Positions 1 to 64,000 of a stretch of DNA of 64,000 nucleotides are shown here, in pieces; positions within the stretch are counted from its first letter, which is position 1; each line of letters opens with the position of its first letter. Location of the stretch: the IMG/VR virus record IMGVR_UViG_3300037804_000367, positions 1 to 64,000 of that record; one strand, given 5' to 3'. The notes under the pieces are model-generated. The model had not been told where the DNA came from. It saw only the letters and a program-made list of their open reading frames with translations, and did not search any database. This DNA is from a virus. A program made the translations under genes and the position numbers.

Positions 1-28
1 CGGATAGGGTAATAATGTTCTTTTGCAT
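1..28 (-). CDS. nadV: 5' end of probable nicotinamide phosphoribosyltransferase (runs off the window)
   Basis: ATG at 28 with AAGGA RBS reads MQKNIITLS(D), like the NAMPT N-terminal N-x-I/L-x-x-x-D-S-Y-K. Lies directly downstream of NMNAT-Nudix. Only 9 codons visible. Confidence 0.5.
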
Positions 29-136
29 TTGTGTTTTCCTTTTTAACTTTTAACTTAGGATTAACATAAGAGCGATGCCTCGATCTTACTAATTTACTTT
101 CGTATTTTTTAAAGGGATTGTTAGTATTATTACTAA

Positions 137-1081
137 CTAATCCACTACTTTTATAGTTTCTATTAGGTGAGTCATCATGCTTTGGTGAACATCCATGATA
201 TCATTTTCAATATCTATAGTGTTAATATCAATCCACTGAAGCATTTCAATATCATCCATTGGAGTTGGCTTTCCAAACATGTAAGTTGCTTTGAAAAGTA
301 TTGACATAATCTTACTCTTCTCACTTCTATAACGCCAATCATTGACAAAAGAACTACCAATGTATTTGATATCACCTATCTCAACACCAGTCTCTTCAGC
401 AACCTCACGTCTAGCATTGGACTCTAAAGCTCCGAACTGTCCGTAGTTGTCACTAGGATCAACAAAGCCACCAACAAGTCTGAATTTATCTTCGCCAGGT
501 TTCTTAGCTAAAAGAATTCGTTCTTGTTTTTCATCTAGGATTGCAATGTCAACAGCCATGTAAGCAATATCATATTGATTGTTCACAGCCCAAATAACTC
601 CATGTCTAAAATCAGAAGAAGCTTTTGTTTCGTTACTGAGTACTGTTCTTGATTTAGTTCCTGACATGAAAGAACGTTGAACAAGTTCTTTAGTGTTTAG
701 TTTGCCTTCATAATGTTTGAGAAAGGAATCTCTTGAACCATAAAGGGTAATGTCAGATCCAGGTGCACTATGAGTACGAACAAGTTTATCTAATCTTGTT
801 GACCAATCTTTATTGGATTGAGTATCTTGATTGTAAGCAATTTCGATATTGTGATCAGGAAAAGCTTCCATAATCATTTTTCGTCTTGCTTCAAAATCTA
901 GGGGATTGTTTTTTGTAGCTCTCACTGCTGCGAGACCTAAAACTATAATCAACTTATCATGTCGATCATATACTGATTGTATGAGGTCAATATGACCTTC
1001 GTGTAGTTCGTCCACTTGGAAACGGCCAACAATTACGCCTACTCCAGTTTTCTCATACACTTCTTCTTTTGTTTTCAACAT
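137..1081 (-). CDS. Bifunctional NMN adenylyltransferase / Nudix (ADP-ribose) hydrolase, NadM-Nudix type
   Basis: N-terminal GRFQ..LHEGH (HxGH) motif. C-terminal Nudix box GG....NARREVAEETG. Confidence 0.92.
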   Translation of the reverse strand: MLKTKEEVYEKTGVGVIVGRFQVDELHEGHIDLIQSVYDRHDKLIIVLGLAAVRATKNNPLDFEARRKMIMEAFPDHNIEIAYNQDTQSNKDWSTRLDKLVRTHSAPGSDITLYGSRDSFLKHYEGKLNTKELVQRSFMSGTKSRTVLSNETKASSDFRHGVIWAVNNQYDIAYMAVDIAILDEKQERILLAKKPGEDKFRLVGGFVDPSDNYGQFGALESNARREVAEETGVEIGDIKYIGSSFVNDWRYRSEKSKIMSILFKATYMFGKPTPMDDIEMLQWIDINTIDIENDIMDVHQSMMTHLIETIKVVD

Positions 1082-1124
1082 TGTAAACTCCTTATCTAGT
1101 TGAATACTTTTAGTAGTGTGCTAT

Positions 1125-1316
1125 TTATTCTCCTTCATCTTTATCAGAAGGTAAGTCTTTTGTTCTATGTTTTTCGTAATCCTCTTGTATTCTTTTTGTT
1201 TCTAATCTCCAAAGTCGTGTCTCTTCACAAACACATGGATCTTGATGACAATGTAAACAACATGTACATTCGTGATACCATTTGTCGCATCCTGGACAAT
1301 CACTTCCATTACTCAT
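1125..1316 (-). CDS. Small Cys/His-rich hypothetical protein (possible Zn finger)
   Basis: CPGC..HECTCCLHCHQDPCVC, AAGG RBS, in line with the operon. Confidence 0.5.
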   Translation of the reverse strand: MSNGSDCPGCDKWYHECTCCLHCHQDPCVCEETRLWRLETKRIQEDYEKHRTKDLPSDKDEGE

Positions 1317-1331
1317 TGTACTGCCTTTAAT

Positions 1332-1937
1332 TTACTTATTAAATTTATATCCAAACTTAGTCAGTTCTGCTTTATTATTTCTAGCAACAAAATTTATCAT
1401 GTTACTATCATACCAATCTGTTACTTTAAATTTCTTACTACCTGACACATTTGCATGAGAGGTAGCTACAGTATCTTTGATATCTAACCACTTCTGATCT
1501 ACACACATATCACGAAACTCAGACGCAAGGTTTTCAAATCTTAAAATATAATCCATCTTATTGATTAAATTATAAGGAACATAATGATCAAAACCTTTGC
1601 CCCAAACACCTTGTGATTGTAAAATTTTAATATCAAATCGTAAAGGAAGTTCTCTCTTCTTCTGATGATATATAGCAGCTGACAAATTTCTTGTCCATGG
1701 ATTTCTTATCACTGTAAAGAATGTATACTTTGAAATGTCTTCGTTCAAACTATTCAAGTGCTTCAATAATATGGGCAATGTCGAGTGTCTTCCGGAAGTC
1801 TGTAAATTAGTTCGTACAAATTCATCAGGTAATTTATTATGGGAGAAATCATCCACTCCTGCAAAACATTTTTCAATTGTAGTTCCAGCAGTCTTTGGGA
1901 TATGAACAAAGACTGCTTTTCGTTTAAAACAAATCAA
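1332..1937 (-). CDS. Sulfotransferase family 2 protein
   Basis: 5'-PSB motif FVHIPKTAGTTIE, 3'-PB motif FTVIRNPW, and YILRFENL. Confidence 0.85.
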   Translation of the reverse strand: MICFKRKAVFVHIPKTAGTTIEKCFAGVDDFSHNKLPDEFVRTNLQTSGRHSTLPILLKHLNSLNEDISKYTFFTVIRNPWTRNLSAAIYHQKKRELPLRFDIKILQSQGVWGKGFDHYVPYNLINKMDYILRFENLASEFRDMCVDQKWLDIKDTVATSHANVSGSKKFKVTDWYDSNMINFVARNNKAELTKFGYKFNK

Positions 1938-1946
1938 AGAGAGCCT

Positions 1947-2210
1947 CTACTTTAACGGTCCATCGTTTTTAATTCTCCAAACTACATCTACTTCAAATAC
2001 TTCAAATAGATCAGCAGTTCCATCATCCCCTAACATACTTTTAATGTTTAATTGTGAGTGCTTGCCCTTAATAATATTCCAAACATCTTTCTCTCTAGTA
2101 AACATACCTCTTGTTTCAGGAGAGTCAGTTCCTTTAAATCCTCTAGGTTGTTTATAAATGAAACCCAATGACGGGTGCCATAGAACAAATTTTTTAAGTT
2201 TACCTTGCAT
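1947..2210 (-). CDS. Hypothetical protein
   Basis: Tightly packed co-directional ORF. Confidence 0.55.
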   Translation of the reverse strand: MQGKLKKFVLWHPSLGFIYKQPRGFKGTDSPETRGMFTREKDVWNIIKGKHSQLNIKSMLGDDGTADLFEVFEVDVVWRIKNDGPLK

Positions 2211-2219
2211 GAATAATCC

Positions 2220-2624
2220 TTAATATAATTTTAACTTGTCGGTTACACCTGTGAACATTATTTCATGATGAGGACCAATAGCAATACAAGTATTAGTGGG
2301 AACGTTTTTAAATTCTGTGTGTCCACTATCTGTTATTAGTTTACTGGTTAGTCCTAATTTCAAAGCTGTCTCATGAACAGTTAAAAGTTCTTCTTCCGAA
2401 TTTACAACAACGCATACTTTCTTGAATGCATTATTGAACATCCAATCTTGTTGATCTTTATCAAAATAATTCTTTCCAATGAAGAGATATAACAATCTCT
2501 TAAACCATCCCATCTCTTGCAATTCATCTACTATAAATTTCATAGAGGCATGTGAACCTTGAGCAATTTCCTTGCCACGTCTCATCTTGAGATCTTTTCT
2601 AATAACTATCACTTGCTTTGTCAT
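2220..2624 (-). CDS. Peptidyl-tRNA hydrolase, Pth2 type
   Basis: KQVIVIRKDLKMRRGKEIAQGSHAS, KKVCVVV, DSGHTEF and TCIAIGP motifs. Confidence 0.93.
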   Translation of the reverse strand: MTKQVIVIRKDLKMRRGKEIAQGSHASMKFIVDELQEMGWFKRLLYLFIGKNYFDKDQQDWMFNNAFKKVCVVVNSEEELLTVHETALKLGLTSKLITDSGHTEFKNVPTNTCIAIGPHHEIMFTGVTDKLKLY

Positions 2625-2632
2625 AATTGTCT

Positions 2633-3330
2633 CTAACTGTTTTTAGGATTCTGTAGAGCGTACATCTGCCCAACACTTCCGTGAGAATTAACACAAGCAT
2701 TTAAAGCAATTAAGTCAATTGTCAGTCCAGGATAGTTAATTCTAGTGTCAGCTATAAATGCATCTTTAACATTATCTGGCCACGTCACACCTTTTATATA
2801 TAACGTATTTTCAAATTCATACGGATCTTTATTCCAAAAGTCACTCATTATAATACTCCTGTAAACTTATCATTAAACTTGTTTCCAACCTTGAACTAAA
2901 AAATATGTAGAGTCTGGATTTACTCTCATTAAGATATCTTCAAATTTTATTTTAATGGTCTTGTGTTCAGACAATACAACTATTCGTTTATCAGACAATA
3001 GCTTTTCAGCTGATCGCTGAGACACGCCTGTGCTTTCAATTACACCTTCTATCATAACTCTTCCTTCTTTGATTTAAATGCCATGTATGATTCTAATTGA
3101 AATGTTGCCCATTCAGATTCAGATGATATCAACACTCCATGTCTACCTAAAAAGGTTTTTAATTCCTCTAGTGCTTGTTTAGAAGTAGGATCCAAACTTG
3201 CAAACATATTTACGAATAGTTCACATTTTTGTTCAAAAGTTAGTGCACTATATGAAATTGGTTTGTCAGAGAACCAAAACTCCATTGGATCATCTGTATC
3301 TTTAAAATGCTTCGTAAGCCAATCAAACAT
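2633..3330 (-). other. Three small hypothetical CDS (2633-2848, 2873-3055, 3052-3330)
   Basis: Co-directional ORFs with RBS or stop/start overlaps. No recognisable motif. Confidence 0.55.
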
Positions 3331-3388
3331 TAATATATCCTTTTATTTATTATGCCTGAAAACTGATAAAATTAAAATAGTATTTAAA

Positions 3389-3766
3389 CTATTCCTGCTC
3401 TGCACAGTAAGGACCTATTCCTGATTGTACACTAATAGGAGTGGTAAGTTTACGATTGCAACGTCTACAACATCCAGCATCGTGATACACAATACCTTTG
3501 TTGCTTTCAAAAAAGCTTCTGTTCTGAATCATTCTAGCAATCATTTCAAATGAAGTGTCTTTGAATTTCTTCCAGAGAATAATTGAACCGTTTGATTTTA
3601 CAAACCCGAAGTTTGTATATCTATCACTACCACTCAACATCCCAATAATTCTTTCACCAGGAGCAAACTTTGAATCAGCGGACTGTGTTTTAATACGAAC
3701 TGTTCTATGGTTTCCGGTTTCAGGATTTTCCATAGTGACTGTTCCGTTGTGAGTAGCTACATTCAT
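3389..3766 (-). CDS. DUF6011-like Zn-ribbon phage protein
   Basis: C-terminal C.RCNRKLTTP.S...GIGP.C motif. Early promoter upstream. Confidence 0.7.
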   Translation of the reverse strand: MNVATHNGTVTMENPETGNHRTVRIKTQSADSKFAPGERIIGMLSGSDRYTNFGFVKSNGSIILWKKFKDTSFEMIARMIQNRSFFESNKGIVYHDAGCCRRCNRKLTTPISVQSGIGPYCAEQE

Positions 3767-3790
3767 ATTATAATCCTTTTTGTTTTACTA

Positions 3791-3823
3791 ATATTAATAT
3801 ACACCCTTAACAAGATTAGTCAA
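3791..3823 (-). promoter_or_regulatory. Early sigma70-type promoter, first of 14 copies (consensus GTTGACTTATCTnnTTAAGGGTG-TATA[T/G]T-AnTATAGGTAAG)
   Basis: -35 boxes at about 3818, 9991, 20611, 26608, 35815, 35934, 43421, 47277, 49353, 52187, 58022, 60161, 60744 and 62861, all on the minus strand. 16-bp spacer counted in the 20589-20616 copy. Confidence 0.88.
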
Positions 3824-3957
3824 CTTCAAACATAAAAAAAGATCGCTTTTAAACGATTTCTTGAAACCAGATGAACTTCCATCAGCTGTGAGACAATAGT
3901 ACAAAGTCTTAGTTAATCATAAAAAAAGTTATAAGTAATACAAATAGGAAAATACTA

Positions 3958-4881
3958 ATGACAAAAGGAGAAAGACAATCAGCTTTCATAAAAAAGGTAA
4001 CCGCAAAGCACAATGACAAATATGATTACAGTAAAGTAGTTTATGAACGAACTCACTCAAAGGTAGAGATAGTTTGTTCTACTCACGGAAGCTTCTTCCA
4101 AACACCTGCAAGTCATCAATCAGGAACTGGATGTCCAACTTGTTCGGGTAGAGAGAAGTGCAATGATAAATCATTTATTGAAAAGGCAAAAGCTATTCAC
4201 GGCGACAACTATGATTACTCTAAAGTACAATACGTGAATGCTCACACTAAAGTAACGATCATTTGTCCTACTCACGGTGATTGGGATATCCTTCCGTGTA
4301 ATCACATTACAAAGAAAGCTGGATGTAATAAATGTGGGCAGAAAAAATTGACATTGACTACTGAACAATTCATTGAGAAAGCCATCAGAGTTCATGGCGA
4401 CAAGTATGATTACAGTTTAGTTGATTATAAAAGAAGTAACCTGCCAGTTTCTATTATATGTAAGCGACACGGAGTATTTGATCAGATTGCATCATCTCAT
4501 ATCAATATCAATACTGGTTGTCCTAGATGTAGAAGATCTAAAGGAGAAGAGAAAGTGTCGGCGTTTCTCAAAGAAAGAGGAATCAAATACATAGATGAGT
4601 GGAAAGATCACGAGTGCAGGGGAAAGAAACAATTGCTACCATTTGATTTCTATCTTCCTGATCACAATTTGTGCATCGAATATGATGGCATCTTTCATTT
4701 CAAAGCTGTGTTCAGAGATACCAAAGAACTTGAAAGACAACAACAAGCGGATAAAACAAAAGATGGATATTGTCGATCAAACAATATCCATCTTTTGAGA
4801 ATTCATTACAAGGAGTTCAATAACATAAACTCCTTGATATTGAAAGCATTACAACGTGCACCCTCCCGATCCACAAGCTGA
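3958..4881 (+). mobile_element. Free-standing homing endonuclease (repeated H..KYDYS..C..HG.F..CP.C Zn modules plus C-terminal PD-(D/E)xK/Vsr-like domain)
   Basis: Three Zn modules, then LPFDFYLP...IEYDG.FHF. Antisense to its neighbours and overlaps the nrdA 3' end. Confidence 0.8.
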
Positions 4882-7122
4882 CTCGGTTTCTTTTTCTGTG
4901 ATCTCTTTCTTAAAACCTGACGACGAACCATCATTCACTAATGCATAATATAAAGTTTTCAATCCGTTACGATAAGCAAAAATCAAATCCTCAAGCATTT
5001 GTTGCATTGGAACTTTCTTATCACGATAATGAATTGGATTATATGAAGTGTTGCTACTGATACTTTGACAAATAAACTTCTGCGCAATAGCCATTATAGA
5101 AAGATAACCAGTATTGTTTTGGATTGACCAAAGAGTTTCATACTGATCTCCAATCTCTTTAATTCTTGGAACAGGAATCTTCACAGCCATTTCTTTTGAA
5201 GTCTTTGTAACAACCAAAGCTTTAACTGGCTCGACACCATTTGTACTTCCACTAACAAGAGCAGAACTTTCAGCTGGCATTAATGCACTCAGTGTTGAGT
5301 TTCTCATTCCATATGTTACAATATCATTTCGTAAACCTTCCCAATCACATTTCAATTCTGAAGTATGAAGTTCATCAACAGCTTTCTTATATGTGTCGAT
5401 AGGAAGGATACCGTCAGACATTACAGTCTTATCATACCATTCGCACTTACCTTTTTCTTTAGCAAGTTCAACGGACGCTGTCATTAAATTGAATTGGAAT
5501 AACTCAAACAACTCATGAACTGAATTATTAGCTGACCCATCAGAATACTTTTGACCACGCTTTGCAATAAACTCAGCTAGAGATATTACACCAACACCTA
5601 GTGTTCTTCTAAGCTTGGTTGCTTCTGCTTGAACCATTGGATAGTTTTGATAGTCGAGAAGATTATCAAGAGCACGTACAATAATTTTAGTATACTTCTT
5701 CATGTCAATTGGACTATCAACAAGTCCTACATTTACACCAGCAAGAGTACATAAAGCTATCTCACCACTTCCGTCACTTTGAACAGGAGCTGTTGGAAGA
5801 GCAATCTCTAAACATAAATTAGACTGTCGAATGGTTTCTTTGAAAGGAGAATGATCATTACAGTGATCAACATTCATTATATAAATTCTTCCAGTCGCAA
5901 GACGTTCTGACATTATAGAAGTGAACATATCAATTGCTTTTATAGACTTCTTAACAACATTGGGATCATTTTCAGCTTTTTCATAAAGTACTTCAAACTC
6001 ATCTGAGTTTCTGAAGTATGCTTCATAAAGAGCTCCATCATATGTTGAAGGACACATTAAAGAAATATCTTTACCGTCAATCAATCTTTGATATATCGTG
6101 TGGTTAAGTTGAATACATTCATCGAGCTGATGTATACGATTAGTGTCAGTGCCCTTATTGTTTTTAAGAATGACTAACGATTCAAATTCAATATCCCAAG
6201 CTGTGTAAAAATTACAAGCACTTGCTCCTCTGACTCCGCCTTGCGAACAAGATTTCAAAGCAGCTGTTAAGAATTTCATGAAAGGAATCTTACCTGTTGA
6301 AATCACATCACCGTTTCTAATTGGAGAGTCTACTGATCTAATACGACCTGAGTTTACACCAATGCCAGCTCTGCGACTAGCGTACTGAACAATACCTCGA
6401 GCACCTTCACATATTGAATCGAGTGAGTCTCCTACTTCAATCTTTACACATGATGAGAACTGCCTAGTAGGAGTTCTAACACCAGCCATGATAGGAGTGG
6501 GCATTGATATCTTAAATGTGGATAAGGCTTCATAGAACTCCTTTACGTGCTCTATACGAGTGTCATCAGGTTCATCTTGATGCAGAGCCATTCCGATACA
6601 CATGAATGCTAATTGAGGAGATTCAAAAATTTGTTTAGTACCTCTGTGTTGACAAAGATATTTTGATTCTAATTGTTTGATACCAGCATAACAGAAATCA
6701 AAATCACGAGTGTGATCGATTACTTGTTCTAGTTCATCCAATTCATTTAGATCCCATTTGGATAACATTTCAGGATCATAAATTTCATCATTAACCATTG
6801 ACTCTATATGGTCAGCTAAGTGAGGAGCACCAAATTGATCAAAAGCTTTCTTTCTAATATTGAATGCAACTAGACGAGCTGCCATAATATTATAATCAGG
6901 AGTTTCATCTGAAGTTAAATCAGCAGCTGTCTTTGCCAACACTTCATGTATGTCTGTTGTTTTAATTCCATCATAGAATTGAATATGGGAAGTAATTTCA
7001 ACCTGTGATACTGAAACGTCCAGTCCTTCAGCTGCCCATGTTAATTGTTGAGTGATTTTCGATATGTCACATGGCACTAACTCACCATGTCGTTTCTCTA
7101 CGTTAATACTAGTGGGGTTCAT
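4849..7122 (-). CDS. nrdA: Ribonucleotide reductase class Ia alpha subunit
   Basis: ATP cone (VEKRHG), PTPIMAG.RTP..QFSSC, catalytic NLCLE, MPAESS, C-terminal CGSGGCTL. No intein evident. Confidence 0.97.
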   Translation of the reverse strand: MNPTSINVEKRHGELVPCDISKITQQLTWAAEGLDVSVSQVEITSHIQFYDGIKTTDIHEVLAKTAADLTSDETPDYNIMAARLVAFNIRKKAFDQFGAPHLADHIESMVNDEIYDPEMLSKWDLNELDELEQVIDHTRDFDFCYAGIKQLESKYLCQHRGTKQIFESPQLAFMCIGMALHQDEPDDTRIEHVKEFYEALSTFKISMPTPIMAGVRTPTRQFSSCVKIEVGDSLDSICEGARGIVQYASRRAGIGVNSGRIRSVDSPIRNGDVISTGKIPFMKFLTAALKSCSQGGVRGASACNFYTAWDIEFESLVILKNNKGTDTNRIHQLDECIQLNHTIYQRLIDGKDISLMCPSTYDGALYEAYFRNSDEFEVLYEKAENDPNVVKKSIKAIDMFTSIMSERLATGRIYIMNVDHCNDHSPFKETIRQSNLCLEIALPTAPVQSDGSGEIALCTLAGVNVGLVDSPIDMKKYTKIIVRALDNLLDYQNYPMVQAEATKLRRTLGVGVISLAEFIAKRGQKYSDGSANNSVHELFELFQFNLMTASVELAKEKGKCEWYDKTVMSDGILPIDTYKKAVDELHTSELKCDWEGLRNDIVTYGMRNSTLSALMPAESSALVSGSTNGVEPVKALVVTKTSKEMAVKIPVPRIKEIGDQYETLWSIQNNTGYLSIMAIAQKFICQSISSNTSYNPIHYRDKKVPMQQMLEDLIFAYRNGLKTLYYALVNDGSSSGFKKEITEKETESACGSGGCTL

Positions 7123-7167
7123 TAAAAATATGTCCTTTAGTTAAAATGTATATGAATGCAAATAGCA

Positions 7168-8187
7168 TTATAATTTTAGTCGAGAAAGAGCGTCTGTGTC
7201 AACTGTTGCATTAACTGCACCTGTTAAGTAAGATGTTAATTCATTTTCCTGTGGAGCTGTTTGAGTACTTTCACCTTCAAAATATGCTTCAACCCACGGA
7301 CAAGGGTTTTTACATTCTGGAAAGATCGGACTCTTACCAATAGCTTCTAAACGATCATTGGTAATGTAATGAGTAAACTTAATTAGTATCTCAGTATTCA
7401 AACCAAGAACCACACCTTCCGAGAAAAGATACTTTGCCCATTCTTCTTCAATGGATGCAACATTAGTAAACATGTCATACACTTCGCCAGCATATTTCTT
7501 TTCAAGTTCAGGATACTCTTGATGCATGTACTTAATCATCTCCTGAGTACCTTTTAAGTGCACTGACTCATCTCTAGCAATAGATTGTATAACATTTGCC
7601 AGTCCTCTCATCTTTCCACGTTCAGCGAGTGCAAAGTTACAAAGGAATGAATTATAGAATAGAATACCTTCAAGACAGTTTGCCATATTCAATGCAAGGT
7701 AAACAGAGTCGACAGATGGGTTATCAACCAATTCATTATAATAAATGTCAATTGTTTCTGCGCGTTTTTTGATTTGTGGAATGTCAAGAACTTCATCAAA
7801 TATTTCTGAAGGATCAGGAATGATACTTCTTATGATATGTGTATAGCTCTGAGAGTGAACAGATTCATTCTGTGCCCAAAGTAATAACCAGTTCTCGAGC
7901 TCAGGTAGACTACACACTGGAAGGAATCCCATAACTGGATTCTTTTGTTGAGTACTATCTAATAAGATTTGATATCTTAAATTTGAAACTACGATATGCT
8001 TTTCAGCAGGTGAAAGATTGTCATATTCTATTTTGTCTTTAGACAAGTCGAATTCATTAGGTCGCCAAAAGAAACTCATCTGCTCATCGAGAAGTTCTTC
8101 AAACATTGGATATCTCATTATATCCATTCGACTTATTCCATCAAACTCTCCGAAGAACATTGTCTCAGACGGTACGTATTTTGCCAT
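7168..8187 (-). CDS. nrdB: Ribonucleotide reductase class Ia beta subunit (likely start 8187)
   Basis: FFWRPNE, NE.VHS.SY, EGILFY.SF, I.RDES.H, APQE.E..SY motifs. AGGAG RBS before ATG 8187. Confidence 0.96.
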   Translation of the reverse strand: MAKYVPSETMFFGEFDGISRMDIMRYPMFEELLDEQMSFFWRPNEFDLSKDKIEYDNLSPAEKHIVVSNLRYQILLDSTQQKNPVMGFLPVCSLPELENWLLLWAQNESVHSQSYTHIIRSIIPDPSEIFDEVLDIPQIKKRAETIDIYYNELVDNPSVDSVYLALNMANCLEGILFYNSFLCNFALAERGKMRGLANVIQSIARDESVHLKGTQEMIKYMHQEYPELEKKYAGEVYDMFTNVASIEEEWAKYLFSEGVVLGLNTEILIKFTHYITNDRLEAIGKSPIFPECKNPCPWVEAYFEGESTQTAPQENELTSYLTGAVNATVDTDALSRLKL

Positions 8188-8276
8188 GTGGGCTCCTAGA
8201 TTAATATTGGATGCAAGTGTATTTACTATTATCACTCAGAGGTATAAAAATTATAACGATAAGCTTCTTGTTTTTA

Positions 8277-8284
8277 TATTTATA
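8277..8284 (-). promoter_or_regulatory. T4-type late promoter TATAAATA (representative copy)
   Basis: Intergenic copies on minus at 8277, 15500, 26924, 29727, 32757, 39641 and 24031 (CATAAATA variant). Copies on plus at 9087, 10102 and 18088. Each lies just upstream of a gene on the same strand. Confidence 0.75.
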
Positions 8285-8296
8285 CTGCCCTGTTAA

Positions 8297-9016
8297 TCAA
8301 TTAGGAACAAGTTCAAAAAATTGTAGTAATGATTTTGGATCATTAACTGAAACGACTTCGCCTGATAGTAATTTAAAATAATAATCATCATCTAACACTC
8401 CAATGTATCTAAAGATAGAAGCATCATTAATACACGAAATGTAATCTTTTCCTGATTCAAATGCCATCGCAGGATTTGTTATCATGTTGTTATATTTGAA
8501 TTGTAACTCTGATATGGTATCGTGTTGATCACTATTTCTGTTTTGTTCTTTTTCTATCAATCTGTTTATTTTTGAACACGCTACACTAATAGGATCATTT
8601 AACTCACTAATGATCTGTCTTCGAGGTTTGCTATTTTCAGAGAGACGGTCAGTATCATCTCTTGTTAAATGTCCTATTATGGAATGCATATCCTGTAATG
8701 ACTTTTTACTAATTTTAAGTTGTTCCATTCCACTTTTTATATCAACTTGTAATTGTAATTGTTTTATTTTACTCGCTATGGCATTTCTCTTGATCAGTTT
8801 AGAGACAATACCTCTTGCTTGTCGCAATGCACTGACTTTATTATAATCTATATCTCTAACAGTGTCAACAAGTCTCATCATTGGATGTTTAGAATCGGTT
8901 GAAGATTCATGTACTAATGTTTCAAGAAACTTTGTATAGAACTTTGTTGACTCTCCTATTGGAATTACGATGCCCTTAAAATTTAATTCTGTTACTTTAT
9001 TCTGCAAAGTATTCAT
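8297..9016 (-). CDS. Hypothetical helical/coiled-coil protein
   Basis: 239-aa ORF with AGGAG RBS. Confidence 0.65.
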   Translation of the reverse strand: MNTLQNKVTELNFKGIVIPIGESTKFYTKFLETLVHESSTDSKHPMMRLVDTVRDIDYNKVSALRQARGIVSKLIKRNAIASKIKQLQLQVDIKSGMEQLKISKKSLQDMHSIIGHLTRDDTDRLSENSKPRRQIISELNDPISVACSKINRLIEKEQNRNSDQHDTISELQFKYNNMITNPAMAFESGKDYISCINDASIFRYIGVLDDDYYFKLLSGEVVSVNDPKSLLQFFELVPN

Positions 9017-9125
9017 AATTATCTCCTAGTTTAGATGTATTTTATTTTCTTATAAGATGGTAGATTTGTAAGGTCTTCTAAAATATTATAAATAATAATG
9101 AGGTTATTTAAAAAAGGAAAACAAT

Positions 9126-9434
9126 ATGAGAAAATCTAACCCAGTAAAAAATGATTTGTTTAACTCCCTACCTCGCAAACCACTAATTCTAAAAAGGTTG
9201 TCTAGTCAAGAAGCTACACCGGAATTTGTTTTAGTTGGGGGGCCATTTGATGGTAAGAGATATAATATCGATTTAAATGAAACTTCGATTCATCTCAACA
9301 GCGGAGGTCGTGTTCAAGTGTATCACAAAACTAATATTGAAGACGAGACAGGATTAAAAGTATCTTTCTTTCGTCATCAATCCATTAGCGATCTGTCAGC
9401 TGTCATTAAATGCATTTCAAATTATATGATGTAA
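9126..9434 (+). CDS. Hypothetical protein (late promoter)
   Basis: AAGGA RBS, TATAAATA at 9087, terminator downstream. Contains LVGGPFDG. Confidence 0.7.
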   Translation: MRKSNPVKNDLFNSLPRKPLILKRLSSQEATPEFVLVGGPFDGKRYNIDLNETSIHLNSGGRVQVYHKTNIEDETGLKVSFFRHQSISDLSAVIKCISNYMM

Positions 9435-9435
9435 C

Positions 9436-9471
9436 AAAAAAAAAGAACCAGTAAAAAAACTGGTTCTTTTT
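9436..9471. terminator. Bidirectional intrinsic terminator
   Basis: A-tract AGAACCAG..CTGGTTCT T-tract between convergent genes. Confidence 0.85.
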
Positions 9472-9495
9472 AAAATGTTATGTTTGATCTAGTGA

Positions 9496-9924
9496 TCAGT
9501 CCATATAAACTTTCCTACCCGTACGTGGATCAATATAATATTTTCGAGTCTCTCGTTGGACCGGAACTTCTTCATTGACCGTTATCACTTTCCTTCGTTT
9601 GATGATAACAACTTCTCCCTGTTCCTGTCTTGGAACACTTCTAGGTGCTGGAGTGTAAAGTGGATCGTGCTGTTTTCTTCGTTCCAATTCACCCAATCGT
9701 CTATCCTGAGTAGCCTGACCATCTTTGTATTTATGAACACCGTAACCAGTTATACCACCAATAACAGTTCCAATAGCAGCCCCTCTCCAAGTATTGCCAG
9801 TTTTTTTACCAACTACTGCACCAGTACCTCCACCAAGCAATCCGCCAAGGGCAACTGAACGTTCCATTGTACCACAAGAAGTTACCATTAACGCTACTGC
9901 AATCATGATTATGACTTTTTTCAT
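9496..9924 (-). CDS. Glycine-zipper lipoprotein
   Basis: Signal peptide ending VTSC, GGLLGGGTGAVVG...GAAIGTVIGGITG. Early promoter upstream. Confidence 0.8.
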   Translation of the reverse strand: MKKVIIMIAVALMVTSCGTMERSVALGGLLGGGTGAVVGKKTGNTWRGAAIGTVIGGITGYGVHKYKDGQATQDRRLGELERRKQHDPLYTPAPRSVPRQEQGEVVIIKRRKVITVNEEVPVQRETRKYYIDPRTGRKVYMD

Positions 9925-10135
9925 TTTGTTTCCTTTTTGTTTTTTTTAATTTCTCTCTTACCTACTTTAATATACACCCTTAAACAGATAAGACAAGCTC
10001 AAAACTAATTTATTCCGCAATATAATAGTAATAAATCCATAAAAGTTTAGTGGTACTTTAATTAAATATTGAGTATTTACAGACATGCAGAGGAGAATTA
10101 CTATAAATAATCATAACAACTAAAAGGATTTAATT

Positions 10136-10942
10136 ATGAAATGGTATATGTGTTTAGTACTTTGTATTTCTCTAACAGGATGTAATACAATAAAAGGATG
10201 GTTCGGGAGTAATGATCCTCATGTTCCAGTCAAGACAGAGTTCTCTGTTGATGTTACCGATACAAAAGAACTTGTAAAGGACTCAGCAGCTGCTATTGAA
10301 AAGTCAGCAGACGCAATTGAAAACGTAACAAATAGAATTGTTCCTGAAAATATTGAACCTTCAAAGAAGCTCATCAAAGCTGAGACTACCAAATTAAAAA
10401 CCGTCACGGGTGATTTGGCTAAAGTACATAGTGATCTAAAAGTAATTGAGGACGAGGAGAAAGAAGTTATAACATCAGCCACTACCTTGAAAAATCAATT
10501 AGAGGCTTCTACTAAAGAGATTGAAGAGTATAAAAACGGTGCTAAGAAAAAACAACAAACTATTTGGATGTCTATTATGGCCGCATGTGGTATTGGATTT
10601 CTTGTGGGAGTGTTCATGGCAGTGTCTGGCAATACTAAAATAGGTACATCGATTGCAATAACTAGTTTAGTTGTTTCAGCAGTAGCTTATTTCATGGCAG
10701 CTTATGCTTGGATAGTAGCTCTGTGCGGAGGAGTTTTGTTTATCATTGCATTTGGATTCGTAATCCAATACATGTACCGATACAAGAAAGCTGTTATAGA
10801 AACTGCTACCTCATTAGAAGTAGTCAAATCTTCTGATAAAATTCTGTGGGATACCAATAGAGAATTGGTTCAAAAGATCCAATCACCTCATACTTCTAAA
10901 ATCATTAAAGATATAAAGACTACTCATATCAACAATAAATAA
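10136..10942 (+). CDS. Lipoprotein with coiled coil and C-terminal transmembrane helices (candidate u-spanin)
   Basis: Lipobox LTGC at residue 16, hydrophobic helices at about aa 142-212, late promoter at 10102. Confidence 0.6.
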   Translation: MKWYMCLVLCISLTGCNTIKGWFGSNDPHVPVKTEFSVDVTDTKELVKDSAAAIEKSADAIENVTNRIVPENIEPSKKLIKAETTKLKTVTGDLAKVHSDLKVIEDEEKEVITSATTLKNQLEASTKEIEEYKNGAKKKQQTIWMSIMAACGIGFLVGVFMAVSGNTKIGTSIAITSLVVSAVAYFMAAYAWIVALCGGVLFIIAFGFVIQYMYRYKKAVIETATSLEVVKSSDKILWDTNRELVQKIQSPHTSKIIKDIKTTHINNK

Positions 10943-10949
10943 TTTAAAC

Positions 10950-10986
10950 AAAAAGAGAGATGGAAAAAATCCATCTCTCTTTTTTT
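10950..10986. terminator. Bidirectional intrinsic terminator
   Basis: AAAAAGAGAGATGGA..TCCATCTCTCTTTTTT. Confidence 0.85.
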
Positions 10987-11120
10987 AATTACATTTCAAA
11001 CAAGTGAAAGTAGTTTTACCTTTTACGTATGACACATACAAACTTTCTCTTCTTCTTCCAGTATCAAACCCATCTGCCCTTATCCAACCTTGAACGTTGC
11101 ATTTGTTACAGTTTTGATAA

Positions 11121-11759
11121 TTAAAATTCGGGCTTGAAGCTTCCTCCAAGTCCTGAGTGCAATTCGTTTCTTTTTGTGAAGGTATCGACTCTGAATTGTT
11201 CAAAGTCTTCTTTTTCTTCTTCTTTGTTGCCATTCCAAAGTTCCTTTGTTAAATGTTTTAAAATATTTACAGATACATTTCTGTCTCCATCTATTTCAAT
11301 ATAAGGAATATTGATATCATCTAAAAGATCTTTTAGTTGTTTTGATATGTGATTACTTTGTTGTTCTGTTTGTAATCTACCTTTTGCCTTATAAGGCTTT
11401 GTCCTATTAATAAAAAAGTTCAAGTTGTTATAACTATTAAACAACGACAAAGCTAACTCATTGAAGCAACTCACTGTGTCAGTAGGTTTATATAACATAC
11501 CTAACAACAAAGGACTGTCAGTGATAATAAAATCAACTTTGCCTTTTAGTATTTGAAGTTCATGGTTTTGCTTTGCTGTTATGTACAGTTGATCGTTCAA
11601 TGTTTCTGAACGATTGTTCCATACACATTTCTTTGCATATTCACAAACAACTTCAACATCAACATCTTCCATCTTTAAAAGACTGAACAATCCTGATGCA
11701 GCAGTTGATTTACCTGCACCAGGAGCTCCAAACATATTAATAACTTTTGTATCTTTCAA
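11121..11759 (-). CDS. P-loop kinase/ATPase (NadR/AAA_28-like)
   Basis: INMFGAPGAGKST Walker A, ITDSPLL. Confidence 0.75.
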   Translation of the reverse strand: MKDTKVINMFGAPGAGKSTAASGLFSLLKMEDVDVEVVCEYAKKCVWNNRSETLNDQLYITAKQNHELQILKGKVDFIITDSPLLLGMLYKPTDTVSCFNELALSLFNSYNNLNFFINRTKPYKAKGRLQTEQQSNHISKQLKDLLDDINIPYIEIDGDRNVSVNILKHLTKELWNGNKEEEKEDFEQFRVDTFTKRNELHSGLGGSFKPEF

Positions 11760-11770
11760 GTTTACAATCC

Positions 11771-13198
11771 TTATTTTTTATATCCTAGTGCTTCAAAGTC
11801 TCGAACAAAATAATTATAAACTTGTTCTTTCATCTTTGAATTTAATTGTTGTGGTTTAAAATAATGAGTCGAAATGTCAAAGGTTGGAAGCTCAGTAGGA
11901 ACTTTATTACTCACTGATTTATTATCATTACCATTAGTGATAAAGTTCTTCCAATCAGTATCTAATGATTCATATTTTAATAGTACATCAATATCATTTA
12001 GATCTTTTATAAAGTCCATCTGTTTCCAAAATTGACCACTTACTATTCTACCTTGTTCAAGTAGATCGCAAATTTCCTGAAGCGTCTTTCCTTTAAGTAA
12101 GTGATGATCAGGGTGAGGAGATGCTCTGTTATAAAATATACTTTCTTCCATTAATGTAACATTGACTAAAGAAATAAATCTATCATATGGATTTCTAACA
12201 ACAGTCACAACAGTACGAGGTTTAAACATATCATCTTTAAGATCTAAGATTTTTATTCCGAAGTCGAAAGGTAAACTCAATGCGTTTACTAATCGAGATG
12301 TCCCTGTTCGAGGTACTGGAACAACATGTATATCATATTGCGATATCTCTTCAAGTTCTTTCAAAGCTGATTGTTCTAATTTAACTAATGAAGTTGCAGT
12401 GAAGGACTCATGACCCATAAACTCTTTCTTGACTCCTACCGTATCTAAGTTTAGCTCGTTCCAACCAATAAAATAGTTACGTAGTCTTTCTTCAAGTATG
12501 TTTGGATATGGAATACCTTTATCTCTAACGAACCTGTGAACCCAAATCAATTCAGGTAAGCAATAAATCTTTCTATTATTCTGTCTGTACTTTTCGTGAA
12601 TGTAATATTCTTCACCACCAAACCCAATAAAGTTCTGACTAAATCCTAACCATGTACTTCTCTTTGCTCCAAAGAGACCCATACCGTGACCAGGAATTTC
12701 AAATTTCTCTTTAGGGAGGTCTTCAAATTTTACTTGATCTCCCCATCTTCCAAACATAAAACCGCCCCATTCAGGAACCATCTTACAAGTAGCAGACACT
12801 CTATCATCAGTAGCCATCGGACCATGAATCAAAGCATCGCAATTAGGATTGTCTTCAAAGTGCTTAACAAAAGAATCAAATGCTCCTTCTTCAAGAAGTA
12901 CATGACAATCTAAACATAGAACATAATCTCCACTCGCTCTTTCAAATACAACGTTTCTGATCGCAGTACTTCTTCGATACGTATATGGAATGTAAGTGAC
13001 CTTGATAGCTTGTCTGAGGGTCCTGGAATAGTCTTTAACACATTGTCCTGATGCACTGTTTGGATTATTATCAACTAAGATAAGTTCGACATCATCTCTA
13101 CCTTTTAGTTGGTGCATCAGAAGAGATTGTACTGTAAAGAATACTCCTTCCCAGTCATCATAAACAGCCATACCGATTGTGTATTTAATTTTACTCAT
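11771..13198 (-). CDS. GT2-like glycosyltransferase fused to a C-terminal sulfotransferase domain (likely start 13198)
   Basis: ELILVDNN, LCLDCH (DxH), GFGGEE. C-terminal HVVPVPRTGTS, TVVRNPYDRF.S, LLKYESL. Confidence 0.75.
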   Translation of the reverse strand: MSKIKYTIGMAVYDDWEGVFFTVQSLLMHQLKGRDDVELILVDNNPNSASGQCVKDYSRTLRQAIKVTYIPYTYRRSTAIRNVVFERASGDYVLCLDCHVLLEEGAFDSFVKHFEDNPNCDALIHGPMATDDRVSATCKMVPEWGGFMFGRWGDQVKFEDLPKEKFEIPGHGMGLFGAKRSTWLGFSQNFIGFGGEEYYIHEKYRQNNRKIYCLPELIWVHRFVRDKGIPYPNILEERLRNYFIGWNELNLDTVGVKKEFMGHESFTATSLVKLEQSALKELEEISQYDIHVVPVPRTGTSRLVNALSLPFDFGIKILDLKDDMFKPRTVVTVVRNPYDRFISLVNVTLMEESIFYNRASPHPDHHLLKGKTLQEICDLLEQGRIVSGQFWKQMDFIKDLNDIDVLLKYESLDTDWKNFITNGNDNKSVSNKVPTELPTFDISTHYFKPQQLNSKMKEQVYNYFVRDFEALGYKK

Positions 13199-13487
13199 CA
13201 CATCCTCCAAATACTTTGTTCTCATTAATTGTGTTGATAATAACATCCATTGATAATGTTTTTAAAGATACTGTATTTCCATTTGGGATCTGAAACATGA
13301 ACTTAAACTCATCAGATGACTTCTTGTAACAAGTACAAGCAATGTTTGATTTGTTCGGATCTATAATAATGGACCAGTATCTCGAATCATTATCAGAGAA
13401 TTTATCAATAATTATTCTTGATTTAATTTTACTATCTAGTAAACGTTTACGAAAATAGCTAAGTGTATAAAGTTTATTTGTTGACAT
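13191..13487 (-). CDS. Hypothetical protein
   Basis: Coupled ORF between the clamp-like gene and the GT. Confidence 0.65.
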   Translation of the reverse strand: MSTNKLYTLSYFRKRLLDSKIKSRIIIDKFSDNDSRYWSIIIDPNKSNIACTCYKKSSDEFKFMFQIPNGNTVSLKTLSMDVIINTINENKVFGGCDE

Positions 13488-13492
13488 AATGA

Positions 13493-14251
13493 TTATCCTT
13501 TTGAAGTTCTTACTAATAGTTTCATGTCAATGTAAAAACTTTCTCCGAGTTTCTTTGTGGCATCAACAACTACAAATTTATATTCAGGTACTACTGATAT
13601 TTTTAACTTATCAGTTTTGAGAGTAGTAATAGTTAGAGCATTTGCAAATACTAGTGTTTGAGGATTTACAAGTGTCCCACTCTCGATCTTATCTGATATA
13701 GGAAGTGATATACTATCTGAAAATTTATTCATTCTGTCACCCATCTCACCAACGATTTCATTCTTTCGTTGATAGATATAAATCTTAACTTGATCAGGTT
13801 TGTCAGCAACAACTGAACAAGAAGATAAGAACTGACGAAATTGTTTATAGTCACATTCAAAAACACTTTCAGGTTTCAATTCTGTTTTAAGAGCTTTGGA
13901 TACAAACATTTCTATTTGATCTTCCTTAACTGTTTTAAATCTGAACGAACCTTTTCCATTGTAAGATATGAAACCTTTATCATATTTCAATGTTATGATT
14001 TCATCACCACCTACTTTATTAATAAGTTCGATAGCTCTTTGAAATTTATTGATTTCTTTTAGACAAAAAGAGTGTTCGCCTTTCTCTGACACACATGAGT
14101 TTGTGGTGAAGAAGGCTCTTACCATTTGTCCTTCTCGTAACACATACGCAAATGTTTTATCTTCATCAACGACAAATTTTGCATCTGGAACTATCTGAAC
14201 AACTGAAGTAAGAAATTCACAAAACATTTCCACGTTTTCTATTTTAATCAT
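13493..14251 (-). CDS. Probable DNA sliding clamp (gp45/PCNA-like)
   Basis: 252 aa with a two-domain alpha/beta pattern, next to SSB and helicase. Assignment is mostly from size and context. Confidence 0.5.
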   Translation of the reverse strand: MIKIENVEMFCEFLTSVVQIVPDAKFVVDEDKTFAYVLREGQMVRAFFTTNSCVSEKGEHSFCLKEINKFQRAIELINKVGGDEIITLKYDKGFISYNGKGSFRFKTVKEDQIEMFVSKALKTELKPESVFECDYKQFRQFLSSCSVVADKPDQVKIYIYQRKNEIVGEMGDRMNKFSDSISLPISDKIESGTLVNPQTLVFANALTITTLKTDKLKISVVPEYKFVVVDATKKLGESFYIDMKLLVRTSKG

Positions 14252-14325
14252 ACAATGACTTATCCTATTAATATTATTGACTACGATATATTATCATACT
14301 GAGATGTAAATTTTAAAATTGAAAC

Positions 14326-14358
14326 AAAAAAAAGCCGTCCAAAAAATGAACGGCTTTT
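14326..14358 (-). terminator. Intrinsic terminator after ssb
   Basis: AAAAGCCGT..ACGGCTTTT hairpin with A-tract on the plus strand. Confidence 0.8.
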
Positions 14359-14376
14359 GATAATTACTTAGCTATG

Positions 14377-15393
14377 TTAGGCTATGTCAGCTGACACGCT
14401 GTCTACAAGAGCACTGATTGAATCGATATCAAACTCATCGTCTTCATCAGCAACCGGAGCAGGTTCTTTCTTTGCTGTAGATTTTGCTTTTGTTTTAGTT
14501 GCCTTTACTGGCTTAACTTCTTTAACTTCAGCCTTTGGAGCATCTTCAATAGTTTCAACTTCTTCAACAGAAGATGATGCAGAAGGTTCAGTGTATGATT
14601 CATTAAGCATGTGAAGTCTGTAGAACTCATCAATATCATCATAAGTTGAAAGAGTACAAAGTTCTTTATCGAACTCACAAGCTTTAATCTGCTCAGATAG
14701 TTCAGCCATGTCAACATTAATTGACGACTTACCACGAGAGAATGAAGTTGTATAGTTATTAAAAGTTCCTGCAGAAGAAACGTTTTCAGTAACATTTAGA
14801 ATAAGATCGAACCCTTCTTCCGGATCAAAAGCATCACCAAAGTATGGATCATCAGCTGGAGCAGCTTCACCTTTCTTAATGATACCAAAAATCTCACGAG
14901 AGAGAAAGTCTTGGATCTTCTTACCATATCTCATGATACGAACTTGACCATTATTAGATTCGTTGTATCCATCAGCTACAACATACACTAATGCAAACCC
15001 AGAGAACTGACGCTTGAACGTATCGAACAATGCACGAGTAGTGGCTGACTTATTCTTTTCCCATTTCTTATAGTTTGCAGAATTTGCAGTACATATTGGG
15101 CATTTTTTAAATCCACCTGGCTCACCATCAAAATACTCAGACGTAGGACAAACGACATGATGATTTTGTTCATCAGCATCTTTGAACTTATGAACATAAC
15201 GATTGATAAATGGAGAGTTTATCTTTTCACGAGCAGAGCCTGTTGGATCTGAGTAGATGAGACGGAAGCGATATGAGTTACCAGGTTTAAACTGAATAAA
15301 GTTTTCGTTTGGTTTATATGCTTCTGTGGAGTTTGAGGCTTTGTTATCGAGCTGTTGCTTGTAAGCCTTGAGTTTGTCTAGATTACCTAACAT
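14377..15393 (-). CDS. Single-stranded DNA-binding protein, T4 gp32-like
   Basis: RFRLI...PF...H.FK...CPT......CPIC, YG.KI, FD..EGFDL, Y..S.F and an acidic C-terminal tail. Confidence 0.88.
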   Translation of the reverse strand: MLGNLDKLKAYKQQLDNKASNSTEAYKPNENFIQFKPGNSYRFRLIYSDPTGSAREKINSPFINRYVHKFKDADEQNHHVVCPTSEYFDGEPGGFKKCPICTANSANYKKWEKNKSATTRALFDTFKRQFSGFALVYVVADGYNESNNGQVRIMRYGKKIQDFLSREIFGIIKKGEAAPADDPYFGDAFDPEEGFDLILNVTENVSSAGTFNNYTTSFSRGKSSINVDMAELSEQIKACEFDKELCTLSTYDDIDEFYRLHMLNESYTEPSASSSVEEVETIEDAPKAEVKEVKPVKATKTKAKSTAKKEPAPVADEDDEFDIDSISALVDSVSADIA

Positions 15394-15519
15394 GTTATTT
15401 CCTTTTTATTTTTACAGTTAATTGTTACTTTTTATTTTCGCATTAACTTTTGGGTTTTTAATTTAATTTGTGAGAAAAATCATCTTTTTAACACATAGTT
15501 ATTTATACTTTTTTCACGA

Positions 15520-16197
15520 CTAAAGCTCCTTAGTTGCACTTTTTTTAGTTAAAATTATTTTGTCAACTGTCTGTTGAAAGTTGTCAGCAATGTTTGCAAT
15601 TCTTGGTATCATTATTGAATTATGTCTAAACTTTTTAAGGTCATCTTTAAGTGTCGGACACACATCAGCAACTAAGTCAGGCGGGTAAGAAATAGCTAAC
15701 AAATATTTAAATCCAGGTAACAGAGAAAGAAACTCTCCACAAATTGAACCAGCTTGTAAGTGCCTCAGTGCAATAGGAAATTGTAAGTCTTTTGAAAGAT
15801 ACTCTCCAACGTTTGCTACATTATTTTCTAAACAATACTTAACTACAAACCCCATTGATTTTAATATGGCAGATTCAATATCAGCTTTTGATCTATTATG
15901 TTTTTTACTGTCAGTATACAGCTTATATATTTTAATAGCTTTCTGTGATCCTAATATTTTTGGATCAACATATCCACGATCGTAATGTTCAAACACAGCA
16001 TCCAAAAATATCTCAGGATTTATAGCACCATTGTTTTGTTGAACTATCTTTGCAAACAATTCAAAGTAGGGCCAGCTTGGTTTCTCTTTTGCATTGTCAA
16101 AGTTTTCCATCTTACGCACGTGCTTGATATTCTTTGTATAGAAGAGAAGTTTCTTTCTATACAATTCATAAGCTTGATATTCATCGAAAGTTTTCAT
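15520..16197 (-). CDS. Hypothetical replication protein (gp59 helicase-loader-like by size and position)
   Basis: 225 aa, lies between helicase and SSB. No firm motif. Confidence 0.35.
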   Translation of the reverse strand: MKTFDEYQAYELYRKKLLFYTKNIKHVRKMENFDNAKEKPSWPYFELFAKIVQQNNGAINPEIFLDAVFEHYDRGYVDPKILGSQKAIKIYKLYTDSKKHNRSKADIESAILKSMGFVVKYCLENNVANVGEYLSKDLQFPIALRHLQAGSICGEFLSLLPGFKYLLAISYPPDLVADVCPTLKDDLKKFRHNSIMIPRIANIADNFQQTVDKIILTKKSATKEL

Positions 16198-16214
16198 AAT
16201 ATCTTATTTGAATA

Positions 16215-16490
16215 TTAAACTAAGTGTTTCTTTAATCTATTGAGAAATCTTTTATTGTTGAATAGATCAGGAAATATATTTGCAAGTACAAGGAGACCAT
16301 ATTCTAAATCAAAGTAGAGTGTTTCTTCTATGACTTTTAGAATTTCTTCTTTTGATCTAAACGTTTTCTTTATTTTAAGTTCAATGAGATCAATAGCATC
16401 CTCTTTATAATATTGACGAAGTAATGGGAGAGCTTGCTTAGCATCAATAGGAATGTGCACTTTTCTAGTTTCAAATCGTGAAGTTGACAT
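16215..16490 (-). CDS. Hypothetical protein
   Basis: ORF with RBS in the replication cluster. Confidence 0.6.
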   Translation of the reverse strand: MSTSRFETRKVHIPIDAKQALPLLRQYYKEDAIDLIELKIKKTFRSKEEILKVIEETLYFDLEYGLLVLANIFPDLFNNKRFLNRLKKHLV

Positions 16491-16543
16491 AGGTACCTTT
16501 ATTGTTTAGTTATAAATTATTATCTAGTTAATCAATGTAAATG

Positions 16544-17968
16544 TTATATGTCATTGAGATTATTTAGTACTTCATCAGCAACTGAACCCGTTTCATCATC
16601 AAATGTGAGAGGAGTTACGCTTCTGTTTGCAGGATCATTCCAATCAATCATACGTAAGGAAACATCCTCATAATCTATATGCCACTCAATAATTGATCCT
16701 AGTTGTCCACCAAGTCTGTTTTTGAGCACAACCATATTGATTTTATTTGCTTCTCGATCTCCCTCAGCTTGGAACATTGCTCCAATAAAATCTGCATGGT
16801 GATTGATTGCTTTTGATTCTGACATGTTCGACATTGAAATGTTTGTTGCATCATACCCATCACCGTTGATCTGTTGTGGAGCAACAAAAGGTACTTTAAA
16901 ATGATAACTTAATGCTCTAAGTTCTTTTGCAATGTTACCTACTCGCACGTACATCATTTCATCTTTATTACTTGAATTGGATTTCATAAGACTAATATAA
17001 TCTACCATTACTACGTCTGGCTTCATGTCAAACAATTCGAGACGTTCTATGTATAATTTAAGTTGGTTACAGTTCAAACTATCAGGAGGAAATTCTTTTA
17101 TTATCAGTTTTGATTCAGCTTTTTCATTCTTAAAATCATAAACCTTTTCTTTAACACTAGTGATGTTATGAGATAACATATTTATATTTTCACCAGATAT
17201 GTGCGAATCAATTCTCATTGCATAAATGTCTTCGCTCATTTCCAACGAAACAATCAAAACAGTTTTATTATCTTCTAAAAGATTCACAGAAAGATTGGAT
17301 ACGAAAAGAGATTTTCCTAATCCAGCTTGAGCAATAGGAACAATCAAACACTTACCATCAGCAATCAATCCTCCATAAGTTACGTCATCAAAACCTTTCC
17401 ACCCAGTTGCTATTTTTCCTTCTGGGTTTGTAAGATACTCTTCGTGCTCTTCCCAGTCTTCAAAGTAATCCATACCAACATCTTGGTTCAATGAAAGACC
17501 ATCTACACGTTGAAACGTTTCTAAACATTTACTAACATCATGATCATTTGTTATTGAATCAAAATTATCTGTTATTGAAAACAATAAACATTTATTTTTT
17601 ACATATGTTATTACATTCTCTTCAATAAAATCATCTTTGAACACTGTCATGTCTTGTTCGACAGCAGATGTTAGAGTTCTTTTTAGATCACCAGGAGTAA
17701 CTTTTTCTGCATTGACTTGTTCATATTTTTCAAGTAGTAAATTAAGAACCTTCTCTTTTGGACATTCACCGTACTTGTTATAGTAATTAAATATAAAGTC
17801 GGTGCAAACCTTAATACTTTTATTCTCAAGCCAACGTCCATCGTAAAATGGTTCGAGAATAGTAATGTACTTACTCCTCTCCATCATAAGTCTGTTGAGT
17901 AGAATGTATTCCATTCTGTCATCAGTCAAAATCATGTTGTGGCTTTCATCGGGTTTGGGTTGATTCAT
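16544..17968 (-). CDS. Replicative DNA helicase (DnaB/T4 gp41-like)
   Basis: AQAGLGKS Walker A, VSLEMSE, VMVDYI Walker B, QIN..G, KNRLG. Confidence 0.93.
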   Translation of the reverse strand: MNQPKPDESHNMILTDDRMEYILLNRLMMERSKYITILEPFYDGRWLENKSIKVCTDFIFNYYNKYGECPKEKVLNLLLEKYEQVNAEKVTPGDLKRTLTSAVEQDMTVFKDDFIEENVITYVKNKCLLFSITDNFDSITNDHDVSKCLETFQRVDGLSLNQDVGMDYFEDWEEHEEYLTNPEGKIATGWKGFDDVTYGGLIADGKCLIVPIAQAGLGKSLFVSNLSVNLLEDNKTVLIVSLEMSEDIYAMRIDSHISGENINMLSHNITSVKEKVYDFKNEKAESKLIIKEFPPDSLNCNQLKLYIERLELFDMKPDVVMVDYISLMKSNSSNKDEMMYVRVGNIAKELRALSYHFKVPFVAPQQINGDGYDATNISMSNMSESKAINHHADFIGAMFQAEGDREANKINMVVLKNRLGGQLGSIIEWHIDYEDVSLRMIDWNDPANRSVTPLTFDDETGSVADEVLNNLNDI

Positions 17969-18011
17969 AAAAATTATTGTCTTTATTTAATTTATTATTT
18001 GATATATTATC

Positions 18012-18045
18012 AGAAGACTGTGACGTTTTTTCATCACAGTCTTCT
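18012..18045. terminator. Hairpin between divergent helicase and HEG genes
   Basis: AGAAGACTGTGA..TCACAGTCTTCT 12-bp stem. Confidence 0.55.
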
Positions 18046-18133
18046 AACTAAATAAATATTATTAGGGTAACCAAGTGGGGTAACCTTTATAAATAACTAT
18101 ATCATATAATCAACAATAAATGGAGAAATTTAA

Positions 18134-18862
18134 GTGGGGAAGAAAATAACAACAATTGATTTTGTAAATGAGGCAATAAAAGTACATGGCGAAACATACT
18201 CGTATGAGCGATCAGTATATATTAAAGCTAAAGAAAAGCTTTGTATTGTATGCAATGTCCATGGTGAGTTTTATCAATCTCCAAACAAACACATTGGGTC
18301 AAAAACTGGTTGTCCAAAATGCTCTGGTAAAGCAACCAAAACTACAACCGGTGTAATTGAAGAGGCAAGACAAGTTCATAACGACAAGTATGATTATAGT
18401 CTACTTGAGTATAAAAACACGTACTCTCCTCTTCATATCATTTGTAACACTCATGGTGATTTTAGAATGCATTATAGGAGTCATGTTGCGTTAAAGAGAG
18501 GGTGTCCTAGATGTAGGACAAAACAATCCAAAGGAGAGAGCGTAGTAGATAAAGTATTGACAAAGTTAGGAATTTCATTTATCAGGGAAAAAAGATTTAC
18601 AGACTGTAAAGCATCTTACCCATTGCCTTTTGATTTTTTTCTCCCTGCATACAATACATGCGTGGAGTATGATGGTATTCAACATTTTGAAGTGATCAAT
18701 TATTTTGGAGGCAAGGTTGGGTTTGAAGATAGACAACAACGAGACATGATAAAGACTGATTATTGTAAATTAAATAAAATACAATTAATTAGAATACCAT
18801 ACACTGAAATTGAAAACGTGCATGGTATTCTAAAACGATCATTACAGATCGATGAAGTTTAA
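18134..18862 (+). mobile_element. Homing endonuclease, paralog of 3958-4881
   Basis: Two H...YDYS..C..HG.F..CP.C modules, SKGE, LPFDFFLP...VEYDG.QHF. Antisense, with its own TATAAATA. Confidence 0.8.
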
Positions 18863-19651
18863 GGTAGTGTCAATATTCTGTCTTGGATATCCCAATGGCG
18901 TACGTACAAACCTTCTATCTAAAATCATTTCATCGACACGTGAGTGGCTATGACCATGTATCCAAACTTCAAATTCATATTCAAACAAATCCTCTAAGTG
19001 AGATGCGTATGCAGAATTTACAGCAGCATCAGAATAAGTTGGATCTATAAGTTTATAACTTGGCAAGTGATGTGATATAACAATCTTCTTTCCAGGTTTT
19101 TTTAACTCTTGTTCGATAAACGAGCGACTTCTTTTGTGTTGATGATCACTATCTACAGCTGTAAAGTTTCTGATATAAACATAATCATTCATACTAGATT
19201 GAATTTCATAATGCTCAAGAGGACTAATATGTGACCAAAGACACGAACATATAAAAGATACTCCTTGAATTTCAAGAGTAGTGTCATTTACATACCAATG
19301 CTGTCCAGGTTTGATTTCTTCTTTAAAAGATTCAAAGTATGGTCTATGTCTGTTGTTATTCTTATTGAGTGTCCAGTAGTTATGGTTGCCAGGAATTTCA
19401 ATGATGTATTTATATTGAGTGTATAAATATTCAAATACCTTTTGTATTTTTGGTCTAAATGTATGCTCACAAGTATCACCAGCAATTACCAACACGTCTG
19501 CGTTGGTAGTATTGTCAAGCTTACCTTGAAGAACATCTATGAAGTTATCATGGAAATCTAAATGCATATCCGATATCCACGACACCCTAAGTTTTGTATC
19601 TTGATTGGTTACAGTAAAGTCCGAACCGTTTTTTGTAATTGTATTATTCAT
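18842..19651 (-). CDS. Calcineurin-like metallophosphoesterase
   Basis: SDMHLD, IAGD, PGNHN, SHHLP, HGHSH. Confidence 0.9.
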   Translation of the reverse strand: MNNTITKNGSDFTVTNQDTKLRVSWISDMHLDFHDNFIDVLQGKLDNTTNADVLVIAGDTCEHTFRPKIQKVFEYLYTQYKYIIEIPGNHNYWTLNKNNNRHRPYFESFKEEIKPGQHWYVNDTTLEIQGVSFICSCLWSHISPLEHYEIQSSMNDYVYIRNFTAVDSDHQHKRSRSFIEQELKKPGKKIVISHHLPSYKLIDPTYSDAAVNSAYASHLEDLFEYEFEVWIHGHSHSRVDEMILDRRFVRTPLGYPRQNIDTTLNFIDL

Positions 19652-19683
19652 TTACTCTCTCGCTCTTAAAATAGTATCGTAAC

Positions 19684-20353
19684 TTATTTATCATCAGGTT
19701 GGGAAGGTACAAATAAAATAGTTGGATTGTTTTTCTGAATATCAAATCCCCAACCATCATCTTCAGCTGCTAAGTCAGCAGTTGCCCTTCCCCATGTATG
19801 TTGATTAAAAGGTTTAGTAATAACATGTTTACCGTTTTTAGTTTTCACTATGCCGATAATTTTATTAACATTTATTGGTTCGCAAATATTTAAAATTCGT
19901 TCGAGGTTTTGCATATTGTTATCAAGCCAATCATGATCATCAATGTCGAGTATCCAAGTCTTATTATTAGTTGGACTATTAACTCTTCCCGAAGCTCTGT
20001 TAAATAACTTATGACTACGATACTGGTCGCTTGCTATGTTGACTGCGAGTTGCTGTAACATGTCAAGAGAAGACCGTTTAAAACTCTTTGTGTTAAGATT
20101 TAAGTACGCTCTAGCATTTGTAGCTTTACAAATTGCAACAATATCATTCTTCATCTTCATTAGCTGTTCATTACTCTTAATGTAATAAGTGCACATGAGA
20201 ATGTTATTAGATTTCATTTCAGGATTCTCTTTCTTCCTTTTTAAAATTTGTAGATGATAATAATCATCATCAGAATTAAAAGTGAGATAAGAATTTATTT
20301 GATCGAAATTATCTATGTCCATTTTATTTCTCCCAAAGAGTTTTGAATGTATT
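19684..20353 (-). CDS. Conserved-looking phage hypothetical protein (likely start MDIDNF)
   Basis: YHLQILKRKKEN, ARAYLNLN, WILDID, KTKNG.H.IT.PFN motifs (primase-polymerase-like pattern). Start estimated. Confidence 0.6.
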
Positions 20354-20563
20354 GGTTTGTTCCTTGACCCCTTCCATCGAATGAGGCCAACCGGACTCTG
20401 CATTCTTGATAACAAGTTCGAGGTAGTTAATGATCATGGCATGTGCATTAGGATTGATATCAGCATTGAGAAAGGTATCACGATACTGCTTGAGTTCGGT
20501 TACGTTCTTTGTGATGATCTTACGATCAGTTGTCTTGAGTGCTTCTGCTTCTTTGAGTGTCAT
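20324..20563 (-). CDS. Small hypothetical early protein
   Basis: Directly follows the early promoter at 20589-20616, AAGGA RBS. Confidence 0.6.
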   Translation of the reverse strand: MTLKEAEALKTTDRKIITKNVTELKQYRDTFLNADINPNAHAMIINYLELVIKNAESGWPHSMEGVKEQTNTFKTLWEK

Positions 20564-20624
20564 AGTAGTGTTCCTTTTTACCTATACTACTATACACTCT
20601 TAAACAGATAAGTCAACGACAAAG

Positions 20625-21245
20625 TTAAGGTAATCCTTTATGTTCATCCATCCATCTTGTTATAGGATGTGGAAGAATTATTGATTCGCATGATTTGATA
20701 TAATCAAAGTCAGCAATGCCAATGTAGGGAAGGTTTCTGAATGATTCATCTATATCGAGACCGTAACCAAATACAAAGTGGTCATCTACCTTGTCTCCGA
20801 CAAAGTCAATCTTTACAGTTTGCTTCTTAGTGATATTCTTATCTAGTAGAACACATGTGTGAATATACTTGCACCCATATTTCTTGAACCAATTAATAAC
20901 AGCATGTAGAGTGCACCCTGTATCATAAATGTCATCAACTATAATAACATTCTCGTGTTCATGTGGTACAAATAGAAGTGGGCGTTTAATATCTATTTTA
21001 CCTGTCCAAACATTCTTCTCGTATGACTTTGCTGTCATGTAATCGATCTTAATGTTTATAGATGGATCAATGTGACGAATCAAATCATTCGCAAACATAT
21101 TAGCCCCGTTAGCAAGAGACACGATAAAAATACTCTGTCCCTTAAATTGATCAGATATTTCTTTACCTAGTCGTTCAACCATAGCAGAAATTTGTTCAGG
21201 TGTATACAATACCTGTTTTAATAATTTATTTAGTTCGTAATACAT
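20625..21245 (-). CDS. hpt: Hypoxanthine/guanine phosphoribosyltransferase
   Basis: LANGA..F..DL, IIVDDIYDTG.T PRPP loop, LLDK, FVFGYGLD.....RNLPYI. Confidence 0.9.
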   Translation of the reverse strand: MYYELNKLLKQVLYTPEQISAMVERLGKEISDQFKGQSIFIVSLANGANMFANDLIRHIDPSINIKIDYMTAKSYEKNVWTGKIDIKRPLLFVPHEHENVIIVDDIYDTGCTLHAVINWFKKYGCKYIHTCVLLDKNITKKQTVKIDFVGDKVDDHFVFGYGLDIDESFRNLPYIGIADFDYIKSCESIILPHPITRWMDEHKGLP

Positions 21246-21517
21246 TTGTTATTATGTGCCAACATTTTTTGATAAGTTTTTAATTCTTCTTTATGATCTT
21301 TGAAAATGTGAACAGCTAACTGCTCACTGTCCATAGCCTTCCTCATCATTTCACAATTGAGCCAAGCTTCCATATTACATTCATTCAAATCATTCTTGAT
21401 ACCTTCTAGTGCAAGTTTTAAGAACACTGGAAATATTTTTGTTTCGTCTAGGTGTTCTTTATCTTCTTCAAAGGTTGATAAGAATGATAAAACTGTATTG
21501 TAGTTTTCTTTAGTCAT
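21230..21517 (-). CDS. Hypothetical protein
   Basis: Coupled ORF between queE and hpt. Confidence 0.55.
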   Translation of the reverse strand: MTKENYNTVLSFLSTFEEDKEHLDETKIFPVFLKLALEGIKNDLNECNMEAWLNCEMMRKAMDSEQLAVHIFKDHKEELKTYQKMLAHNNKCITN

Positions 21518-21519
21518 GA

Positions 21520-22224
21520 TTACTTTCCTAAATCATTTCCCCAATACAAGGTATGTATTTGTGGTTGTACGTGAATGTCAAGCATTTTTAAATCTAATAT
21601 CTTTTCAATTAATGTTCTTGTACTATCCAAAATTGAATCTCTATTTGGTTCACCAGGTGTTAAATTCAAAGTAGAAAGATATTTAAGAGGAACGTTTGGA
21701 TGTCTTTTAAAAATATCAATAGCAAAGTCAAAATCTTCTTGGCTATCACAACCAGCAACTACTTTCAAAGATGTCTTTTCTATATCAATAAATGTAAAAC
21801 ACTTTTCCAGCTTGTCATAATTTGTAGTCATCTTAGAAGAAGGAGGCTTTGGACTAAAAGTGATCCAGTCCATCTTGCTAAACCATGGACGAGATAATGA
21901 ACCTTGTGTCTCCATGTCAAGAGTGTACCCCTTACTATGAGCTAAGTCAATAAACTCAGACCAATCATGCATTGCTGGATTACCACCAGTCAATGTAATT
22001 AGACTAGGAACTCCATCTGTCAACTCAATAACTTTGTCCATTATATCAAACGAGTTAAGTTTGTCCCAAGTATCTTTAAATTCAGGTAACACTGAATGAT
22101 CACTATCGCACCAGTCACATTTATAATCACATAGCCCTGATCTAATAAAAGTGGTTGGATAATTTGAATGTCTTCCTTCACCTTGAATGCTTAAAAATAT
22201 TTCCGAGATTGGAATAGTTTTCAT
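21520..22224 (-). CDS. queE: 7-carboxy-7-deazaguanine synthase (radical SAM)
   Basis: SEIFLSIQGEG, C.YKC.WCD.., TLTGGNP, ETQG, FSPKPPSS, PQIH. Confidence 0.93.
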   Translation of the reverse strand: MKTIPISEIFLSIQGEGRHSNYPTTFIRSGLCDYKCDWCDSDHSVLPEFKDTWDKLNSFDIMDKVIELTDGVPSLITLTGGNPAMHDWSEFIDLAHSKGYTLDMETQGSLSRPWFSKMDWITFSPKPPSSKMTTNYDKLEKCFTFIDIEKTSLKVVAGCDSQEDFDFAIDIFKRHPNVPLKYLSTLNLTPGEPNRDSILDSTRTLIEKILDLKMLDIHVQPQIHTLYWGNDLGK

Positions 22225-22302
22225 TTAAAATCCTTTAATTGCTTTATTATCTTATTGATATATTATCATAATATATTATCATATTTATAACTCATCATAA
22301 AT

Positions 22303-22337
22303 AAAAAAGCTCTAAGAATAAATCCTTAGAGCTTTTT
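22303..22337. terminator. Intrinsic terminator
   Basis: AAAAAAGCTCTAAG..CTTAGAGCTTTTT. Confidence 0.8.
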
Positions 22338-22360
22338 AAATATTTTATAGTTAGGCTTTG

Positions 22361-23986
22361 TTATTTAATGAGGCTTTTGGTCCCTCTAACAGTTGTATTA
22401 TAAGCTTCTTTAATAGAAAATACTTTGACAACCGACTCGTCTTTTGAGGTAGAGAGTTTAACTTTGTCTCTTCCTTTCCAATAAAAATCTACTTTTGAGT
22501 TCTTTTCTATAAATGATTTGACCATGTCGCTGTCGCCACCTGCCATTCCTTTTTTATAAAGTTCGACCCAGTCGCCCTTAACATAACCAAATACAACATT
22601 CTGATTATCTATAACTTCCCAAGCAAAAGGTTTTTCATCTATGTCAGATGTCTTTACGTCTCCGAACACTGTACGTCCAGTAGCTTCCATAGGAGTTTGT
22701 GGTTTACGATTCTCTTCCATAGCAGACAGACCTTCTGGACCAAAAGCCCAAATAGCAACATAACCATCTTCATCGCTCTTTGCTTTTACCCAAACAGATG
22801 AATCTTCAGGATCCATATCGAAATCGTCCTTTAATTCTTCGGCCCACTCTTCGGGAATGTCTTCTGCGGTATAAGCGGATATTACAGTCCATGTGTCACC
22901 ATCTCTGCCGTATCCTTGTAGTCGTTGACCTTTAACAGGCATTTCACTAATTGATTCGTTTTGTACTTGTTTAGATAATTGCATAGTAGCATAAGTGTTT
23001 CTGATCTTATCATACTGATCTTCGACAGGTTGTGCAATAACATGTTCAAGTTCTTCTACACTATAATTTGCAACAACTTCTTTAATATGATCTGTGTATC
23101 CAGAATAGTCTTCCATGTTGTCCCAAGCATCTTTCAACTTTTTCCAACCAGCTTTGACTGCATCTACAATACCTTCGTCCATTTTTGATTCATAAACTGT
23201 ATCTTCAAATGCTGCTCTTACATCTTCAATAGAAACTTTAGTATCAATAATATACTGAGCTACTTTTAAACGTGATTCTTGTTCGTCACTTTCACCAGTA
23301 GCACCATTGTAAACATATTCAGCATAGTTATCAAATACATACAGGTCATTCCAAGCACCAGCTTTGTCAATGATAGCAGTAATTTGGTTTATCATGTCTC
23401 CGTCATATGAATCAGAAACCATAACTTTATCAATTACTTTTTGAGCTGATTCAGATTTATCGCCAACATGTTCTAAATCATAGTGGAGAGAGGAGGCATC
23501 TAACATCCGTACTAACTCTTCTTTGATATCATATTGAGATGGATTGAATAGAACGTGAACATCAACTTGTCCTTCTTTGTAGTCAGACATGTCATCTACT
23601 TGAACGTCTTCATGTTTTGAAAGAAACAATTGAACCTTTTCAAGATCATCCATTTGCTTATCATCATCAATCATTGCTTTGATACCTAACCAATGAGACT
23701 CGTCAGCAGTTTCATTCATAGCACTTTCTTGTAAGCCAAATGTTTCAGTTTCGAAATAAATGTTCCCAGCTGTTAATAGATCAGTATAAATATCTTCAGC
23801 ATCTTGTTCACCAAATAAAAAATTAGTATTTAAATTTCTAACGCCTTGTTCTTCAAATGTTTCGGTTTCATAATACGTATCGGATTTATTTAAAAAATCA
23901 CACATCTCATCAAACAGTTTCATTTCCTTAGGGTCGTCTAGCACAAACCCAGCGTTTACGTTTCTTGATTCGTAAATATCATCCAT
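22361..23986 (-). CDS. Large acidic protein, probable internal head protein
   Basis: Modules separated by hydrophobic-x-E-[S/A/G] sites (IYES, LQES, VYES, MDEG, IKEA). CATAAATA promoter. Confidence 0.55.
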   Translation of the reverse strand: MDDIYESRNVNAGFVLDDPKEMKLFDEMCDFLNKSDTYYETETFEEQGVRNLNTNFLFGEQDAEDIYTDLLTAGNIYFETETFGLQESAMNETADESHWLGIKAMIDDDKQMDDLEKVQLFLSKHEDVQVDDMSDYKEGQVDVHVLFNPSQYDIKEELVRMLDASSLHYDLEHVGDKSESAQKVIDKVMVSDSYDGDMINQITAIIDKAGAWNDLYVFDNYAEYVYNGATGESDEQESRLKVAQYIIDTKVSIEDVRAAFEDTVYESKMDEGIVDAVKAGWKKLKDAWDNMEDYSGYTDHIKEVVANYSVEELEHVIAQPVEDQYDKIRNTYATMQLSKQVQNESISEMPVKGQRLQGYGRDGDTWTVISAYTAEDIPEEWAEELKDDFDMDPEDSSVWVKAKSDEDGYVAIWAFGPEGLSAMEENRKPQTPMEATGRTVFGDVKTSDIDEKPFAWEVIDNQNVVFGYVKGDWVELYKKGMAGGDSDMVKSFIEKNSKVDFYWKGRDKVKLSTSKDESVVKVFSIKEAYNTTVRGTKSLIK

Positions 23987-24065
23987 ATTATATCCTTTTA
24001 TAAAGTCTTAACTTGTAATAGCGTTAAAGCTATTTATGTCATTATTGTTTGTAAGTGAGTTTAGT

Positions 24066-25916
24066 TTAGGATATCATTGAAATAAAATCGTGCTCTGTTA
24101 TAACAGATATGTTTAACTTCTGTGCTTTCTGTATCTTAGATGGACCTACACCTGACGCTCCACAAACCAAATACTTTAGTTTACCCGACACACTTGCGAT
24201 AGTTCCTCCGTTGTCAACAACCATTTGTTGAAGTTGTTTACGAGGTTGATCAGTCTTTCCTGTTATGCAAAACGTCTGACCATTTAAAGTATCACTTGAC
24301 TGAACTGTTTCAATAACAACTTTCTTTTTCTCATTGTATCTTTCATCAAGAGTAATCATTTCCATGATGATACAATTATCTAGCCAAGAGGCACGAATGT
24401 TATCAATAGTAATCTTTCCAATACCACTTACATCATAAAGCACCATACAGTCATCTAGCTCAATAAACTTATTGAACTGTTCATATCCGAAACGATCAAA
24501 TAGTTTGTCCAGAGTCTTTCTACCTGAACCTTTCCAAGTAAGACATTTAAGAATTTGTTCAGTAGGAGCTGTGAATACTTTTGTTAATATATCCTCTTCG
24601 AGTTGAACTTGTTTCTTGTATTTTGGATCAGCTTTAAATTTAAATAAGTCTTCATATGATGTAATATCAAATCTTATCAAACTCTTTGATGTAATTCCTT
24701 CGATACCCATCTTAATAATGAATGACTCAACTTGCTTGACTGATTTACCTTCACAATCTTCATTGACACAAATCAAATGTGTTCTATTTTTATCCCAAGT
24801 GACTTCATGTTCACATCCCGGACAAGCTATTTCATCAACCGCTAATGTGCCAGTACCTTCTACTTTAATAATACAAGGAATGATATCACCGCTCTTCTGA
24901 ATAGTTACAATCGAACCACTTACAATTCCTTCTTTAAAAACATATGAAGCATTGTGAGCAGTTGCTCTACTAACAGTAGTACCTATCAACTGAACAGGAT
25001 CAATGTTTACAATCGGAGTCAGCTTTCCAGTCTTACCAAGGTTCCAGTCCACTTCGGTGACATGTGACTTTGCAAAAGAGTTATTGACTTTGAATGCTCG
25101 AGCGTTATCAGGATAGTACTTGTCATTCTCTCCGATCCATGTATCACCGTGTACTACAAGACCATCAACCATATAATTAGATTGTTCGCAAACCTTTTCA
25201 TACCAACGGGTTAGATCTTCTTTGGTAGTTTCTTTTGGAAGTGCAAAATATAAAGGCGGTTCAAAATTCCAGTTCTCTAATTGACGTAATTGTTCATGTC
25301 TAGTTAAATCACTATTGACTATTTCATAAGCAATAAAACTCACAAGGTTACATAATTCAGGAATAGTTTTCTTGTTTCCGATAATACCTACTGTGCTATT
25401 GCGCAGGTTTTTATGTTCACGAGATTGATCCATTATTTGAAGTTGTTCAAATGAACTATTAGTAAGAGTTAACTCTCCGCGAATGGTTCCAGTAAAGTCA
25501 CTGTCTTCAATGTTTGGTATGATATGTTTACATTTTGCAGTTTGGTTCTCACCGAGTTCGCCATCGCCACGTGTAGCAGCAGAAACAAATTGACCATCAA
25601 CAAACTTTGCAACTAAACTCATGCCATCTACTTTTGCTGATACGATAAGTTTATCATCTGATTGTTTACTCCACCACTTGTCAAATGAATCATCTTCTGC
25701 TTTAGTCTTCTTTAACGATCCACACATCTGATCGTGTTTGACCTTACCAGGAGCACTCATTAACTTTGAACGAACTTCTACTTCATCTAATTGTGAAGTG
25801 GCAATGAACGAATCGAGAATGTCATCAAAAGCATCATCAGATATTTGAGGGTCGCCACAACGATAAGCTGTATTGTATTGTACTATTTTTTCCCAGATGG
25901 ATGATTGGTCAGTCAT
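24066..25916 (-). CDS. ligA: NAD-dependent DNA ligase with C-terminal BRCT
   Basis: KVDGMS, ATRGDG..GE, RGE, DGLVV, AFK, RAT.HN, KSGDIIP, Zn finger, FCITG BRCT. Confidence 0.96.
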   Translation of the reverse strand: MTDQSSIWEKIVQYNTAYRCGDPQISDDAFDDILDSFIATSQLDEVEVRSKLMSAPGKVKHDQMCGSLKKTKAEDDSFDKWWSKQSDDKLIVSAKVDGMSLVAKFVDGQFVSAATRGDGELGENQTAKCKHIIPNIEDSDFTGTIRGELTLTNSSFEQLQIMDQSREHKNLRNSTVGIIGNKKTIPELCNLVSFIAYEIVNSDLTRHEQLRQLENWNFEPPLYFALPKETTKEDLTRWYEKVCEQSNYMVDGLVVHGDTWIGENDKYYPDNARAFKVNNSFAKSHVTEVDWNLGKTGKLTPIVNIDPVQLIGTTVSRATAHNASYVFKEGIVSGSIVTIQKSGDIIPCIIKVEGTGTLAVDEIACPGCEHEVTWDKNRTHLICVNEDCEGKSVKQVESFIIKMGIEGITSKSLIRFDITSYEDLFKFKADPKYKKQVQLEEDILTKVFTAPTEQILKCLTWKGSGRKTLDKLFDRFGYEQFNKFIELDDCMVLYDVSGIGKITIDNIRASWLDNCIIMEMITLDERYNEKKKVVIETVQSSDTLNGQTFCITGKTDQPRKQLQQMVVDNGGTIASVSGKLKYLVCGASGVGPSKIQKAQKLNISVITEHDFISMIS

Positions 25917-26142
25917 GAATCAGTGTTCCTTTTTAATTTATTATCTAGTAAAGTGCTTAAAATTTAATCGATCAAATCATATCGATCAGCAAGTTCTTCA
26001 TCATAATCAGAAAGCTTTTTCCAATTAAGAATAATAACATCTTTGTTACGTTGCCAATTAAAAGGATGCTCAGCAATGATTTTATTATACTTCTTTAAAG
26101 GAGCTCTTAGAAACTCAGGCTCCTCATAACATATCCAATACA

Positions 26143-26555
26143 TTATTGATCCTGCTTCGGAGCATATTGAATATGTTGAAGAAGTTTGAGTACTCCATCT
26201 TCTTTCATGTGAGCAGTCTGTGCAACTATTGCATCTGGGTCAGCATCTTTGATTGGATTTTCAAAAACAAAAGCGGTAGTAGTAACATCCAATATAACTT
26301 CTTGACGTTGCTCATTCTCATCGACCTGATAACATTTTGTTGGATTTGTTTGTGATTGTACAATTGTATACATTAATTATCCTCATTTTGTTTTTTGATA
26401 AAGTTAACAAAGTCGTCAATAACATCTTCTTTGCCTTCGTACCAAGAGTCTGTACTTTCGCAATACTGAGGAGTGTTAACCTCTTTATTGATTTTCATTT
26501 CTTCTATTCTGATTCTATCTACTAAATCATTATAAAGCTTTTCAAAATCTTTCAT
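26143..26555 (-). other. Two small early hypothetical CDS (26143-26373, 26373-26555)
   Basis: Follow the early promoter at about 26608, coupled. Confidence 0.55.
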
Positions 26556-26757
26556 TTTTAATTCCTTGTTGATCTTTACTATATTAATATACTTCTTTAA
26601 TGTGATAAGTCAACAAGAAATTCAAACAAATGTTAATCTTTTTTGGGAGGGAGGGTTGTAGTAGTACATTGACCTTTCAGAGATGTCTTCTCTGTGGCCA
26701 ATGAATAATCTGGATTGATATAGTTGTATCCTAATTCGTTACCTTGAGGAGTACTCA

Positions 26758-26898
26758 TTAGTTCTTTAGAATAGATATAGGAGCTGATGGATCAACAACT
26801 AACACTTTCTTTTTCTTCTTCTTATCAAGTATCTTATCAGCACTTGCTTCAGATATAACAGGCAGGTCTTCTTTGATCATTTGCTTTGGTTGTTCCAT
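26758..26898 (-). CDS. 46-aa late protein below the ORF-track cutoff (MEQPKQMIKEDLPVISEASADKILDKKKKRKVLVVDPSAPISILKN)
   Basis: TATAAATA at 26924, AAGGA RBS, IKED/ISEA motifs and a basic patch. Confidence 0.5.
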   Translation of the reverse strand: MEQPKQMIKEDLPVISEASADKILDKKKKKKVLVVDPSAPISILKN

Positions 26899-26961
26899 AA
26901 TAATATCCTTTAGTTGTTTTAGTTATTTATATTTTAAATGATATGCAAACATATTCAATAT

Positions 26962-26993
26962 AAAAAAAAATCCCAACCGGCTAAGGTTAGGAT
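26962..26993 (-). terminator. Intrinsic terminator downstream of the large ncRNA
   Basis: ATCCTAACC-loop-GGTTGGGAT followed by T9 on the minus strand. Confidence 0.85.
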
Positions 26994-27004
26994 AAGAAAA
27001 AAAA

Positions 27005-27616
27005 GCAAAGTTTTAGGACAAACTCTATCCTCTGCTGATGGTGATTACTAACTGTCCACGCCGCTGTAAACGACTTCACCATCTTCGACCCAGTTGTTAC
27101 CTGTTAGGGCATGCAACTGTACACTACGTAAACTGTTGACTTCTAGTGTCAAATATATCCTCAGAGCTACCAAGTCATATAATTCACTGATCTCTTTCTC
27201 ATGCTAGGTACATGGTCCATCAATCCCCTTTCGGGACATCTAAGCTATTGCTAACTCAAACATTAGTCGCTTCGTCAATTCAGTCTGATACGTTTAAGAC
27301 TTTCGTCTCTTACCTAGACATTTATCATTAGATAGCATGTCTTTGGTGTCGTTCTTTCGATAACGTAACCAATCCGTTAGTAACAATATCAGCGTTCCTA
27401 CTTTGGCGAGTAGTCTCATAATATTGTCTTACTAATAGGTTTCGAGAACCGCCAAGCTCATCTATCCTATCCACCGTCTAAAAGGAAGCATGTACTCTAG
27501 GAGAAGACGATCTCCATATCCTTTCTTGGTCCTGACTATTCCCGAAGGTCAACCGCCCGACATTGCAAGTTGATTTATTCTCCCGTCAACAAAGGGAGAT
27601 GGACAACTAGTGTCCG
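27005..27616 (-). ncRNA. Large ornate non-coding RNA (~610 nt), ROOL/GOLLD-like
   Basis: No ORF, raised GC, many GAAA/UUCG-capped hairpins, long-range helices, terminator downstream, next to the tRNA array. Family assignment tentative. Confidence 0.7.
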
Positions 27617-27657
27617 TTACTTTTTACTTATTATATATTCCTACTAATGTAAGCACT

Positions 27658-28011
27658 TTAAAGCCATTCTTTTACTTTTTCTCCGAATTTTATTTCAATC
27701 GTAGCTGTTTCAGTTAAATAATGATTAATGACGCTGCCATGACACTGAAACGTTTCAATCATACATAGGTCTCTGCCACCAGTGTGTTCACCAACTGATC
27801 TTATTTTATTATATAAAATATGAAGAGCTGTTAGTCTATTGCTCTGATCTTTAACTCTATATGGTTTTGAAGTTAGAAAGATTTGAGGAGTAGTACTGAG
27901 ATTTCGATTATACTCAGGAAGTTCTTGCTTCATTCTCTTTTGACGTTTGCTCAATAATCTAATTTCATTCTTGATGAATCTTATTACTTTCTTCTTTAAC
28001 TTGTCCATAAA
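27658..28011 (-). CDS. Hypothetical basic protein (start uncertain)
   Basis: ORF upstream of the ncRNA. Confidence 0.5.
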   Translation of the reverse strand, partial: FMDKLKKKVIRFIKNEIRLLSKRQKRMKQELPEYNRNLSTTPQIFLTSKPYRVKDQSNRLTALHILYNKIRSVGEHTGGRDLCMIETFQCHGSVINHYLTETATIEIKFGEKVKEWL

Positions 28012-28302
28012 ATCTTTAACCATTGAATTAAAAAATGTAAAATGTATTCCCCAGTAGATTTTCACTACATCTCCATACTCCGCGCACGGTACGTTTCTAT
28101 TCGATAAAGGATATCGCCTTTATCAGATTCCAGTATAAGCATCGTTCATTTAATTTCAGTTGTTACTTATGATCAGTAAGATAACAAACTACTTTCAAAA
28201 GTGTCGTCCTTGACAGTCTACAACATTCATGACTATGGCGTCTTGCTTCGGATAACTTGATAATATTATACCTATTGGTTACGTTATGGGAAAATTGTTA
28301 TA

Positions 28303-28734
28303 TTAATTTGCAAAATCTTTATTGTTCTGTTTAGCTTGTTTAAGTTCTTTTGATAACTCAGTCTTTGACATCACTCTTACAAATACTCCTGTTTGAGATA
28401 ATGTTTCGAGAAGAATACCTTTTGTCGGATCGTAGTATCTAAAATTGTTTCTGTTTTGCTTTCTTTCTACTCTTACGAGTGCATGATGCATATTACTTCT
28501 ATCAGGTTTGATAACTACTACTTCTGCAGGAACTCCTTGTTTCTCTAACGCTCGTTGATATATTGCACACTTGTTACTACAATCAAAAAAACCTAATCGA
28601 TATGGAGCTCTGTACAAATCCCAGAATTTTTTATCACATGGAATTTGATTATCTTGATTTGAATTAGTCATTGCACCAGTTGAAAGAAACCCAATCAATA
28701 GATAAACAAATGTCATTTTTCTGAAAGTAATCAT
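28303..28734 (-). CDS. Secreted transglutaminase-like / papain-fold protein
   Basis: Signal peptide, FDCSNKC...L...G, HHALV.V, YYDPT (Cys-His-Asp triad spacing). Confidence 0.6.
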   Translation of the reverse strand: MITFRKMTFVYLLIGFLSTGAMTNSNQDNQIPCDKKFWDLYRAPYRLGFFDCSNKCAIYQRALEKQGVPAEVVVIKPDRSNMHHALVRVERKQNRNNFRYYDPTKGILLETLSQTGVFVRVMSKTELSKELKQAKQNNKDFAN

Positions 28735-28785
28735 ATTTAATTTTCCATTTGTTTTATTATCCAGCTATTAGATGAAAATTTAAAG

Positions 28786-28871
28786 CGGAAAGCATAGGGA
28801 TCGAACCTAATACCACAAGTGTACCAACCGTTTAGCAAACGGTGACCAGCGCCAAGCCAGTATTACTTTCC
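28786..28871 (-). tRNA. tRNA-Ser(GCT)
   Basis: GGAAAGT/GCTTTCC stem, ACCGT-TTGCTAA-ACGGT, long variable arm, G73. Confidence 0.85.
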
Positions 28872-28884
28872 AAAAAAGAATATA

Positions 28885-28954
28885 GTGATTGAGCAGGATT
28901 CGAACCTACATCTCGGCGCCCAAAAGGTGCGACTTCCCATTAGTCCATCAATCA
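28885..28954 (-). pseudogene. Atypical tRNA with poorly paired anticodon arm (Gln/Lys-like)
   Basis: TGATTGA/TCAATCA acceptor, good D and T arms. GCAC-CTTTTGG-GCGC anticodon arm is imperfect. Confidence 0.5.
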
Positions 28955-29051
28955 GTCCCTTACACTTTTACATACACAACTTTCAATCGTACTCTAGATT
29001 ACAAAAGCGTACGCGTATATTACTAATGTTAGTTTCTTTTACTATAAAATG

Positions 29052-29139
29052 TGGAGACTAGTGTCAGATTCGAACTGACGAGAGGATTTCTCCTAGCGGA
29101 TTTGCAATCCGCCGCCTTCAACCACTCAGCCAACTAGTC
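29052..29139 (-). tRNA. tRNA-Cys(GCA) with a long variable arm, CCA encoded
   Basis: GACTAGT/ACTAGTC, U73, GCGGA-TTGCAAA-TCCGC, extra AGGA-GAAA-TCCT hairpin. Confidence 0.85.
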
Positions 29140-29699
29140 AAAAAATTATTTCTATATTCTATTACTTCTTGCTCTACTAAATGTTTTAAATTATTGTTGT
29201 GCCAATACAAATGATGATTAGGACACATTGGTATTAAATTTTCAACTGAATTGTCATTGTGATCTTCATTAAAATGATGAACCGAAACTGCATTCTCTTC
29301 GTCACACACTACACATTTTCGTTCATGATGTTCAAAACAAATTCTCACATACGCTTGTTTTGAATCAATTTTAAAATTAGGATGATTCTTTCCACTTCTA
29401 AAGTGTTTATTTCTACAAGCTAATGAACATGTTGTTCGGTTTCTTCTATCAGTTCCTTTAATAATACGAACTTCAGTTTCAAACTCAGTATCACAAACTG
29501 GACAATTCTTTTTTACTTTCTGGTACACGCCTCTATTATTATGATTTGAATCAAAATGTTCAATTGATATATTATTATCTTTGATGATAGCTTTAATTTT
29601 AGATCTAGCATACGATCTATCATTTCCTATCAGTGAGTTACAAACATCCTTGTATGTGAATGATTCTTTTATTATTTTTTTTACTTTTTCGATGTCCAT
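29118..29699 (-). mobile_element. HNH homing endonuclease
   Basis: CPVC, C...C, CVVC...VHH..EDH.DN...NLIPMCPNHH. Own TATAAATA. Stop codon lies inside tRNA-Cys. Confidence 0.85.
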
Positions 29700-29807
29700 T
29701 ATATATTCCTTTATGATTTATAAAGGTATTTATAATATAATGGGTAATAACATAGACGGTGAACTTATTTATTCACTATCTTGTTGGTCCCCTGACAAAA
29801 AGATAAA

Positions 29808-29882
29808 GGGTGATGGACGAGAGTCGAACTCGCATATAACTCGATTCACAGTCGAGCGCTTTACCATTAAGCTACCAAAACC
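29808..29882 (-). tRNA. tRNA-His(GTG) with two acceptor-stem mismatches
   Basis: CTCGA-CTGTGAA-TCGAG. GGTTTTGG pairs with CCATCACC imperfectly. Confidence 0.7.
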
Positions 29883-29890
29883 ATATTAAG

Positions 29891-29962
29891 TACACCGTTC
29901 AGGACTCGAACCTGAAACTTTCCTTTCGTAGAGGAAAATGATATCCATTTCACTAACGGCGC
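29891..29962 (-). tRNA. tRNA-Arg(ACG)
   Basis: GCGCCGT/ACGGTGT, TTCCT-CTACGAA-AGGAA. Confidence 0.88.
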
Positions 29963-29972
29963 AGATTTAAAT

Positions 29973-30051
29973 TGGCGTAGAAGAAGGATTCACACCTTCG
30001 TGTTGAAAGAGACAGGTTTACTACTCTGCTGTATCGTCAGTCCGAACTACC
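29973..30051 (-). pseudogene. Degenerate tRNA-like element ending CCA (Tyr GTA-like loop)
   Basis: T-arm GAAGG-TGTGAAT-CCTTC, 3' TTCTACGCCA, weak 5' half. Confidence 0.45.
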
Positions 30052-30201
30052 AGTCCTATTGTCCAACCTTTAAGTTTGATCCTATCCTGACATGATTAGT
30101 AGTTTAGTCTAACCTGTTTCAATCAACTTTCAAACACATAGCATTTACCAGAGAGATCTCTTATCTCACTAACTTAACTTAGTACTACATAAAAATTTTA
30201 A

Positions 30202-30351
30202 TTACTTGTCACTTTCAATGTTTACAGGAATAGTTACATCATGAATACTATCTGAAAACCTAGACAACTTTCCAAAACTAACTAACATGACTAATTGCAT
30301 CAATGGATGTGCTATCATATTATGCACTATCCAATTTTTATATAACCATTT
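30202..30351 (-). CDS. Small hypothetical protein (likely start MKWLYK)
   Basis: W.VHNMIAHPLMQ....SD.IHD.T motif typical of small phage proteins. Start estimated. Confidence 0.5.
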   Translation of the reverse strand, partial: KWLYKNWIVHNMIAHPLMQLVMLVSFGKLSRFSDSIHDVTIPVNIESDK

Positions 30352-30421
30352 CATGATTGTTCCTTGAACTATTATTAAATTTAATTGCTCTTTATTATCC
30401 TTTAGTATTATAATAAAGTTA

Positions 30422-30492
30422 CAGGTCATCAAGGATTTGAACCTTGATCAACGGTTTTGGAGACCGTCATGTTACCATTACACTAATGACCT
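30422..30492 (-). tRNA. tRNA-Trp(CCA)
   Basis: AGGTCAT/ATGACCT, ACGGT-CTCCAAA-ACCGT, G73. Confidence 0.92.
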
Positions 30493-30596
30493 AACTGGTA
30501 TGAAGAAGTTCTCGTGTACATCGATACTATTCTTTTTCACTGCATACCTCAGTTAGAATATCATGGCTTAAAGGCTCTAGTAATACTCTGGTAGAA

Positions 30597-30686
30597 TGGC
30601 GGAGAGTAGAGGGATCGAACCCCTAGCCTTTTGAGTTGCCACCACCGGGTTCAAACCGGTTTGCAGACCATTCCGCGGTACTCTCC
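30597..30686 (-). tRNA. tRNA-Ser(TGA), CCA encoded
   Basis: GGAGAGT/ACTCTCC, ACCGG-TTTGAAC-CCGGT, long variable arm. Confidence 0.85.
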
Positions 30687-30692
30687 GTTTTA

Positions 30693-31127
30693 TTATTGAA
30701 CTTGATGATCAGCGACAGAACTTGCACACCAGCTATCAGGTTTTAATTTATAATCATAACCGAATCCTTTTACGAATCCACAAATTTCATTCTTGTACAA
30801 CCCACTTTTGAATTTAGGATTTTGATTTACGTCCAAGTGAATTGTAATGTTTTGGGATATCATTTTAGATATCTTCTGTGCTACTTCTAGTGACATCCAT
30901 GCTTCGTGAATCAAACGATCTCGTAATGACGGGAACAACTCTGTATAGTGCATTCTTTTTATTACATGGTTATCGTTTTTCTTTACTAGTGCGATGACTG
31001 TACTAAAAAGAACTTGTTTATTCTTTCTTTGAGAATCTGTTCCGATGAATACTTCTCTGCCATCACATGCATGTTGTTTTAAGAACTCGTCAATGTCGAG
31101 CTCTGTTCCTGATAGTGTAGTCCACAT
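30693..31127 (-). CDS. RNase H-like YkuK family protein
   Basis: VFIGTDSQ, RL..EAWMS, IHLDVN, IKPDSW.ASSVAD pattern. Confidence 0.85.
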   Translation of the reverse strand: MWTTLSGTELDIDEFLKQHACDGREVFIGTDSQRKNKQVLFSTVIALVKKNDNHVIKRMHYTELFPSLRDRLIHEAWMSLEVAQKISKMISQNITIHLDVNQNPKFKSGLYKNEICGFVKGFGYDYKLKPDSWCASSVADHQVQ

Positions 31128-31171
31128 TTTCCTATTCCTTGTTTGTTTCTCCTTTGAGAATGTTATGTTAG

Positions 31172-31245
31172 TATCACTGCTAGGACTCGAACCTAGAACC
31201 TATGGTTTAGAAAACCACTACTCTATCCAATTGAGCTACAGCGAC
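31172..31245 (-). tRNA. tRNA-Arg(TCT)
   Basis: GTCGCTG/CAGTGAT, GTGGT-TTTCTAA-ACCAT. Confidence 0.9.
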
Positions 31246-31259
31246 ATGTTGTAAAAAAG

Positions 31260-31331
31260 TCCACCTGGTTGGTTTCGATCCAACTTCCCCGATTTAAAAG
31301 ACCGGTGCTATCCCAATTCAGCTACAGGTGG
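31260..31331 (-). tRNA. tRNA-Lys(TTT)
   Basis: CCACCTG/CAGGTGG, CCGGT-CTTTTAA-ATCGG, T-loop ATCGAAA. Confidence 0.82.
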
Positions 31332-31346
31332 GTGTTTGTAAAAAAG

Positions 31347-31418
31347 CCTCGTAGGTAGGTAACGATCCTACATCTCCGGTTCTTCAAACCAGCGCTAATC
31401 CATTTCAGCTACTACGAG
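31347..31418 (-). tRNA. tRNA-Phe(GAA)
   Basis: CTCGTAG/CTACGAG, CTGGT-TTGAAGA-ACCGG, T-loop ATCGTTA, G73. Confidence 0.8.
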
Positions 31419-31426
31419 AGTTGTTT

Positions 31427-31515
31427 AATCACAAGTCGCATGGTAGGCAGCTGTGCTTGCGCAGTGAACTGTTCATTGCATTAGACCTCTCTCGAAAGAG
31501 TTACGTCTTGTGATT
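31427..31515 (-). ncRNA. Unknown ~90-nt structured RNA inside the tRNA operon
   Basis: Closing stem AATCACAAG/CTTGTGATT, CTCT-TTCG-AGAG hairpin, further internal stems. Confidence 0.5.
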
Positions 31516-31531
31516 AAAGTTGTAAAAATTA

Positions 31532-31605
31532 TACCGCAGGAGAGACTCGAACTCTCAAACTCTGGTTTCTAAAACCAGTCCATATGCCAATTCTGGTACT
31601 GCGGC
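31532..31605 (-). tRNA. tRNA-Leu(TAG) with a short variable loop
   Basis: GCCGCAG/CTGCGGT, CTGGT-TTTAGAA-ACCAG, 5-nt variable region, A73. Confidence 0.85.
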
Positions 31606-31611
31606 TTAAAG

Positions 31612-31685
31612 TACACGGAGAGGGACTCGAACCCACAATCTTCTGTATGTAAAACAGATGCCTTAGCCAATTTGGCTATCCGTGC
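31612..31685 (-). tRNA. tRNA-Val(TAC)
   Basis: GCACGGA/TCCGTGT, TCTGT-TTTACAT-ACAGA. Confidence 0.9.
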
Positions 31686-31698
31686 TTATTGTAAAATA

Positions 31699-31772
31699 TC
31701 TGTGAGGTAGGATTTGAACCTACAGCCTCCGACGTCCAAGGTCGGCCATCAACCAGATCGATATCCACACAG
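31699..31772 (-). tRNA. tRNA-Pro(TGG) copy 1
   Basis: CTGTGTG/CTCACAG, CCGAC-CTTGGAC-GTCGG. Confidence 0.8.
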
Positions 31773-31786
31773 TTCTGAATTGTAAA

Positions 31787-31856
31787 CTGATGCGATAGGA
31801 TTTGAACCTATACCCTCCTTGCGCTAGGAGTGCTCTTCCCAATAAACTACACATCA
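31787..31856 (-). pseudogene. Atypical tRNA with a 6-nt anticodon loop (AGCGCA)
   Basis: TGATGTG/CGCATCA acceptor, canonical T-arm, CTCCT/AGGAG stem. Confidence 0.55.
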
Positions 31857-31869
31857 TTAGTAAAATGTA

Positions 31870-31943
31870 TCGGTGTGAGAGGATTTGAACCTCCAGTCTT
31901 TTCGCCCCAAACGAAACGCCTTACCAGATTAGGCTACACACCG
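31870..31943 (-). tRNA. tRNA-Pro(TGG) copy 2
   Basis: CGGTGTG/CACACCG, TTTCG-TTTGGGG-CGAAA. Confidence 0.9.
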
Positions 31944-31953
31944 TTATAAAAAT

Positions 31954-32028
31954 TGGAGCCTATGGGGAGTACCGAGATCCCGACCTGCTGGTTACAAATC
32001 AGCTGCTCTGCCACTGAGCTACATAGGC
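31954..32028 (-). tRNA. tRNA-Thr(TGT) copy 1, CCA encoded, unusual T-loop
   Basis: GCCTATG/CATAGGC, GCTGA-TTTGTAA-CCAGC. Confidence 0.8.
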
Positions 32029-32037
32029 ATTGTAAAG

Positions 32038-32113
32038 TGGAGCCGCCTGACAGAATCGAACTGACATTCCTGCATTACAAAAGCAGTTTCTTAAGCCATT
32101 AGAAGAAGGCGGC
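32038..32113 (-). tRNA. tRNA-Thr(TGT) copy 2, CCA encoded
   Basis: GCCGCCT/AGGCGGC, loop TTTGTAA. Confidence 0.8.
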
Positions 32114-32123
32114 ATTTAAAACT

Positions 32124-32199
32124 TGGTGGAGAATACCGGCCTCGAACCGGTGTCGGGTGGGTGCAAGCCACCTGTTTTATCCATCTAAACTAATTCCCC
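32124..32199 (-). tRNA. tRNA-Ala(TGC), CCA encoded
   Basis: G3:U70, GGTGG-CTTGCAC-CCACC. Confidence 0.92.
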
Positions 32200-32219
32200 A
32201 AAAATCTTTACTATAGTGA

Positions 32220-32738
32220 CTACCCTAACGACAGCCCTCTTGCACTTCTACCATTACCTTTATTTCGTCCGCCAAATGTTTCAGTCTGACTATGACAATT
32301 AGGACAAATTAATCTCAAGTTAGTTGGAAAGTTATTTCCTGCGTTCCCGTCGATGTGGTCTACTTGTAGTGTTAAAGGCTTGTTATTATATTCACTTATA
32401 TTACATAGTGCACATTTATATCCTTGATCATGAGTTAAGCAACGTCTCAGGGTATTTCTAGTTTCTATCAATCCGTCTCTAAATCTACAAAGGGTAGTGT
32501 TCTCAAATTTATAGTTTGCTTGGCAAATATTATTACAGTATATTTTTTTACTATGTTTTATATCTGCTTTACAATACTTACAATTTGATAATCTACCTTT
32601 ATATGATCGTAATGTATTTGTAACCGTTGCTCTACATGATTTACTACAGAACTTGTTTGTTCTTTGTTTAAATGTTAACATGCTGTTACAGCACTGACAA
32701 TATTTTGGATGTTCACTATATATTTGTTTTGTTATCAT
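32220..32738 (-). mobile_element. HNH homing endonuclease
   Basis: FCSKSC, CALC, LQVDHIDGN..NN...NLRLICPNCH.QT.TF. TATAAATA at 32757. Confidence 0.9.
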
Positions 32739-32803
32739 TTCACATCTCCTTTCTATTATTTATAATATACAGGAGTCGAACTCACTAGCACAAGTTAAAA
32801 AAG

Positions 32804-32877
32804 TGCAACGTACCGGTCTCGAACCGATCTTATTTCTCGTTGGCAACGAGATGCCATACCAACTAGGCGAACGATGC
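32804..32877 (-). tRNA. tRNA-Gly(GCC)
   Basis: TCTCG-TTGCCAA-CGAGA, canonical T-arm. Confidence 0.85.
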
Positions 32878-32935
32878 ATGTAAAATTTACTTCTATCTTC
32901 TATCACATGTTATAAAACAGATCAATGTTAAAATA

Positions 32936-33009
32936 TGGCTACCCCGACTGGTTACGATCCAATCCTAACTCTTTCAAAGAGAGCTGTGCTACCAATACAC
33001 TACAGGGCA
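32936..33009 (-). tRNA. tRNA-Gln(TTG), CCA encoded
   Basis: U1:A72, GCTCT-CTTTGAA-AGAGT, T-loop ATCGTAA. Confidence 0.82.
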
Positions 33010-33020
33010 GTCTAAAAAGT

Positions 33021-33096
33021 TGGCGGTATAGACGAGAGACGATCTCGCAACCTTCCGATAGACAATCGGATGCTCTGCCAATTGAGCTACTATACC
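33021..33096 (-). tRNA. tRNA-Asp(GTC) copy 1, CCA encoded
   Basis: GGTATAG/CTATACC, TCCGA-TTGTCTA-TCGGA, T-loop ATCGTCT. Confidence 0.85.
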
Positions 33097-33103
33097 AATT
33101 AAG

Positions 33104-33185
33104 TGCCGCCTCTGGGTAACGATCCCAGCGAGCATAATGCGCAGGTTTTACAGACCTGATCCCCTCCTTAGAGATATACAACGGC
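33104..33185 (-). tRNA. tRNA-Tyr(GTA)
   Basis: CAGGT-CTGTAAA-ACCTG, long variable arm, T-loop ATCGTTA. Confidence 0.8.
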
Positions 33186-33194
33186 TTAAAATAA

Positions 33195-33267
33195 CGGTTC
33201 ATACGAGATTTGAACTCGTGTTCCGCCCGTGACAGGGGCGTGTCCTAACCAACTAGACGAATGAACC
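33195..33267 (-). tRNA. tRNA-Asp(GTC) copy 2
   Basis: GGTTCAT/ATGAACC, CGCCC-CTGTCAC-GGGCG, G73. Confidence 0.9.
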
Positions 33268-33276
33268 TTAAAAGTT

Positions 33277-33897
33277 TTATTTTTTTCTTGTTTTATAAGT
33301 GCTGGTTTGAGAATGACAATTAGGACATAACATTCTCAAATTAGAAATTTCATTATTCCTATGATCACCGTTAATATGATCAACATCCAAAGTAATATCA
33401 TTTCCTAACCAGTTTGTCAAATGACAGCTAGAGCAAATATTCATATCTAATATTTTGAATTTCTTTACTGCTCTGCTAATACTACTCCTATCATACTCAC
33501 TATTTTTACAAAAAATCAATTCTCTTGTCCATTCCTTTTTCCCTCTCCTATATGATTTTTTTAAATCAAAATGTTCTAAACTTAGATTATGTTCTTTGAT
33601 CTTCAATTTCACATTTTTTATATTATTATTATGATAAGTTAAATTTAATTGTTTTAATACATCAGCCATACAAATTGAATTAGCAATAGCTGATTTTAAG
33701 TCATTAATGCTATATCTCATACTTCTACGACAAAGCAAAATTCCATTTTGCGTTAGCCTTTCTGAAAGGATTTCTCGCACTCCAGTGTCTTGACTTTCTA
33801 TAACCTTTAAAATATTTGAGATTGATTTGTGTTTATAATACAAATCACAAAGTTCAACATCTGTCATTTTTCGTACAATTTCTCTTTTCGTCATAAT
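33277..33897 (-). mobile_element. HNH homing endonuclease (likely start MTKREI)
   Basis: CSSC..W....LDVDHINGDH.NN.ISNLRMLCPNCHSQT.TY. Confidence 0.9.
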
Positions 33898-34010
33898 GGC
33901 ACCTCTTATTGTTACACCTGTCATTATTTATAACAACTATAGCACTAACTGTGCCCTAACAACTACATAAAATAAAGAGGAAATCAACAGACTTTCTTAC
34001 TGAATTTTAA

Positions 34011-34176
34011 TGGGAAGTGTAGGAATCGAACCTACGAATGTTTACAAAAGCTCATCAGCCTCATTCAACTTGATCGGCGCTAACCCTAATCAAGCGGTAA
34101 ACTCTAAGTCACTTAGCCTCCATGACCTATTTGTGTGCCCGATGACGCTAATCATCATCATCTCATCTACTTCCCA
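34011..34176 (-). ncRNA. tRNA-like RNA (~166 nt) with an expanded core
   Basis: TGGGAAGT/ACTTCCCA acceptor and GTAGG-TTCGATT-CCTAC T-arm enclosing ~130 nt of branched stems. Confidence 0.7.
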
Positions 34177-34193
34177 GTAAATTGTTTGTAAAG

Positions 34194-34267
34194 TACTACA
34201 GGAGAGATTTGAACTCTCAGTCACCTGTTTATCAGACAGGCGGCTTAACCAATTTGCCTACCGTAGT
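34194..34267 (-). tRNA. tRNA-Ile(GAT)
   Basis: ACTACGG/CTGTAGT, CCTGT-CTGATAA-ACAGG. Confidence 0.88.
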
Positions 34268-34276
34268 AAAAGTGAG

Positions 34277-34409
34277 TGGGGTCGGTAGGAATCGAACCTA
34301 CTTACAACTTTATCCAAGCATTAAGTAATAGCTTATTACTTTCACTATTTAGCCTAGTGATTAATTTTAAGGATATCTAAACAAGTTGCTCTTCCACTAA
34401 GCAACCCCA
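34277..34409 (-). ncRNA. tRNA-like RNA (~133 nt) whose anticodon loop is replaced by a branched insert
   Basis: TGGGGTTG/CGACCCCA, T-arm, CAACTT/AAGTTG, ATCC/GGAT, TCACTA/TAGTGA and AAGTAATA/TATTACTT stems. Confidence 0.72.
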
Positions 34410-34427
34410 TGTAAATTTTTAATAAAT

Positions 34428-34504
34428 TGGTGCGACATGAGAGACTCGAACTCTCAACATCCACATTGGAAGTGTGGCACTCTAGCCAATTGAGTTAATG
34501 TCGC
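34428..34504 (-). tRNA. tRNA-Gly(TCC), CCA encoded
   Basis: GCGACAT/ATGTCGC, CCACA-CTTCCAA-TGTGG. Confidence 0.92.
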
Positions 34505-34588
34505 ATTTAAAAGTACCGCCGTGATATTGATCTATGGTGTCGACCCCTTCGATCTTCAAACCCTTAGAGTGAGCTTATATTACTCAAG

Positions 34589-34661
34589 TGGAGGACACGG
34601 GACTCGAACCCACAATGCCGGCAGTTTGCCGGTGAAGTTAACCAATTACTTCCAATCCCCC
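34589..34661 (-). tRNA. Ala-identity tRNA-like RNA with a non-canonical 5-nt anticodon loop
   Basis: GGGGGAT/GTCCTCC with G3:U70 and A73, CCGGC-AAACT-GCCGG. Confidence 0.6.
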
Positions 34662-34749
34662 GAGCAACATTATTCACACCGTTCGGGTTTGTTTTTATAT
34701 CACGACTTGGCATCCCCATCCTCCCTTTCGGGACTCCGCTTCTGCCTGA

Positions 34750-34821
34750 CTGATCTAGCTGGACTCGAACCAACATTTTACAAATTAACAGTTTGCTGCA
34801 TTACCATTATGCTATAGACCA
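34750..34821 (-). tRNA. tRNA-Asn(GTT)
   Basis: TGGTCTA/TAGATCA, GCAAA-CTGTTAA-TTTGT, G73. Confidence 0.9.
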
Positions 34822-35041
34822 AGGTAAAAAACATTTACTTAACATTTAAATCTTTATCATTCGGCGTAGTTAGTTTAAAAACTACCTTTAGGATGTTCCC
34901 CGTCTGAAAATGTTTGGTGGATTCGCAGAGTTGATGATAAATATCCTTGTCGGTTCCGTTGTTAAGTAAATGTAAAGATGTATTTAATTTAGGGTACTGC
35001 TGTAACCATTACGCTACATTACGGTTCTAACTTAGATACAA

Positions 35042-35112
35042 TGGCGGGTGCCGGACTCGAACCGACGTGCGAGGCTTATGAGACCCCTGAGTGACCACTA
35101 CTCTAACCCGCT
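35042..35112 (-). tRNA. tRNA-Met(CAT), initiator-like
   Basis: A1xC72 mismatch, G-rich anticodon stem, loop CTCATAA. Confidence 0.8.
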
Positions 35113-35335
35113 ACAAAAAGTAAGCCTCTATATTTTTGTTATCTCGGAGGTTGACACTTACCCGTCCTCCGACTACTCATAATTTTTAAAATGGTGGATC
35201 GCTTATTTTTCATGATCGTCCACACCGTAACACTTTATAAACAAACTAGTATTTATTATAAAGCTTATACCTGCTTCACGAACCGCCTGACCATTATCCG
35301 AATTGTTTTAGTTTCGGCAACTACAGTTGTTAAAA

Positions 35336-35459
35336 AGCCCACCACTGGAATCGAACCAGTTCCTAGAGTCGGGTTTGTTCCTTTGCGAAGCGCTTCACTC
35401 GGGACCTCCATCTAATATAACCTCAGCAAGTGAGTGCTCTACCAATGAGCTAAATGAGC
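35336..35459 (-). ncRNA. tRNA-like RNA (~124 nt, Thr-like body) with a ~55-nt insert
   Basis: GCTCATT/GGTGGGC, D-arm GCTC-ATTGGTA-GAGC, T-arm ACTGG-TTCGATT-CCAGT. Confidence 0.65.
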
Positions 35460-35474
35460 ATGTTGTTTGTAAAA

Positions 35475-35535
35475 TGGCGCTGGAACTAGGAGTGCATGCC
35501 TAGATTTACCATCCCTATCCTAAGGGACGTCCAAC
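35475..35535 (-). ncRNA. Minimal ~61-nt tRNA-like RNA ending CCA
   Basis: GTTGGA/TCCAGC acceptor-like stem, TCCC/GGGA hairpin, CTAGG/CCTAG T-like arm. Confidence 0.4.
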
Positions 35536-35541
35536 ATTTAG

Positions 35542-35615
35542 TATTCCAGACGGGGCTCGAACCCGCAATCTTCTGCGTGAAAGGCAGACGAGATGACCAA
35601 TTACTCCACTGGAAC
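35542..35615 (-). tRNA. tRNA-Glu(TTC)
   Basis: GTTCCAG/CTGGAAT, TCTGC-CTTTCAC-GCAGA. Confidence 0.9.
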
Positions 35616-35731
35616 AAATATTAAGATCAACAAAGTTTACCAAGCTTATACTACGCCAAGTCTTTAATCGATCTTAAAGATTTGCTTTAAGGACTGGTTA
35701 TCCTTAAAGACTTTTATCTTTACATTTTTTA

Positions 35732-35750
35732 ATTCAATTTTCAAAGATCT
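35732..35750 (-). promoter_or_regulatory. rrn-type boxA-like antitermination element in the tRNA operon leader
   Basis: AGATCTTTGAAAATTGAAT, between tandem promoters (35815, 35934) and the first tRNA. Confidence 0.6.
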
Positions 35751-36237
35751 TTCGGATTGGGCCCTAACGCCTGATCCTTTCTTACCTACTTTACTATACT
35801 CTCTATTGTGAGATAGTCAAGCTGTTTTTAAAACTTTCTTAGAGTTTTTTTAGAACTCTCTGACTTTCATTTGATGTTCCTCAGTTAGTATTATTTGTTT
35901 CTTACTTCTTTACTATACTCCGGAACAAAAAAAAGTCAAGCTCTCTTTGAAGAAAACTTGACTTTAAAATTTGATTTTGGATTTTGGATTTAATCTACAA
36001 TTTTATATCAAGTCTCCTAGAGGTTTTTGCACGGGTTCATTAAAACTCGCATTCATGCCTCGATCAATCGTGCACACAGGTGCTGCAATTGTCCCCTGAA
36101 GGGCAATCGATCTATAGCTTGTATGTAGATTAGTAAACATGTGAAATTGTAAATCCTTTTAAATTGTTTGTGTCTTTCTTTTATTTATGTTATATACTCT
36201 GATAACTTAAAGCACTTTATACTAACTTTCTTATTTA

Positions 36238-37623
36238 TTACGAAGATTTCTTTTTGAAGTACGAAGATGTTTTTGTATCCCGTTCTAATCCAACAAACTG
36301 CAATACTATATTTAATGCATCTTGAATTGATTGATTCTTATTCTTCGTGATAGCCTTTCCAATATCTTTAACAGATCCTTTTTGATCACAAAAGCCGATA
36401 ACGAGTTTATCTTTATCTTTAATTTGTGCAATTGCTTCTTTGCATCCTCTTAGTCTTGCTATTGATCTATCTGTATCTGGATTATCATTTAACCATTCAA
36501 CAGTAGGTTCTAGTTTTAAAAACTGTTCCTTCTCTCTATTCTTTTGTCTTTTAATATCGCTCTTTGTGTCCATACCGAACATGCCCATCAATTCGTCAAC
36601 GTCATCATCATCATCATCTTCTAATGGGTTTGGAAAATCTTCATCTTCTTTGAACATGTCTTGAATATCTTGCTTCAGTATCTTATCAGCTACTTCATCT
36701 CTTAATGGGTGATCAAGTTCGTTGCGATCTTCTAAGTAGTCAATCTTCAATGCAAGCATTTCAACTACTTTAATAAAATAGTATTCAACTTTAAATAATA
36801 CTGAACGGGCGTCAATGTTATTAACAAGTGCCTCGTCCCAGCCAAGATGTACATGATATCTTTTATGTTTACGATAATATGATTTCTTTAACTTCACAAA
36901 TGCGTTGATTGTATTTGTATGAATCTGTTCACTATAATGCTTCACTATGTCATACGCAATGTCCATCATGTCATCAGCAACTACTGAAAGACTTTGTTTG
37001 ACATCATCTTGGTGTATTCTTGTTTCGGCTTCATCAAGATCTCTCTCAACTGAAAGCATCCGAGCAAGTCTTTTAATGAACATGTTTCTTCTTGATTCAG
37101 ATTCTAACCCATCACGCAATCTATTCTTTAAAAAGGGACTTAATTGTATTAACTCTTTCATCCAATCAGATGATATTATCTGTTGCTGAAGGTATTCGTA
37201 ACTAGCTAGTTTTAATTCTTCAATCATCTCTTCTGGAAAAATATCAATACTCTCATTTGAACTATGTTGGTCAACAGTAGTAGCATCAATCCACCTTGTA
37301 CTGTTATTGTCTACTGAAGAGTAAACGTCAAAGGGAAACCAGGCAACATACTTTGCTTTTAAATGCATGAGCACATCACCATCAGTCTCGGTGTTAATGT
37401 CTCCCTGTGACAATTTCTCAGCTGCAACGGTGATCTTCTCGTTTGATTGATTGGCAAGGAACACAGCGCCTTCGTTGTCTGTTGTATGTCTAAACCAATC
37501 ATGCTTGCCATAATTAGGATACAACAACTTAGCGATCTTAGAATCTAATCGCAACTGTCCACGAAGGGCAAGTGCCCAATCAAACGTACTTCTTTTATTC
37601 TGTTCCGCTAGTTGTTGTTTCAT
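36238..37623 (-). CDS. Large hypothetical protein (likely start 37623)
   Basis: ATG at 37623 coupled to the upstream stop at 37625. Helical, with an acidic stretch. Confidence 0.7.
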   Translation of the reverse strand: MKQQLAEQNKRSTFDWALALRGQLRLDSKIAKLLYPNYGKHDWFRHTTDNEGAVFLANQSNEKITVAAEKLSQGDINTETDGDVLMHLKAKYVAWFPFDVYSSVDNNSTRWIDATTVDQHSSNESIDIFPEEMIEELKLASYEYLQQQIISSDWMKELIQLSPFLKNRLRDGLESESRRNMFIKRLARMLSVERDLDEAETRIHQDDVKQSLSVVADDMMDIAYDIVKHYSEQIHTNTINAFVKLKKSYYRKHKRYHVHLGWDEALVNNIDARSVLFKVEYYFIKVVEMLALKIDYLEDRNELDHPLRDEVADKILKQDIQDMFKEDEDFPNPLEDDDDDDVDELMGMFGMDTKSDIKRQKNREKEQFLKLEPTVEWLNDNPDTDRSIARLRGCKEAIAQIKDKDKLVIGFCDQKGSVKDIGKAITKNKNQSIQDALNIVLQFVGLERDTKTSSYFKKKSS

Positions 37624-37624
37624 A

Positions 37625-39604
37625 TTAGGAAAGGTCACCAATGTATTGAAGATCTTCAAGTTTTCCACTTTCGATTGCATCAGATACCTTTTCGATATCC
37701 TTAAACCATTTAAGAACTTTTGAAATGATAACCTTCTTCTGCTTACCATCAACCTTTTCAAAGTCTGTGTAGCTTTTAGTGATACCAAGTCTTGATGATA
37801 TATCAAATATCTTTTTCAAAGCTGCTTGTTTTTTATCATCAGCATTACCGGACGTAGCTTTTGCAAGCTTGGCAAAGCTTTCAATGAAACCTAACAATTC
37901 AGAATCGTATTTGAAATCAAAGAATTTCTTTTCGAAAGGGTTTGCTATTAATTCTTTATGATACATGCTCATGAAATATTCAGCTAGTGTATTGAACACT
38001 GGACTAAAAGCTGAAGCATAAGTATCGAGATCAGAAGCTTTCATGTCTTGAGGACCACTATTAGCTCTTGCATCATATCTAGCACTAGCTTTTGAATTCG
38101 GAACTTTTGCTCTGTCTGCACCAAAGTATTTTTGGGTACGTGTTAAGTAAGCTATGGCTCTTGCTCTAGTAAGAGCTTCATCAACTAATTTTACTTCACC
38201 AGTTTCTGGGTCATATCTTTTTACTTTATAATAATCTCCACCATTGCTCCAAATCATTACATGGTCTTGTGTTTTATTGTCAACACCAATAACCAAGCGA
38301 CCACCTTCAGCGGACAAGAAAGATTTTACTTCTGCTTTGTTCTTTAAGTCGGTCCACTCGAGATCGTCCTTAATAACTGAACCACTCTTAGTATCAAATG
38401 ATTTATGAATAGCTGAAACGGTTTTAGAATCTAAACCTAGTGAACTTAATCCTGATGCTTCCGTAACAATTGATTCATCTAAAAGAACTTCTAAGTCTTC
38501 AAATGATACTTCGACTGGTTCTGACCAACCCTTGCCTTCAGGTTTCTTATCAGCTTCTTTGTATTGGCCAGTAAGAGTATTGTAGCAAACATTTGTCATT
38601 CCATTGATACGTCTTGCTGAATCAGATTCAACGACACCACCTGTATCAATTGATTCATCTTTCTCAAGTCTATCTAGTAATGATGTTAGTTGTCTCGGAC
38701 GAAGATCAAACTTATCACATAATTGTTCAAATGATAACTCATGTTTGAGATACTCATCATAAATAGATTGATCTGTTGCTTCGTCTTCTTGTAAGGAAGT
38801 AGATTCAAGTACACTTGCCTTTCCATCAGTGTAGTCCCCTTCAGGTACTTCAATGAGTGTCCATCTACTAGTAGTGTATTTGTTTAATACATCTACAGCA
38901 TTTTTTATATCTTTACCAGCTAATGTTTGGATATGGAATTTGACTTTGATGCCACCGTTTTCAAGTTCGGTGCCTTTGAATTCTGGGAGAGTATTTAATA
39001 TACGGTAATTCAATACACCGTCAAAAGAATGCCCAACACCAGACGTGCGACCATTTTTTACAGTGAACCCTCTACCAGTATTGTACATTGATTTTGTTTC
39101 AGGATTGTAAAAGTATGGTTGACGTCCATCACTTTTCAACATTTGTACTTTCTTACCAGGAGTGCCACCATCTTCTGATTCAAGATCGGATAGTTCAAAC
39201 CATCTGCGATTAGGACCAAAAGTAACTAAGTATCTTCCATCGTCACCCATTCTATTAACACGACCCTTACGACCCTTGCTCTTAATGAAAACCTTATCAC
39301 CTTTATTGAATTGTTCTGTTATTACATCTTCAGCAATTGGTTCATCGACATCGTCCATGTGCTTCTTACCTTCAAGAGCATCAAGGACTCCATCTACAAC
39401 AGTGTCAGCAGTAAAGTTATAAGTTTGTAAAGGTGTTTCACCTGCTACATCTTCTATTTGTAATTTGTACGAACCATCTTCTTTCTCTACTAGGTAAATC
39501 ATTTCGCCGTAGAAGAATGCCATCCACACTGCTTTCTCTCCTCCATAAGCTGTAGAGTTTTCAAACTTTAATTCTGTTAAAACTGTCTGTAGTTCATCAG
39601 TCAT
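37625..39604 (-). CDS. Large modular late protein, probable internal head protein with a KOW/SH3-like module
   Basis: TATAAATA at 39641. ITEQ, VLES, LQED, VVES, LDES and VTEA boundaries. FNKGDKV....G.V motif. Confidence 0.55.
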   Translation of the reverse strand: MTDELQTVLTELKFENSTAYGGEKAVWMAFFYGEMIYLVEKEDGSYKLQIEDVAGETPLQTYNFTADTVVDGVLDALEGKKHMDDVDEPIAEDVITEQFNKGDKVFIKSKGRKGRVNRMGDDGRYLVTFGPNRRWFELSDLESEDGGTPGKKVQMLKSDGRQPYFYNPETKSMYNTGRGFTVKNGRTSGVGHSFDGVLNYRILNTLPEFKGTELENGGIKVKFHIQTLAGKDIKNAVDVLNKYTTSRWTLIEVPEGDYTDGKASVLESTSLQEDEATDQSIYDEYLKHELSFEQLCDKFDLRPRQLTSLLDRLEKDESIDTGGVVESDSARRINGMTNVCYNTLTGQYKEADKKPEGKGWSEPVEVSFEDLEVLLDESIVTEASGLSSLGLDSKTVSAIHKSFDTKSGSVIKDDLEWTDLKNKAEVKSFLSAEGGRLVIGVDNKTQDHVMIWSNGGDYYKVKRYDPETGEVKLVDEALTRARAIAYLTRTQKYFGADRAKVPNSKASARYDARANSGPQDMKASDLDTYASAFSPVFNTLAEYFMSMYHKELIANPFEKKFFDFKYDSELLGFIESFAKLAKATSGNADDKKQAALKKIFDISSRLGITKSYTDFEKVDGKQKKVIISKVLKWFKDIEKVSDAIESGKLEDLQYIGDLS

Positions 39605-39653
39605 TATAATATCCCGTTGTGTTAAATTTAGCTATGTAGTTATTTATAGAATG

Positions 39654-40067
39654 TTACAATGAATCTACGTACAGTTCTAATAGAGATATTTGATTTTTAT
39701 GAACTACCTTTGCTGCCTCTTCAATGTCAAAATATCTTCCGTCTTGATTCTCAGGTAGACCTTTTCTATATCCATCAGCAATGATATTTGAACTTATATA
39801 TTTCTCAGTGCCATCGCCTTCGTAAATGAAAGCATTAATCTTCTTACCTTGCTTTACGTCTCCACTACCTTGAAGATAAACTAATCGATCAGGATGGTCA
39901 ATAGTAAGTCCAGTTTCTTCTTCAAATTCTCTGATAGCAGCTTGCTTTATATCTTCACCTTGTTCCACTCCGCCCTTTGGGATTCCCCAACCGTCACTAC
40001 CAGTGGGATTGATATAAAATATTTTATTCTCATGTCTAAGAATGATTCCTGCTGTTTGCCTTTGCAT
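39654..40067 (-). CDS. Nudix hydrolase
   Basis: WGIPKGGVEQGEDIKQAAIREFEEETG. Confidence 0.92.
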   Translation of the reverse strand: MQRQTAGIILRHENKIFYINPTGSDGWGIPKGGVEQGEDIKQAAIREFEEETGLTIDHPDRLVYLQGSGDVKQGKKINAFIYEGDGTEKYISSNIIADGYRKGLPENQDGRYFDIEEAAKVVHKNQISLLELYVDSL

Positions 40068-40179
40068 AATACTTTTCCTTTTCTAAAAACTAATGGGTAG
40101 GGACTCTCAAAACTACCTCGTGTTGTTTCATATACATTGGAACATCGACTGTCCCTTGATAGATCCTTTTTATTTATCA

Positions 40180-40479
40180 TTAGCTTACATTGTTATCCGA
40201 TACAAAGATGAAGCTACAAAGTTCACCATGAACATTATTACCAGTTGCAATTATAAAGTCATCAAAGTGATCAATGTTTTTATGAAGCTGCAATTTAAAC
40301 TGGCCATCTTCACTTTTGATTTGTTTAGTTGTTGGTTTATTTAACCAACACAATAACATATTATCTTTTCCTTCCATCCAAAATATATTTCTCTCATCTC
40401 TGAGAATAGTTTGAACACCTAACGATAATTTCAAATCACTTAATTGTTTTAACACTTTATCTACAACACTAAAATTCAT
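40180..40479 (-). CDS. Hypothetical protein (likely start 40479)
   Basis: TAATG-coupled to the upstream small gene. Confidence 0.55.
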   Translation of the reverse strand: MNFSVVDKVLKQLSDLKLSLGVQTILRDERNIFWMEGKDNMLLCWLNKPTTKQIKSEDGQFKLQLHKNIDHFDDFIIATGNNVHGELCSFIFVSDNNVS

Positions 40480-40655
40480 TACGGCATCTCCATCCAGTCG
40501 CCCATATTGCCACAACGCTTCATGTAATCTTGTCCACCATCAACAGCTACACTCTTACATGGACACCATTTAAAATCATGACGAGTCTTACTCTCAATTA
40601 TAGTAAGACACTTCAAACATTTTATTCTGTTTCTTTCTGGTTTTGATTCTTGCAT
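40479..40655 (-). CDS. 58-aa Zn-binding phage protein missed by the ORF track
   Basis: RNRIKCLKC....ES..RHDFKWC.C..VAVDGG..Y.KR.G. Confidence 0.75.
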   Translation of the reverse strand: MQESKPERNRIKCLKCLTIIESKTRHDFKWCPCKSVAVDGGQDYMKRCGNMGDWMEMP

Positions 40656-41628
40656 GATATATCTTCCTGTTGTTTTATTTGTTTTAAACTTTCTAAAAAC
40701 TGTAGAAGGTTTGAGTTATGATTAATCACAGTATTGAATAATAAATCAAATTGTGGAGAGTTTAATTGTACATCATATTTTTCAGCTAATTGCTTCATTA
40801 GTTTAAATATGTCGCCATCATCTTGTTCGGTAAACGTCCAAAGCCAATCACCGTTGTCTAATTGTTCCTCAATCATGTTGTGTCCTTTGCATTAATTTTA
40901 TTAAACCTATTGCAGCTGCCCATCCTTTTTCAGTTGGCTCTAACCTAGCGAATGGAGCTATATCATTTTGACTGAAATGTGGATCTAATTTATTATGGGA
41001 TAGTATCTTTGCTAGATGATAATTATATACACAAATCTTATTACCTTCATAGTTATTACAGTCAGGATAAACAATTTTGATTACACACCAATCATAAAAA
41101 CTTTGACTCTTAACTATTTTATAATTAGTTGCTACAGGGTTTCCTGATCTGTAAACATATTCAACATCATTGCTACTACAACTTCTACTAAAAGGAGATA
41201 GACCCATTATAGTTTCCTATTACTTTTTATTACATCAGGCATCGGCTCGCCATACATTTCATGCAAATATAATTTTTGCTTATATGTTGTTAAGTCCAAC
41301 CCATACTTCTTACAATCAATTGCTTGTTGTAGTCCTTTCTCGCTACACGTATGACCATGATAGTGAGTATCATGATCATCCCAGTTTACAAAATCTCCAC
41401 ACTTGTCACATTTCATGATTAAGTAATCTTGTTTGCGTTGATGGTATCTTGGATATCTTTATGATTAAGATTAACCGTAATGCCATCACGCATCTTTGTC
41501 ATCATGTCAGTTGTATAAGCAGTAAGAAGATCACTAGCTCGTTGTGCAGCTAATCTCCCAGCACTAGGACTTGGCATTGTCTTGAGATCTATTCTATGCT
41601 GTAGAACTATTTCGTTGATGCTTTCCAT
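40622..41628 (-). other. Four small hypothetical CDS (40622-40876, 40869-41207, 41207-41416, 41419-41628)
   Basis: Coupled co-directional ORFs. Confidence 0.55.
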
Positions 41629-41643
41629 TATAATGTTCCTTTG

Positions 41644-42207
41644 TTAATGATGATCGTCAGTTACAATTTCTTGTTTATGATTTCTCATATTGTTTTTCTT
41701 AATGCTGTCAATCTCAGAAAGGATCTGTTCAACACTAACTGGTTTCCAATCCCAACAATCGACTCCTACATCAAGACGAAGCTTTGTGCCATCATGTTTA
41801 AGATTACCATGACAATGACCATGTAGCATGATCGTTCCTCTGTATTGTCCGTTCCATGATACCATAGGGTAGTGACTTAGAACAAACTTCTGAGTTCCAA
41901 CTTTGATCTCTTTATAGTCACCGCTCCAAGCACACCCTTCACTATTTCTAAATGATTTATCATGGTTTCCAAAGATCCAATGAATGTGACCATTAAGTCT
42001 CCTGAATAGATTCTCCACCTGGGACTTTTTATTTACAAACGCGAAGTCCCCTAGCATGTAGATGTCGTCTTGAGGATCAACAAGTTCATTCCAATTACTA
42101 ATCATTGCTTCATTCATTTCGTCTACATTTGCAAACGGACGATTACTAAATCTAATAATGTTCTTATGATTGAAATGTAGATCAGATGTAAACCATGTAC
42201 GTTTCAT
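41644..42207 (-). CDS. Calcineurin-like phosphoesterase
   Basis: FTSDLHFNH, LGDF, GNHD, SHYP, LHGHCH, DVGVD. Confidence 0.92.
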   Translation of the reverse strand: MKRTWFTSDLHFNHKNIIRFSNRPFANVDEMNEAMISNWNELVDPQDDIYMLGDFAFVNKKSQVENLFRRLNGHIHWIFGNHDKSFRNSEGCAWSGDYKEIKVGTQKFVLSHYPMVSWNGQYRGTIMLHGHCHGNLKHDGTKLRLDVGVDCWDWKPVSVEQILSEIDSIKKNNMRNHKQEIVTDDHH

Positions 42208-42395
42208 TTTATACTTTCCTTTATTAGTTCAAGTGATATACAAACATTGCAATCACATCTAGTAACGTCAAGTGCCATTACTTTATTATAGAATGAAGAT
42301 AGTTTACCAAACTCACTATTAACATCTTTGCACTTTGTACAAAGGCCGTTCTTGAATGACAAACCATTCTTTCCACATCCGTTACATTGTTCCAT
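42204..42395 (-). CDS. Small Cys-rich hypothetical protein
   Basis: C..C, C..C, CDC..C. Confidence 0.5.
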   Translation of the reverse strand: MEQCNGCGKNGLSFKNGLCTKCKDVNSEFGKLSSFYNKVMALDVTRCDCNVCISLELIKESIK

Positions 42396-42400
42396 ATTTG

Positions 42401-42904
42401 TCAGTCAATTGCTCTTGTTAGTGTTGGCGGAGTACTAAGCTTGAATGGTTTATCTGCTAACATGTAGTTACCAGCCCACTCTACGTATGTACCGTCTGTA
42501 GTAAAGAAGAAGATGCCATCACCATTAGTTCCGTATGAACCATCCTCTGCAGGACTAGGCAGTGTTACTGATCCACCATGCGTCCTTTTTAATTGTTCAG
42601 GGTTCGTGATCTGTGAATTTACAGAACTAACCTTTCCTTTGATAGAATAGAACGCCATGATCCTTCCATAGCTAACAAGATAGATATAACTTACTTTGTT
42701 TTCATTATTCCATAAATTGGTTCGCTTATTAATATTCTCACGTTCCAAACTCCATTGCAATGATACAGGAGGTTGTGCAGTCAGGAGTCGAGCTTGATTT
42801 TCTTCAGTTTGTTTCTGTTCCTTTTCCGATGTACCTTTTGGCTCACAAGCAGTGAATAGAGATAGCATGAGGATGGACATTAGTACTAGCATTAGTTTTT
42901 TCAT
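42401..42904 (-). CDS. Conserved-type phage lipoprotein
   Basis: Lipobox FTAC, SLERENIN.R, GKVSS, PSP..DGSYG.N..GIFFFT. Confidence 0.75.
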   Translation of the reverse strand: MKKLMLVLMSILMLSLFTACEPKGTSEKEQKQTEENQARLLTAQPPVSLQWSLERENINKRTNLWNNENKVSYIYLVSYGRIMAFYSIKGKVSSVNSQITNPEQLKRTHGGSVTLPSPAEDGSYGTNGDGIFFFTTDGTYVEWAGNYMLADKPFKLSTPPTLTRAID

Positions 42905-42938
42905 ATTGGGTATTCCTTTTGTTTGTTTTTGTTTGGGG

Positions 42939-43361
42939 TTAGTTAAGTTGGTGTGGTAAGTTGTTGTCTTTAAAGATGTTTCGATTCAACATCTTAGATC
43001 TGGCATTGTACTTGGATCGCATATCCTCCATTTGATATACAAGTCCGTCTGCGATTGACCTTAGCCTAGAGAACTCTTGTTTGTCTTCAAAGGTCCATTT
43101 GTCTCTATCACCTGCGTCTGTCTTAAATGTTTCAACACTTTTATTTGATATGTCGATCTTTTGTTTGATTGCACCATAGTCTTCATGTTGTTGCTTGAAC
43201 CATTCGTATTGAAAGATTACATTGTCACCATCAAGAGTACGATCCATTATCTGAGTACCAGTTGTGCAAGCCCTGCCAACCACTAACAAAATTATCATCA
43301 TACATACTACACCAAAACCTACGAACACATTCTTCATTTGTATTACCTTTATTATATTCAT
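42939..43361 (-). CDS. Membrane-anchored coiled-coil protein
   Basis: N-terminal TM segment, YEWF, YNA.S. Paired with the lipoprotein. Confidence 0.65.
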   Translation of the reverse strand: MNIIKVIQMKNVFVGFGVVCMMIILLVVGRACTTGTQIMDRTLDGDNVIFQYEWFKQQHEDYGAIKQKIDISNKSVETFKTDAGDRDKWTFEDKQEFSRLRSIADGLVYQMEDMRSKYNARSKMLNRNIFKDNNLPHQLN

Positions 43362-43455
43362 TTTTGTTTCCTTACTACATCTTTCGTTTACCTATACTAA
43401 TATACACTGTTAACTAGATAAGTCAACCTCAAAGTCAAACTATTTGCAATAAAAA

Positions 43456-43722
43456 TTATCCTATACATTTCCACATTGTTGCTATTATATTATCAACCTG
43501 TTTATGAACATCTTTCATAGTAGGCTCTTCTAGGGGCACACCACAAAAGTTTCCACTGTAAAAACTCCAGCCTTGATGATCCTCAGTGTAATACACAGAC
43601 CCAAACCCTATAACCTTGTTAACCGTAAAGTAATATGAAGGCTCACAATCACATTCATCTTCACAATCACAATAATCTGTTAGGCATCTAACATTACTAT
43701 CTTTGTATCTATGAGTGCTCAT
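43456..43722 (-). CDS. Hypothetical protein
   Basis: Coupled to the queC-like gene. Confidence 0.55.
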   Translation of the reverse strand: MSTHRYKDSNVRCLTDYCDCEDECDCEPSYYFTVNKVIGFGSVYYTEDHQGWSFYSGNFCGVPLEEPTMKDVHKQVDNIIATMWKCIG

Positions 43723-43725
43723 TAT

Positions 43726-44385
43726 CTAGTTATCCTTATTGTGTTTACGAAGCAGCTTCGCCTTGTATGTGCTAGCTTTGTTATTGATACAACAATTGCA
43801 CTTTCCACACGGCCGCCCTTTTTTACCCTCAGTACCTTCACAGTACCAACATAAGTGAGATAGAGTTGACTCGCGCATGTCATTAATAACATCAGCCTTA
43901 GTATTAAATATGAGAGGTAGCTTTAGTCCGTCTACCTTCTTACCATTTATAATAGCAAGATGCTTCCATATTTGTTTGGCACTATGTATCAGTTCACTAT
44001 CATAATCATCCTTGAGCCAACTTATGTATACATCCTCATCCATCTTACTCATCATACTAGCTAGAGAGATCCATAAGCTAGGCTGACAGCCCTGACCATG
44101 TAGTTGATTGTGTAGGTCTATAGTTAGCTCTTGATGATCCCAATCACAAATGTCATAAATCTTTAACATACGTTTCTTTAATTTCTTCCTAGCCTTCTTC
44201 TCCATCTTTTGTTGACGATTGGAGATCTGATCAATATCAAACGCAATTGTTCTTACACTACCCGGAGTACTGTTTTGAAGAATGTTGATTAGAGTTAGAG
44301 TAGAATCGAGACCGCCCGTCCATAGTACTAACTTGTTTGTACTAGCTTCATTAGTTTTTATCATCTTTATATTAACCTTTGACAT
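43726..44385 (-). CDS. queC: QueC-like PP-loop protein (start uncertain)
   Basis: LVLWTGGLDST PP-loop, PL....KA.VI, CWYC...PCGKC..C Zn motif. Confidence 0.7.
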   Translation of the reverse strand: MSKVNIKMIKTNEASTNKLVLWTGGLDSTLTLINILQNSTPGSVRTIAFDIDQISNRQQKMEKKARKKLKKRMLKIYDICDWDHQELTIDLHNQLHGQGCQPSLWISLASMMSKMDEDVYISWLKDDYDSELIHSAKQIWKHLAIINGKKVDGLKLPLIFNTKADVINDMRESTLSHLCWYCEGTEGKKGRPCGKCNCCINNKASTYKAKLLRKHNKDN

Positions 44386-44419
44386 TACGTTTAATCTTAA
44401 AAAAATTTTACACACTGTT

Positions 44420-46400
44420 GTTGTTTAACCGTTATACAATGCACTATTGTCCTTGGGGAGATAGCATGGGTTATAGTGACTTGAATTTTAACCATTATTG
44501 ATTTGTTGGTTATTTTAGTAGACTAGTCTTTGGTATAACCTTTATGTGTTGTTTGTTGTGTAATGCATGTATTATATTATCTTAGCAAGTTGCGTTATAG
44601 TTACATCATATCCACGAATTAGTACAGTTATTATACGATCGTTGTATACAACTATGTACATGGGTGTATTGATTTACCCTATCGTTGATCGAGAAGTTAT
44701 TAGACCGTAGGACAAAAGCTGCTTAGCACATTGCCGTTGAATGAGCCGTTTTACGCAAAAATCGTAAAAACGCTATATACACGTATTTTAGCTATTGAGA
44801 TAACGTCTCACGCAGATTGCGGTATACTAGCCGTTAGTACACGATTTAAGTAATCATAGATACAACAACTCGTTATACGTAGGAATGCGTAAGATATAGT
44901 TTTTGGTATAAACGTCGTTATGAATAGTTGTATTATTCAATAATAGCATTTGACCATATACTAATACAATTGGTAATACATTCTACTACGAATAAAGGTA
45001 TCATAACGTATTCCATGCATTCATAAGTGATCATAACGTGTTATATCAATTACTAAGTGATCATATCGTGTTATATAAGGTAAACCGTCCCTTTACCTAG
45101 GGAAAAAAGTGTTATTTAGAAATTCATAGCGGTTTCTACGCGTTTCTAAGCGATCCTATCAGTTTCTATACCGGATATTGGGGTAAATTGCGTATATTAT
45201 CAGTAAAACCATTGCTCTTCCCGGGGAATACTCCACCTGACACGTGTTTATTCGGTGATTAGGGTAATAAACTAGTTGATATTAGTCAATACTGGGTTAA
45301 ATATTGCAAAATAGTCTGGATAATAGTATGTTAAGCGGGAATATTAGTAAAAACCGTCTCTCTTCCTGCAGAGACCTCGAACATACGCGTGTTTATTCGG
45401 CGATTGGGTCAATAAACGACATATAAATCAAGGAACATTGTATGATAGCTCTTATAACTGCTGCTTGGGACAAGATTTCGAGCGTAGTTGGTGATGAAAC
45501 CACTATTACTCCGGATACTTACGAGTATCTTGGGGTAAAATTCACTAATGGAGAGACAAAACTGTTAGATATCGGTGATGACTTCGAGAAAAGGCACTTA
45601 GAAAGTATATTTCCCATCATTTCCGAGTATGGATACAGTTCTTTAACTGCAATTGGCCCTAATAATGGATTTTATATCATTCCAAAGGATAGTTCTTACA
45701 ATTTAACCATTGCTTGGCGCTATGAAGGCACTACTTTGGGTCAAATAGGTTCATTTAATGAGCAAAGTGAAGTAATTGAGCGCAAGCACCCGATGTTTTT
45801 TGCTGATCACATCTGTAATAGTTGTTTGAAGCCTATTACTATATGTAAATGTGAACAATTAAGTCATCCGATCGATCATTTTGGTGGTCCAGGTACTGCT
45901 TGGGGTGGTCCAGGACCAATTGAAGTAATGAAAGGGTAAACTTTTATCAAAAACTGACTAAAAACAGTCAACTTTTGTGGTAGGGCACCCACCTCCCTTG
46001 GTATAACAATATCAGCTAGACCTTTTTCGATCGTTTTATGTCTCAACGCGCGACCAAAAAAAATAAATATTGTATATCGCGTAGTGCACAAGTGTAGTAC
46101 ACAATAATTTGGCAGTATTTTATAAGTGACCTTTGTAATACATCTTTAAAAGTATAACGAAATCGTTTTTGCTTAATAATTGGCAAACATTTAAAAGTAT
46201 AACAAAATCGGCAAGACCTTTTTCGATCGATTTAGGTCTAACACGTGACCAAAAAAAATAAATATTGTATATCGTGGACTAGTATAGCGTAGTGCACAAT
46301 ATTTTGGCAGTATTTTCCGTAGACCTTTTTCGATCGATTTAGGTCTGTAGCATTATTTCAGCATTTTACCTAATAGTCGATTTCGTTAACGAGTTTTTTT
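44420..46400. repeat. Largely non-coding region with several families of direct repeats (candidate origin)
   Basis: AGACCTTTTTCGATCG at 46018, 46214 and 46321, two ~147-nt imperfect tandem blocks (45193, 45340), GATCATA.CGTGTTATAT x2. Confidence 0.65.
45442..45939 (+). CDS. Hypothetical protein with a C-terminal Cys knuckle
   Basis: AAGGA RBS, C..C..PIT.CKC. One of the few plus-strand genes. Confidence 0.6.
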   Translation: MIALITAAWDKISSVVGDETTITPDTYEYLGVKFTNGETKLLDIGDDFEKRHLESIFPIISEYGYSSLTAIGPNNGFYIIPKDSSYNLTIAWRYEGTTLGQIGSFNEQSEVIERKHPMFFADHICNSCLKPITICKCEQLSHPIDHFGGPGTAWGGPGPIEVMKG

Positions 46401-46410
46401 GTTATAAAAC

Positions 46411-46446
46411 AAAAAAAGACTTACCAAATGAATGATAAGTCTTTTT
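46411..46446. terminator. Intrinsic terminator
   Basis: AAAAAAAGACTTA..TAAGTCTTTTT. Confidence 0.75.
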
Positions 46447-46466
46447 AAAATTTGATTATGTTTGTT

Positions 46467-46820
46467 TTATTTGTCTGGTGGAGTGACCTCTTCCCTTACA
46501 ACTGAAATGTTTCGGTACTTAGATAGGAAAGGTATACGCCAGCCATAAACTTTGACCTTAAATGTCTTACCTTTGTCTAATTGTGATTGCATATCAGATG
46601 AATCAAACTTCCAACGTAGTAAAGTATCATTGTTTGCAAACACTTCGCCTTGTTCAGTAAAGATTAAGTACTTACTGTCCCCATTTGACATCACCACTTC
46701 TTGTTTCTTAACTGTAATAGTTAGTTCTTGTGTTGAGAAGTGAGGGCCAACAATCATAAATGCAATAATTGCTAAAACTAAAATCACTAACACGCCTTTT
46801 GTTCCATCTTTCATACTCAT
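46467..46820 (-). CDS. DUF1523-like membrane protein
   Basis: TM segment, KYLIFT..GEVF.N.DT....KFDSSD.Q, YGWRIPFLS.Y.NI. Confidence 0.75.
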   Translation of the reverse strand: MSMKDGTKGVLVILVLAIIAFMIVGPHFSTQELTITVKKQEVVMSNGDSKYLIFTEQGEVFANNDTLLRWKFDSSDMQSQLDKGKTFKVKVYGWRIPFLSKYRNISVVREEVTPPDK

Positions 46821-46980
46821 TTTCCTTTTTGTTTATTAGATCTTTGTTGCTCGAACTGTTCCTGAATCTCTTTTGTTCTCAAATTATACTCAACCATATC
46901 AACACAGATGCAAGGAGTCGAAGAACAATACATACAACACACTCCACAACTCGGACAGTCGTCATTATATGTGCTTGCCA

Positions 46981-48249
46981 TTATAGATAGATACCTTGGT
47001 GAGCATAAATGCCAACCTTCTGAAGTCTTTGTCCGTCACAAATCTCTTTAAGCAATTGAACAATGTTTGTAAACTGTTTAAGACGATTAAACTTGTCAAT
47101 CGTAATCGCTTTCGTGATAGTATCGATAGCTTCCTTAGAGGTCTGTTTACGAAGGTCTGACTTCATGAATACAATTTTAAAGATCTCTAGGCTGTCTGAT
47201 GACTGAACTAACATATTACTTCTCCGGTTGATTAAATCTTATCTTACTAATATTAATATACACCCTCAAGTAGATAAGTCAACTTCATTTGACCAATATG
47301 TGTCGTAATAGTTCATGATAGATGTTTCTTCATTTCAAATGCTAGATAATGATTATCAAAATCTTCTTGTGTGGAAAGAACAAGCATCTGTTTAATTATT
47401 AGTTCTTGTAACCCGCTTCTGAATCTAAACAACTCGCATTTGTTGGTCGTATTCTCCCATCCGACACATATCAATTTAAATAATTCATTGTCCCAATTGC
47501 TAGTTGTAACATAAATGGCCATTGTTCCATTTGACCAATATGTTTTGTTAAAGTTCATCATTGATGTTTGCTCGGTTCTATTTTAAAAACCAAAATATAA
47601 TCATCGCGTACCACGTTACATCAAGAAGCTTTCCAAATGTAGACTGAGCTACTGCGCGTCCGAACCAACCACACACTCTCATGTAAGAGTTTCTAACACC
47701 TAGTACGATACCATAACCAATTATTAATGATAGTAGAATTAGATTAATCATTTTTTATCTCCATTAATTGTTGCGTTGTTATTGTTCGGGAAACAAATTC
47801 ACATTTAACACCAACTGCTCTCATTTGTTCGACAGTCATCTTATCATGTTTATAACGTTTGATTTCTTTATTGTTAGTCAGGTCGTAAATGTAGTATGAT
47901 TTAAATGATAGCTTATTTGGAATTTTTAGACATTTAACTATTTTACCATCAATAAAGTATTCAATTTTTGATGTTGGAAATGGGGTAGCAAATCCATTAG
48001 GGGTTGAGTTGTTATCCATTTTTATTCACCCCAAGCACTTTTAATGTTTAGCATTCTAACAGCCATCTTTGCAAACTGACTATTGGCTCCGTCGTGCTTG
48101 TAACCAATACCTATAAGCAGAGCTACATCTTCTGTTTCTGCAATCATACTCAGTTCCTTTCCATCAACCACTGGCTTGAAGTAATTTATAACATCTAAAG
48201 ATGGAATATTATTTGCACCTGTGTTCTGATATTGTTTAACTGTAATCAT
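46981..48249 (-). other. Small early hypothetical CDS (46981-47214, 47313-47561 ending MKKHLS, ~57-aa membrane ORF 47577-47750, 47744-48019, 48022-48249)
   Basis: Coupled ORFs with RBS. Confidence 0.55.
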
Positions 48250-48527
48250 TTTTTGTACTCCTGGTTGTGTAAATGTTTACTCATCTGTTTTGTTAGTATG
48301 AATTGTTGAGCTGTTAGTTTATCAATTGTTCGCCAATGGCCTGGAATGTCATAGCTGACATGTTGCCATCCTAATATTGACAACCACTTATAATTAGTAT
48401 CCCCTTTGCTTGCAAACAATACAAAGTTTTTGTCATCGGAATAGTTTGTCAAGAAGAACTTGTTCATTGTGTCAACACATAATTTCTCTTTGACATCATT
48501 CATTTTAACTACAACCCTTTTCGCCAT
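48246..48527 (-). CDS. Hypothetical protein with an MSKHL motif near the C-terminus (likely start MAKRVV)
   Basis: TAATG coupling to the HNH stop region. Start estimated. Confidence 0.5.
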   Translation of the reverse strand: MAKRVVVKMNDVKEKLCVDTMNKFFLTNYSDDKNFVLFASKGDTNYKWLSILGWQHVSYDIPGHWRTIDKLTAQQFILTKQMSKHLHNQEYKK

Positions 48528-48909
48528 TACACACTGTACACATGGTCTGCATGTTGCTAATGTTATTTGAACCACCATTACTCTTAGCCAGTATGTGATC
48601 TTTAGTCATGAGAACTTCATTACCATTTGAGTCCATACCGTACAGATTGATATGGTAACCTTTTTCAGTATAGTTTTTTTCAAGTGCTAAGAACTTACCT
48701 TTAGCTGAACACGCTACGCAATCAACTCCTTTTTCTTTAAAAGTTAATAACCGTAATGAAGACATGTTAATAGTTTCTCCATTAAGTTCAATATTTACTC
48801 TGTTTTTACTAGAAGTTTTGTTAGTAGCAAACTTTAAAATAGATAAATCTTCAAGTATGGAGTGACGGAAATACGTTGGTCTAGTTTTCTTTGTTGATTT
48901 CTTTTTCAT
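48505..48909 (-). CDS. HNH endonuclease domain protein
   Basis: CVAC, MTKDHILAKSNGG.N...N.QTMC..CN..KG. Confidence 0.85.
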   Translation of the reverse strand: MKKKSTKKTRPTYFRHSILEDLSILKFATNKTSSKNRVNIELNGETINMSSLRLLTFKEKGVDCVACSAKGKFLALEKNYTEKGYHINLYGMDSNGNEVLMTKDHILAKSNGGSNNISNMQTMCTVCNGEKGCS

Positions 48910-48910
48910 T

Positions 48911-49291
48911 TTACATTGCTCTCAGTACAGAGGACACAGGGAGCTTGAATGATTTACCAGTGGCAACTTCAATAGCCATTACTGGATAACGTTTTGCTCT
49001 TGTGTTCCAACCACTGACCTTGAACTTCTTTGATTGTAAAGTTATGGTTGAATTAAGAAGAGACTTTTTGAGTCCGTGTCTTTCAGCATAGAAGTTCCAA
49101 GCCTCAACTTCTTTTGAATCAGCTACTGTACCATTTGCTTTGACGTCGAGGAACTCAACCTTCATTGAGAATTGTTCTTTATTATAAGAGGCGCGACCAG
49201 TTTTGAATTTAACACTATGTTTCTTTTCAATTTTCTTCATAGCAGCTTCCATGTCTTTGCGAATTGCATCAATCTTTGAAGTAGTAATCAT
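48911..49291 (-). CDS. Hypothetical early protein
   Basis: First gene after the promoter at 49353. Confidence 0.65.
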   Translation of the reverse strand: MITTSKIDAIRKDMEAAMKKIEKKHSVKFKTGRASYNKEQFSMKVEFLDVKANGTVADSKEVEAWNFYAERHGLKKSLLNSTITLQSKKFKVSGWNTRAKRYPVMAIEVATGKSFKLPVSSVLRAM

Positions 49292-49366
49292 ATTTGTGTC
49301 TCTCTTTTAATTTATTTTCTTACCTATTCTAATATAAGCCCTTAACAGGATAAGTCAACAACAAAG

Positions 49367-51276
49367 TTAAACTAAATGCTTACTCATTTCAATATAAAGT
49401 AACACTTCGCTTGATGGGTCGTCAATATATTGAATAGCTTGACCATTTTGTTGCACGGACGCTAATTGAACTTCTCGAGAAGGGTCTTTTATATATTCAA
49501 TAGCGTGTCCATTTTGTTGTACAGCAGCAATTTGGACTTCTCGAGAAGGGTCTGTAATACATATAATAGCGTATCCATTTTCCTGCATAGCCACGAGTTG
49601 AACTTTTTGAGAAGGCTCTTTAATATATTGAATAGTGTGTCCATCTTGTTGCACAGCAGCTAGTTGGATTTCGAAAGATGGATTGTCAATATATTGAATT
49701 GTGTATTCGTCTTGTTGTACAGCTGCTAGTTGAATATCTTCACTAGGATTTTTAATAAATCTAATATCATATCCATCTAGTTGCACTTTCTGTAAGTCGG
49801 TCATGATAAATGTTCACTCATTTTAATAAAAAGTAACACTTCTTTACATGGATTGTCAATATATTGAATAGTGTATACATTTTGTTGTACAGCAGCAAGT
49901 TGAATTTCAATTGATGGATTGTTTATGTAGGTTATAGCATTTCCATATTGTTGTACAGCAGCAAGTTGAATTTCAATTGATGGATTGTCAATGAATCGAA
50001 TAACATACCCCTCTTGTTGTACAGCAGCAAGTTGAACTTCTCGAGAAGGGTCTTTAATATATTGAATAACATACCCCTCTTGTTGTACAGCAGCAAGTTG
50101 AACTTCTCGAGAAGGGTCTTTAATATATTGAATAGCATATCCACTTTGTTGTACTTTCTGTAAGTCGGTCATGATAAATGTTCACTCATTTTAATAAAAA
50201 GTAACACTTCTTGAGAAGGGTCTTTTATACATTCAATAGCATATTCACTGTGTTGTACAGCGGCTAGTTGAATTTCAATTGAGGGATTGTTAATAAATTC
50301 AATATTATATCCATCTTGTTGCACAGCAGCTAGTTGGACTTCTCGAGATGGATTGTCAATGTATTGAATAGCATATCCATCTTGTTGTACTTTTTGTAAA
50401 TCAGTCATGATAAATGTTTACTCATTTTAATATAAAGTAAAACTTCGCTTGATGGATTGTTTATGTAGTTAATAGCATTTCCATATTGTTGTACAGCAGT
50501 TAGTTGGACTTCACGAGACGGATTGTTAATATATTCAATATTATATCCATCTTGTTGCACAGCAGATAGTTGAATTTCGATAGATGGATCTTTAATATAT
50601 AAAATAGCATATCCATTTTGCTGTACTTTTTGTAAGTCAGTCATAATATATGCTCACTCATTTTACAATGTAGCTTTACAACTTCAGATGGATTGTCAAT
50701 ATAATTAATAGTGTATACATTTTGTTGTACAGCGGCAAGTTGAATTTCACCTGATGGATTGTCTATGTAGTTAATAGCATATCCTCCTTGTTGAACAGCA
50801 GCTATTTGAATCGCTTCGCTTGGATCTTTAATATATTGAATGGCATAACTATTTTGCTGAACTGCGGCTAGTTGAATCTCTTTACTAGGATTGTTAATAT
50901 ATTTAATAGCATATCCACTTTGTTGTGCAGCAGCTAATTGAATCTCTTCAGACGGATTGTTAATATATTCAATTGAGTTTCCATCTTGGTGTACAGCTGC
51001 TAGTTGAATTACTTCACTAGGATTTTTAATAAATTGAATTGCATATCCATGTTGTTGAACAGCTACCAGTTGAATTAATTCAGATGGATTATCAATGTCT
51101 TGAATTGCATAACCATCTTGTTGTACAGCAGCTAATTGAACTTCTTCACTTGGATCTTTAATATATTGAATTGTAATTCCCTTTTGTCGTACAGCAGCTA
51201 GTGGGACTTCGATAGACGGATCTTTAATATCTCGAATAGCATATCCATTTTGCTGTACTTTTTGTAAGTCGGTCAT
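49367..51276 (-). repeat. Five tandem paralogous CDS built of 22-aa DUF4116-like repeats (49367-49804, 49801-50172, 50169-50408, 50405-50644, 50641-51276)
   Basis: Unit VQQDGYAIQYIDNPSREVQLAA. All start MTDLQKVQ and end MS[K/E]H[L/I]. ATGA overlaps. Confidence 0.9.
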
Positions 51277-51287
51277 TGTGTCCTCTT

Positions 51288-52131
51288 TTATAATTCGACA
51301 CTACTGTTTGCTACATGTTGCTTTATTCTTTTAGCTAGGCCTTTGCCACCAGCGTCTACTTCTTGTAAGATGTTTTGAACAAGTGATTCCATAAACATAG
51401 TTTGTTCTCTTTCTAACTCTAACTCTCTATACTTGCGCGTAGCTAATTCTTGTTGTGCCATTCTTTCATTGGCCATAAACGATATACACTCTTGTGTACT
51501 GATATAATCAATGTCTGTTTTGAATTCAAACTGTAACTCTTGTTGTAATAAAACTTTAGTTGCAAACTCGGTCATGTTAATATCTCCAGTGTTTAATTTA
51601 ACTTTACTTCTTTCTAAATTTAGTAATTATTCTTACATGCAAGCATTGGATATTATATCCGCCTGCATAGATTGCTTCGACACTCATGACAAATTTGTCA
51701 TTGACTAGAAACTCAAAGCAGAATTGAGACTCAACTGTCTTTACAAATGTATCAATTGCTTCGCCGTCTAGTTTCTTTAGAGCTTTTGCTTCAAGTCCCT
51801 TTGCACAATTGTACCACTTCTTGTTGAATACTTTTTCGACATGCTCAATCTGGTAATCTTCTCTACAAAAGATATAATCTTGGTCGGCACGAGCAACGTT
51901 TGCATATTTCCACTCAAGTGAACACTGACTAACCATTTGATCTCTTTTAGAACGAGGCACAGGACGACAACCAGTTATACCAAACTTATCAAGCTTCTCT
52001 GCATTCCAAAGCTCATCGAGTTGATTCATCTTAGCTCTTGCGTTTGCATAAAACTCAAGCTTCTTTTTCTTTTGAATTTCAAAGTGTGGCTTGATTGCTA
52101 GTTTGATTTGGTCAAGTGCTGTCATAATCAT
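51288..52131 (-). other. Two early hypothetical CDS (51288-51575, 51604-52131)
   Basis: Follow the promoter at 52187. Confidence 0.6.
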
Positions 52132-52213
52132 CTTCCTTTTACATTTTCTTTCTTACCTATATTAATATACACTCACAACTGCAATTAGTCAAGCTGTTTT
52201 ATACAGTTTATAC

Positions 52214-52247
52214 AAAAAAAGATCCAATTAAATTAATAATTGGATCT
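52214..52247 (-). terminator. Intrinsic terminator
   Basis: AGATCCAATTA..TAATTGGATCT with a T-tract on the minus strand. Confidence 0.7.
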
Positions 52248-52278
52248 AGTATCTCCAGGTAAGAAGAAAATATGTTAT

Positions 52279-52904
52279 CTAAATGTTAATCTGTCTACAT
52301 GCCTTATCAAAATCTGCTTGCAATTGTTCTAGAGTAGGCCAATTTTCTCTGGCTAGATGTTTCCTCATATGTTGTTCAAGTATTTGTATTTCAAAAATCT
52401 TTTTTGATAGTTGTATATCTGTTATGTCTTGTTCATTTGATTGTAAAAAAGTTGATAAGTGAAAATATTCCCAATAGGAATGTTTTTCATTGTATCGTTC
52501 TACTTCCAAACTTTTTAAATCGCGTGTACGAATGTAAAGGATATCGTGTAAGTAGTTAGAGCTAATCCTCATAAAGTAAAACATAATTAGTCCAAGTGTT
52601 TTGACATCGCTTTGTTTAACTCATAATGTTCCATGTCTTCTTTTTGCTTATCAGTTAGAGAGTTGTTTACTTTTACACAATACAATTCAACTGAGTTTGG
52701 TCTCATGTTATCATTTAAGTGTCCCACCCCATCTCTATTTTTCATTAAGCAATAAGGAATTTCAAACAGAGCCATCTTTGGTTTGCCTTGTTGTGTATAT
52801 TCATAACCAGTAAAGATTCCAATTCTCATTCCGTATCCTTTATCGCTACTCGGGATAGCAACAATGTCACCTTTTTCAATTGTATTTCCTAACATGTCTG
52901 TCAT
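52279..52904 (-). other. Two hypothetical CDS carrying the MxKHL motif (52279-52584, 52587-52904)
   Basis: LEQHMRKHL, NKAMSKHLD. The second has an SH3-like D.LGN.IEKGD.V start. Confidence 0.65.
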
Positions 52905-52920
52905 AAGTTTGCCTTTTAAT

Positions 52921-54385
52921 TTAAATGTTCGTGTTTAGATATTGTCGCATTTTATTTAATGTTTGATAGTGTTCGCGCTTAACAAAATCATATTTTACAT
53001 CGCCAAGACCATTGCCCTTTAAGAACAAATCAAATACTTCAGTGGACATTTTAGTTTGGTGATTGTGAGTGTCGTAGTCGAACAACTTTATTTCATTGTT
53101 CTTCTCATAGAACATATAGAATGATACAACACCGTTACATGTCTTCATTATTAAATCATTAGCTGGATATTTCATTATACTAAATGCTCGCTCATTGCTT
53201 TGTAAGTTATCATCTGTTCTTTAGTAACAAAATCATATTTGGTTCCTTGAAACCCTTCTAGGAATGATTTGAATAGATTCCTTGATGGTTGTGTACTTAT
53301 TTCAGCGGTTCCATAATAGTATAACATTATCCAATCACATTTTGGACCTAGATCTTTAATATTATAAAAACTTATTTTAGATCCTTTGGTTTTCATTATA
53401 ATATTTGTTCGGTCAATCATTTTAAACCATCTTTGTTAAATGCTTTCTCATTTTGGAATATGTATTTATTTGGTCTTCAGTAATGTAATCATACTTCTCT
53501 ACTTTAGTACCTTTTAAGTTTGTTTGAAATTGATCAGCTGTTAGTTTGATTCTGCTCATTGGACCATTAGCAGCACGTATTTCAAACAGTTCGATGTCGG
53601 TAGTTTCTTTGGTCCACACTTGAAAGAATGAAACAATGTTTGTTTTGTAATGTGTTACCATTATGAAAGTTCTTTTGCCCATGTTAAACTTCCTTATCTA
53701 AATGTTCGTTCATTTTCTTTAATGTTTTCATTTGTGTTTCAGAAACGTATTCAAACTTTACTCCATTCAATCCTCTAAGCAATGCTTGGAACACATGTGG
53801 CGTTAGTTTAGTATGTTCGTCAGGTGGTCTTCCAAACTCATATAACAATACAGACTGATTTGGTTTACCAGCTAGTACAGAATAGAATCTTATTTTGTTA
53901 CCTTCCGTTTCCATAATGATTTCAAGATCGTTCATTTGTGATCGTCTCTGAATACTAACTGATAGTTTACGAATTCGAATAACAATTTAGACTTTGCATA
54001 TAGAATAGCACAAGGCATATCTTTCTTATCATGTGACTCAGCTGCTATCACAAGTCTTTCAAGAGCGGTTGTTAGTTCTTTGATTCGTTCGTCCTTTGTT
54101 TCCTTTGGACACGGTAGGTTTTCTTGAGCCATTATGTTGTTACCTTGTTAAATGCTCTTGCATCTTTTGATAAGTTGCTACCCACTCTTCAGTAACCCAG
54201 TCATACTTTATTCCTGGTTTACCTTTTAGGAAATTATCAAACATGTTTCTTGAGGGATGTAAATGTAATTGCGGAGATCCAAACATAAACATTTTTACTC
54301 TTCCCATTTTTGAATCGTAGTCTTCTATTGTAAAGAAGTCTATCTTTTCGTTTTGAGTTCTCTGTATAATGTTTGTTTGTTTCAT
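52921..54385 (-). repeat. Array of five ~82-aa paralogs (52921-53175, 53175-53420, 53422-53682, 53684-53935, 54140-54385) with one unrelated ORF (53932-54132)
   Basis: Shared I[M/Q].T...[I/V].F[Y/F] ... F...L.G..G.KYD.VT.E....KM.EHL pattern. Confidence 0.85.
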
Positions 54386-54387
54386 TT

Positions 54388-54767
54388 CTAAAACTTTCCT
54401 TTTATTTGTTCGCCTTTGTAAGTAACATTATGGGGCGCCCAACAACATGAACGATTATTGATATAAGTTTTTACTCTAACCCATTCAAATGGAAAATCAT
54501 TTTTTACTTCCTCAACTCTTCCTAAACCATCCGAACAAATAACTTCCATTCCTAATACAAGATCTTCGAGTTTCATATTTTACCTTTTTTGATCTTTTTG
54601 TAAACTACGTCTTTACCATCTTTTCGATTATCACTAGTACAATGAAAATCAGGATCTGTTAAACATGAACTTTCGTAATCACATCTTTCACAAATAGCAC
54701 CTCCTAGTTCAGGGTAGCCATCACTGATTGCTTCAAAGCCATTAGGTGCTTCGTCTTTATCAATCAT
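54388..54767 (-). other. Two small hypothetical CDS (54388-54576, 54573-54767)
   Basis: Coupled ORFs. The second has C..C...C..C motifs. Confidence 0.55.
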
Positions 54768-54843
54768 TGTTAGTTCCTCTTTTTACATTTTTTTGCCACT
54801 AACCAAATTTCATTATTTTAAAAACATTTCAACAATTGTACTT

Positions 54844-55188
54844 TTATAATAAATGTTTTTTCATTTTTTGTTCTAAAAAGTAAGAGTTTAATGCTGGGTT
54901 CCAAATGTGTTTGTGATTTGGACAATATTTTGGTAAGTATTTTCTACATGATAATACAAATGTTTTTGTATCAAACCACTTTTCGAAATGCTCACTACAG
55001 AACATTATCAGTAATTTACATTCGATTGATGACATTGTCATGTTTTGTGGGTCAAACCATTTATCAAAATGCTCATGACAGTTTTGTATTAGTAAAGGAT
55101 AATGAGACCAATTAAATTTGTCCTTGTCAAACCATTGATCAAAATGCCAATTGTGTTTCTTTAACCACTCTCTAGTATATTGTATTTT
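54844..55188 (-). CDS. HFDKWF-repeat protein with MKKHL tail (paralog of 63620-63991), likely start MKIQYT
   Basis: HFDQWFD, HFDKWFD and HFEKWFD repeats. Confidence 0.75.
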   Translation of the reverse strand, partial: KIQYTREWLKKHNWHFDQWFDKDKFNWSHYPLLIQNCHEHFDKWFDPQNMTMSSIECKLLIMFCSEHFEKWFDTKTFVLSCRKYLPKYCPNHKHIWNPALNSYFLEQKMKKHLL

Positions 55189-55192
55189 CATT

Positions 55193-58100
55193 TTAATCCA
55201 CAAAATATTTTTTCATTTTTTGTTCAAGAGTTTGTATTTGTACTTGTTTGTTCATTTCGCTTTGTGTAATCTCGATATCTTTTTTATGCATTCCGACAGC
55301 AACTAAAGGACTCCAAGATTTTTTTACCCATTCTTTTTGTTCCAAATTCCACTTGTAAATTGTATTTGGAGATTGTAACACAAACAAACTTATTTGTTTA
55401 TTTGTATGAGTTCGTTTCCAATATTTAAATTCAATTGCTGTCATATTACTATCTACCATTCCATTTCATGCCATTCGGCCCCAGTAATTTTCCTAAGCTC
55501 ATCATGAGTGGTTGAGTACTCCCACGCATTGTCGCCTCTTGTCTGACCATCTTCTGCTTTATTGTATCCGTCTTGAAAAGACTCAAGTACTAGGTTCATC
55601 AACGATATAGATTTCTTTCTTAGAAATGACTTTTCATTACTTTCATAATTTAGTTTGGCATTGAGATCTTCAATCGTTTTTGTTAGATCCTTTATGCAGT
55701 TTTGGTACTGTGCTTCCGTTTCGGAAAACTTCTGTAATTTACTCATTGTTTGTTTCTCTTTAACATTCCTGGCCACATGATCATATACAATACAGCAATT
55801 ATTGTCCAAGCTATTATTCTTATATAAAGTTGTTCACCAGAGTTATGTTTTGGACGATAGGCAAACAATCTATCAAACAGTAAAACAATTAATCCTATTA
55901 ACATGTACACTAGTACAATAATTGCTACAATAATTAAAATGCTCATTCACTTTCCTTGTTTAGATGCTTTGTCATTTTTGTTGGACGTCCATGTCATCGT
56001 ATAGTCCAGGAACATTAAATGGAATGTCTTTTGTAAACGGAAGAGTTTCTCTTATTTTACTTTCTAACAATTTGAGTTCTTTTAGTGATACAAACTTATC
56101 AGCGGTTATGATTTCAAAAATGTCCATTAACTGCTCTCTACCTTTAAACGAGTCGCCACTTATAAAACTATCATACAATTTAAAAGCAGATGATTTATAG
56201 TTTGGTTCATTATTAAATTTAGATTCTTTATCCCCTAAATTGATAAGAGTAATTAGTAATACTACACTAACTATTGATATACAAACTTTTGCAATTGTCG
56301 AGTCTGAAAATTTCATTATTTAGTTTCCTTTAATTTTACGATCTCATGAGCAGCTTCCCAAATCTTTAAATAATTATCAATATCAGAGTATTCAGAAATG
56401 ATTCCATGCTTCTGTAAAACAATAATTACTTGTTGTGCATCTTTTGTGTCTTGAGTCATTTTGTTAACCACTTTGCTTGTTTATAATTATTACATCTCTT
56501 TGCAACCTTTACCCAAGCCGTTAAGCAATCTTGCCAATCGAATGGTTCTACTTGACTGGTTGCATGACAGCTACAACATTCTAACATATATTTGTCTGGA
56601 AAGGTTCCCCAAGCTATTCGTTGTTTAACATACAGTTGATTGTGTCCTTTACAAAATGGACACGGATAGGGATTTTCATGATCCTCAGTTGTCCCTATCA
56701 TTTCAAAATCTTTCATTTAAGTGGCTTATATAATATTTTGTTTGTTCGACATCTGCACTTATTAAGAACCTGAGTTGAATTATAAAATCCTCTATTCTTC
56801 CTTGAAGCAAAGGTTGTAGATCTTCAAACTTCTTTCCATCAAACTCTCCGTCTATTAGATGAAATTTGTTATCTATAAAAGCAGCGAAGACCATAACTAA
56901 ATGAGCATTAAAAATACAATCTATAGTTTCTTTGTTATATTTTAAATGTACAGCTGGTAATTCTAAACCATAAATAGCTGCTTCTATTATTAAATTTGGA
57001 TTACATTGTTTACGATTATCTTTTTTATAGTCGATATCTAGTTGATAAGTTCCACACTTTATCTTTTTTATTAAAGAATTAACCGAAGTAAAATCTTTAG
57101 ATATTCTTATTCGTTCCATTTTGTTTCCTTGTTTTGTTTTGAAACGCGATCATTGAATAAATCAGCATCTTGATAAATCATTTCATTGATCAATACGATA
57201 GCCGCATTCAAATCTTCTATAGCAACCTTTGCTTGATAAAGAGCATTCTGCTTTCTATCTTTTAGCGCTCTGAGTACTTCAAGTTCGCTTTTATAGATAA
57301 TTGTGTAATGACTATTTTTGTTTATCGTGTTTTTGATAGGTGGAAAATTTTTTTGATCTTTATCTGTTGAATTAACCATTTGAATAACAATTAAGTCTTT
57401 GATATGTTCAACGACTTTGAATTTGTCAATGATATCAGATGATCCTCTGAACATGTAGATAAACTCATCCATTACTTTTTTAGTCCTTCCATCAAAAAGA
57501 TAATACGGTCTTTCTTTTCAATGATTTCATTTTGGATGGTGTACACTTCAAGTTCATCTCTGAGCTTAGCAGCAGATTTGTTTCTGTCAGCCTGCCACTC
57601 GAGTTGTTCCTTTTCGCCCATTAGATAAGCAGCACCAGGCCAAAGATTTTCATCTTGAAGCTGAGCGATTGTTTCTTCTACTAAAAATTTGATAGTCATG
57701 TTATACTTCCAATACTTTAAAAGTGTTTAATTCAATACCACGGCCGTTGACTTTTTCAACAACATCACTCATCCATTCATGATCGGCAAATTTTTTAAAT
57801 TGATCTACCCAAACAAAGTAAGCTTCTTCGCTAGCTTTTTCTGCATTTCGAGCTCTGACAAACACTTCGACTTTCATAGTCTTTGCATCTCTTTTTCTCT
57901 TTGCAATTCTGTCGGTATCAGGAGCGATTTCATAAACTGCTTGTACTTTGAATGTGGCCATGATTTTTTCCTTATTAATTTATCTTTCTTACCTATTATA
58001 GTATAAGCCCTTAAACAAATAAGTCAACTTCAAAGTAACTTTATTTTGGTAGTTTTGATTCACATTGTAGACAACGGAAGCATCTTCCCTTTTGGCTCTC

Positions 58101-59311
58101 TATACAGAAACCTGGATTTGGTCTGAATTGTTCAAGAGGCTTTATCGTGTGACAAATGTAACAGTTCTTTTCGTCTGGTTTGTTCATGTTAAGTGTTTTC
58201 TCATCTTTCGTTCAAGCAACCGTTCGTTTAATAATCGTATACCGTTTTGCTCACTGCCAACTTCTGGATAGCTTAATTGAGTTCTACTATATTGTCCCCT
58301 ACTCCATTTTCCATTTTTATAGAATTCTGTTTTGGGATTTGGAAATTGAGTATTAACTTTAAAAAGTGTTACTCCTGATAAGTGATAAGTGGTCATCTTA
58401 ATGTCCTATCCAATAGTAGTCGCCACATGAAACTCTTTGTTGGTTTGTATCAGCAGCAACTTTATCTAACAACTCTTGAGAGGAATTTGAACTATGAAAC
58501 AGCTCTCCGTTCTTCAACATAATGTGACGGTGTTTACTGAATATGCTACCAGTTTTTAATTCGTATTCATTTCCGCCTTTTGTGTACTTCCATAACATAA
58601 TGATTACCTCGATTGTTGTTCGTTTATTAAACCTTCCCAATATGAAATCTGTTTATCTATTCCTCTCAGCTGACATCCAACATAATGATCTCCGTCAATA
58701 CTAGCTTGAACGTTTGTGATGTTGCAATGTATGCAATGAGGGTAGTACACTGTGTCGTCCCAACAATTATCGTGTTTGATAATTAACTTGTTAAGCATGT
58801 TGTTTAATCTAGTTAATGTTGGGACGCAATTATCTTTCATTTTCAATTCCTTTAATCTAATACAAAGTATGCTACAACCATTGCAAGTATGTTACACCAT
58901 GCTAACAATATACCAATGTAAATTAAATATTGCATTTTATCTTTTCACAGGGTCTTGGAATTTGTACACTAATGTGAAGTCAACATTTCCATAGAAGTCT
59001 CTCTTGAACTTCTTTTCAACTGTAAAATGATTATTGACTTTCTTTGCATCTGTTGACGAGTACACTGTGTCGTCACCTTTAACCTTCCATGATACATAGT
59101 CATTAGATCTCAAAACTTGTTCAATGGCTATTGGTTCATTTGGTTCTTTACTTTCATAAGTTATTTCACATGGAATAAACCAGAAGGCTACTACTTGTAA
59201 CATTATTCCAATTACTATTAAAAAAGGATCAAAATCATTCTTTATCCCAAAAATAATTATCGTAATTCCTATTACACTAAATACTATCATTATCAATGCT
59301 ATTACTACCAT
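55193..59311 (-). other. Run of small hypothetical early CDS (55193, 55453, 55743, 55972, 56456, 56703, 57107, 57472, 57701, 58184, 58398, 58604, 58937)
   Basis: Coupled ORFs. Several have single TM segments. 56456-56716 has a CPFC..C..C Zn ribbon (Lar-like). 55193 and 58184 carry the C-terminal motif. Confidence 0.6.
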
Positions 59312-59340
59312 GTTTACTACCTCTTTGTTTTTATTAATTT

Positions 59341-59500
59341 AAAAAGAAAAGGCTTTCCACCTTTATGTCGGGTTTGCCCTCTGCGGTTCCGAGGTCGAAC
59401 TATTAAGCTGATTACAGCACCATTACTGGTAAGGTAGCCACCGAACTATTAAACTGCAGTCTTGACCACAAGGGAATACGGGCCACAGTTCTCATACGTC
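59341..59500 (-). ncRNA. Candidate structured RNA (~160 nt)
   Basis: GC-rich, ORF-free, TTAATAGTTCG twice, ends GGCAAACCC...AAAGCC then a U-tract. Confidence 0.4.
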
Positions 59501-59502
59501 AT

Positions 59503-62500
59503 TTAATATCGTTTTAAGATTGAATCAAATACAAATTTTGGTAAAGGGATTCGATTTCGATTGTCATTGTAATATTGACCTTCACCTTTCTCTCCAGTAC
59601 TTTCATACCAATCAACTCTATAAGATCCTTCATCAGTTTTTTCAATTACTTTAAAAATTGTTTCTGGAATAGTTTCATCAGTGCCAATCAAAGTCTCGTG
59701 AGGGTTTAACCAATAGGTACCTGGTTCCATTTGTGTCTTACCGTGAGGGAAGTCTTTCAAAATTAAGCTCCTTTTTTAAAGTAAACAGCATTGATTCTGG
59801 TTTCGGTTTCATGCCAAATGATTCCGTCAATAAAGTTCCATTGTTCAATCCAAACCTTCTCAGTTGGGTCATTAGCTAATTTGATAAGAGAATTGATCTT
59901 ACGAGAAACAGCTTTGTCGCTGACTTCATCTTCTGTGATTTTATATCCACGATCTATGCTTTGCTGTTCAACTTCACTAGACTTGTATTTGTAATTTCCA
60001 TTACATCCGCACATGCAACCTAGATTCCCACTATAAGAACTATGGATAGTAGATTTTAATTCGTTGATCATTTCCTGGCTTGCTTCAATTTTGACAGCTT
60101 CTTTCATTTTCAATTCCTTTTATTTTCTTACCTATTATACTATACGCCCTTAAATAGATAAGTCAACATGAAACGTAAATTAATCTTTGTAAAGTTTAGT
60201 AACAGAAGTGTCCGCATATACTATTTTTTGAGGACTCGTTACTCTGAGATCTTCGCCTAAAAGTTTGTACACTAATTGGTGGTTATGGCCACCACCCCAA
60301 TTTTGCTCAGATTCTGTATCTACTGTAATACCATGTTTTAGTTGAAGATCTTTTAGTTCTTTCTTAAATGCATCTAGGCGGGTTTTATATTCGCCTCTTA
60401 CTTGAGATAATATTTTCATTTTACAGACATCCAGTTATAACTGCTGTTTCATATGAACGATCAGACTTTTTGTGTTCTTGTGTTGGATTGTTCTTTCTTT
60501 CTTGTGCACACATTTCATAGATTGCATTTTCTTCGCGAATCTCTTGCTCGAGTTCTTCCTGTGTCAGCTCTATATCGAATTTCCACAACATCCACTGTTT
60601 ATAAACTTTACTGCTAGCAGAAGGCATTGGCGATGCATAGAATTTTAAATTTAAGTATTGTCTTTTTAAGAATTTTATCATCATCTGTTTCCTTTTAATG
60701 TTTATCTTTTTTACCTGTTCTAATATACACCCTGAACTAGATAAGTCAACATCAAAAGGTAATTATTTATCCAAATGTTTTCTCATTTGTTTAAAAAGTT
60801 TCTGTTCCTCGTGCCAATCATCATACTTCTGTTTTGTCGAAAGACAAATATCTTTCTTTTTCATTGACTTCTTCACCCAGTCCTTTCCATAGTGTATAAA
60901 TGTTCTCAGTTCTGTTTTAAAATAGAACTGATCTTTTTCAAACTTTTCACATTTACAAATCATGTAATTTTTACCACCCCACTTTACCCTGAAGTATTTA
61001 CCTATCCATTTTTTATTCCCACCATACTTTTTCATCGATAATTGCTGAATAAATTTTGCATAAACTTTTGTTGATCTTCAGACCCTTCCCAACAAGCTTC
61101 ACATCTCATATGCTTATTTTGAATCAATGCATCATTACATTTGATACAAATTTCCTTAGTGGGTTTTGCGGATTTAACTTTCATGGTGACATCACGATCG
61201 TCATCAAAGGTGCTACATGATGACCACGCGACAGTATTGATACTGCCTTTTTTAGCTAAGTCTTTTTTATCTCTACACACCACTCTTACTTTCTGAGTGA
61301 ATGTAAACTCGACATCATATACTTTGTATTCATCTTTTTTACTCATTTTTAATTTCCTTTAATCTATTTTTCATGAAGTAGAGTATTTAATTTAAACTGC
61401 ATCTAGTGCCTTCTTCATTTTCGGATCATCCCAACCTGGATTATCGTCTATGTATTTTACCATCACAAAATTAAGCTTCTTCTCATCGTGCTCTTCTTGT
61501 GTACATGACACATATTGCATTACAAAATCTTTCAATGAAAGTGTAATCATATTGTTGTTCATTCCTTGAAATGTAATACAAGTAGTGTTTTCATTTCCGT
61601 CGAAGTAGAAAGTTTTTACAACGTTTACGATTGAAATATATTGATACATCTTAGTTGAAAACCTTGTTTGATCTTCAATCGACTTCCAGTATTTTTGTGA
61701 AATATCCATGTTGTTCCTAGTTTAAATAATGAGCCATCTTTTTATCAAGTACAAACCTGTCAAATTGTTCCTTTGTTATTTCATAAAATGATTTATGTTT
61801 TACGAGTGACATGAACCACTTAACTCCCATTGACAGTGATAGCATATCAGGAGTCTGTATGAATACAGAAGTGCTAGTTATTTTATGAATAAAAATACAA
61901 TCATGAAACGTGGTTGAATTAAAATACTTGTTTTTGTATTTTTTATTAAGGTGTTTTATTCGTAACGCTTTTGATTTTCTTTTTTGTGTTTTAGATTTCA
62001 TTACAAGTGCTTTTTCATTTCTCGTTCTAATTTAAATTCTTGTATTTCTGTTTTACTTATTTTACAATCATGTGGGTGTTCTCCAAATCGATCAGACAAA
62101 TTAGCATGCCCAGACCAGACCTGTCCTTTTGTAAACAACTCAATGCGTCCGTCTTCGAATTGTCGCATTAGAAACTTACTTTGTGGATTGTGAAATGTTC
62201 TGAAAAAGTAAATCATTTTGTTTTAAATTTTACTTTACATTTCTTTGCTTCGGGAATATATAGATCATCATCGGACAGTATACTCATGGTATCTAACTCT
62301 CCATCACACCATTCAATAGCTAAAAAGATATCATCTATCTTTTTATAAGTGTGAAAATATAGAGACGGTTTAGGATCATCTCGTTCGCCCATTGGCCATT
62401 CATATGTTTTGTTTACTTTAAGCACTTTTAAAATCCTCGTGTAGACCTGCTAATCCAATTTTAACAGAATGTAAATGGTTTTTGATTAGAGAGCAAACAT

Positions 62501-63623
62501 AGCCAGTTTGATCAATAGGTTTTTTGGGAATCATTTCAGGTTGGTTTATACGTTTGGCCATCCATGTCATAACTTCATGAGTGCATTCGTTCATTACCTT
62601 AAACGCAATTTTGTCACTGACTTCCTGTTCGATCAATGCTAGTGCAACTTGCTTTCCGATTATATAAATAGGTGAACAGTCATTTGTATTAAAACCAGGT
62701 TTAAAATGATCAGCTAATGCCTTCTCGATTTTATTCTCTAACCGTTTGATTTTTTTCTTTTCCAACATTCTCTGATGATTTCTGATGTTCTCTTTTTTGG
62801 AACTCATATTAATCGTCCTGTTATTTTTTACCTATTCTAATATACACCCTTAACTAGATAAGTCAACTACAAATCAAATGTTTTTTCATCGTTTGTTCTA
62901 AAATGTGAGTGGTCACTTCTGCCTTTTTTACAATAGTGCATTGTTTAAGTATTGATTTGTCAGCTGACCATTTAATAACCCACTGCAAGGTTTGTTCGTT
63001 TAAGCTAAAGATATTTTTATGTTCTGTTCTTAAATATCGTATTTCATTCTCAACTACAAGGCTACCACTTGCGGTAGTACCATACAATCTTCTTTTGCGC
63101 TTATAATATTTCATGACAAGTGTTCCTTCATTTTACGATCTAATATATACTGATCATACTTGAGTTTTGAAATTTCCTTTATTTGATTATATTCCAAATT
63201 AGTATGAATAAATTCTGCTGAATCGCCATAGCTATTAGGTATAGTGAAAGGACTTTCAAAATAAAACGTGTTATTATTATAACCAGTACATTGATAACAT
63301 GGGTCACCGTGATAATAAAACATCTGAAAGAATTTACCAATAAGTAGTTTACTTTTATTGTCAATTGTATCTTGATGAGATTTCATTTTGATAAAGGTCT
63401 TTGCTTGGTTGTAAAATTGTTTAGTTGTAGGCTTGTACAATTTTTCGAAATCTCGAACAGATTCTACAAACACAAATCCATTACAACATTTTAAAGTAAC
63501 CCACTCGTGTAAAGCATTTTCATCATGGTCCCAATTAGTATCATATTGCTCTAATGTTACTGCGACACAAACATCGTGGTCATGAGAGGTCCAATATGAT
63601 TTTAACAAATTATTATAGTTCAT
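59503..63623 (-). other. Run of small hypothetical early CDS (59503, 59763, 60180, 60421, 60763, 61032, 61392, 61717, 62001, 62213, 62418, 62863, 63111)
   Basis: Coupled ORFs under the early promoters at 60161, 60744 and 62861. 60763, 61717, 62001, 62863 and 63111 carry the C-terminal motif. Confidence 0.6.
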
Positions 63624-63991
63624 ATTAAATGCTCACTCATCTTTTCTTCTAATTGCTGTTCAATAATTTGTTGCTTGGAATGATCGAATCTATTTTCATC
63701 ATACCATTTGTCTATGTGCTGTAGACAGTGCCTCTGAAGGTAACCACCAAATTGCAACACTTTTGCACCTGGTCTTATATTCCATTTGTATGACAAGTAT
63801 TCAGATGCTAGTTCACCGAACCTCAAACCATTCCAATCGAAAGTGTCACTATTAAACCATTTATCAAAATGATCACTGCAATGAATACACAACATACTCA
63901 CTGAAGTTAATGGGAATGTTTGTTCAGAGTACCACTCGTCAAAGTGACGAGCATTAGCTGAGAACCATTCATTTGTGTATTCAATTTTCAT
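63620..63991 (-). CDS. HFDKWF-repeat protein with MSEHL tail
   Basis: HFDEWY, HFDKWF and HIDKWY repeats. Confidence 0.75.
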   Translation of the reverse strand: MKIEYTNEWFSANARHFDEWYSEQTFPLTSVSMLCIHCSDHFDKWFNSDTFDWNGLRFGELASEYLSYKWNIRPGAKVLQFGGYLQRHCLQHIDKWYDENRFDHSKQQIIEQQLEEKMSEHLI

Positions 63992-64000
63992 TAGTTTAGA

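Follow-up and report, generated by a model that had tools for sequence, protein, structure and literature searches.

The window analyzed here is the first 64 kb of a 128.8-kb viral contig from IMG/VR (CheckV completeness 38%). The same phage is also represented by a 257-kb ENA contig and a Logan contig, which are 100% identical over 20 kb, so that these other assemblies (L086 and L087) offer no sequence variation to exploit. The source is a marine T4-like jumbo phage with a GC content of 34%, and phages found to be related through its NAD-dependent ligase have genes of the T4 type, among them gp32, gp59, and baseplate genes. Positions refer to the window unless a locus is named.

The minus strand of the window carries a tRNA island of 27 tRNA genes (28785–35615, assigned with ARAGORN), with HNH endonuclease genes and a PF04308 RNaseH-like gene scattered within it. 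The candidate RNA lies at the end of this island, ∼1.1 kb from its last gene. Read along the minus strand, the island is followed by two ORFan genes, the candidate RNA, a terminator, a set of small ORFs, and the ligase gene. The ORF directly upstream of the candidate encodes 135 amino acids and is itself an ORFan, for which the Atlas model is poor. The phage possesses its own tmRNA gene, located by a search with RF00023 at positions 103754–104117 of the record, away from the candidate.

The island shows several further features. The tRNA called by ARAGORN at 31787–31856 has a two-base “anticodon” (cg) and an undetermined identity; it scores 40 bits with the Rfam tRNA model, and its neighbors are normal. 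Inside the island, the tmRNA model weakly matches two segments (34274–34547, 19.9 bits, and 34586–34661, 8.9 bits), and a full tmRNA gene (78 bits) is present on a related T4-like phage contig (L003:7686–8041). Immediately 5′ of the island's first tRNA, an AT-rich segment (35600–36050) within an 822-nt ORF-free gap (35416–36237) has minus-strand folding z-scores of −2.6 to −4.4 in five successive 150-nt windows. The PF04308 gene (YkuK/DUF458, RNase H-like) recurs in the tRNA islands of unrelated jumbo phages (30693–31127 in the window, L203:9989–10456, and L090–L092), and a role for it in tRNA or RNA processing seems worth testing.

The body of the candidate gene spans ∼630 nt on the minus strand (26996–27626). 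It is ORF-free, GC-rich, and collinear with two homologs, and its 5′ end is approximate, being set by the start of the alignment. The earlier note, which was made from the letters of the window, had described this region as free of ORFs and richer in GC than its surroundings, and both descriptions hold. The longest ORF in 27005–27657 has at most 48 codons, and all three minus-strand frames contain many TAA, TAG, and TGA stops (20 in one frame). No gene was called here in two further assemblies of this phage, and the candidate lies within the longest part of the genome that lacks ORFs of at least 60 amino acids. Its codon periodicity falls in the bottom 5% of genome windows, and tblastx of the candidate against its own genome and ∼1.7 Mb of relatives detected no similarity. 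The GC content is 40–44%, compared with 28–34% in the flanks; the value of 42.3% places the candidate in the top 2.4% of 600-nt windows of the genome, which has 34% overall. A second ∼1-kb gap without an ORF of at least 60 amino acids, at 44416–45441, has an ordinary GC content (34.7%).

The transcription unit ends at a strong intrinsic terminator on the minus strand (26962–26993), as had been proposed, with a 9-bp stem (26993–26970), a 6-nt loop, and a T9 tail. Directly beyond it, at 26958–26931 on the same strand, lies a promoter-like site for the next genes. At the opposite end, a perfect TATAAT hexamer is found on the minus strand at 27630–27635; it has no −35 partner, and the sequence TGCTTAC stands 13 nt upstream at ∼27655–27649. 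This hexamer may possibly represent a weak or activator-dependent promoter. A sigma-70 scan found no full promoter upstream of the candidate, and a boxA-like leader was looked for upstream of it without success. The candidate RNA is therefore probably made by read-through and then trimmed.

The folding energy of the candidate is modest, with z = −2.4 for the 621 nt without the terminator (reached by 1 of 100 shuffles) and a similar value for the plus strand. Local z-scores in 150-nt windows are ordinary and contain no outliers. The strands differ in their GNRA-capped hairpins with stems of at least 4 bp: the minus strand has 3, compared with 0.72 expected (p ∼ 0.035), and the plus strand has 0. 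Neither internal repeats nor a T-arm or acceptor-like module occur in the candidate, and an array of small modules or tRNA-like pieces was rejected on these grounds.

Homologs of the candidate (n = 2) are present on two other jumbo-phage contigs, G036 (185 kb, locus L203) and G034 (223 kb, locus L208). The candidate is collinear with L203:10528–11192 and L208:1900–1262 over ∼600 columns, at 47 and 45% identity, respectively, and the G036 and G034 elements are 68% alike. With the G036 element, the collinear alignment covers the full extent of both sequences. The candidate shares no k-mers with the other members. The pattern GUCCCGAAAGGGG-NNNN-AUGGAC is common to the candidate and G036, and the motif CCCGAAAGGGGNNNNAUGGAC occurs only in these two among 205 loci (∼4 Mb).

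The L203 locus was reached by a viral scan with an alignment of the RNaseH-like tRNA-island protein. A covariance model of the central domain, built from the candidate alone, recovered the candidate itself and gave one marginal match of 14 bits, which lies in L203. The covariance models built from the candidate and G036 (n = 2) in turn matched G034 with 75.4 bits (E = 8e-15) and 48.5 bits (E = 2.6e-11), the two matches preserving order and spacing, whereas neither 36 other viral records nor another 1.29 Mb of loci contained any match. In the reverse direction, a profile made from G036 and G034 alone has a single match with E < 1 in the 128.8-kb genome, and this match is the candidate, at the collinear position (27262–27203, envelope 27440–27174). 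Its E-value of 0.045 is marginal by sequence alone, as expected at 45–47% identity.

Other routes gave no further members. BLAST of the candidate against 50,697 GenBank phages returned nothing, and the G036 element matched those phages through its terminator only. No homolog was found in the loci at 85 related ligase genes (L002–L006 and 80 IMG/VR loci), and the whole records of 24 ligase-relative loci contain chance matches of 15–25 nt only. The upstream 135-residue ORFan, used as a synteny anchor, led to no homolog, and exact as well as structure-aware motif scans of viral contigs, metagenomes, and GTDB genomes produced chance matches only.

The homolog in G036 is a free-standing RNA gene. 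It occupies an ORF-free stretch of ∼680 nt inside a tRNA island, directly behind the RNaseH-like gene, with a GC content of 46% compared with 39% for the locus. It has its own promoter (TTGAAC-17-TATAAT) and an 11-bp terminator. A 3′ intrinsic terminator is thus present in both the candidate and G036; a scan detected none for the G034 copy. A boxA-like leader is found in G036 (GATCTTTAAAAA) and in G034 (GTTCTTTGAAAA), and neither form occurs in the candidate. The candidate differs from G036 by the absence of an own promoter and from both homologs by that of the boxA-like leader, and it has an extra hairpin (27515–27500) and a phage-specific long-range helix. The G034 copy lies 7–8 kb from any tRNA, which weakens the link to tRNA genes; this link holds for two of the three members. 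Just downstream of the G034 copy is a gene for a PF17338 (GP88) protein (L208:458–1138). The genes that precede the RNA are different and unrelated across all three members.

The three elements were aligned with MAFFT, which is blind to structure, and the evidence for a common fold rests on three sequences, two of them 68% alike. When the MFE structure of the candidate alone was projected onto this alignment, 110 of its 182 pairs (60%) were kept in G036 and 107 of 169 (63%) in G034, compared with 37–46% in slid controls, in which the 3′ partners were shifted by 1–3 columns. The projected structure includes 41 and 42 double-compensated pairs in the two homologs, and the reciprocal projections, from the structures of the homologs onto the other members, agree with it. 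The earlier note had named covariation with homologs as a check on the element, and within this set of three sequences each homolog shows ∼41 double compensatory changes. An RNAalifold consensus of 154 pairs, derived from the same three sequences on which it was scored, has 88% of its cells paired, compared with 40–45% in slid controls. Of the consensus pairs, 74 are changed on both sides, compared with 9–20 in the slid controls and 31 ± 4 in shuffled alignments, none of which reached the observed number (0 of 500). Through these many compensatory changes, ∼400 nt of the 3′ part keep one secondary structure.

This conserved structured core comprises the 3′ two-thirds of the element (27037–27440, minus strand), defined by helix retention and compensatory changes and by the covariance-model blocks A and B. 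Its first feature, on the minus strand as are all those that follow, is a long hairpin (27374–27438). The apical stem CUACU/AGUAG (27413–27398) of this hairpin keeps 5 of 5 pairs in both homologs with 2–3 double changes. Its lower stem, which corresponds to the helix UAGUAA-GACAAUAU / AUAUUGU-UACUA noticed previously, keeps 12 of 19 pairs with 5 double changes. A 12-bp stem capped by a GCAA loop (27236–27263) contains five G·U pairs and can therefore form in the minus-strand RNA only; 9 and 11 of its 12 pairs are kept in the two homologs, 6 pairs are changed on both sides, and the GCAA loop is identical in all three members. Adjoining this hairpin is the GUCCCGAAAGGGG hairpin with its GAAA tetraloop (27225–27237); no other long stretch of sequence is unchanged across the three members.

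The segment after AUGGAC is enclosed by a helix GAUUU.../...AGAUC (27189–27225), all 5 pairs of which persist in G036 as well as in G034, each with 3 double changes. A long-range helix, GACUG-UUGAC / GUCAA-CAGUU (27131–27285, arms at ∼27285–27274 and 27142–27131), closes the central multi-branch region; 8 of its 10 pairs are kept in G036 and 5 of 10 in G034. Toward the 3′ end, the hairpin CAGUUG.../...CAACUG (27091–27119) keeps 8 of 10 pairs and features swaps from A-U to U-A and from G-C to C-G. The last helix of the core, GAUGGUGA/UCACCAUC (27037–27083), surrounds an inner hairpin (27074–27060) and keeps 7 of 8 pairs, one of which is GC, CG, and UA in the three members. Both of these 3′ helices had been predicted by the earlier note and are retained in the homologs.

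The remaining ∼180 nt form a variable 5′ domain (27441–27626, minus strand), whose hairpins (27615–27601, 27599–27579, 27573–27549, and 27515–27500) are mostly not kept at the aligned positions. A GGAGA/UCUCC hairpin of this domain is absent from the homologs, and the hairpin at 27515–27500 is missing from both. Of the three tetraloop hairpins proposed from the letters, GAGAC-GAAA-GUCUU and UCCC-GAAA-GGGG are real, and CC-UUCG-GG has 2–3 pairs only. UCCC-GAAA-GGGG is invariant, whereas GACGAAAGUC and CC-UUCG-GG fall in parts that the homologs do not share.

A phage-specific long-range helix (27204–27500, minus strand, arms at 27500–27489 and 27214–27204) lies outside the conserved fold. This helix is the long-range pairing CUAG-A-GUACAUG / CAUGUAC-CUAG proposed by the earlier note; it is indeed present and perfect, with a span of 286 nt, but only 5 of its 10–11 pairs are found in the homologs, which is the level of the slid controls. 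This pairing lies 3.1 kcal/mol above the MFE and has a pair probability of 0.02. Several other elements were considered and rejected. An enrichment of CUAG or palindromic kissing loops is not significant after correction for composition (16% of shuffles) and is not conserved in the homologs; the hairpin that would carry a motif resembling the 11-nt receptor (UAUGG...CCUAG) is absent from them; and a 12-bp end-to-end helix (27611–27600 with 27058–27047) is outside the consensus fold, about two such helices being expected by chance according to our estimate.

The conserved core and the setting of the homologs bear on whether the element is a gene of its own. It could instead belong to the tRNA-island operon as a 3′ untranslated or processing region that acts in cis, with hairpins that block 3′ exonucleases or guide an RNase and with no separate RNA acting in trans. 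The position of the candidate, which lacks a full promoter and lies directly between the 135-residue ORF and the terminator of the operon, would suit such a region. However, the G036 homolog stands free between its own promoter and terminator, and the three members follow unrelated genes. Moreover, a 400-nt core with many helices that carry compensatory changes, together with invariant tetraloops, goes far beyond what a stability element needs. A purely cis-acting role is therefore improbable, although it survives better than the other alternatives.

Comparison with the relative closest by ligase (L002, 64% identity) shows that the position of the candidate is variable. The two phages are syntenic as far as the small ORF immediately past the terminator. 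In L002, a 208-residue ORFan (L002:321–947; no Pfam or PHROG match) replaces the 135-residue ORFan and the RNA, which indicates that the slot is variable and that the RNA is dispensable or mobile. A variable slot, the abundance of homing endonuclease genes nearby, and the modest folding z-scores would be consistent with non-functional DNA, be it a decayed gene, what is left of a mobile element, or a GC-richer piece of foreign DNA. On the other hand, translated comparison shows no likeness between the element and the L002 ORF or any other sequence compared, which led us to reject a decayed copy of the 208-residue gene, and the element has no codon periodicity. Decaying DNA would also not keep its pairs through ∼40 double changes in each of two distant homologs, and we regard non-functional DNA as very improbable. 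The earlier note had read the region as a large structured RNA that codes for no protein and is encoded on the minus strand next to the tRNA island; a fold that is kept in two homologs and the lack of any credible ORF uphold this reading.

To our knowledge, few classes of large, elaborately folded RNAs are known from bacteria and phages. For three of them (GOLLD, ROOL, and OLE), assembly from RNA alone was recently demonstrated. The earlier note had suggested a member of the ROOL/GOLLD class or a new RNA. We searched the candidate against Rfam 15 at the gathering score and then against all families at E ≤ 10, and no family matched at either level. Because E-values in the all-family search are multiplied by 4,227 families, the main families were rerun singly on the whole 128.8-kb record at E ≤ 10. 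In these single searches, neither ROOL (RF03087; gathering score 99.1 bits) nor OLE (RF01071) gave a match, with no positive control responding for either model, and GOLLD (RF02032; gathering score 150 bits) gave none in the candidate, with no control over the cut-off. The accession of GOLLD is RF02032; RF01998 denotes group-II-D1D4-1. The ROOL and GOLLD models also do not match the elements of the homologs. The working criterion for membership in GOLLD or ROOL is a cmsearch match with E < 1e-5 (10.1101/2024.12.08.627333), and the candidate yields no such match to either family. Membership in the ROOL/GOLLD class thus finds no support at E ≤ 10, and of the two branches offered by the earlier note, the second, a new RNA, proves correct.

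The candidate resembles both families in general terms. GOLLD is likewise a large phage-borne non-coding RNA, often near tRNA genes and with marine examples. Its 5′ region is variable, its 3′ region is conserved, and it contains many GNRA-capped hairpins, to which the candidate bears a likeness of layout only. GOLLD differs in size (>800 nt, compared with ∼630 nt in the candidate) and in its covariance model, which the candidate does not match at E ≤ 10. GOLLD also assembles into a 14-mer cage with conserved A-minor loops. ROOL is closer in length (574 model positions or ∼580 nt, compared with ∼630 nt) and shares the phage origin, the tRNA-island neighborhood, and the many helices, but its covariance model is not matched by the candidate at E ≤ 10 either. 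ROOL has a conserved kissing-loop signature. Among the three members described here, inspection by eye showed no conserved self-complementary loop.

A very divergent ROOL or GOLLD member that escapes the Rfam models would account for the shared size class, for the GOLLD-like arrangement of a variable 5′ and a conserved 3′ part, and for the same niche in phages, often in tRNA islands (10.1101/2024.12.08.627333). The region, the 128.8-kb record, and the elements of the homologs are nevertheless all without a match at E ≤ 10, and this explanation appears slightly less probable still than non-functional DNA. Among shorter RNAs, the stable RNAs C and D of phage T4 (species 1 and 2) are non-tRNA molecules that are encoded, and probably co-transcribed, with tRNA genes. 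They measure ∼120–140 nt and are tRNA-like, whereas the candidate has ∼630 nt and no T-arm or acceptor-like module. In the wider literature, a 2023 survey of IMG/VR reported short motifs only, with a mean of 67 nt (PMC10690425), and we found no paper from 2025–2026 on a third class of the GOLLD/ROOL type.

Known RNA machines were searched for in the same way. At E ≤ 10, the models for RNase P type A (RF00010) and type B (RF00011) find nothing in the candidate, with controls detected in 11 of 14 genomes for each, and those for the group I (RF00028) and group II (RF00029) introns find nothing there with working controls. The tmRNA model (RF00023) likewise has no match in the candidate at E ≤ 10, in the same search that detected the tmRNA of the phage, and ARAGORN finds no tmRNA in the candidate region. 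The element is followed by a terminator and is not flanked by the halves of a split gene, and the candidate is therefore not an intron. The reclassification as a known intron or RNase P RNA that the earlier note had allowed for thus falls away, and RNase P identity was rejected on the unmatched type A and type B models. The idea that the candidate is a ribozyme or a known machine (RNase P RNA, a group I or II intron, or tmRNA) in unusual form is the least probable of all, since, even if an own RNase P RNA would fit a phage with 27 tRNAs and a tmRNA, and AGUACAUGCUUC and AGGUAAG...GAAAG are segments that we took by eye to resemble conserved regions of RNase P, these segments are not conserved in the homologs, the models remain unmatched, the real tmRNA lies elsewhere, and a terminator follows the element.

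Taken together, the candidate is very probably a non-coding RNA gene of ∼630–660 nt and a divergent representative of a large folded RNA family that uncultured jumbo phages carry and Rfam 15 lacks. That it is a structured RNA gene, whatever its family, can be stated with slightly greater confidence. Action in trans is probable, though distinctly less secure. The formation of RNA-only multimers is doubtful for this candidate.

Under the preferred reading of a large folded phage RNA, minus-strand transcription would reach the candidate by read-through from the genes before it, and perhaps also from a weak promoter of its own, making it the final product of the tRNA-island unit. The terminator and RNA processing would then release the RNA, which may fold into a compact particle organized by the conserved core. 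In such a particle, the invariant GAAA hairpin and the adjacent GCAA hairpin may provide tertiary contacts or contacts between copies. Like GOLLD and ROOL, the RNA would act in trans during infection, and its most likely target would be the translation apparatus (tRNAs or ribosomes), which this RNA-rich phage might remodel.

A more speculative and, on balance, unlikely extension of this model is that the family ranks with GOLLD and ROOL as a third class of giant RNAs in phages. Its members might then form a protein-free multimeric particle, made together with the tRNAs, that during infection keeps tRNAs or ribosomes, protects them (from host anticodon nucleases, for example), or delivers them. 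On this view, the candidate would have diverged, lost the promoter of its own, and joined the tRNA operon.

An RNA family that is unrelated to GOLLD and ROOL but of their size, and that occurs in giant marine phages in or near tRNA clusters, offers an independent handle on the purpose of such RNAs, and comparison of these families can reveal their common traits and their role in infection. Members this divergent escape detection by k-mers and BLAST, so that sequence searches probably underestimate the extent of the family. As a divergent member, the candidate delimits an essential core of ∼400 nt and indicates that such an RNA can be expressed from within a tRNA operon.

Follow-up and report, generated by a model that had tools for sequence, protein, structure and literature searches.

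The tRNA operon of this phage raises the question of what three RNA genes are that have the acceptor stem and T arm of a tRNA but contain a long insert of other sequence. They lie in a window of 64,000 nt (positions 1 to 64,000 of IMG/VR record IMGVR_UViG_3300037804_000367), part of a 128.8 kb contig from a large, uncultured marine phage of bacteria that is estimated by CheckV to be ~38% complete. The same phage also has a 257-kb contig. The initial annotation had placed three tRNA-like elements between 34011 and 35459. All three are present, but on the minus strand, which is that of the tRNAs, and the first two are 165 and 132 nt long instead of 166 and 133 nt. We refer to them as c1, c2 and c3.

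A scan for acceptor stems combined with T arms gave the same frame for each RNA. As had been described, the acceptor stems are fully paired (7/7 bp) and the T arms have 5 bp and the canonical loop UUCGAUU (TTCGATT in DNA); a discriminator base is present in each, and no gene encodes CCA. In none of c1, c2 and c3 does a stem close a 7-nt anticodon loop that contains U33 and an anticodon fit to be read, and therefore none of them can read codons.

Dissection of the RNAs revealed three different interiors. c1 runs from 34175 to 34011 on the minus strand (165 nt). Its acceptor GGGAAGU/ACUUCCC (5′ strand 34175-34169, 3′ strand 34018-34012) is Watson-Crick throughout, the T arm occupies 34035-34019 and the discriminator is A at 34011. 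Between them a multi-hairpin core of 133 nt (34168-34036) stands in place of the D, anticodon and variable regions, so that both the D arm and the anticodon arm are missing. c2 runs from 34408 to 34277 on the same strand (132 nt), with the acceptor GGGGUUG/CGACCCC (one G-U pair), a T arm at 34301-34285 and discriminator A at 34277. Its D region is shortened to 14 nt, GG included, and it retains a 5-bp anticodon-type stem, AACUU/AAGUU. The insert of 65 nt (34311-34375) is Y-shaped, with a closing helix UAUCC/GGAUA and two hairpins. It interrupts the RNA at the 37/38 or 38/39 junction and thereby turns GUUUAGA (34382-34376), which would otherwise form the loop, into a bulge of 7 nt. c3 runs from 35459 to 35336, again on the minus strand (124 nt). 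Its acceptor GCUCAUU/GGUGGGC contains three G-U pairs and is followed by discriminator U; the D arm is canonical and of class I (35450-35436, with U8, A14, G18 G19 and A21). Next comes a mini hairpin CUCA-CUUGC-UGAG (35434-35422, 4-bp stem and 5-nt loop), then a variable region of 61 nt (35421-35361) and the T arm (35360-35344). The proposal that inserts replace the anticodon arm thus holds for c1 only: c2 keeps its anticodon stem around the bulge, and in c3 a mini anticodon hairpin is kept and the extra RNA is in the variable region.

None of the three was called a tRNA by ARAGORN (0/3). Against the Rfam tRNA model RF00005, whose gathering score is 29 bits, c1 matched through its T arm only (13.6 bits), c2 reached 27.2 bits, and c3 passed at 31.1 bits (E 3.4e-5) with 54 + 18 = 72 inserted nt. 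When minimum free energies were compared with those of shuffled sequences, the whole RNAs gave z-scores of -3.0 for c1, -3.0 for c2 and +0.6 for c3, the c3 fold retaining acceptor, D and T arms. For the inserts by themselves the values were -3.2 for c2, -1.0 for c1 and +1.1 for c3, and only the c2 insert was more stable than its shuffles. The GC content is 0.45 for c1 (0.44 in its core) and 0.50 for c3 (0.49 in its insert), compared with 0.344 for the genome and 0.498 for its tRNAs, while that of the c2 insert is 0.26, as AT-rich as neutral phage DNA. Within the contig we found neither a second copy of any insert, so that a repeated or mobile element is not supported, nor an antisense target, there being no complementarity of at least 13 nt beyond chance. 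All ORFs over the region are shorter than 100 amino acids and no competing protein-coding gene was found; a 56-aa plus-strand ORF over c1 reads as an antisense tRNA translation, a typical artefact.

The three genes sit among the ordinary tRNAs of an operon of 30 tRNA genes, between tRNA-Glu and an HNH endonuclease gene, with spacers of 9-81 nt to the tRNAs. Both tRNA-Gly(UCC) (34428-34504) and tRNA-Ile(GAU) (34193-34267), on the minus strand, are ordinary tRNAs recognized by ARAGORN and by Rfam (68-69 bits for the pair); they flank c2 and lie upstream of c1. In the order Gly-c2-Ile-c1 the predicted RNA ends fit between the tRNAs with spacers of 9-22 nt. Upstream of tRNA-Glu, a consensus scan identified two strong minus-strand promoter-like sites, TTGACT-16-TATAGT (35793-35939, 10/12 consensus matches), that likely mark the start of the operon segment containing c3, c2 and c1. 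No convincing minus-strand terminator was found by the same kind of scan from 35600 to 34000. The HNH gene (33277-33924, minus strand) lies 87 nt downstream of c1 and a second one (32220-32738) lies inside the tRNA array; their Pfam HNH and HNH_3 matches are weak, at or below the curated cut-offs. Elsewhere the contig encodes a tRNA nucleotidyltransferase, the phage's own CCA enzyme (97767-98858; PF01743, 110.7 bits), and a genuine phage tmRNA (103754-104117, 105.6 bits), from which we conclude that the host is bacterial.

On balance, we favor the view that c1, c2 and c3 are non-decoding, tRNA-shaped small RNA genes that are co-transcribed with the phage tRNAs and whose tRNA frame would serve as a scaffold for the insert. 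The earlier suggestion that they mimic tRNAs, retaining the features recognized by RNase P and the CCA-adding enzyme but not the ability to decode, fits their anatomy. RNase P processes non-tRNA substrates with tRNA-like ends, for example tmRNA and phage C4 RNA (PMC11143913). From the anatomy and the established specificities of the enzymes, we infer a pathway in which host RNase P would recognize the acceptor/T-arm minihelix, together with a complete D-arm elbow in c3, and cut the 5′ end. Enzymes acting on 3′ ends would trim each RNA after its discriminator and a CCA-adding enzyme, possibly that of the phage, would add the tail, yielding stable RNAs of ~127-168 nt. The frame would then most likely act in processing and stability and present the non-tRNA 'cargo' to a partner, most plausibly a protein.

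The closest counterparts are the stable RNAs of phages T4 and T5, a likeness that had been noticed for T4 and that we could confirm. T5 RNA1 (144 nt, AY543070 30501-30644) and RNA2 (125 nt, AY543070 32959-33083) are annotated in GenBank as 'tRNA-like stable RNA with unknown functions'. Like c1-c3 they are of similar size, lie in the tRNA region on the tRNA strand with HNH homing-endonuclease genes nearby, and fold into an acceptor stem and a canonical T arm that enclose an insert of non-tRNA sequence. Both have a D-like hairpin and a longer structured domain in place of the anticodon arm. The stability of the T5 RNAs is stated in GenBank, whereas that of c1-c3 is a prediction. Two features of T5 RNA1 are missing from c1-c3, namely a hairpin in the variable arm and a D arm of the class II, Leu-like kind. 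This D arm, of the GCCGGAAUUGGUAGACGG type, is found in T5 RNA1 and in one analogue from another phage (L002:3284-3410). A class II tRNA-Leu shell was rejected for c1-c3: the D arm is of class I in c3, reduced to a 14-nt remnant in c2 and missing from c1.

T4 species 1 RNA (rnaC, 139 nt) lies, like rnaD, at the distal end of that phage's tRNA cluster, adjoining tRNAs and the homing endonuclease gene segB. Like c1-c3 it has a T arm, which in rnaC reads CCGGG-UUCGAAU-CCCGG, and acceptor-type terminal pairing around a large, well-folded insert. Its acceptor pairing is imperfect (5/7), in contrast to 7/7 in c1-c3, and its insert is strongly structured (z -4.6) while those of c1 and c3 are not. The arrangement of HNH and tRNA genes here matches that of hegA/C/D and segB in the tRNA regions of T5 and T4. 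No sequence similarity to the T4 and T5 RNAs was detected; among 50,697 phage records, blastn with 33900-35700 as the query found ordinary tRNAs and nothing else. Thus c1-c3, T4 rnaC and T5 RNA1 and RNA2 form a class by architecture and not one homologous family. Further analogues occur in unrelated phages (L002:3007-3146, L012:4893-5024 and L042:20530-20658, besides L002:3284-3410). The scan for acceptor stems combined with T arms, applied to units 100-220 nt long in 1.59 Mb from 80 other phage loci, gave one free-standing match, which also adjoins tRNA genes; such units are thus rare, and three in one array exceed what chance would give.

Other classes of RNA resemble c1-c3 less. tmRNA also has an acceptor stem and T arm bracketing a long non-tRNA insert, its D region is reduced as in c1 and c2, and it is processed by RNase P and CCA-tailed, as we propose for c1-c3. 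It is, however, ~360 nt long compared with 124-165 nt, only the T arm and acceptor could be aligned to the tmRNA model (18.1 bits against a gathering score of 47), and the G3:U70 pair is absent, c1 and c2 having G3-C70 and c3 having U3-G70. YrlA and other Y RNAs, which are bound by Ro60/Rsr, likewise have a tRNA-like fold that does not decode and a proposed role of the same kind, that of a scaffold RNA for proteins. YrlA has its ends on the side of the anticodon stem and lacks a free CCA end, whereas the ends of c1-c3 form the acceptor stem. The likeness to Y RNAs put forward in the initial annotation was not borne out: the YrlA model scored 17.6 bits against a gathering score of 69, with a match that straddles the boundary between tRNA-Ile and c2, and no TROVE (PF05731) gene is present in the contig, which covers ~38% of the genome. 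C/D-box matches and other ribozymes were far below threshold, and for a hammerhead in c1, where CUGAUGAG is present, no GAAA core or helix II could be fitted by eye. In engineered 'tRNA scaffold' RNAs, a foreign RNA is inserted at the anticodon stem of a tRNA so that it can be expressed stably. c2 has the same design: acceptor and T arm are intact, the anticodon stem is kept, and a folded domain of foreign sequence takes the place of the loop. The engineered RNA is a laboratory construct, and the likeness is a functional analogy only.

We also looked for relatives of the locus itself. Searches of the 50,697 phage records by blastn and tblastn returned only generic tRNA matches and ligases of <30% identity. 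No orthologues were found in viral contigs with protein anchors (36238-37806, the ligase and P0002), with the 3′ end of c1, with a 20-mer from the c1 cargo or with gapped D-arm/T-loop patterns of c3 and c2. A metagenome scan with a double T-arm pattern yielded unrelated tRNA arrays and analogues but no orthologues, and scans of prokaryote genomes for words from the c3 and c1 cargo gave no matches. Relatives of the ligase (P0004-P0007) have 50-64% identity. The best IMG/VR relative, L017, has the ligase alone in common and lacks a tRNA array, and L004, a possibly related marine scaffold, has no long units at its Asn-Ile junction.

The alternative that survives best is that c1-c3 are decaying pseudo-tRNAs, former tRNA genes whose anticodon or variable region has acquired insertions or has expanded, perhaps still processed through the minihelix but without function. 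Decay does occur in this operon stretch, as seen from the orphan 5′ half of a tRNA near 34990-35030 and from long unstructured spacers of 218-222 nt. Several other tRNAs of the array are aberrant, with ARAGORN '???' calls, 5-nt loops or swapped T loops. The absence of long units from L004 is also in keeping with decay, as are the inserts of c1 and c3, no more structured than their shuffles, and the background-like GC content of the c2 insert. The clean pairing of the inserts, previously offered as an argument against decay, therefore counts for c2 but not for c1 or c3. On the other hand, neutral decay should strike all parts of a tRNA equally, and the intactness of the 7-bp acceptors and consensus T loops in all three, and of every conserved D-loop base in c3, therefore counts against it. 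The high GC content of c1 and c3 in an AT-rich genome and the accumulation of the experimentally detected T4 and T5 counterparts as stable RNAs (GenBank annotation) point the same way. We consider decay a possible but unlikely account of the three genes.

We can suggest only tentatively that c1-c3 are tRNA-shelled decoys or aptamers, matured and stabilized by host tRNA enzymes, whose inserts would bind and neutralize host proteins such as tRNA-directed or RNA-guided defense nucleases. Decoys against tRNA-targeting defenses and sensors of uncharged tRNA, as put forward in the initial annotation, are likewise speculative roles. Somewhat more doubtful still is that they are chargeable non-decoding mimics, which would donate amino acids or titrate synthetases, EF-Tu, acceptor-directed toxins or other tRNA-targeting defenses. 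An acceptor/T minihelix, a free 3′ end and a phage CCA enzyme are all present, and several synthetases ignore the anticodon. However, we could recognize no identity set: none of the three has G3:U70, the pairs at 3-70 being those given above for the comparison with tmRNA, and U73 with C2-G71 in c3 fits no complete known set.

Removal of the inserts after transcription from interrupted tRNA genes, to give decoding tRNAs, is very improbable. The c2 insert is a self-contained folded domain exactly at the junction named above, and its excision would give AACUU-GUUUAGA-AAGUU with the anticodon UUA, an ochre/amber suppressor; the phage also has a tRNA with a CUA anticodon (83699-83771, 52.6 bits). 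Nevertheless, the inserts of 65-133 nt are, as had been pointed out, too short for group I introns, whose core requires ~200 nt or more, and no intron or ribozyme family matched 33900-35700 at E ≤ 10. The host is bacterial, and neither a tRNA splicing endonuclease (PF01974) nor RtcB nor an RNA ligase is encoded in the contig (~38% of the genome). The D region of 14 nt is too short for ARAGORN to recognize c2 without its insert (67 nt in silico) as a tRNA, even when the threshold is lowered, and an exhaustive single-deletion scan of c2 gave only two ARAGORN hits among all variants. Deletions in c1 gave no consistent tRNA, and those in c3 gave nothing beyond a weak call of the Ala(UGC) type. We find it hardly credible that c2 acts as a conditional UUA suppressor activated by loss of its insert. 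TAA is the main stop codon, and stop-codon recoding is not evident in this contig.

The tRNA-like stable RNAs in the tRNA clusters of T4 and T5 have been known for decades and, to our knowledge, no function has been assigned to them; the decoy or aptamer reading, if true, would give them a role. That this design recurs in a huge and very distant marine phage, as well as in several fragments of unrelated phages, suggests that phages generally employ the tRNA frame as a handle by which other RNA modules are processed and stabilized. Should the inserts bind factors of the host, these RNAs would constitute a new class of counter-measures by phages and would offer natural models for the expression of RNAs on a tRNA scaffold.

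Three genes in the tRNA array, which we refer to as c1 (34175-34011, 165 nt), c2 (34408-34277, 132 nt) and c3 (35459-35336, 124 nt), are real tRNA-shaped genes that are unable to decode. Pairing of the acceptor and T arms set the ends of all three within one base of those given in the initial annotation, which had the coordinates right and left the minus-strand orientation unstated. In each, a 5-bp T stem with a UUCGAUU loop is followed by 7 nt and a discriminator base, and these 7 nt pair perfectly with 7 nt located 124-165 nt upstream; the acceptor stem of c1 is wholly Watson-Crick. None of the three was called as a tRNA by ARAGORN. The Rfam tRNA model gave 31.1 bits for c3 and 27.2 bits for c2, and matched c1 in the T arm only.

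The initial annotation described inserts replacing the anticodon arm. This is accurate for c1, which keeps acceptor stem and T arm only, has no D arm, and is predicted to fold the 133-nt core between them into about four hairpins. It is roughly so for c2, where the D region is cut down to 14 nt with its GG present, a 5-bp anticodon-type stem (AACUU/AAGUU) is found, and the would-be loop, GUUUAGA, is a 7-nt bulge owing to a Y-shaped domain of 65 nt that has UAUCC/GGAUA as its closing stem. The detail fails for c3, whose tRNA body is complete (U8, A14, G18 G19, A21 and canonical T loop), with a mini-hairpin of 4 bp and 5 nt as anticodon arm and a variable region of 61 nt.

The array extends on the minus strand from 35615 down to 28785 and comprises 27 genes by ARAGORN, a few more by Rfam and inspection, and two HNH endonuclease genes. 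Two strong promoter-like sites lie directly upstream of its first gene, tRNA-Glu, which is separated from c3 by 81 nt. Farther along, the order is tRNA-Gly, 19-22 nt, c2, 9 nt, tRNA-Ile, 17 nt, c1, 87 nt, HNH gene; c2 and c1 slot exactly between ordinary tRNAs. As a control, the same acceptor and T-arm search (lengths of 100-220 nt) was applied to 80 further phage loci totaling 1.59 Mb. One free-standing match emerged, itself adjoining six tRNA genes, and we therefore regard c1, c2 and c3 as real rather than chance pairings.

Other features of the array are also unusual. The T loops of tRNA-Tyr(GUA), missed by ARAGORN, and of three other tRNAs have the form AUCGUNN, with U54 and A58 apparently swapped (the four lie at 33104-33185, 31347-31418, 32939-33009 and 33024-33096, minus strand). 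The same odd T loop is found in tRNAs of a marine TARA tRNA-array scaffold, L004. An ORF of that scaffold (L004:3734-4261, minus strand) contains a 32-residue stretch with 44% identity to window positions 48514-48609, part of a region of small early proteins, a sequence match hinting that L004 may come from a related phage lineage. The 113-nt spacer between tRNA-Phe and tRNA-Leu (31419-31531, minus strand) forms a long hairpin with a 12-bp closing stem (z = -3.3, fold energy against shuffled sequence) and could represent a further small RNA from the tRNA operon. A 218-nt spacer (34823-35040, minus strand) holds an orphan tRNA 5' half (acceptor strand, D arm and half an anticodon stem) and, beyond it, a long rod-like hairpin (z = -2.4).

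The window makes up the first 64 kb of an IMG/VR viral contig of 128,786 bp (GC 34%, ∼38% complete by CheckV), in which almost every gene lies on the minus strand. Genes within the window include those for ribonucleotide reductase, an NAD-dependent DNA ligase and a DnaB-type helicase. A full tmRNA with a G3:U70 acceptor, missed by ARAGORN, lies outside the window at 103754-104117 (minus strand; L015:255-618; Rfam 105.6 bits), and the host is therefore a bacterium. The contig also encodes a tRNA with a CUA anticodon, of amber suppressor type (83699-83771, minus strand; L016:200-272; 52.6 bits). Stop-codon recoding was not evident, with no clear case of in-frame TAG in the 129 kb; late genes may belong to the 60% of the genome that the contig does not cover. 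Among the phage records and contigs reached, we found no orthologues of c1-c3. Cultured and deposited phages are very distant. One homologue, 25% identical, was recovered for the neighboring gene, and ligase homologues are known at 50-64% identity. The same phage is also represented by a 257-kb contig. The IMG/VR relatives examined are non-syntenic and lack tRNA arrays.

Several known identities were rejected. G3:U70 is absent from all three units, and only their T arm and acceptor align to tmRNA (18.1 versus 47 bits), the real tmRNA being elsewhere. The proposed likeness to Y RNAs was not borne out, as the YrlA model gave 17.6 versus 69 bits and the contig has no TROVE gene. Within the tRNA-like fold, the ends of YrlA RNA and those of c1-c3 also lie at opposite sides. 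The inserts, at 65-133 nt, are indeed too short for group I introns, and no intron or ribozyme family matched at E<=10. They are not repeated, mobile or antisense elements, with no second copy and no significant complementarity within the contig, and the region has no credible ORF.

The three units combine tRNA-type ends and a position in the operon with the lack of a usable anticodon and of an encoded CCA. Most inspected tRNA genes of the phage likewise lack CCA, and the phage encodes a tRNA nucleotidyltransferase, the CCA-adding enzyme (97767-98858, minus strand, on L011; PF01743 at 110.7 bits). RNase P accepts non-tRNA substrates having tRNA-like ends (PMC11143913). We favor, with moderate confidence, a model in which RNase P and 3'-end enzymes would release c1-c3 from a polycistronic precursor, after which they would receive CCA tails and persist as stable, non-decoding RNAs, the tRNA frame acting as the scaffold through which the insert is matured and kept stable. 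The layout of c2 in particular is that of an engineered tRNA scaffold.

The main rival, which we consider possible but rather unlikely, is that c1-c3 are pseudo-tRNAs in slow decay. The initial annotation took the inserts to be cleanly paired; scored alone, this is true of c2 (z = -3.2), and those of c1 (z = -1.0) and c3 (z = +1.1) are weakly structured, as decay would predict. The c2 insert is AT-rich (GC 0.26) and tRNA debris lies close by, which also fit decay. However, the acceptor stems, T loops and D loop are flawless. In base composition c1 (GC 0.45) and c3 (0.50) are closer to the tRNAs (0.498) than to the genome (0.344). That the units are chargeable, non-decoding mimics or decoys seems improbable. 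Least credible are spliced, decoding tRNAs: the phage infects a bacterium, genes for a splicing endonuclease, RtcB and RNA ligase are all absent from the contig, and removal in silico of every possible single segment gave essentially no tRNA from c2 (a spliced 'UUA suppressor' product was not recognized as one), no consistent tRNA from c1, and from c3 no more than a weak Ala(UGC)-type call on trimming the variable region.

Stable RNAs released from a tRNA operon on a tRNA frame would have counterparts in T4, as the initial annotation had suggested, and in T5. In the T4 record, rnaC ('small, stable RNA; species 1 RNA', 139 nt) and rnaD stand right behind the last tRNA, by the homing endonuclease gene segB, and rnaC folds into a canonical T arm and partial acceptor stem enclosing a large structured insert. 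In the T5 record, the annotation 'tRNA-like stable RNA with unknown functions' is given to RNA1 (144 nt) and RNA2 (125 nt), whose neighbors are tRNAs and three HNH endonuclease genes. Each folds with an acceptor stem, D-like hairpin and T arm, the place of the anticodon arm being taken by a long domain. These RNAs are like c1-c3 in architecture and genomic setting, but share no sequence similarity with them. Further tRNA-shaped RNAs, unrelated to c1-c3, occur in other phages. A marine fragment encoding a helicase and a DNA polymerase exonuclease subunit, with no ordinary tRNAs, carries two of 140 and 127 nt (L002:3007-3146 and L002:3284-3410, plus strand); the second has an extended rod where the anticodon arm would be and, unlike c1-c3, a Leu-like D arm. 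A 132-nt unit of GC-rich viral contigs (L012:4893-5024, minus; L013:2562-2673, plus; L014:13471-13584, minus; Rfam tRNA 42.3 bits) adjoins tRNA-Gln and tRNA-Leu and has two sequence variants whose insert-hairpin differences look compensatory by eye, and a 263-kb phage contig (L042) has a 129-nt unit next to six tRNAs. We class c1-c3 as new members of a long-known, unexplained kind of phage RNA.

Follow-up and report, generated by a model that had tools for sequence, protein, structure and literature searches.

A C-terminal peptide tag shared by small early-promoter proteins with unrelated bodies in a huge marine phage

Some 40 small phage proteins end in one common peptide

We report that unrelated small proteins of an uncultured, marine huge phage (genome of ~257 kb or more) share a short peptide tag at their C termini. 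The phage comes from seawater, has 34% GC and uses Shine-Dalgarno sites; its complete ~257-kb sequence is ENA ERZ4200886 NODE_1. The tag is selected as a peptide, sits on structurally unrelated bodies and is present or absent within one body family. Its consensus reads hydrophobic(-4)-x-x-x-M-x-[K/E]-[H/Y]-[L/I/M/F], with L typical at -4 and E rather than K at position +2 in ~40% of copies. Only ~10-18 residues of the tail are conserved. We analyzed a window of 64,000 nucleotides together with the whole contig that contains it (128,786 bp) and an adjoining contig of the same phage.

In six-frame translation, the whole contig has 28 matches to the strict pattern M-x-[K/E]-H-[L/I], 27 of them on the minus (coding) strand. 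As proposed in an earlier note on this DNA, protein ends were scanned against shuffled and internal-position controls. The last 12 residues of called ORFs held 24 strict matches, against 0.05 expected from 200 per-protein shuffles (maximum 1 in any shuffle), whereas internal positions held 1 match against 0.76 expected, that is, no excess. The C termini in M-x-[K/E]-H-L that the note had listed were borne out on re-reading the sequence and are far above chance. When variants are included (H to Y; L to I, M or F), 37 genes between 47 and 97 kb carry the tag and 3-4 more lie on the adjoining contig, for a total of ~40 carriers. These raw counts are inflated by paralogy, and at least 17 independent body groups remain. 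A tail HMM of 18 columns separated terminal from other matches cleanly: its 35 training members scored 11.6-24 bits, three more ORF ends 8.6-10.4 bits and the best non-terminal match 6.7 bits. The motif ends exactly one residue before the stop in 20 of the 37 carriers, 10 of which have no start-codon overlap; elsewhere up to 8 residues follow it, and in one case 24. K-M-S-K-H-L looks like the KMSKS signature of class I tRNA synthetases, but we dismissed this as a coincidence, there being no HIGH motif, no enzyme-sized body and a helical context.

All carriers in the window lie on the minus strand. The lowest-numbered encode an 82-aa orphan ending in ...FEMKKHL-S (47313-47561; tail HMM, 17.9 bits) and a 110-aa orphan recognized by sequence and tail HMM (48246-48578), in which MSKHL is present as noted earlier but is followed by 7 residues. 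A run of five proteins with DUF4116 repeats comes next, assigned by body family and tail HMM: 145 aa ending in ...EMSKHL-V (49367-49804), 123 aa in ...KMSEHL-S (49801-50172), 79 aa in ...KMSEHL-S (50169-50408), 79 aa in ...KMSKHL-S (50405-50644) and 211 aa in ...KMSEHI-L (50641-51276; PF13475, E=1e-21, plus tail HMM). The motif of a 101-aa orphan (52279-52584; 21.6 bits), which had been counted as a C terminus, is genuine but internal (..LEQHMRKHL, 24 residues before the stop). It is followed by a 105-aa orphan ending in ...KAMSKHL-D (52587-52904; tail HMM), with Ser TCA, His CAC and Leu TTG.

Five small beta-barrel proteins then carry the tag: 84 aa with the variant KMRQYL plus 4 residues (52921-53175; body family and tail HMM), 81 aa ending in ...KAMSEHL-V (53175-53420), and three found with the tail HMM, of 86 aa with KMRKHL plus 4 residues (53422-53682), 83 aa with KMNEHL plus 4 (53684-53935) and 81 aa with KMQEHL plus 2 (54140-54385). 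Two HFDKWFD-repeat proteins, supported by body family and tail HMM, have 119 aa ending in ...QKMKKHL-L (54844-55203) and 123 aa ending in ...EKMSEHL-I (63620-63991). The other carriers are orphans detected with the tail HMM: 88 aa with the variant KMKKYF plus 2 residues (55193-55459), 70 aa ending in ...RKMRKHL-T (58184-58396), 90 aa with QMRKHL plus 2 residues and an early promoter after it (60763-61035), 94 aa with the shifted variant ...DKKMAHYL-N (61717-62001; 9.3 bits), 71 aa with ...REMKKHL as the exact end (62001-62216), 83 aa with TMKKHL plus 3 residues, its end overlapped by an early promoter (62863-63114), and 170 aa ending in ...RKMKEHL-S (63111-63623). The series, earlier placed at 47313-63991, is real but continues beyond the window as far as ~78 kb, and isolated members lie at 90.9 kb and on the adjoining contig.

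Selection acts on the peptide

For the His, Leu, Lys and Ser residues of the tag, synonymous codons are used as in the regional background: Ser is written as AGT/AGC and as TCA, and the codons of the other three vary as well. Every copy of the motif is in frame with a long ORF. What lies 3' of the tag also varies: some carriers have an ATGA overlap or TAATG there, others a promoter, or a gap with a Shine-Dalgarno site. The next start codon may overlap the carrier by 17 nt or lie >50 nt away, and tagged genes resemble untagged genes in their junction types. Since synonymous codons are background-like and the distance to the next start is variable, selection acts on the peptide and not on a DNA site, as the earlier note had proposed.

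The tag is an add-on to unrelated bodies

With their tails cut off, the bodies fell by blastp into 3 families and 14 orphans. Family A is an all-helical protein of HFDKWFD repeats, family B consists of DUF4116 repeats, and family C is a small beta-barrel plus helix. No profile link among the families and orphans was detected with hhalign, the best score being 40% probability for one orphan pair. The DUF4116 assignment passes the Pfam gathering cutoff (PF13475, 24.9 bits) at 50641-51276, with 76.7 bits and 6 stretches, and a further family B protein at 90902-91576 matches PF13475 with 32.7 bits. The carriers are thus not one homologous family, the outcome that had been named as speaking against the tag. 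The earlier count of at least four body families stands in part: blastp, hhalign and AF2 agree that the bodies are unrelated, but the "aromatic beta-rich" proteins correspond to the orphan set, which forms no demonstrable family.

The same bodies also occur untagged. The tag is missing from a foreign HFDKWFD-repeat protein (L005) and from two foreign DUF4116 proteins (P0013 and P0029), and in a family A paralogue of the same phage (74407-74772) the stop falls just before it. Structural look-alikes of a family A member in the Atlas cover residues 1-130 of 140 and leave the tag out. Because relatives of both repeat families outside this phage and one paralogue inside it lack the tag, we consider it an add-on, which upholds the proposed modularity of a constant end on a variable body.

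In AF2 models, one tagged protein folds as an all-alpha repeat (pLDDT 94.5) and another as a beta-barrel plus helix (pLDDT 86), neither with a significant structural match (Foldseek, VIA). The tag forms in both the far end of a confident C-terminal helix (pLDDT 86-96) that is continuous with the body; in the family C protein at 53175-53420 this helix spans residues 67-80. As part of such a helix, the tag may be mainly structural. It could be a self-contained element with no common reader, a helix-end cap or short self-association helix that stabilizes small fast-evolving proteins and was spread by in-frame fusion of new genes to the 3' end of a neighbor. We consider this unlikely, although several observations speak for it. 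The tag belongs to a long confident helix in both models, in families A and B the body supplies the first half of that helix (repeat-like PSxEV..; ..W......Y.L), which leaves only the last ~10 residues specific to the tag, and the genes of the region are tightly packed with frequent stop/start overlaps, which would favor 3'-end capture. However, the same M, H and L recur on all-alpha, beta-barrel and orphan bodies, where no common packing surface is expected, and bodies of families A and B do without the tag elsewhere and, in one case, within this phage. The residues are also kept while synonymous sites drift, unlike what neutral hitch-hiking would give. Complex prediction of a family C with a family A protein, as a probe of tag-tag association, scored 0.00; run without controls, this score weighs neither way.

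Carriers are small genes behind host-type early promoters

The carriers are small genes behind host-type promoters, and we call them early from promoter type only. The promoter is a conserved ~50-bp, sigma-70-like element (TTGACT..N16..TATATT; 47263-47282, minus strand, promoter scan), with more copies in the region at 49339, 58008, 60147, 60730 and 62847. Ten copies occur in the window against 0.01 expected, and the whole contig has 15, every one of them on the minus strand; the tagged genes on the adjoining contig lie behind the same promoter type. Carriers share this promoter context with replication genes, stand outside the structural module and make up between a fifth and a third of the early-region genes. 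None of the 58 genes at 0-40 kb or of the 51 genes at 100-128 kb carries the tag. That metabolic and replication genes lack the motif, as first noted, holds for nearly all of them, the exception being a tagged 270-aa protein, nucleotidyltransferase-like, that is encoded on the adjoining contig. The phage also encodes a GroEL-like chaperonin, a trypsin-like S1 peptidase, a transglutaminase-like cysteine peptidase, a sigma factor and a T4-type clamp loader; the peptidase genes are on the contig, and a sliding clamp gene was not located.

The tag may dock its carriers on a common partner

The tag would make up the final two to three turns of an amphipathic helix at the C terminus, placed by this phage lineage on repeat (binding-type) proteins of two kinds, on a small beta-barrel family and on many orphans. 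LxxLL and PIP-type helical motifs follow an i, i+3, i+4 pattern. Likewise, the conserved M/H/L face (i, i+3, i+4) could dock the carriers on one common partner, from the phage or the host, for which the chaperonin, the two peptidases, the sigma factor and the sliding clamp are the phage candidates. We tentatively favor this reading, a portable protein-level tag that docks all of the ~40 small early-promoter proteins on one partner, at somewhat short of even confidence. Through shared docking, many variable early proteins would be treated as a single class and be recruited, localized, loaded or removed together. More specifically, and more doubtfully, the tag could be an address label for one dedicated receptor (the chaperonin, a peptidase or the capsid interior), which would make the ~40 variable proteins a single addressed set. 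It is also possible that the carriers form a library of adaptors, whose bodies would bind host targets.

Huge phages carry hundreds of small genes without known function. A handle common to ~40 of them offers a single experimental entry point, as one bait peptide could reveal both partner and pathway. If a reader exists, the tag would also be a portable label with which any protein could be sent to that same location during infection.

Two narrower functions appear improbable. The tag might direct many small proteins to the inside of the huge capsid, to be co-injected, or to some other compartment built by the phage. The great size of this phage would suit such a role, and short shared peptides on unrelated cargo are a known way of loading HK97-fold shells and microcompartments. 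Known loading peptides are nevertheless borne on flexible linkers, and the carriers sit behind host-type early promoters with replication genes rather than in the structural module.

About as improbable is a degron or timer: a host or phage protease would read the end of the protein and remove the early proteins as a group when infection passes to later stages. We give it a low probability. The near-terminal position, the strong preference for one residue after the motif, the early-type promoters of the carriers and the peptidase genes on the contig agree with it, and the K-M-K-K-H-L-x ending of many copies, basic then hydrophobic, brings to mind MuA-type ClpX signals. Against it stand the frequent E for K at +2, the residues that may come after the motif and the predicted order of the helix, known unfoldase degrons being disordered.

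Least probable by far is a signal at the nucleic-acid level (a recombination linker, an RNA processing site, or an element for ribosome binding or for coupling to the next gene) with the peptide as by-product: overlap with the following start codon is common among carriers (ATGA in 8 of 36), which puts the motif where a coupling element would sit, but the background-like third codon positions, the uniform reading frame, the varying distance to the next start with a promoter after some copies, and the junctions shared with untagged genes largely refute it.

Searches beyond this genome

Searched by megablast against 50,697 phage records, stretches of 17 kb and 24 kb from the window had no match. 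Among 5.8 billion proteins, the family C profile matched none but those of the phage itself, and a tail profile (A3) run against 1.84 billion representatives returned nothing but proteins of the phage, one spurious repeat translation and DUF4116 repeat matches, the last falling on family-B-specific columns, that is, on the repeat part of the profile. As a tail of ~18 residues lies below significance in libraries of billions of proteins, the search with A3 does not prove lineage restriction. The same profile had no match in PA5oct, which has the nearest clamp loader (34% identity), or in two IMG/VR contigs, while the phage's own contig as positive control gave 46. No independent relative emerged among viral and metagenome contigs when a 659-aa lineage-specific protein, the clamp loader and the early promoter were used as queries; they yielded one contig with a 34%-identity clamp loader and no tags, and chance promoter matches. 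IMGVR_UViG_3300037804_000399, considered as a relative, is in fact the adjoining contig of this genome (identical 127-bp overlap). All other contigs with these genes are 100% identical and thus offer no microdiversity. We found nothing relevant in the literature on such a tag in jumbo or huge phages, or on a C-terminal import signal of phage nuclei.

Comparison with known systems

Of the two analogies first offered for the tag, the one with SspB fails on structure. The SspB tail is likewise a constant C-terminal peptide on a substrate-binding body, but it is a disordered ClpX-binding end on a long linker with consensus LRVVK, whereas the tag has another sequence and is predicted as an ordered helix that runs on from the body. 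Poxvirus ankyrin/PRANC proteins, and cellular F-box/SOCS-box adaptors, resemble the tagged set in that one viral genome equips paralogous and non-paralogous proteins with variable repeats and a constant C-terminal helical module. PRANC, however, is a domain of ~50 residues with a Pfam model and Skp1 as its reader, while the tag is far shorter, has no Pfam match, belongs to a bacterial system and also occurs on non-repeat bodies. A Pfam scan of 10 tagged proteins (E<=0.1) found no PRANC- or F-box-like domain, and bacteria are not known to have SCF.

Degrons of the ssrA and MuA type are unstructured and lie at the extreme C terminus; the tag lies close to the end, with one residue after it in 20 of 37 carriers but up to 8 (once 24) in others, and is predicted to be helical. 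The T4 capsid targeting sequence, encapsulin cargo-loading peptides and microcompartment encapsulation peptides are, like the tag, short common peptides that serve as an address on unrelated proteins. The T4 sequence is N-terminal and removed by the prohead protease, while every carrier has the tag at its C-terminal end. Encapsulin signals and some of those of microcompartments are C-terminal too, the latter being amphipathic helices, but they have flexible linkers and another consensus, and the tag is on early genes. Finally, the clamp-binding peptides of T4 gp43, gp33 and gp55 (on gp45) and the PIP box share with the tag a near-terminal helical, hydrophobic i, i+3, i+4 arrangement on unrelated proteins. 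The carriers, however, are not DNA enzymes, and the phage's own replicative polymerase (G003, 37122-39761; phrog_262, E=1e-166) ends in ..FESSFLDV rather than in M-x-K-H-L.

A C-terminal tag marks small proteins across one region of the contig

All the C-termini that an earlier note had quoted as sharing an M-x-[K/E]-H-L peptide (the tag) are present on re-reading of the sequence. Six-frame translation of the entire contig yields 28 matches to M-x-[KE]-H-[LI], of which 27 fall on the coding strand. Scanning protein ends against shuffled and internal controls gave 24 matches in the C-terminal 12 residues of called ORFs versus 0.05 expected when each protein was shuffled, and a single internal match versus 0.76 expected, so that the terminal enrichment proposed from reading alone holds up. 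With a relaxed motif (H/Y at +3, L/I/M/F at +4), we found 37 carriers at 47-97 kb, about one third of the genes there; neither the 58 genes at 0-40 kb nor the 51 at 100-128 kb include a carrier. An 18-column tail HMM scores the carriers at 11.6-24 bits and adds three ORF ends (77597, 61720 and 63994) at 8.6-10.4 bits; no non-terminal match rises above 6.7 bits. Three to four more carriers, one of them a 270-aa nucleotidyltransferase-like protein, lie on the adjoining contig, IMGVR_UViG_3300037804_000399. Conservation extends beyond the five motif residues: position -4 is hydrophobic (mostly L), as is a position at about -7/-8, and an [S/T]-x-x-[E/Q] helix cap is often present 9-13 residues upstream. 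In 20 of the 37 carriers, exactly one residue separates the motif from the stop.

The tag is grafted onto unrelated protein bodies

We grouped the bodies by blastp of carriers with their tails cut off. Family A has 12 members built of HFDKWFD-type repeats of ~33 residues, family B six members with 22-residue DUF4116 repeats (PF13475, E=1e-21), and family C five members of 81-86 residues; ~14 carriers are orphans outside these families. Profile-profile comparison of families and orphans revealed no link, the top value being 40% probability for one orphan pair. AlphaFold2 predicts family A to be an all-alpha repeat protein with a final helix of 17 residues (pLDDT 94.5). For family C it predicts a small beta-barrel of SH3/Tudor-like type, accompanied by a short helix and a C-terminal helix of 14 residues (pLDDT 86). 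Searches of solved structures gave no significant match to either model. Sequence groups, unlinked profiles and two different predicted folds thus bear out the earlier claim that the bodies are unrelated.

The tag is an add-on to these bodies. An HFDKWFD-repeat protein of another viral contig, 46% identical, ends without it, and foreign DUF4116 proteins with nearly the same repeats have different ends. Within the contig, a family A paralogue (74407-74772) stops exactly where the tag would begin, and Atlas structural look-alikes of a 140-residue family A member match it over residues 1-130, a span that excludes the tag. The last helix is shared between body and tag in families A and B: its first half is part of the body (in family B it aligns with the PSxEV helix of the repeat), and the tag-specific part is the last ~10 residues. 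The tag thus forms the distal end of a C-terminal helix and has been grafted onto at least three body types that are independent of one another.

The DUF4116 tandem array (window 49367-51276) differs by ~139 bp in length from its counterpart at locus L006:13110-15158 in assemblies that are otherwise identical, reflecting either copy-number variation or assembly collapse in repeats. One gene of this array is uncalled in the ENA contig.

Selection acts on the protein sequence of the tag

Every copy of the tag is read in the frame of a long ORF, and codon choice at its conserved positions follows the regional background: His is encoded by CAT/CAC at 21/10 (background 60/40%), Leu by TTA, TTG, CTA and CTT, Lys by AAA/AAG at 14/3, and Ser by both AGT/AGC and TCA. 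A weak GAG excess is the sole departure, other comparisons being non-significant. In 8 of 36 cases, the tagged gene overlaps the following start codon at an ATGA; the other tags run into TAATG, a promoter, or a Shine-Dalgarno site plus gap. The following start falls anywhere from 17 nt inside the gene to more than 50 nt away, and this mix of junctions resembles that of untagged neighbours. Because the copies are in frame, codon usage is that of the background and the downstream sequence varies from carrier to carrier, selection acts on the peptide, as first suggested, rather than on a DNA site.

Tagged genes lie behind a recurrent promoter in a huge marine phage

Near-identical copies of a 50-bp promoter occur 15 times on the contig, all on the coding strand. 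It consists of TTGACT, a 16-base spacer, TATATT and then ATAGGTAAGAAA; the cassette is almost invariant (TTGACTTATCTAGTTAAGGGTGTATATTA..ATAGGTAAGAAA) and precedes both replication clusters and small-gene clusters. Ten copies lie in the window (3804-62866), six of them in the tagged region (examples on the coding strand are 62847-62866, 60730-60749 and 49339-49358), and tagged genes of the adjoining contig stand behind the same promoter type. Its fit to the sigma-70 consensus suggests that these genes are transcribed by the host polymerase, i.e., early. The cassette is also useful as a phage signature, since it located the adjoining contig.

Other genes are interspersed with the tagged ones: an HNH endonuclease (134 aa) and a Y4mA_C-domain protein (126 aa) at window 48505-49291, an untagged paralogue pair of 95 and 129 aa (window 51288-51575 and 62418-62807) and, on the adjoining contig, a large HNH endonuclease (402 aa, L023:7166-8374) flanked by tagged genes. 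The small-gene region also encodes a protein of 243 aa whose N-terminus has a methylation motif like that of type IV pilins (PF07963, E=1.9e-9; contig 74841-75572, L001:10841-11572).

The window makes up the first half of an IMG/VR virus record of 128,786 bp, which has 34% G+C and carries nearly all its genes on the minus strand. The record encodes ribonucleotide reductase, DnaB-type helicase, NAD-dependent ligase, clamp loader, DHFR, a sigma factor, a trypsin-like peptidase and 27 tRNA genes, which cluster at window 28785-35615 on the minus strand; one has an odd anticodon loop (31787-31856). The best match to the clamp loader in a set of 50,697 phage records, from the Pseudomonas jumbo phage PA5oct group, is just 34% identical, and megablast of 17 kb and 24 kb of the window against these records returned no match. 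A 257,096-bp ENA contig and three other assemblies carry the same genes at 100% identity, and all runs containing the stretch are seawater metagenomes. The adjoining contig (90.8 kb; loci L019-L023) shares an identical 127-bp end overlap with contig position 128660-128786, making it a neighbouring piece of the same genome; the two records are mergeable. It adds a DNA polymerase, helicase, dUTPase, GroEL-like chaperonin (L023:823-2451, phrog_5725, E=1.6e-137) and proteins of very large size (up to 2225 aa) that are presumably structural. From gene content, the distant clamp loader, the empty megablast, the seawater runs and the adjoining contig, we conclude that the source is an uncultured marine huge phage whose close relatives are absent from the collections searched.

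Candidate readers and comparison with known systems

What the analysis shows is a portable tag, under protein-level selection and confined to one gene class. We tentatively favor, at somewhat less than an even chance, that the M/H/L face of the tag helix (i, i+3, i+4) docks all carriers on one partner, a compartment or capsid being among the possible identities of that partner. This spacing resembles that of LxxLL/PIP-type helical motifs. Phage-encoded candidate readers would be the GroEL-like chaperonin, the trypsin-like S1 peptidase, a transglutaminase-like peptidase and the sigma factor. The transglutaminase-like cysteine peptidase (contig 78384-79157, + strand; L001:14384-15157) sits midway through the tagged region and is encoded on the other strand. 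The trypsin-like (Trypsin_2) peptidase, of 235 aa, lacks a PDZ domain and lies at contig 115975-116682 (- strand; L003:11975-12682). Either peptidase could read or process the tag. The sliding clamp is a poor candidate, since the phage DNA polymerase ends in a different tail.

It is unlikely that the tag is instead purely structural or self-associating and was spread by 3'-end capture. A role as a loading signal is improbable, and so is one as a degron or timer. A nucleic-acid signal is highly implausible beside the selection seen on the peptide.

Two points tell against analogies drawn earlier: the tag is an ordered helix, not a floppy SspB-type tail, and a Pfam scan of 10 tagged proteins detected no PRANC-like domain. 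No description of a tag of this kind turned up in our literature search. It is a known principle that unrelated proteins can share a short address or docking peptide, as exemplified by the T4 capsid targeting sequence, encapsulin and microcompartment loading peptides, clamp-binding tails and PRANC. The phage tag differs from these systems in its class of carriers, ~40 small early proteins, and in its sequence, its position and its structure as an ordered helix end.
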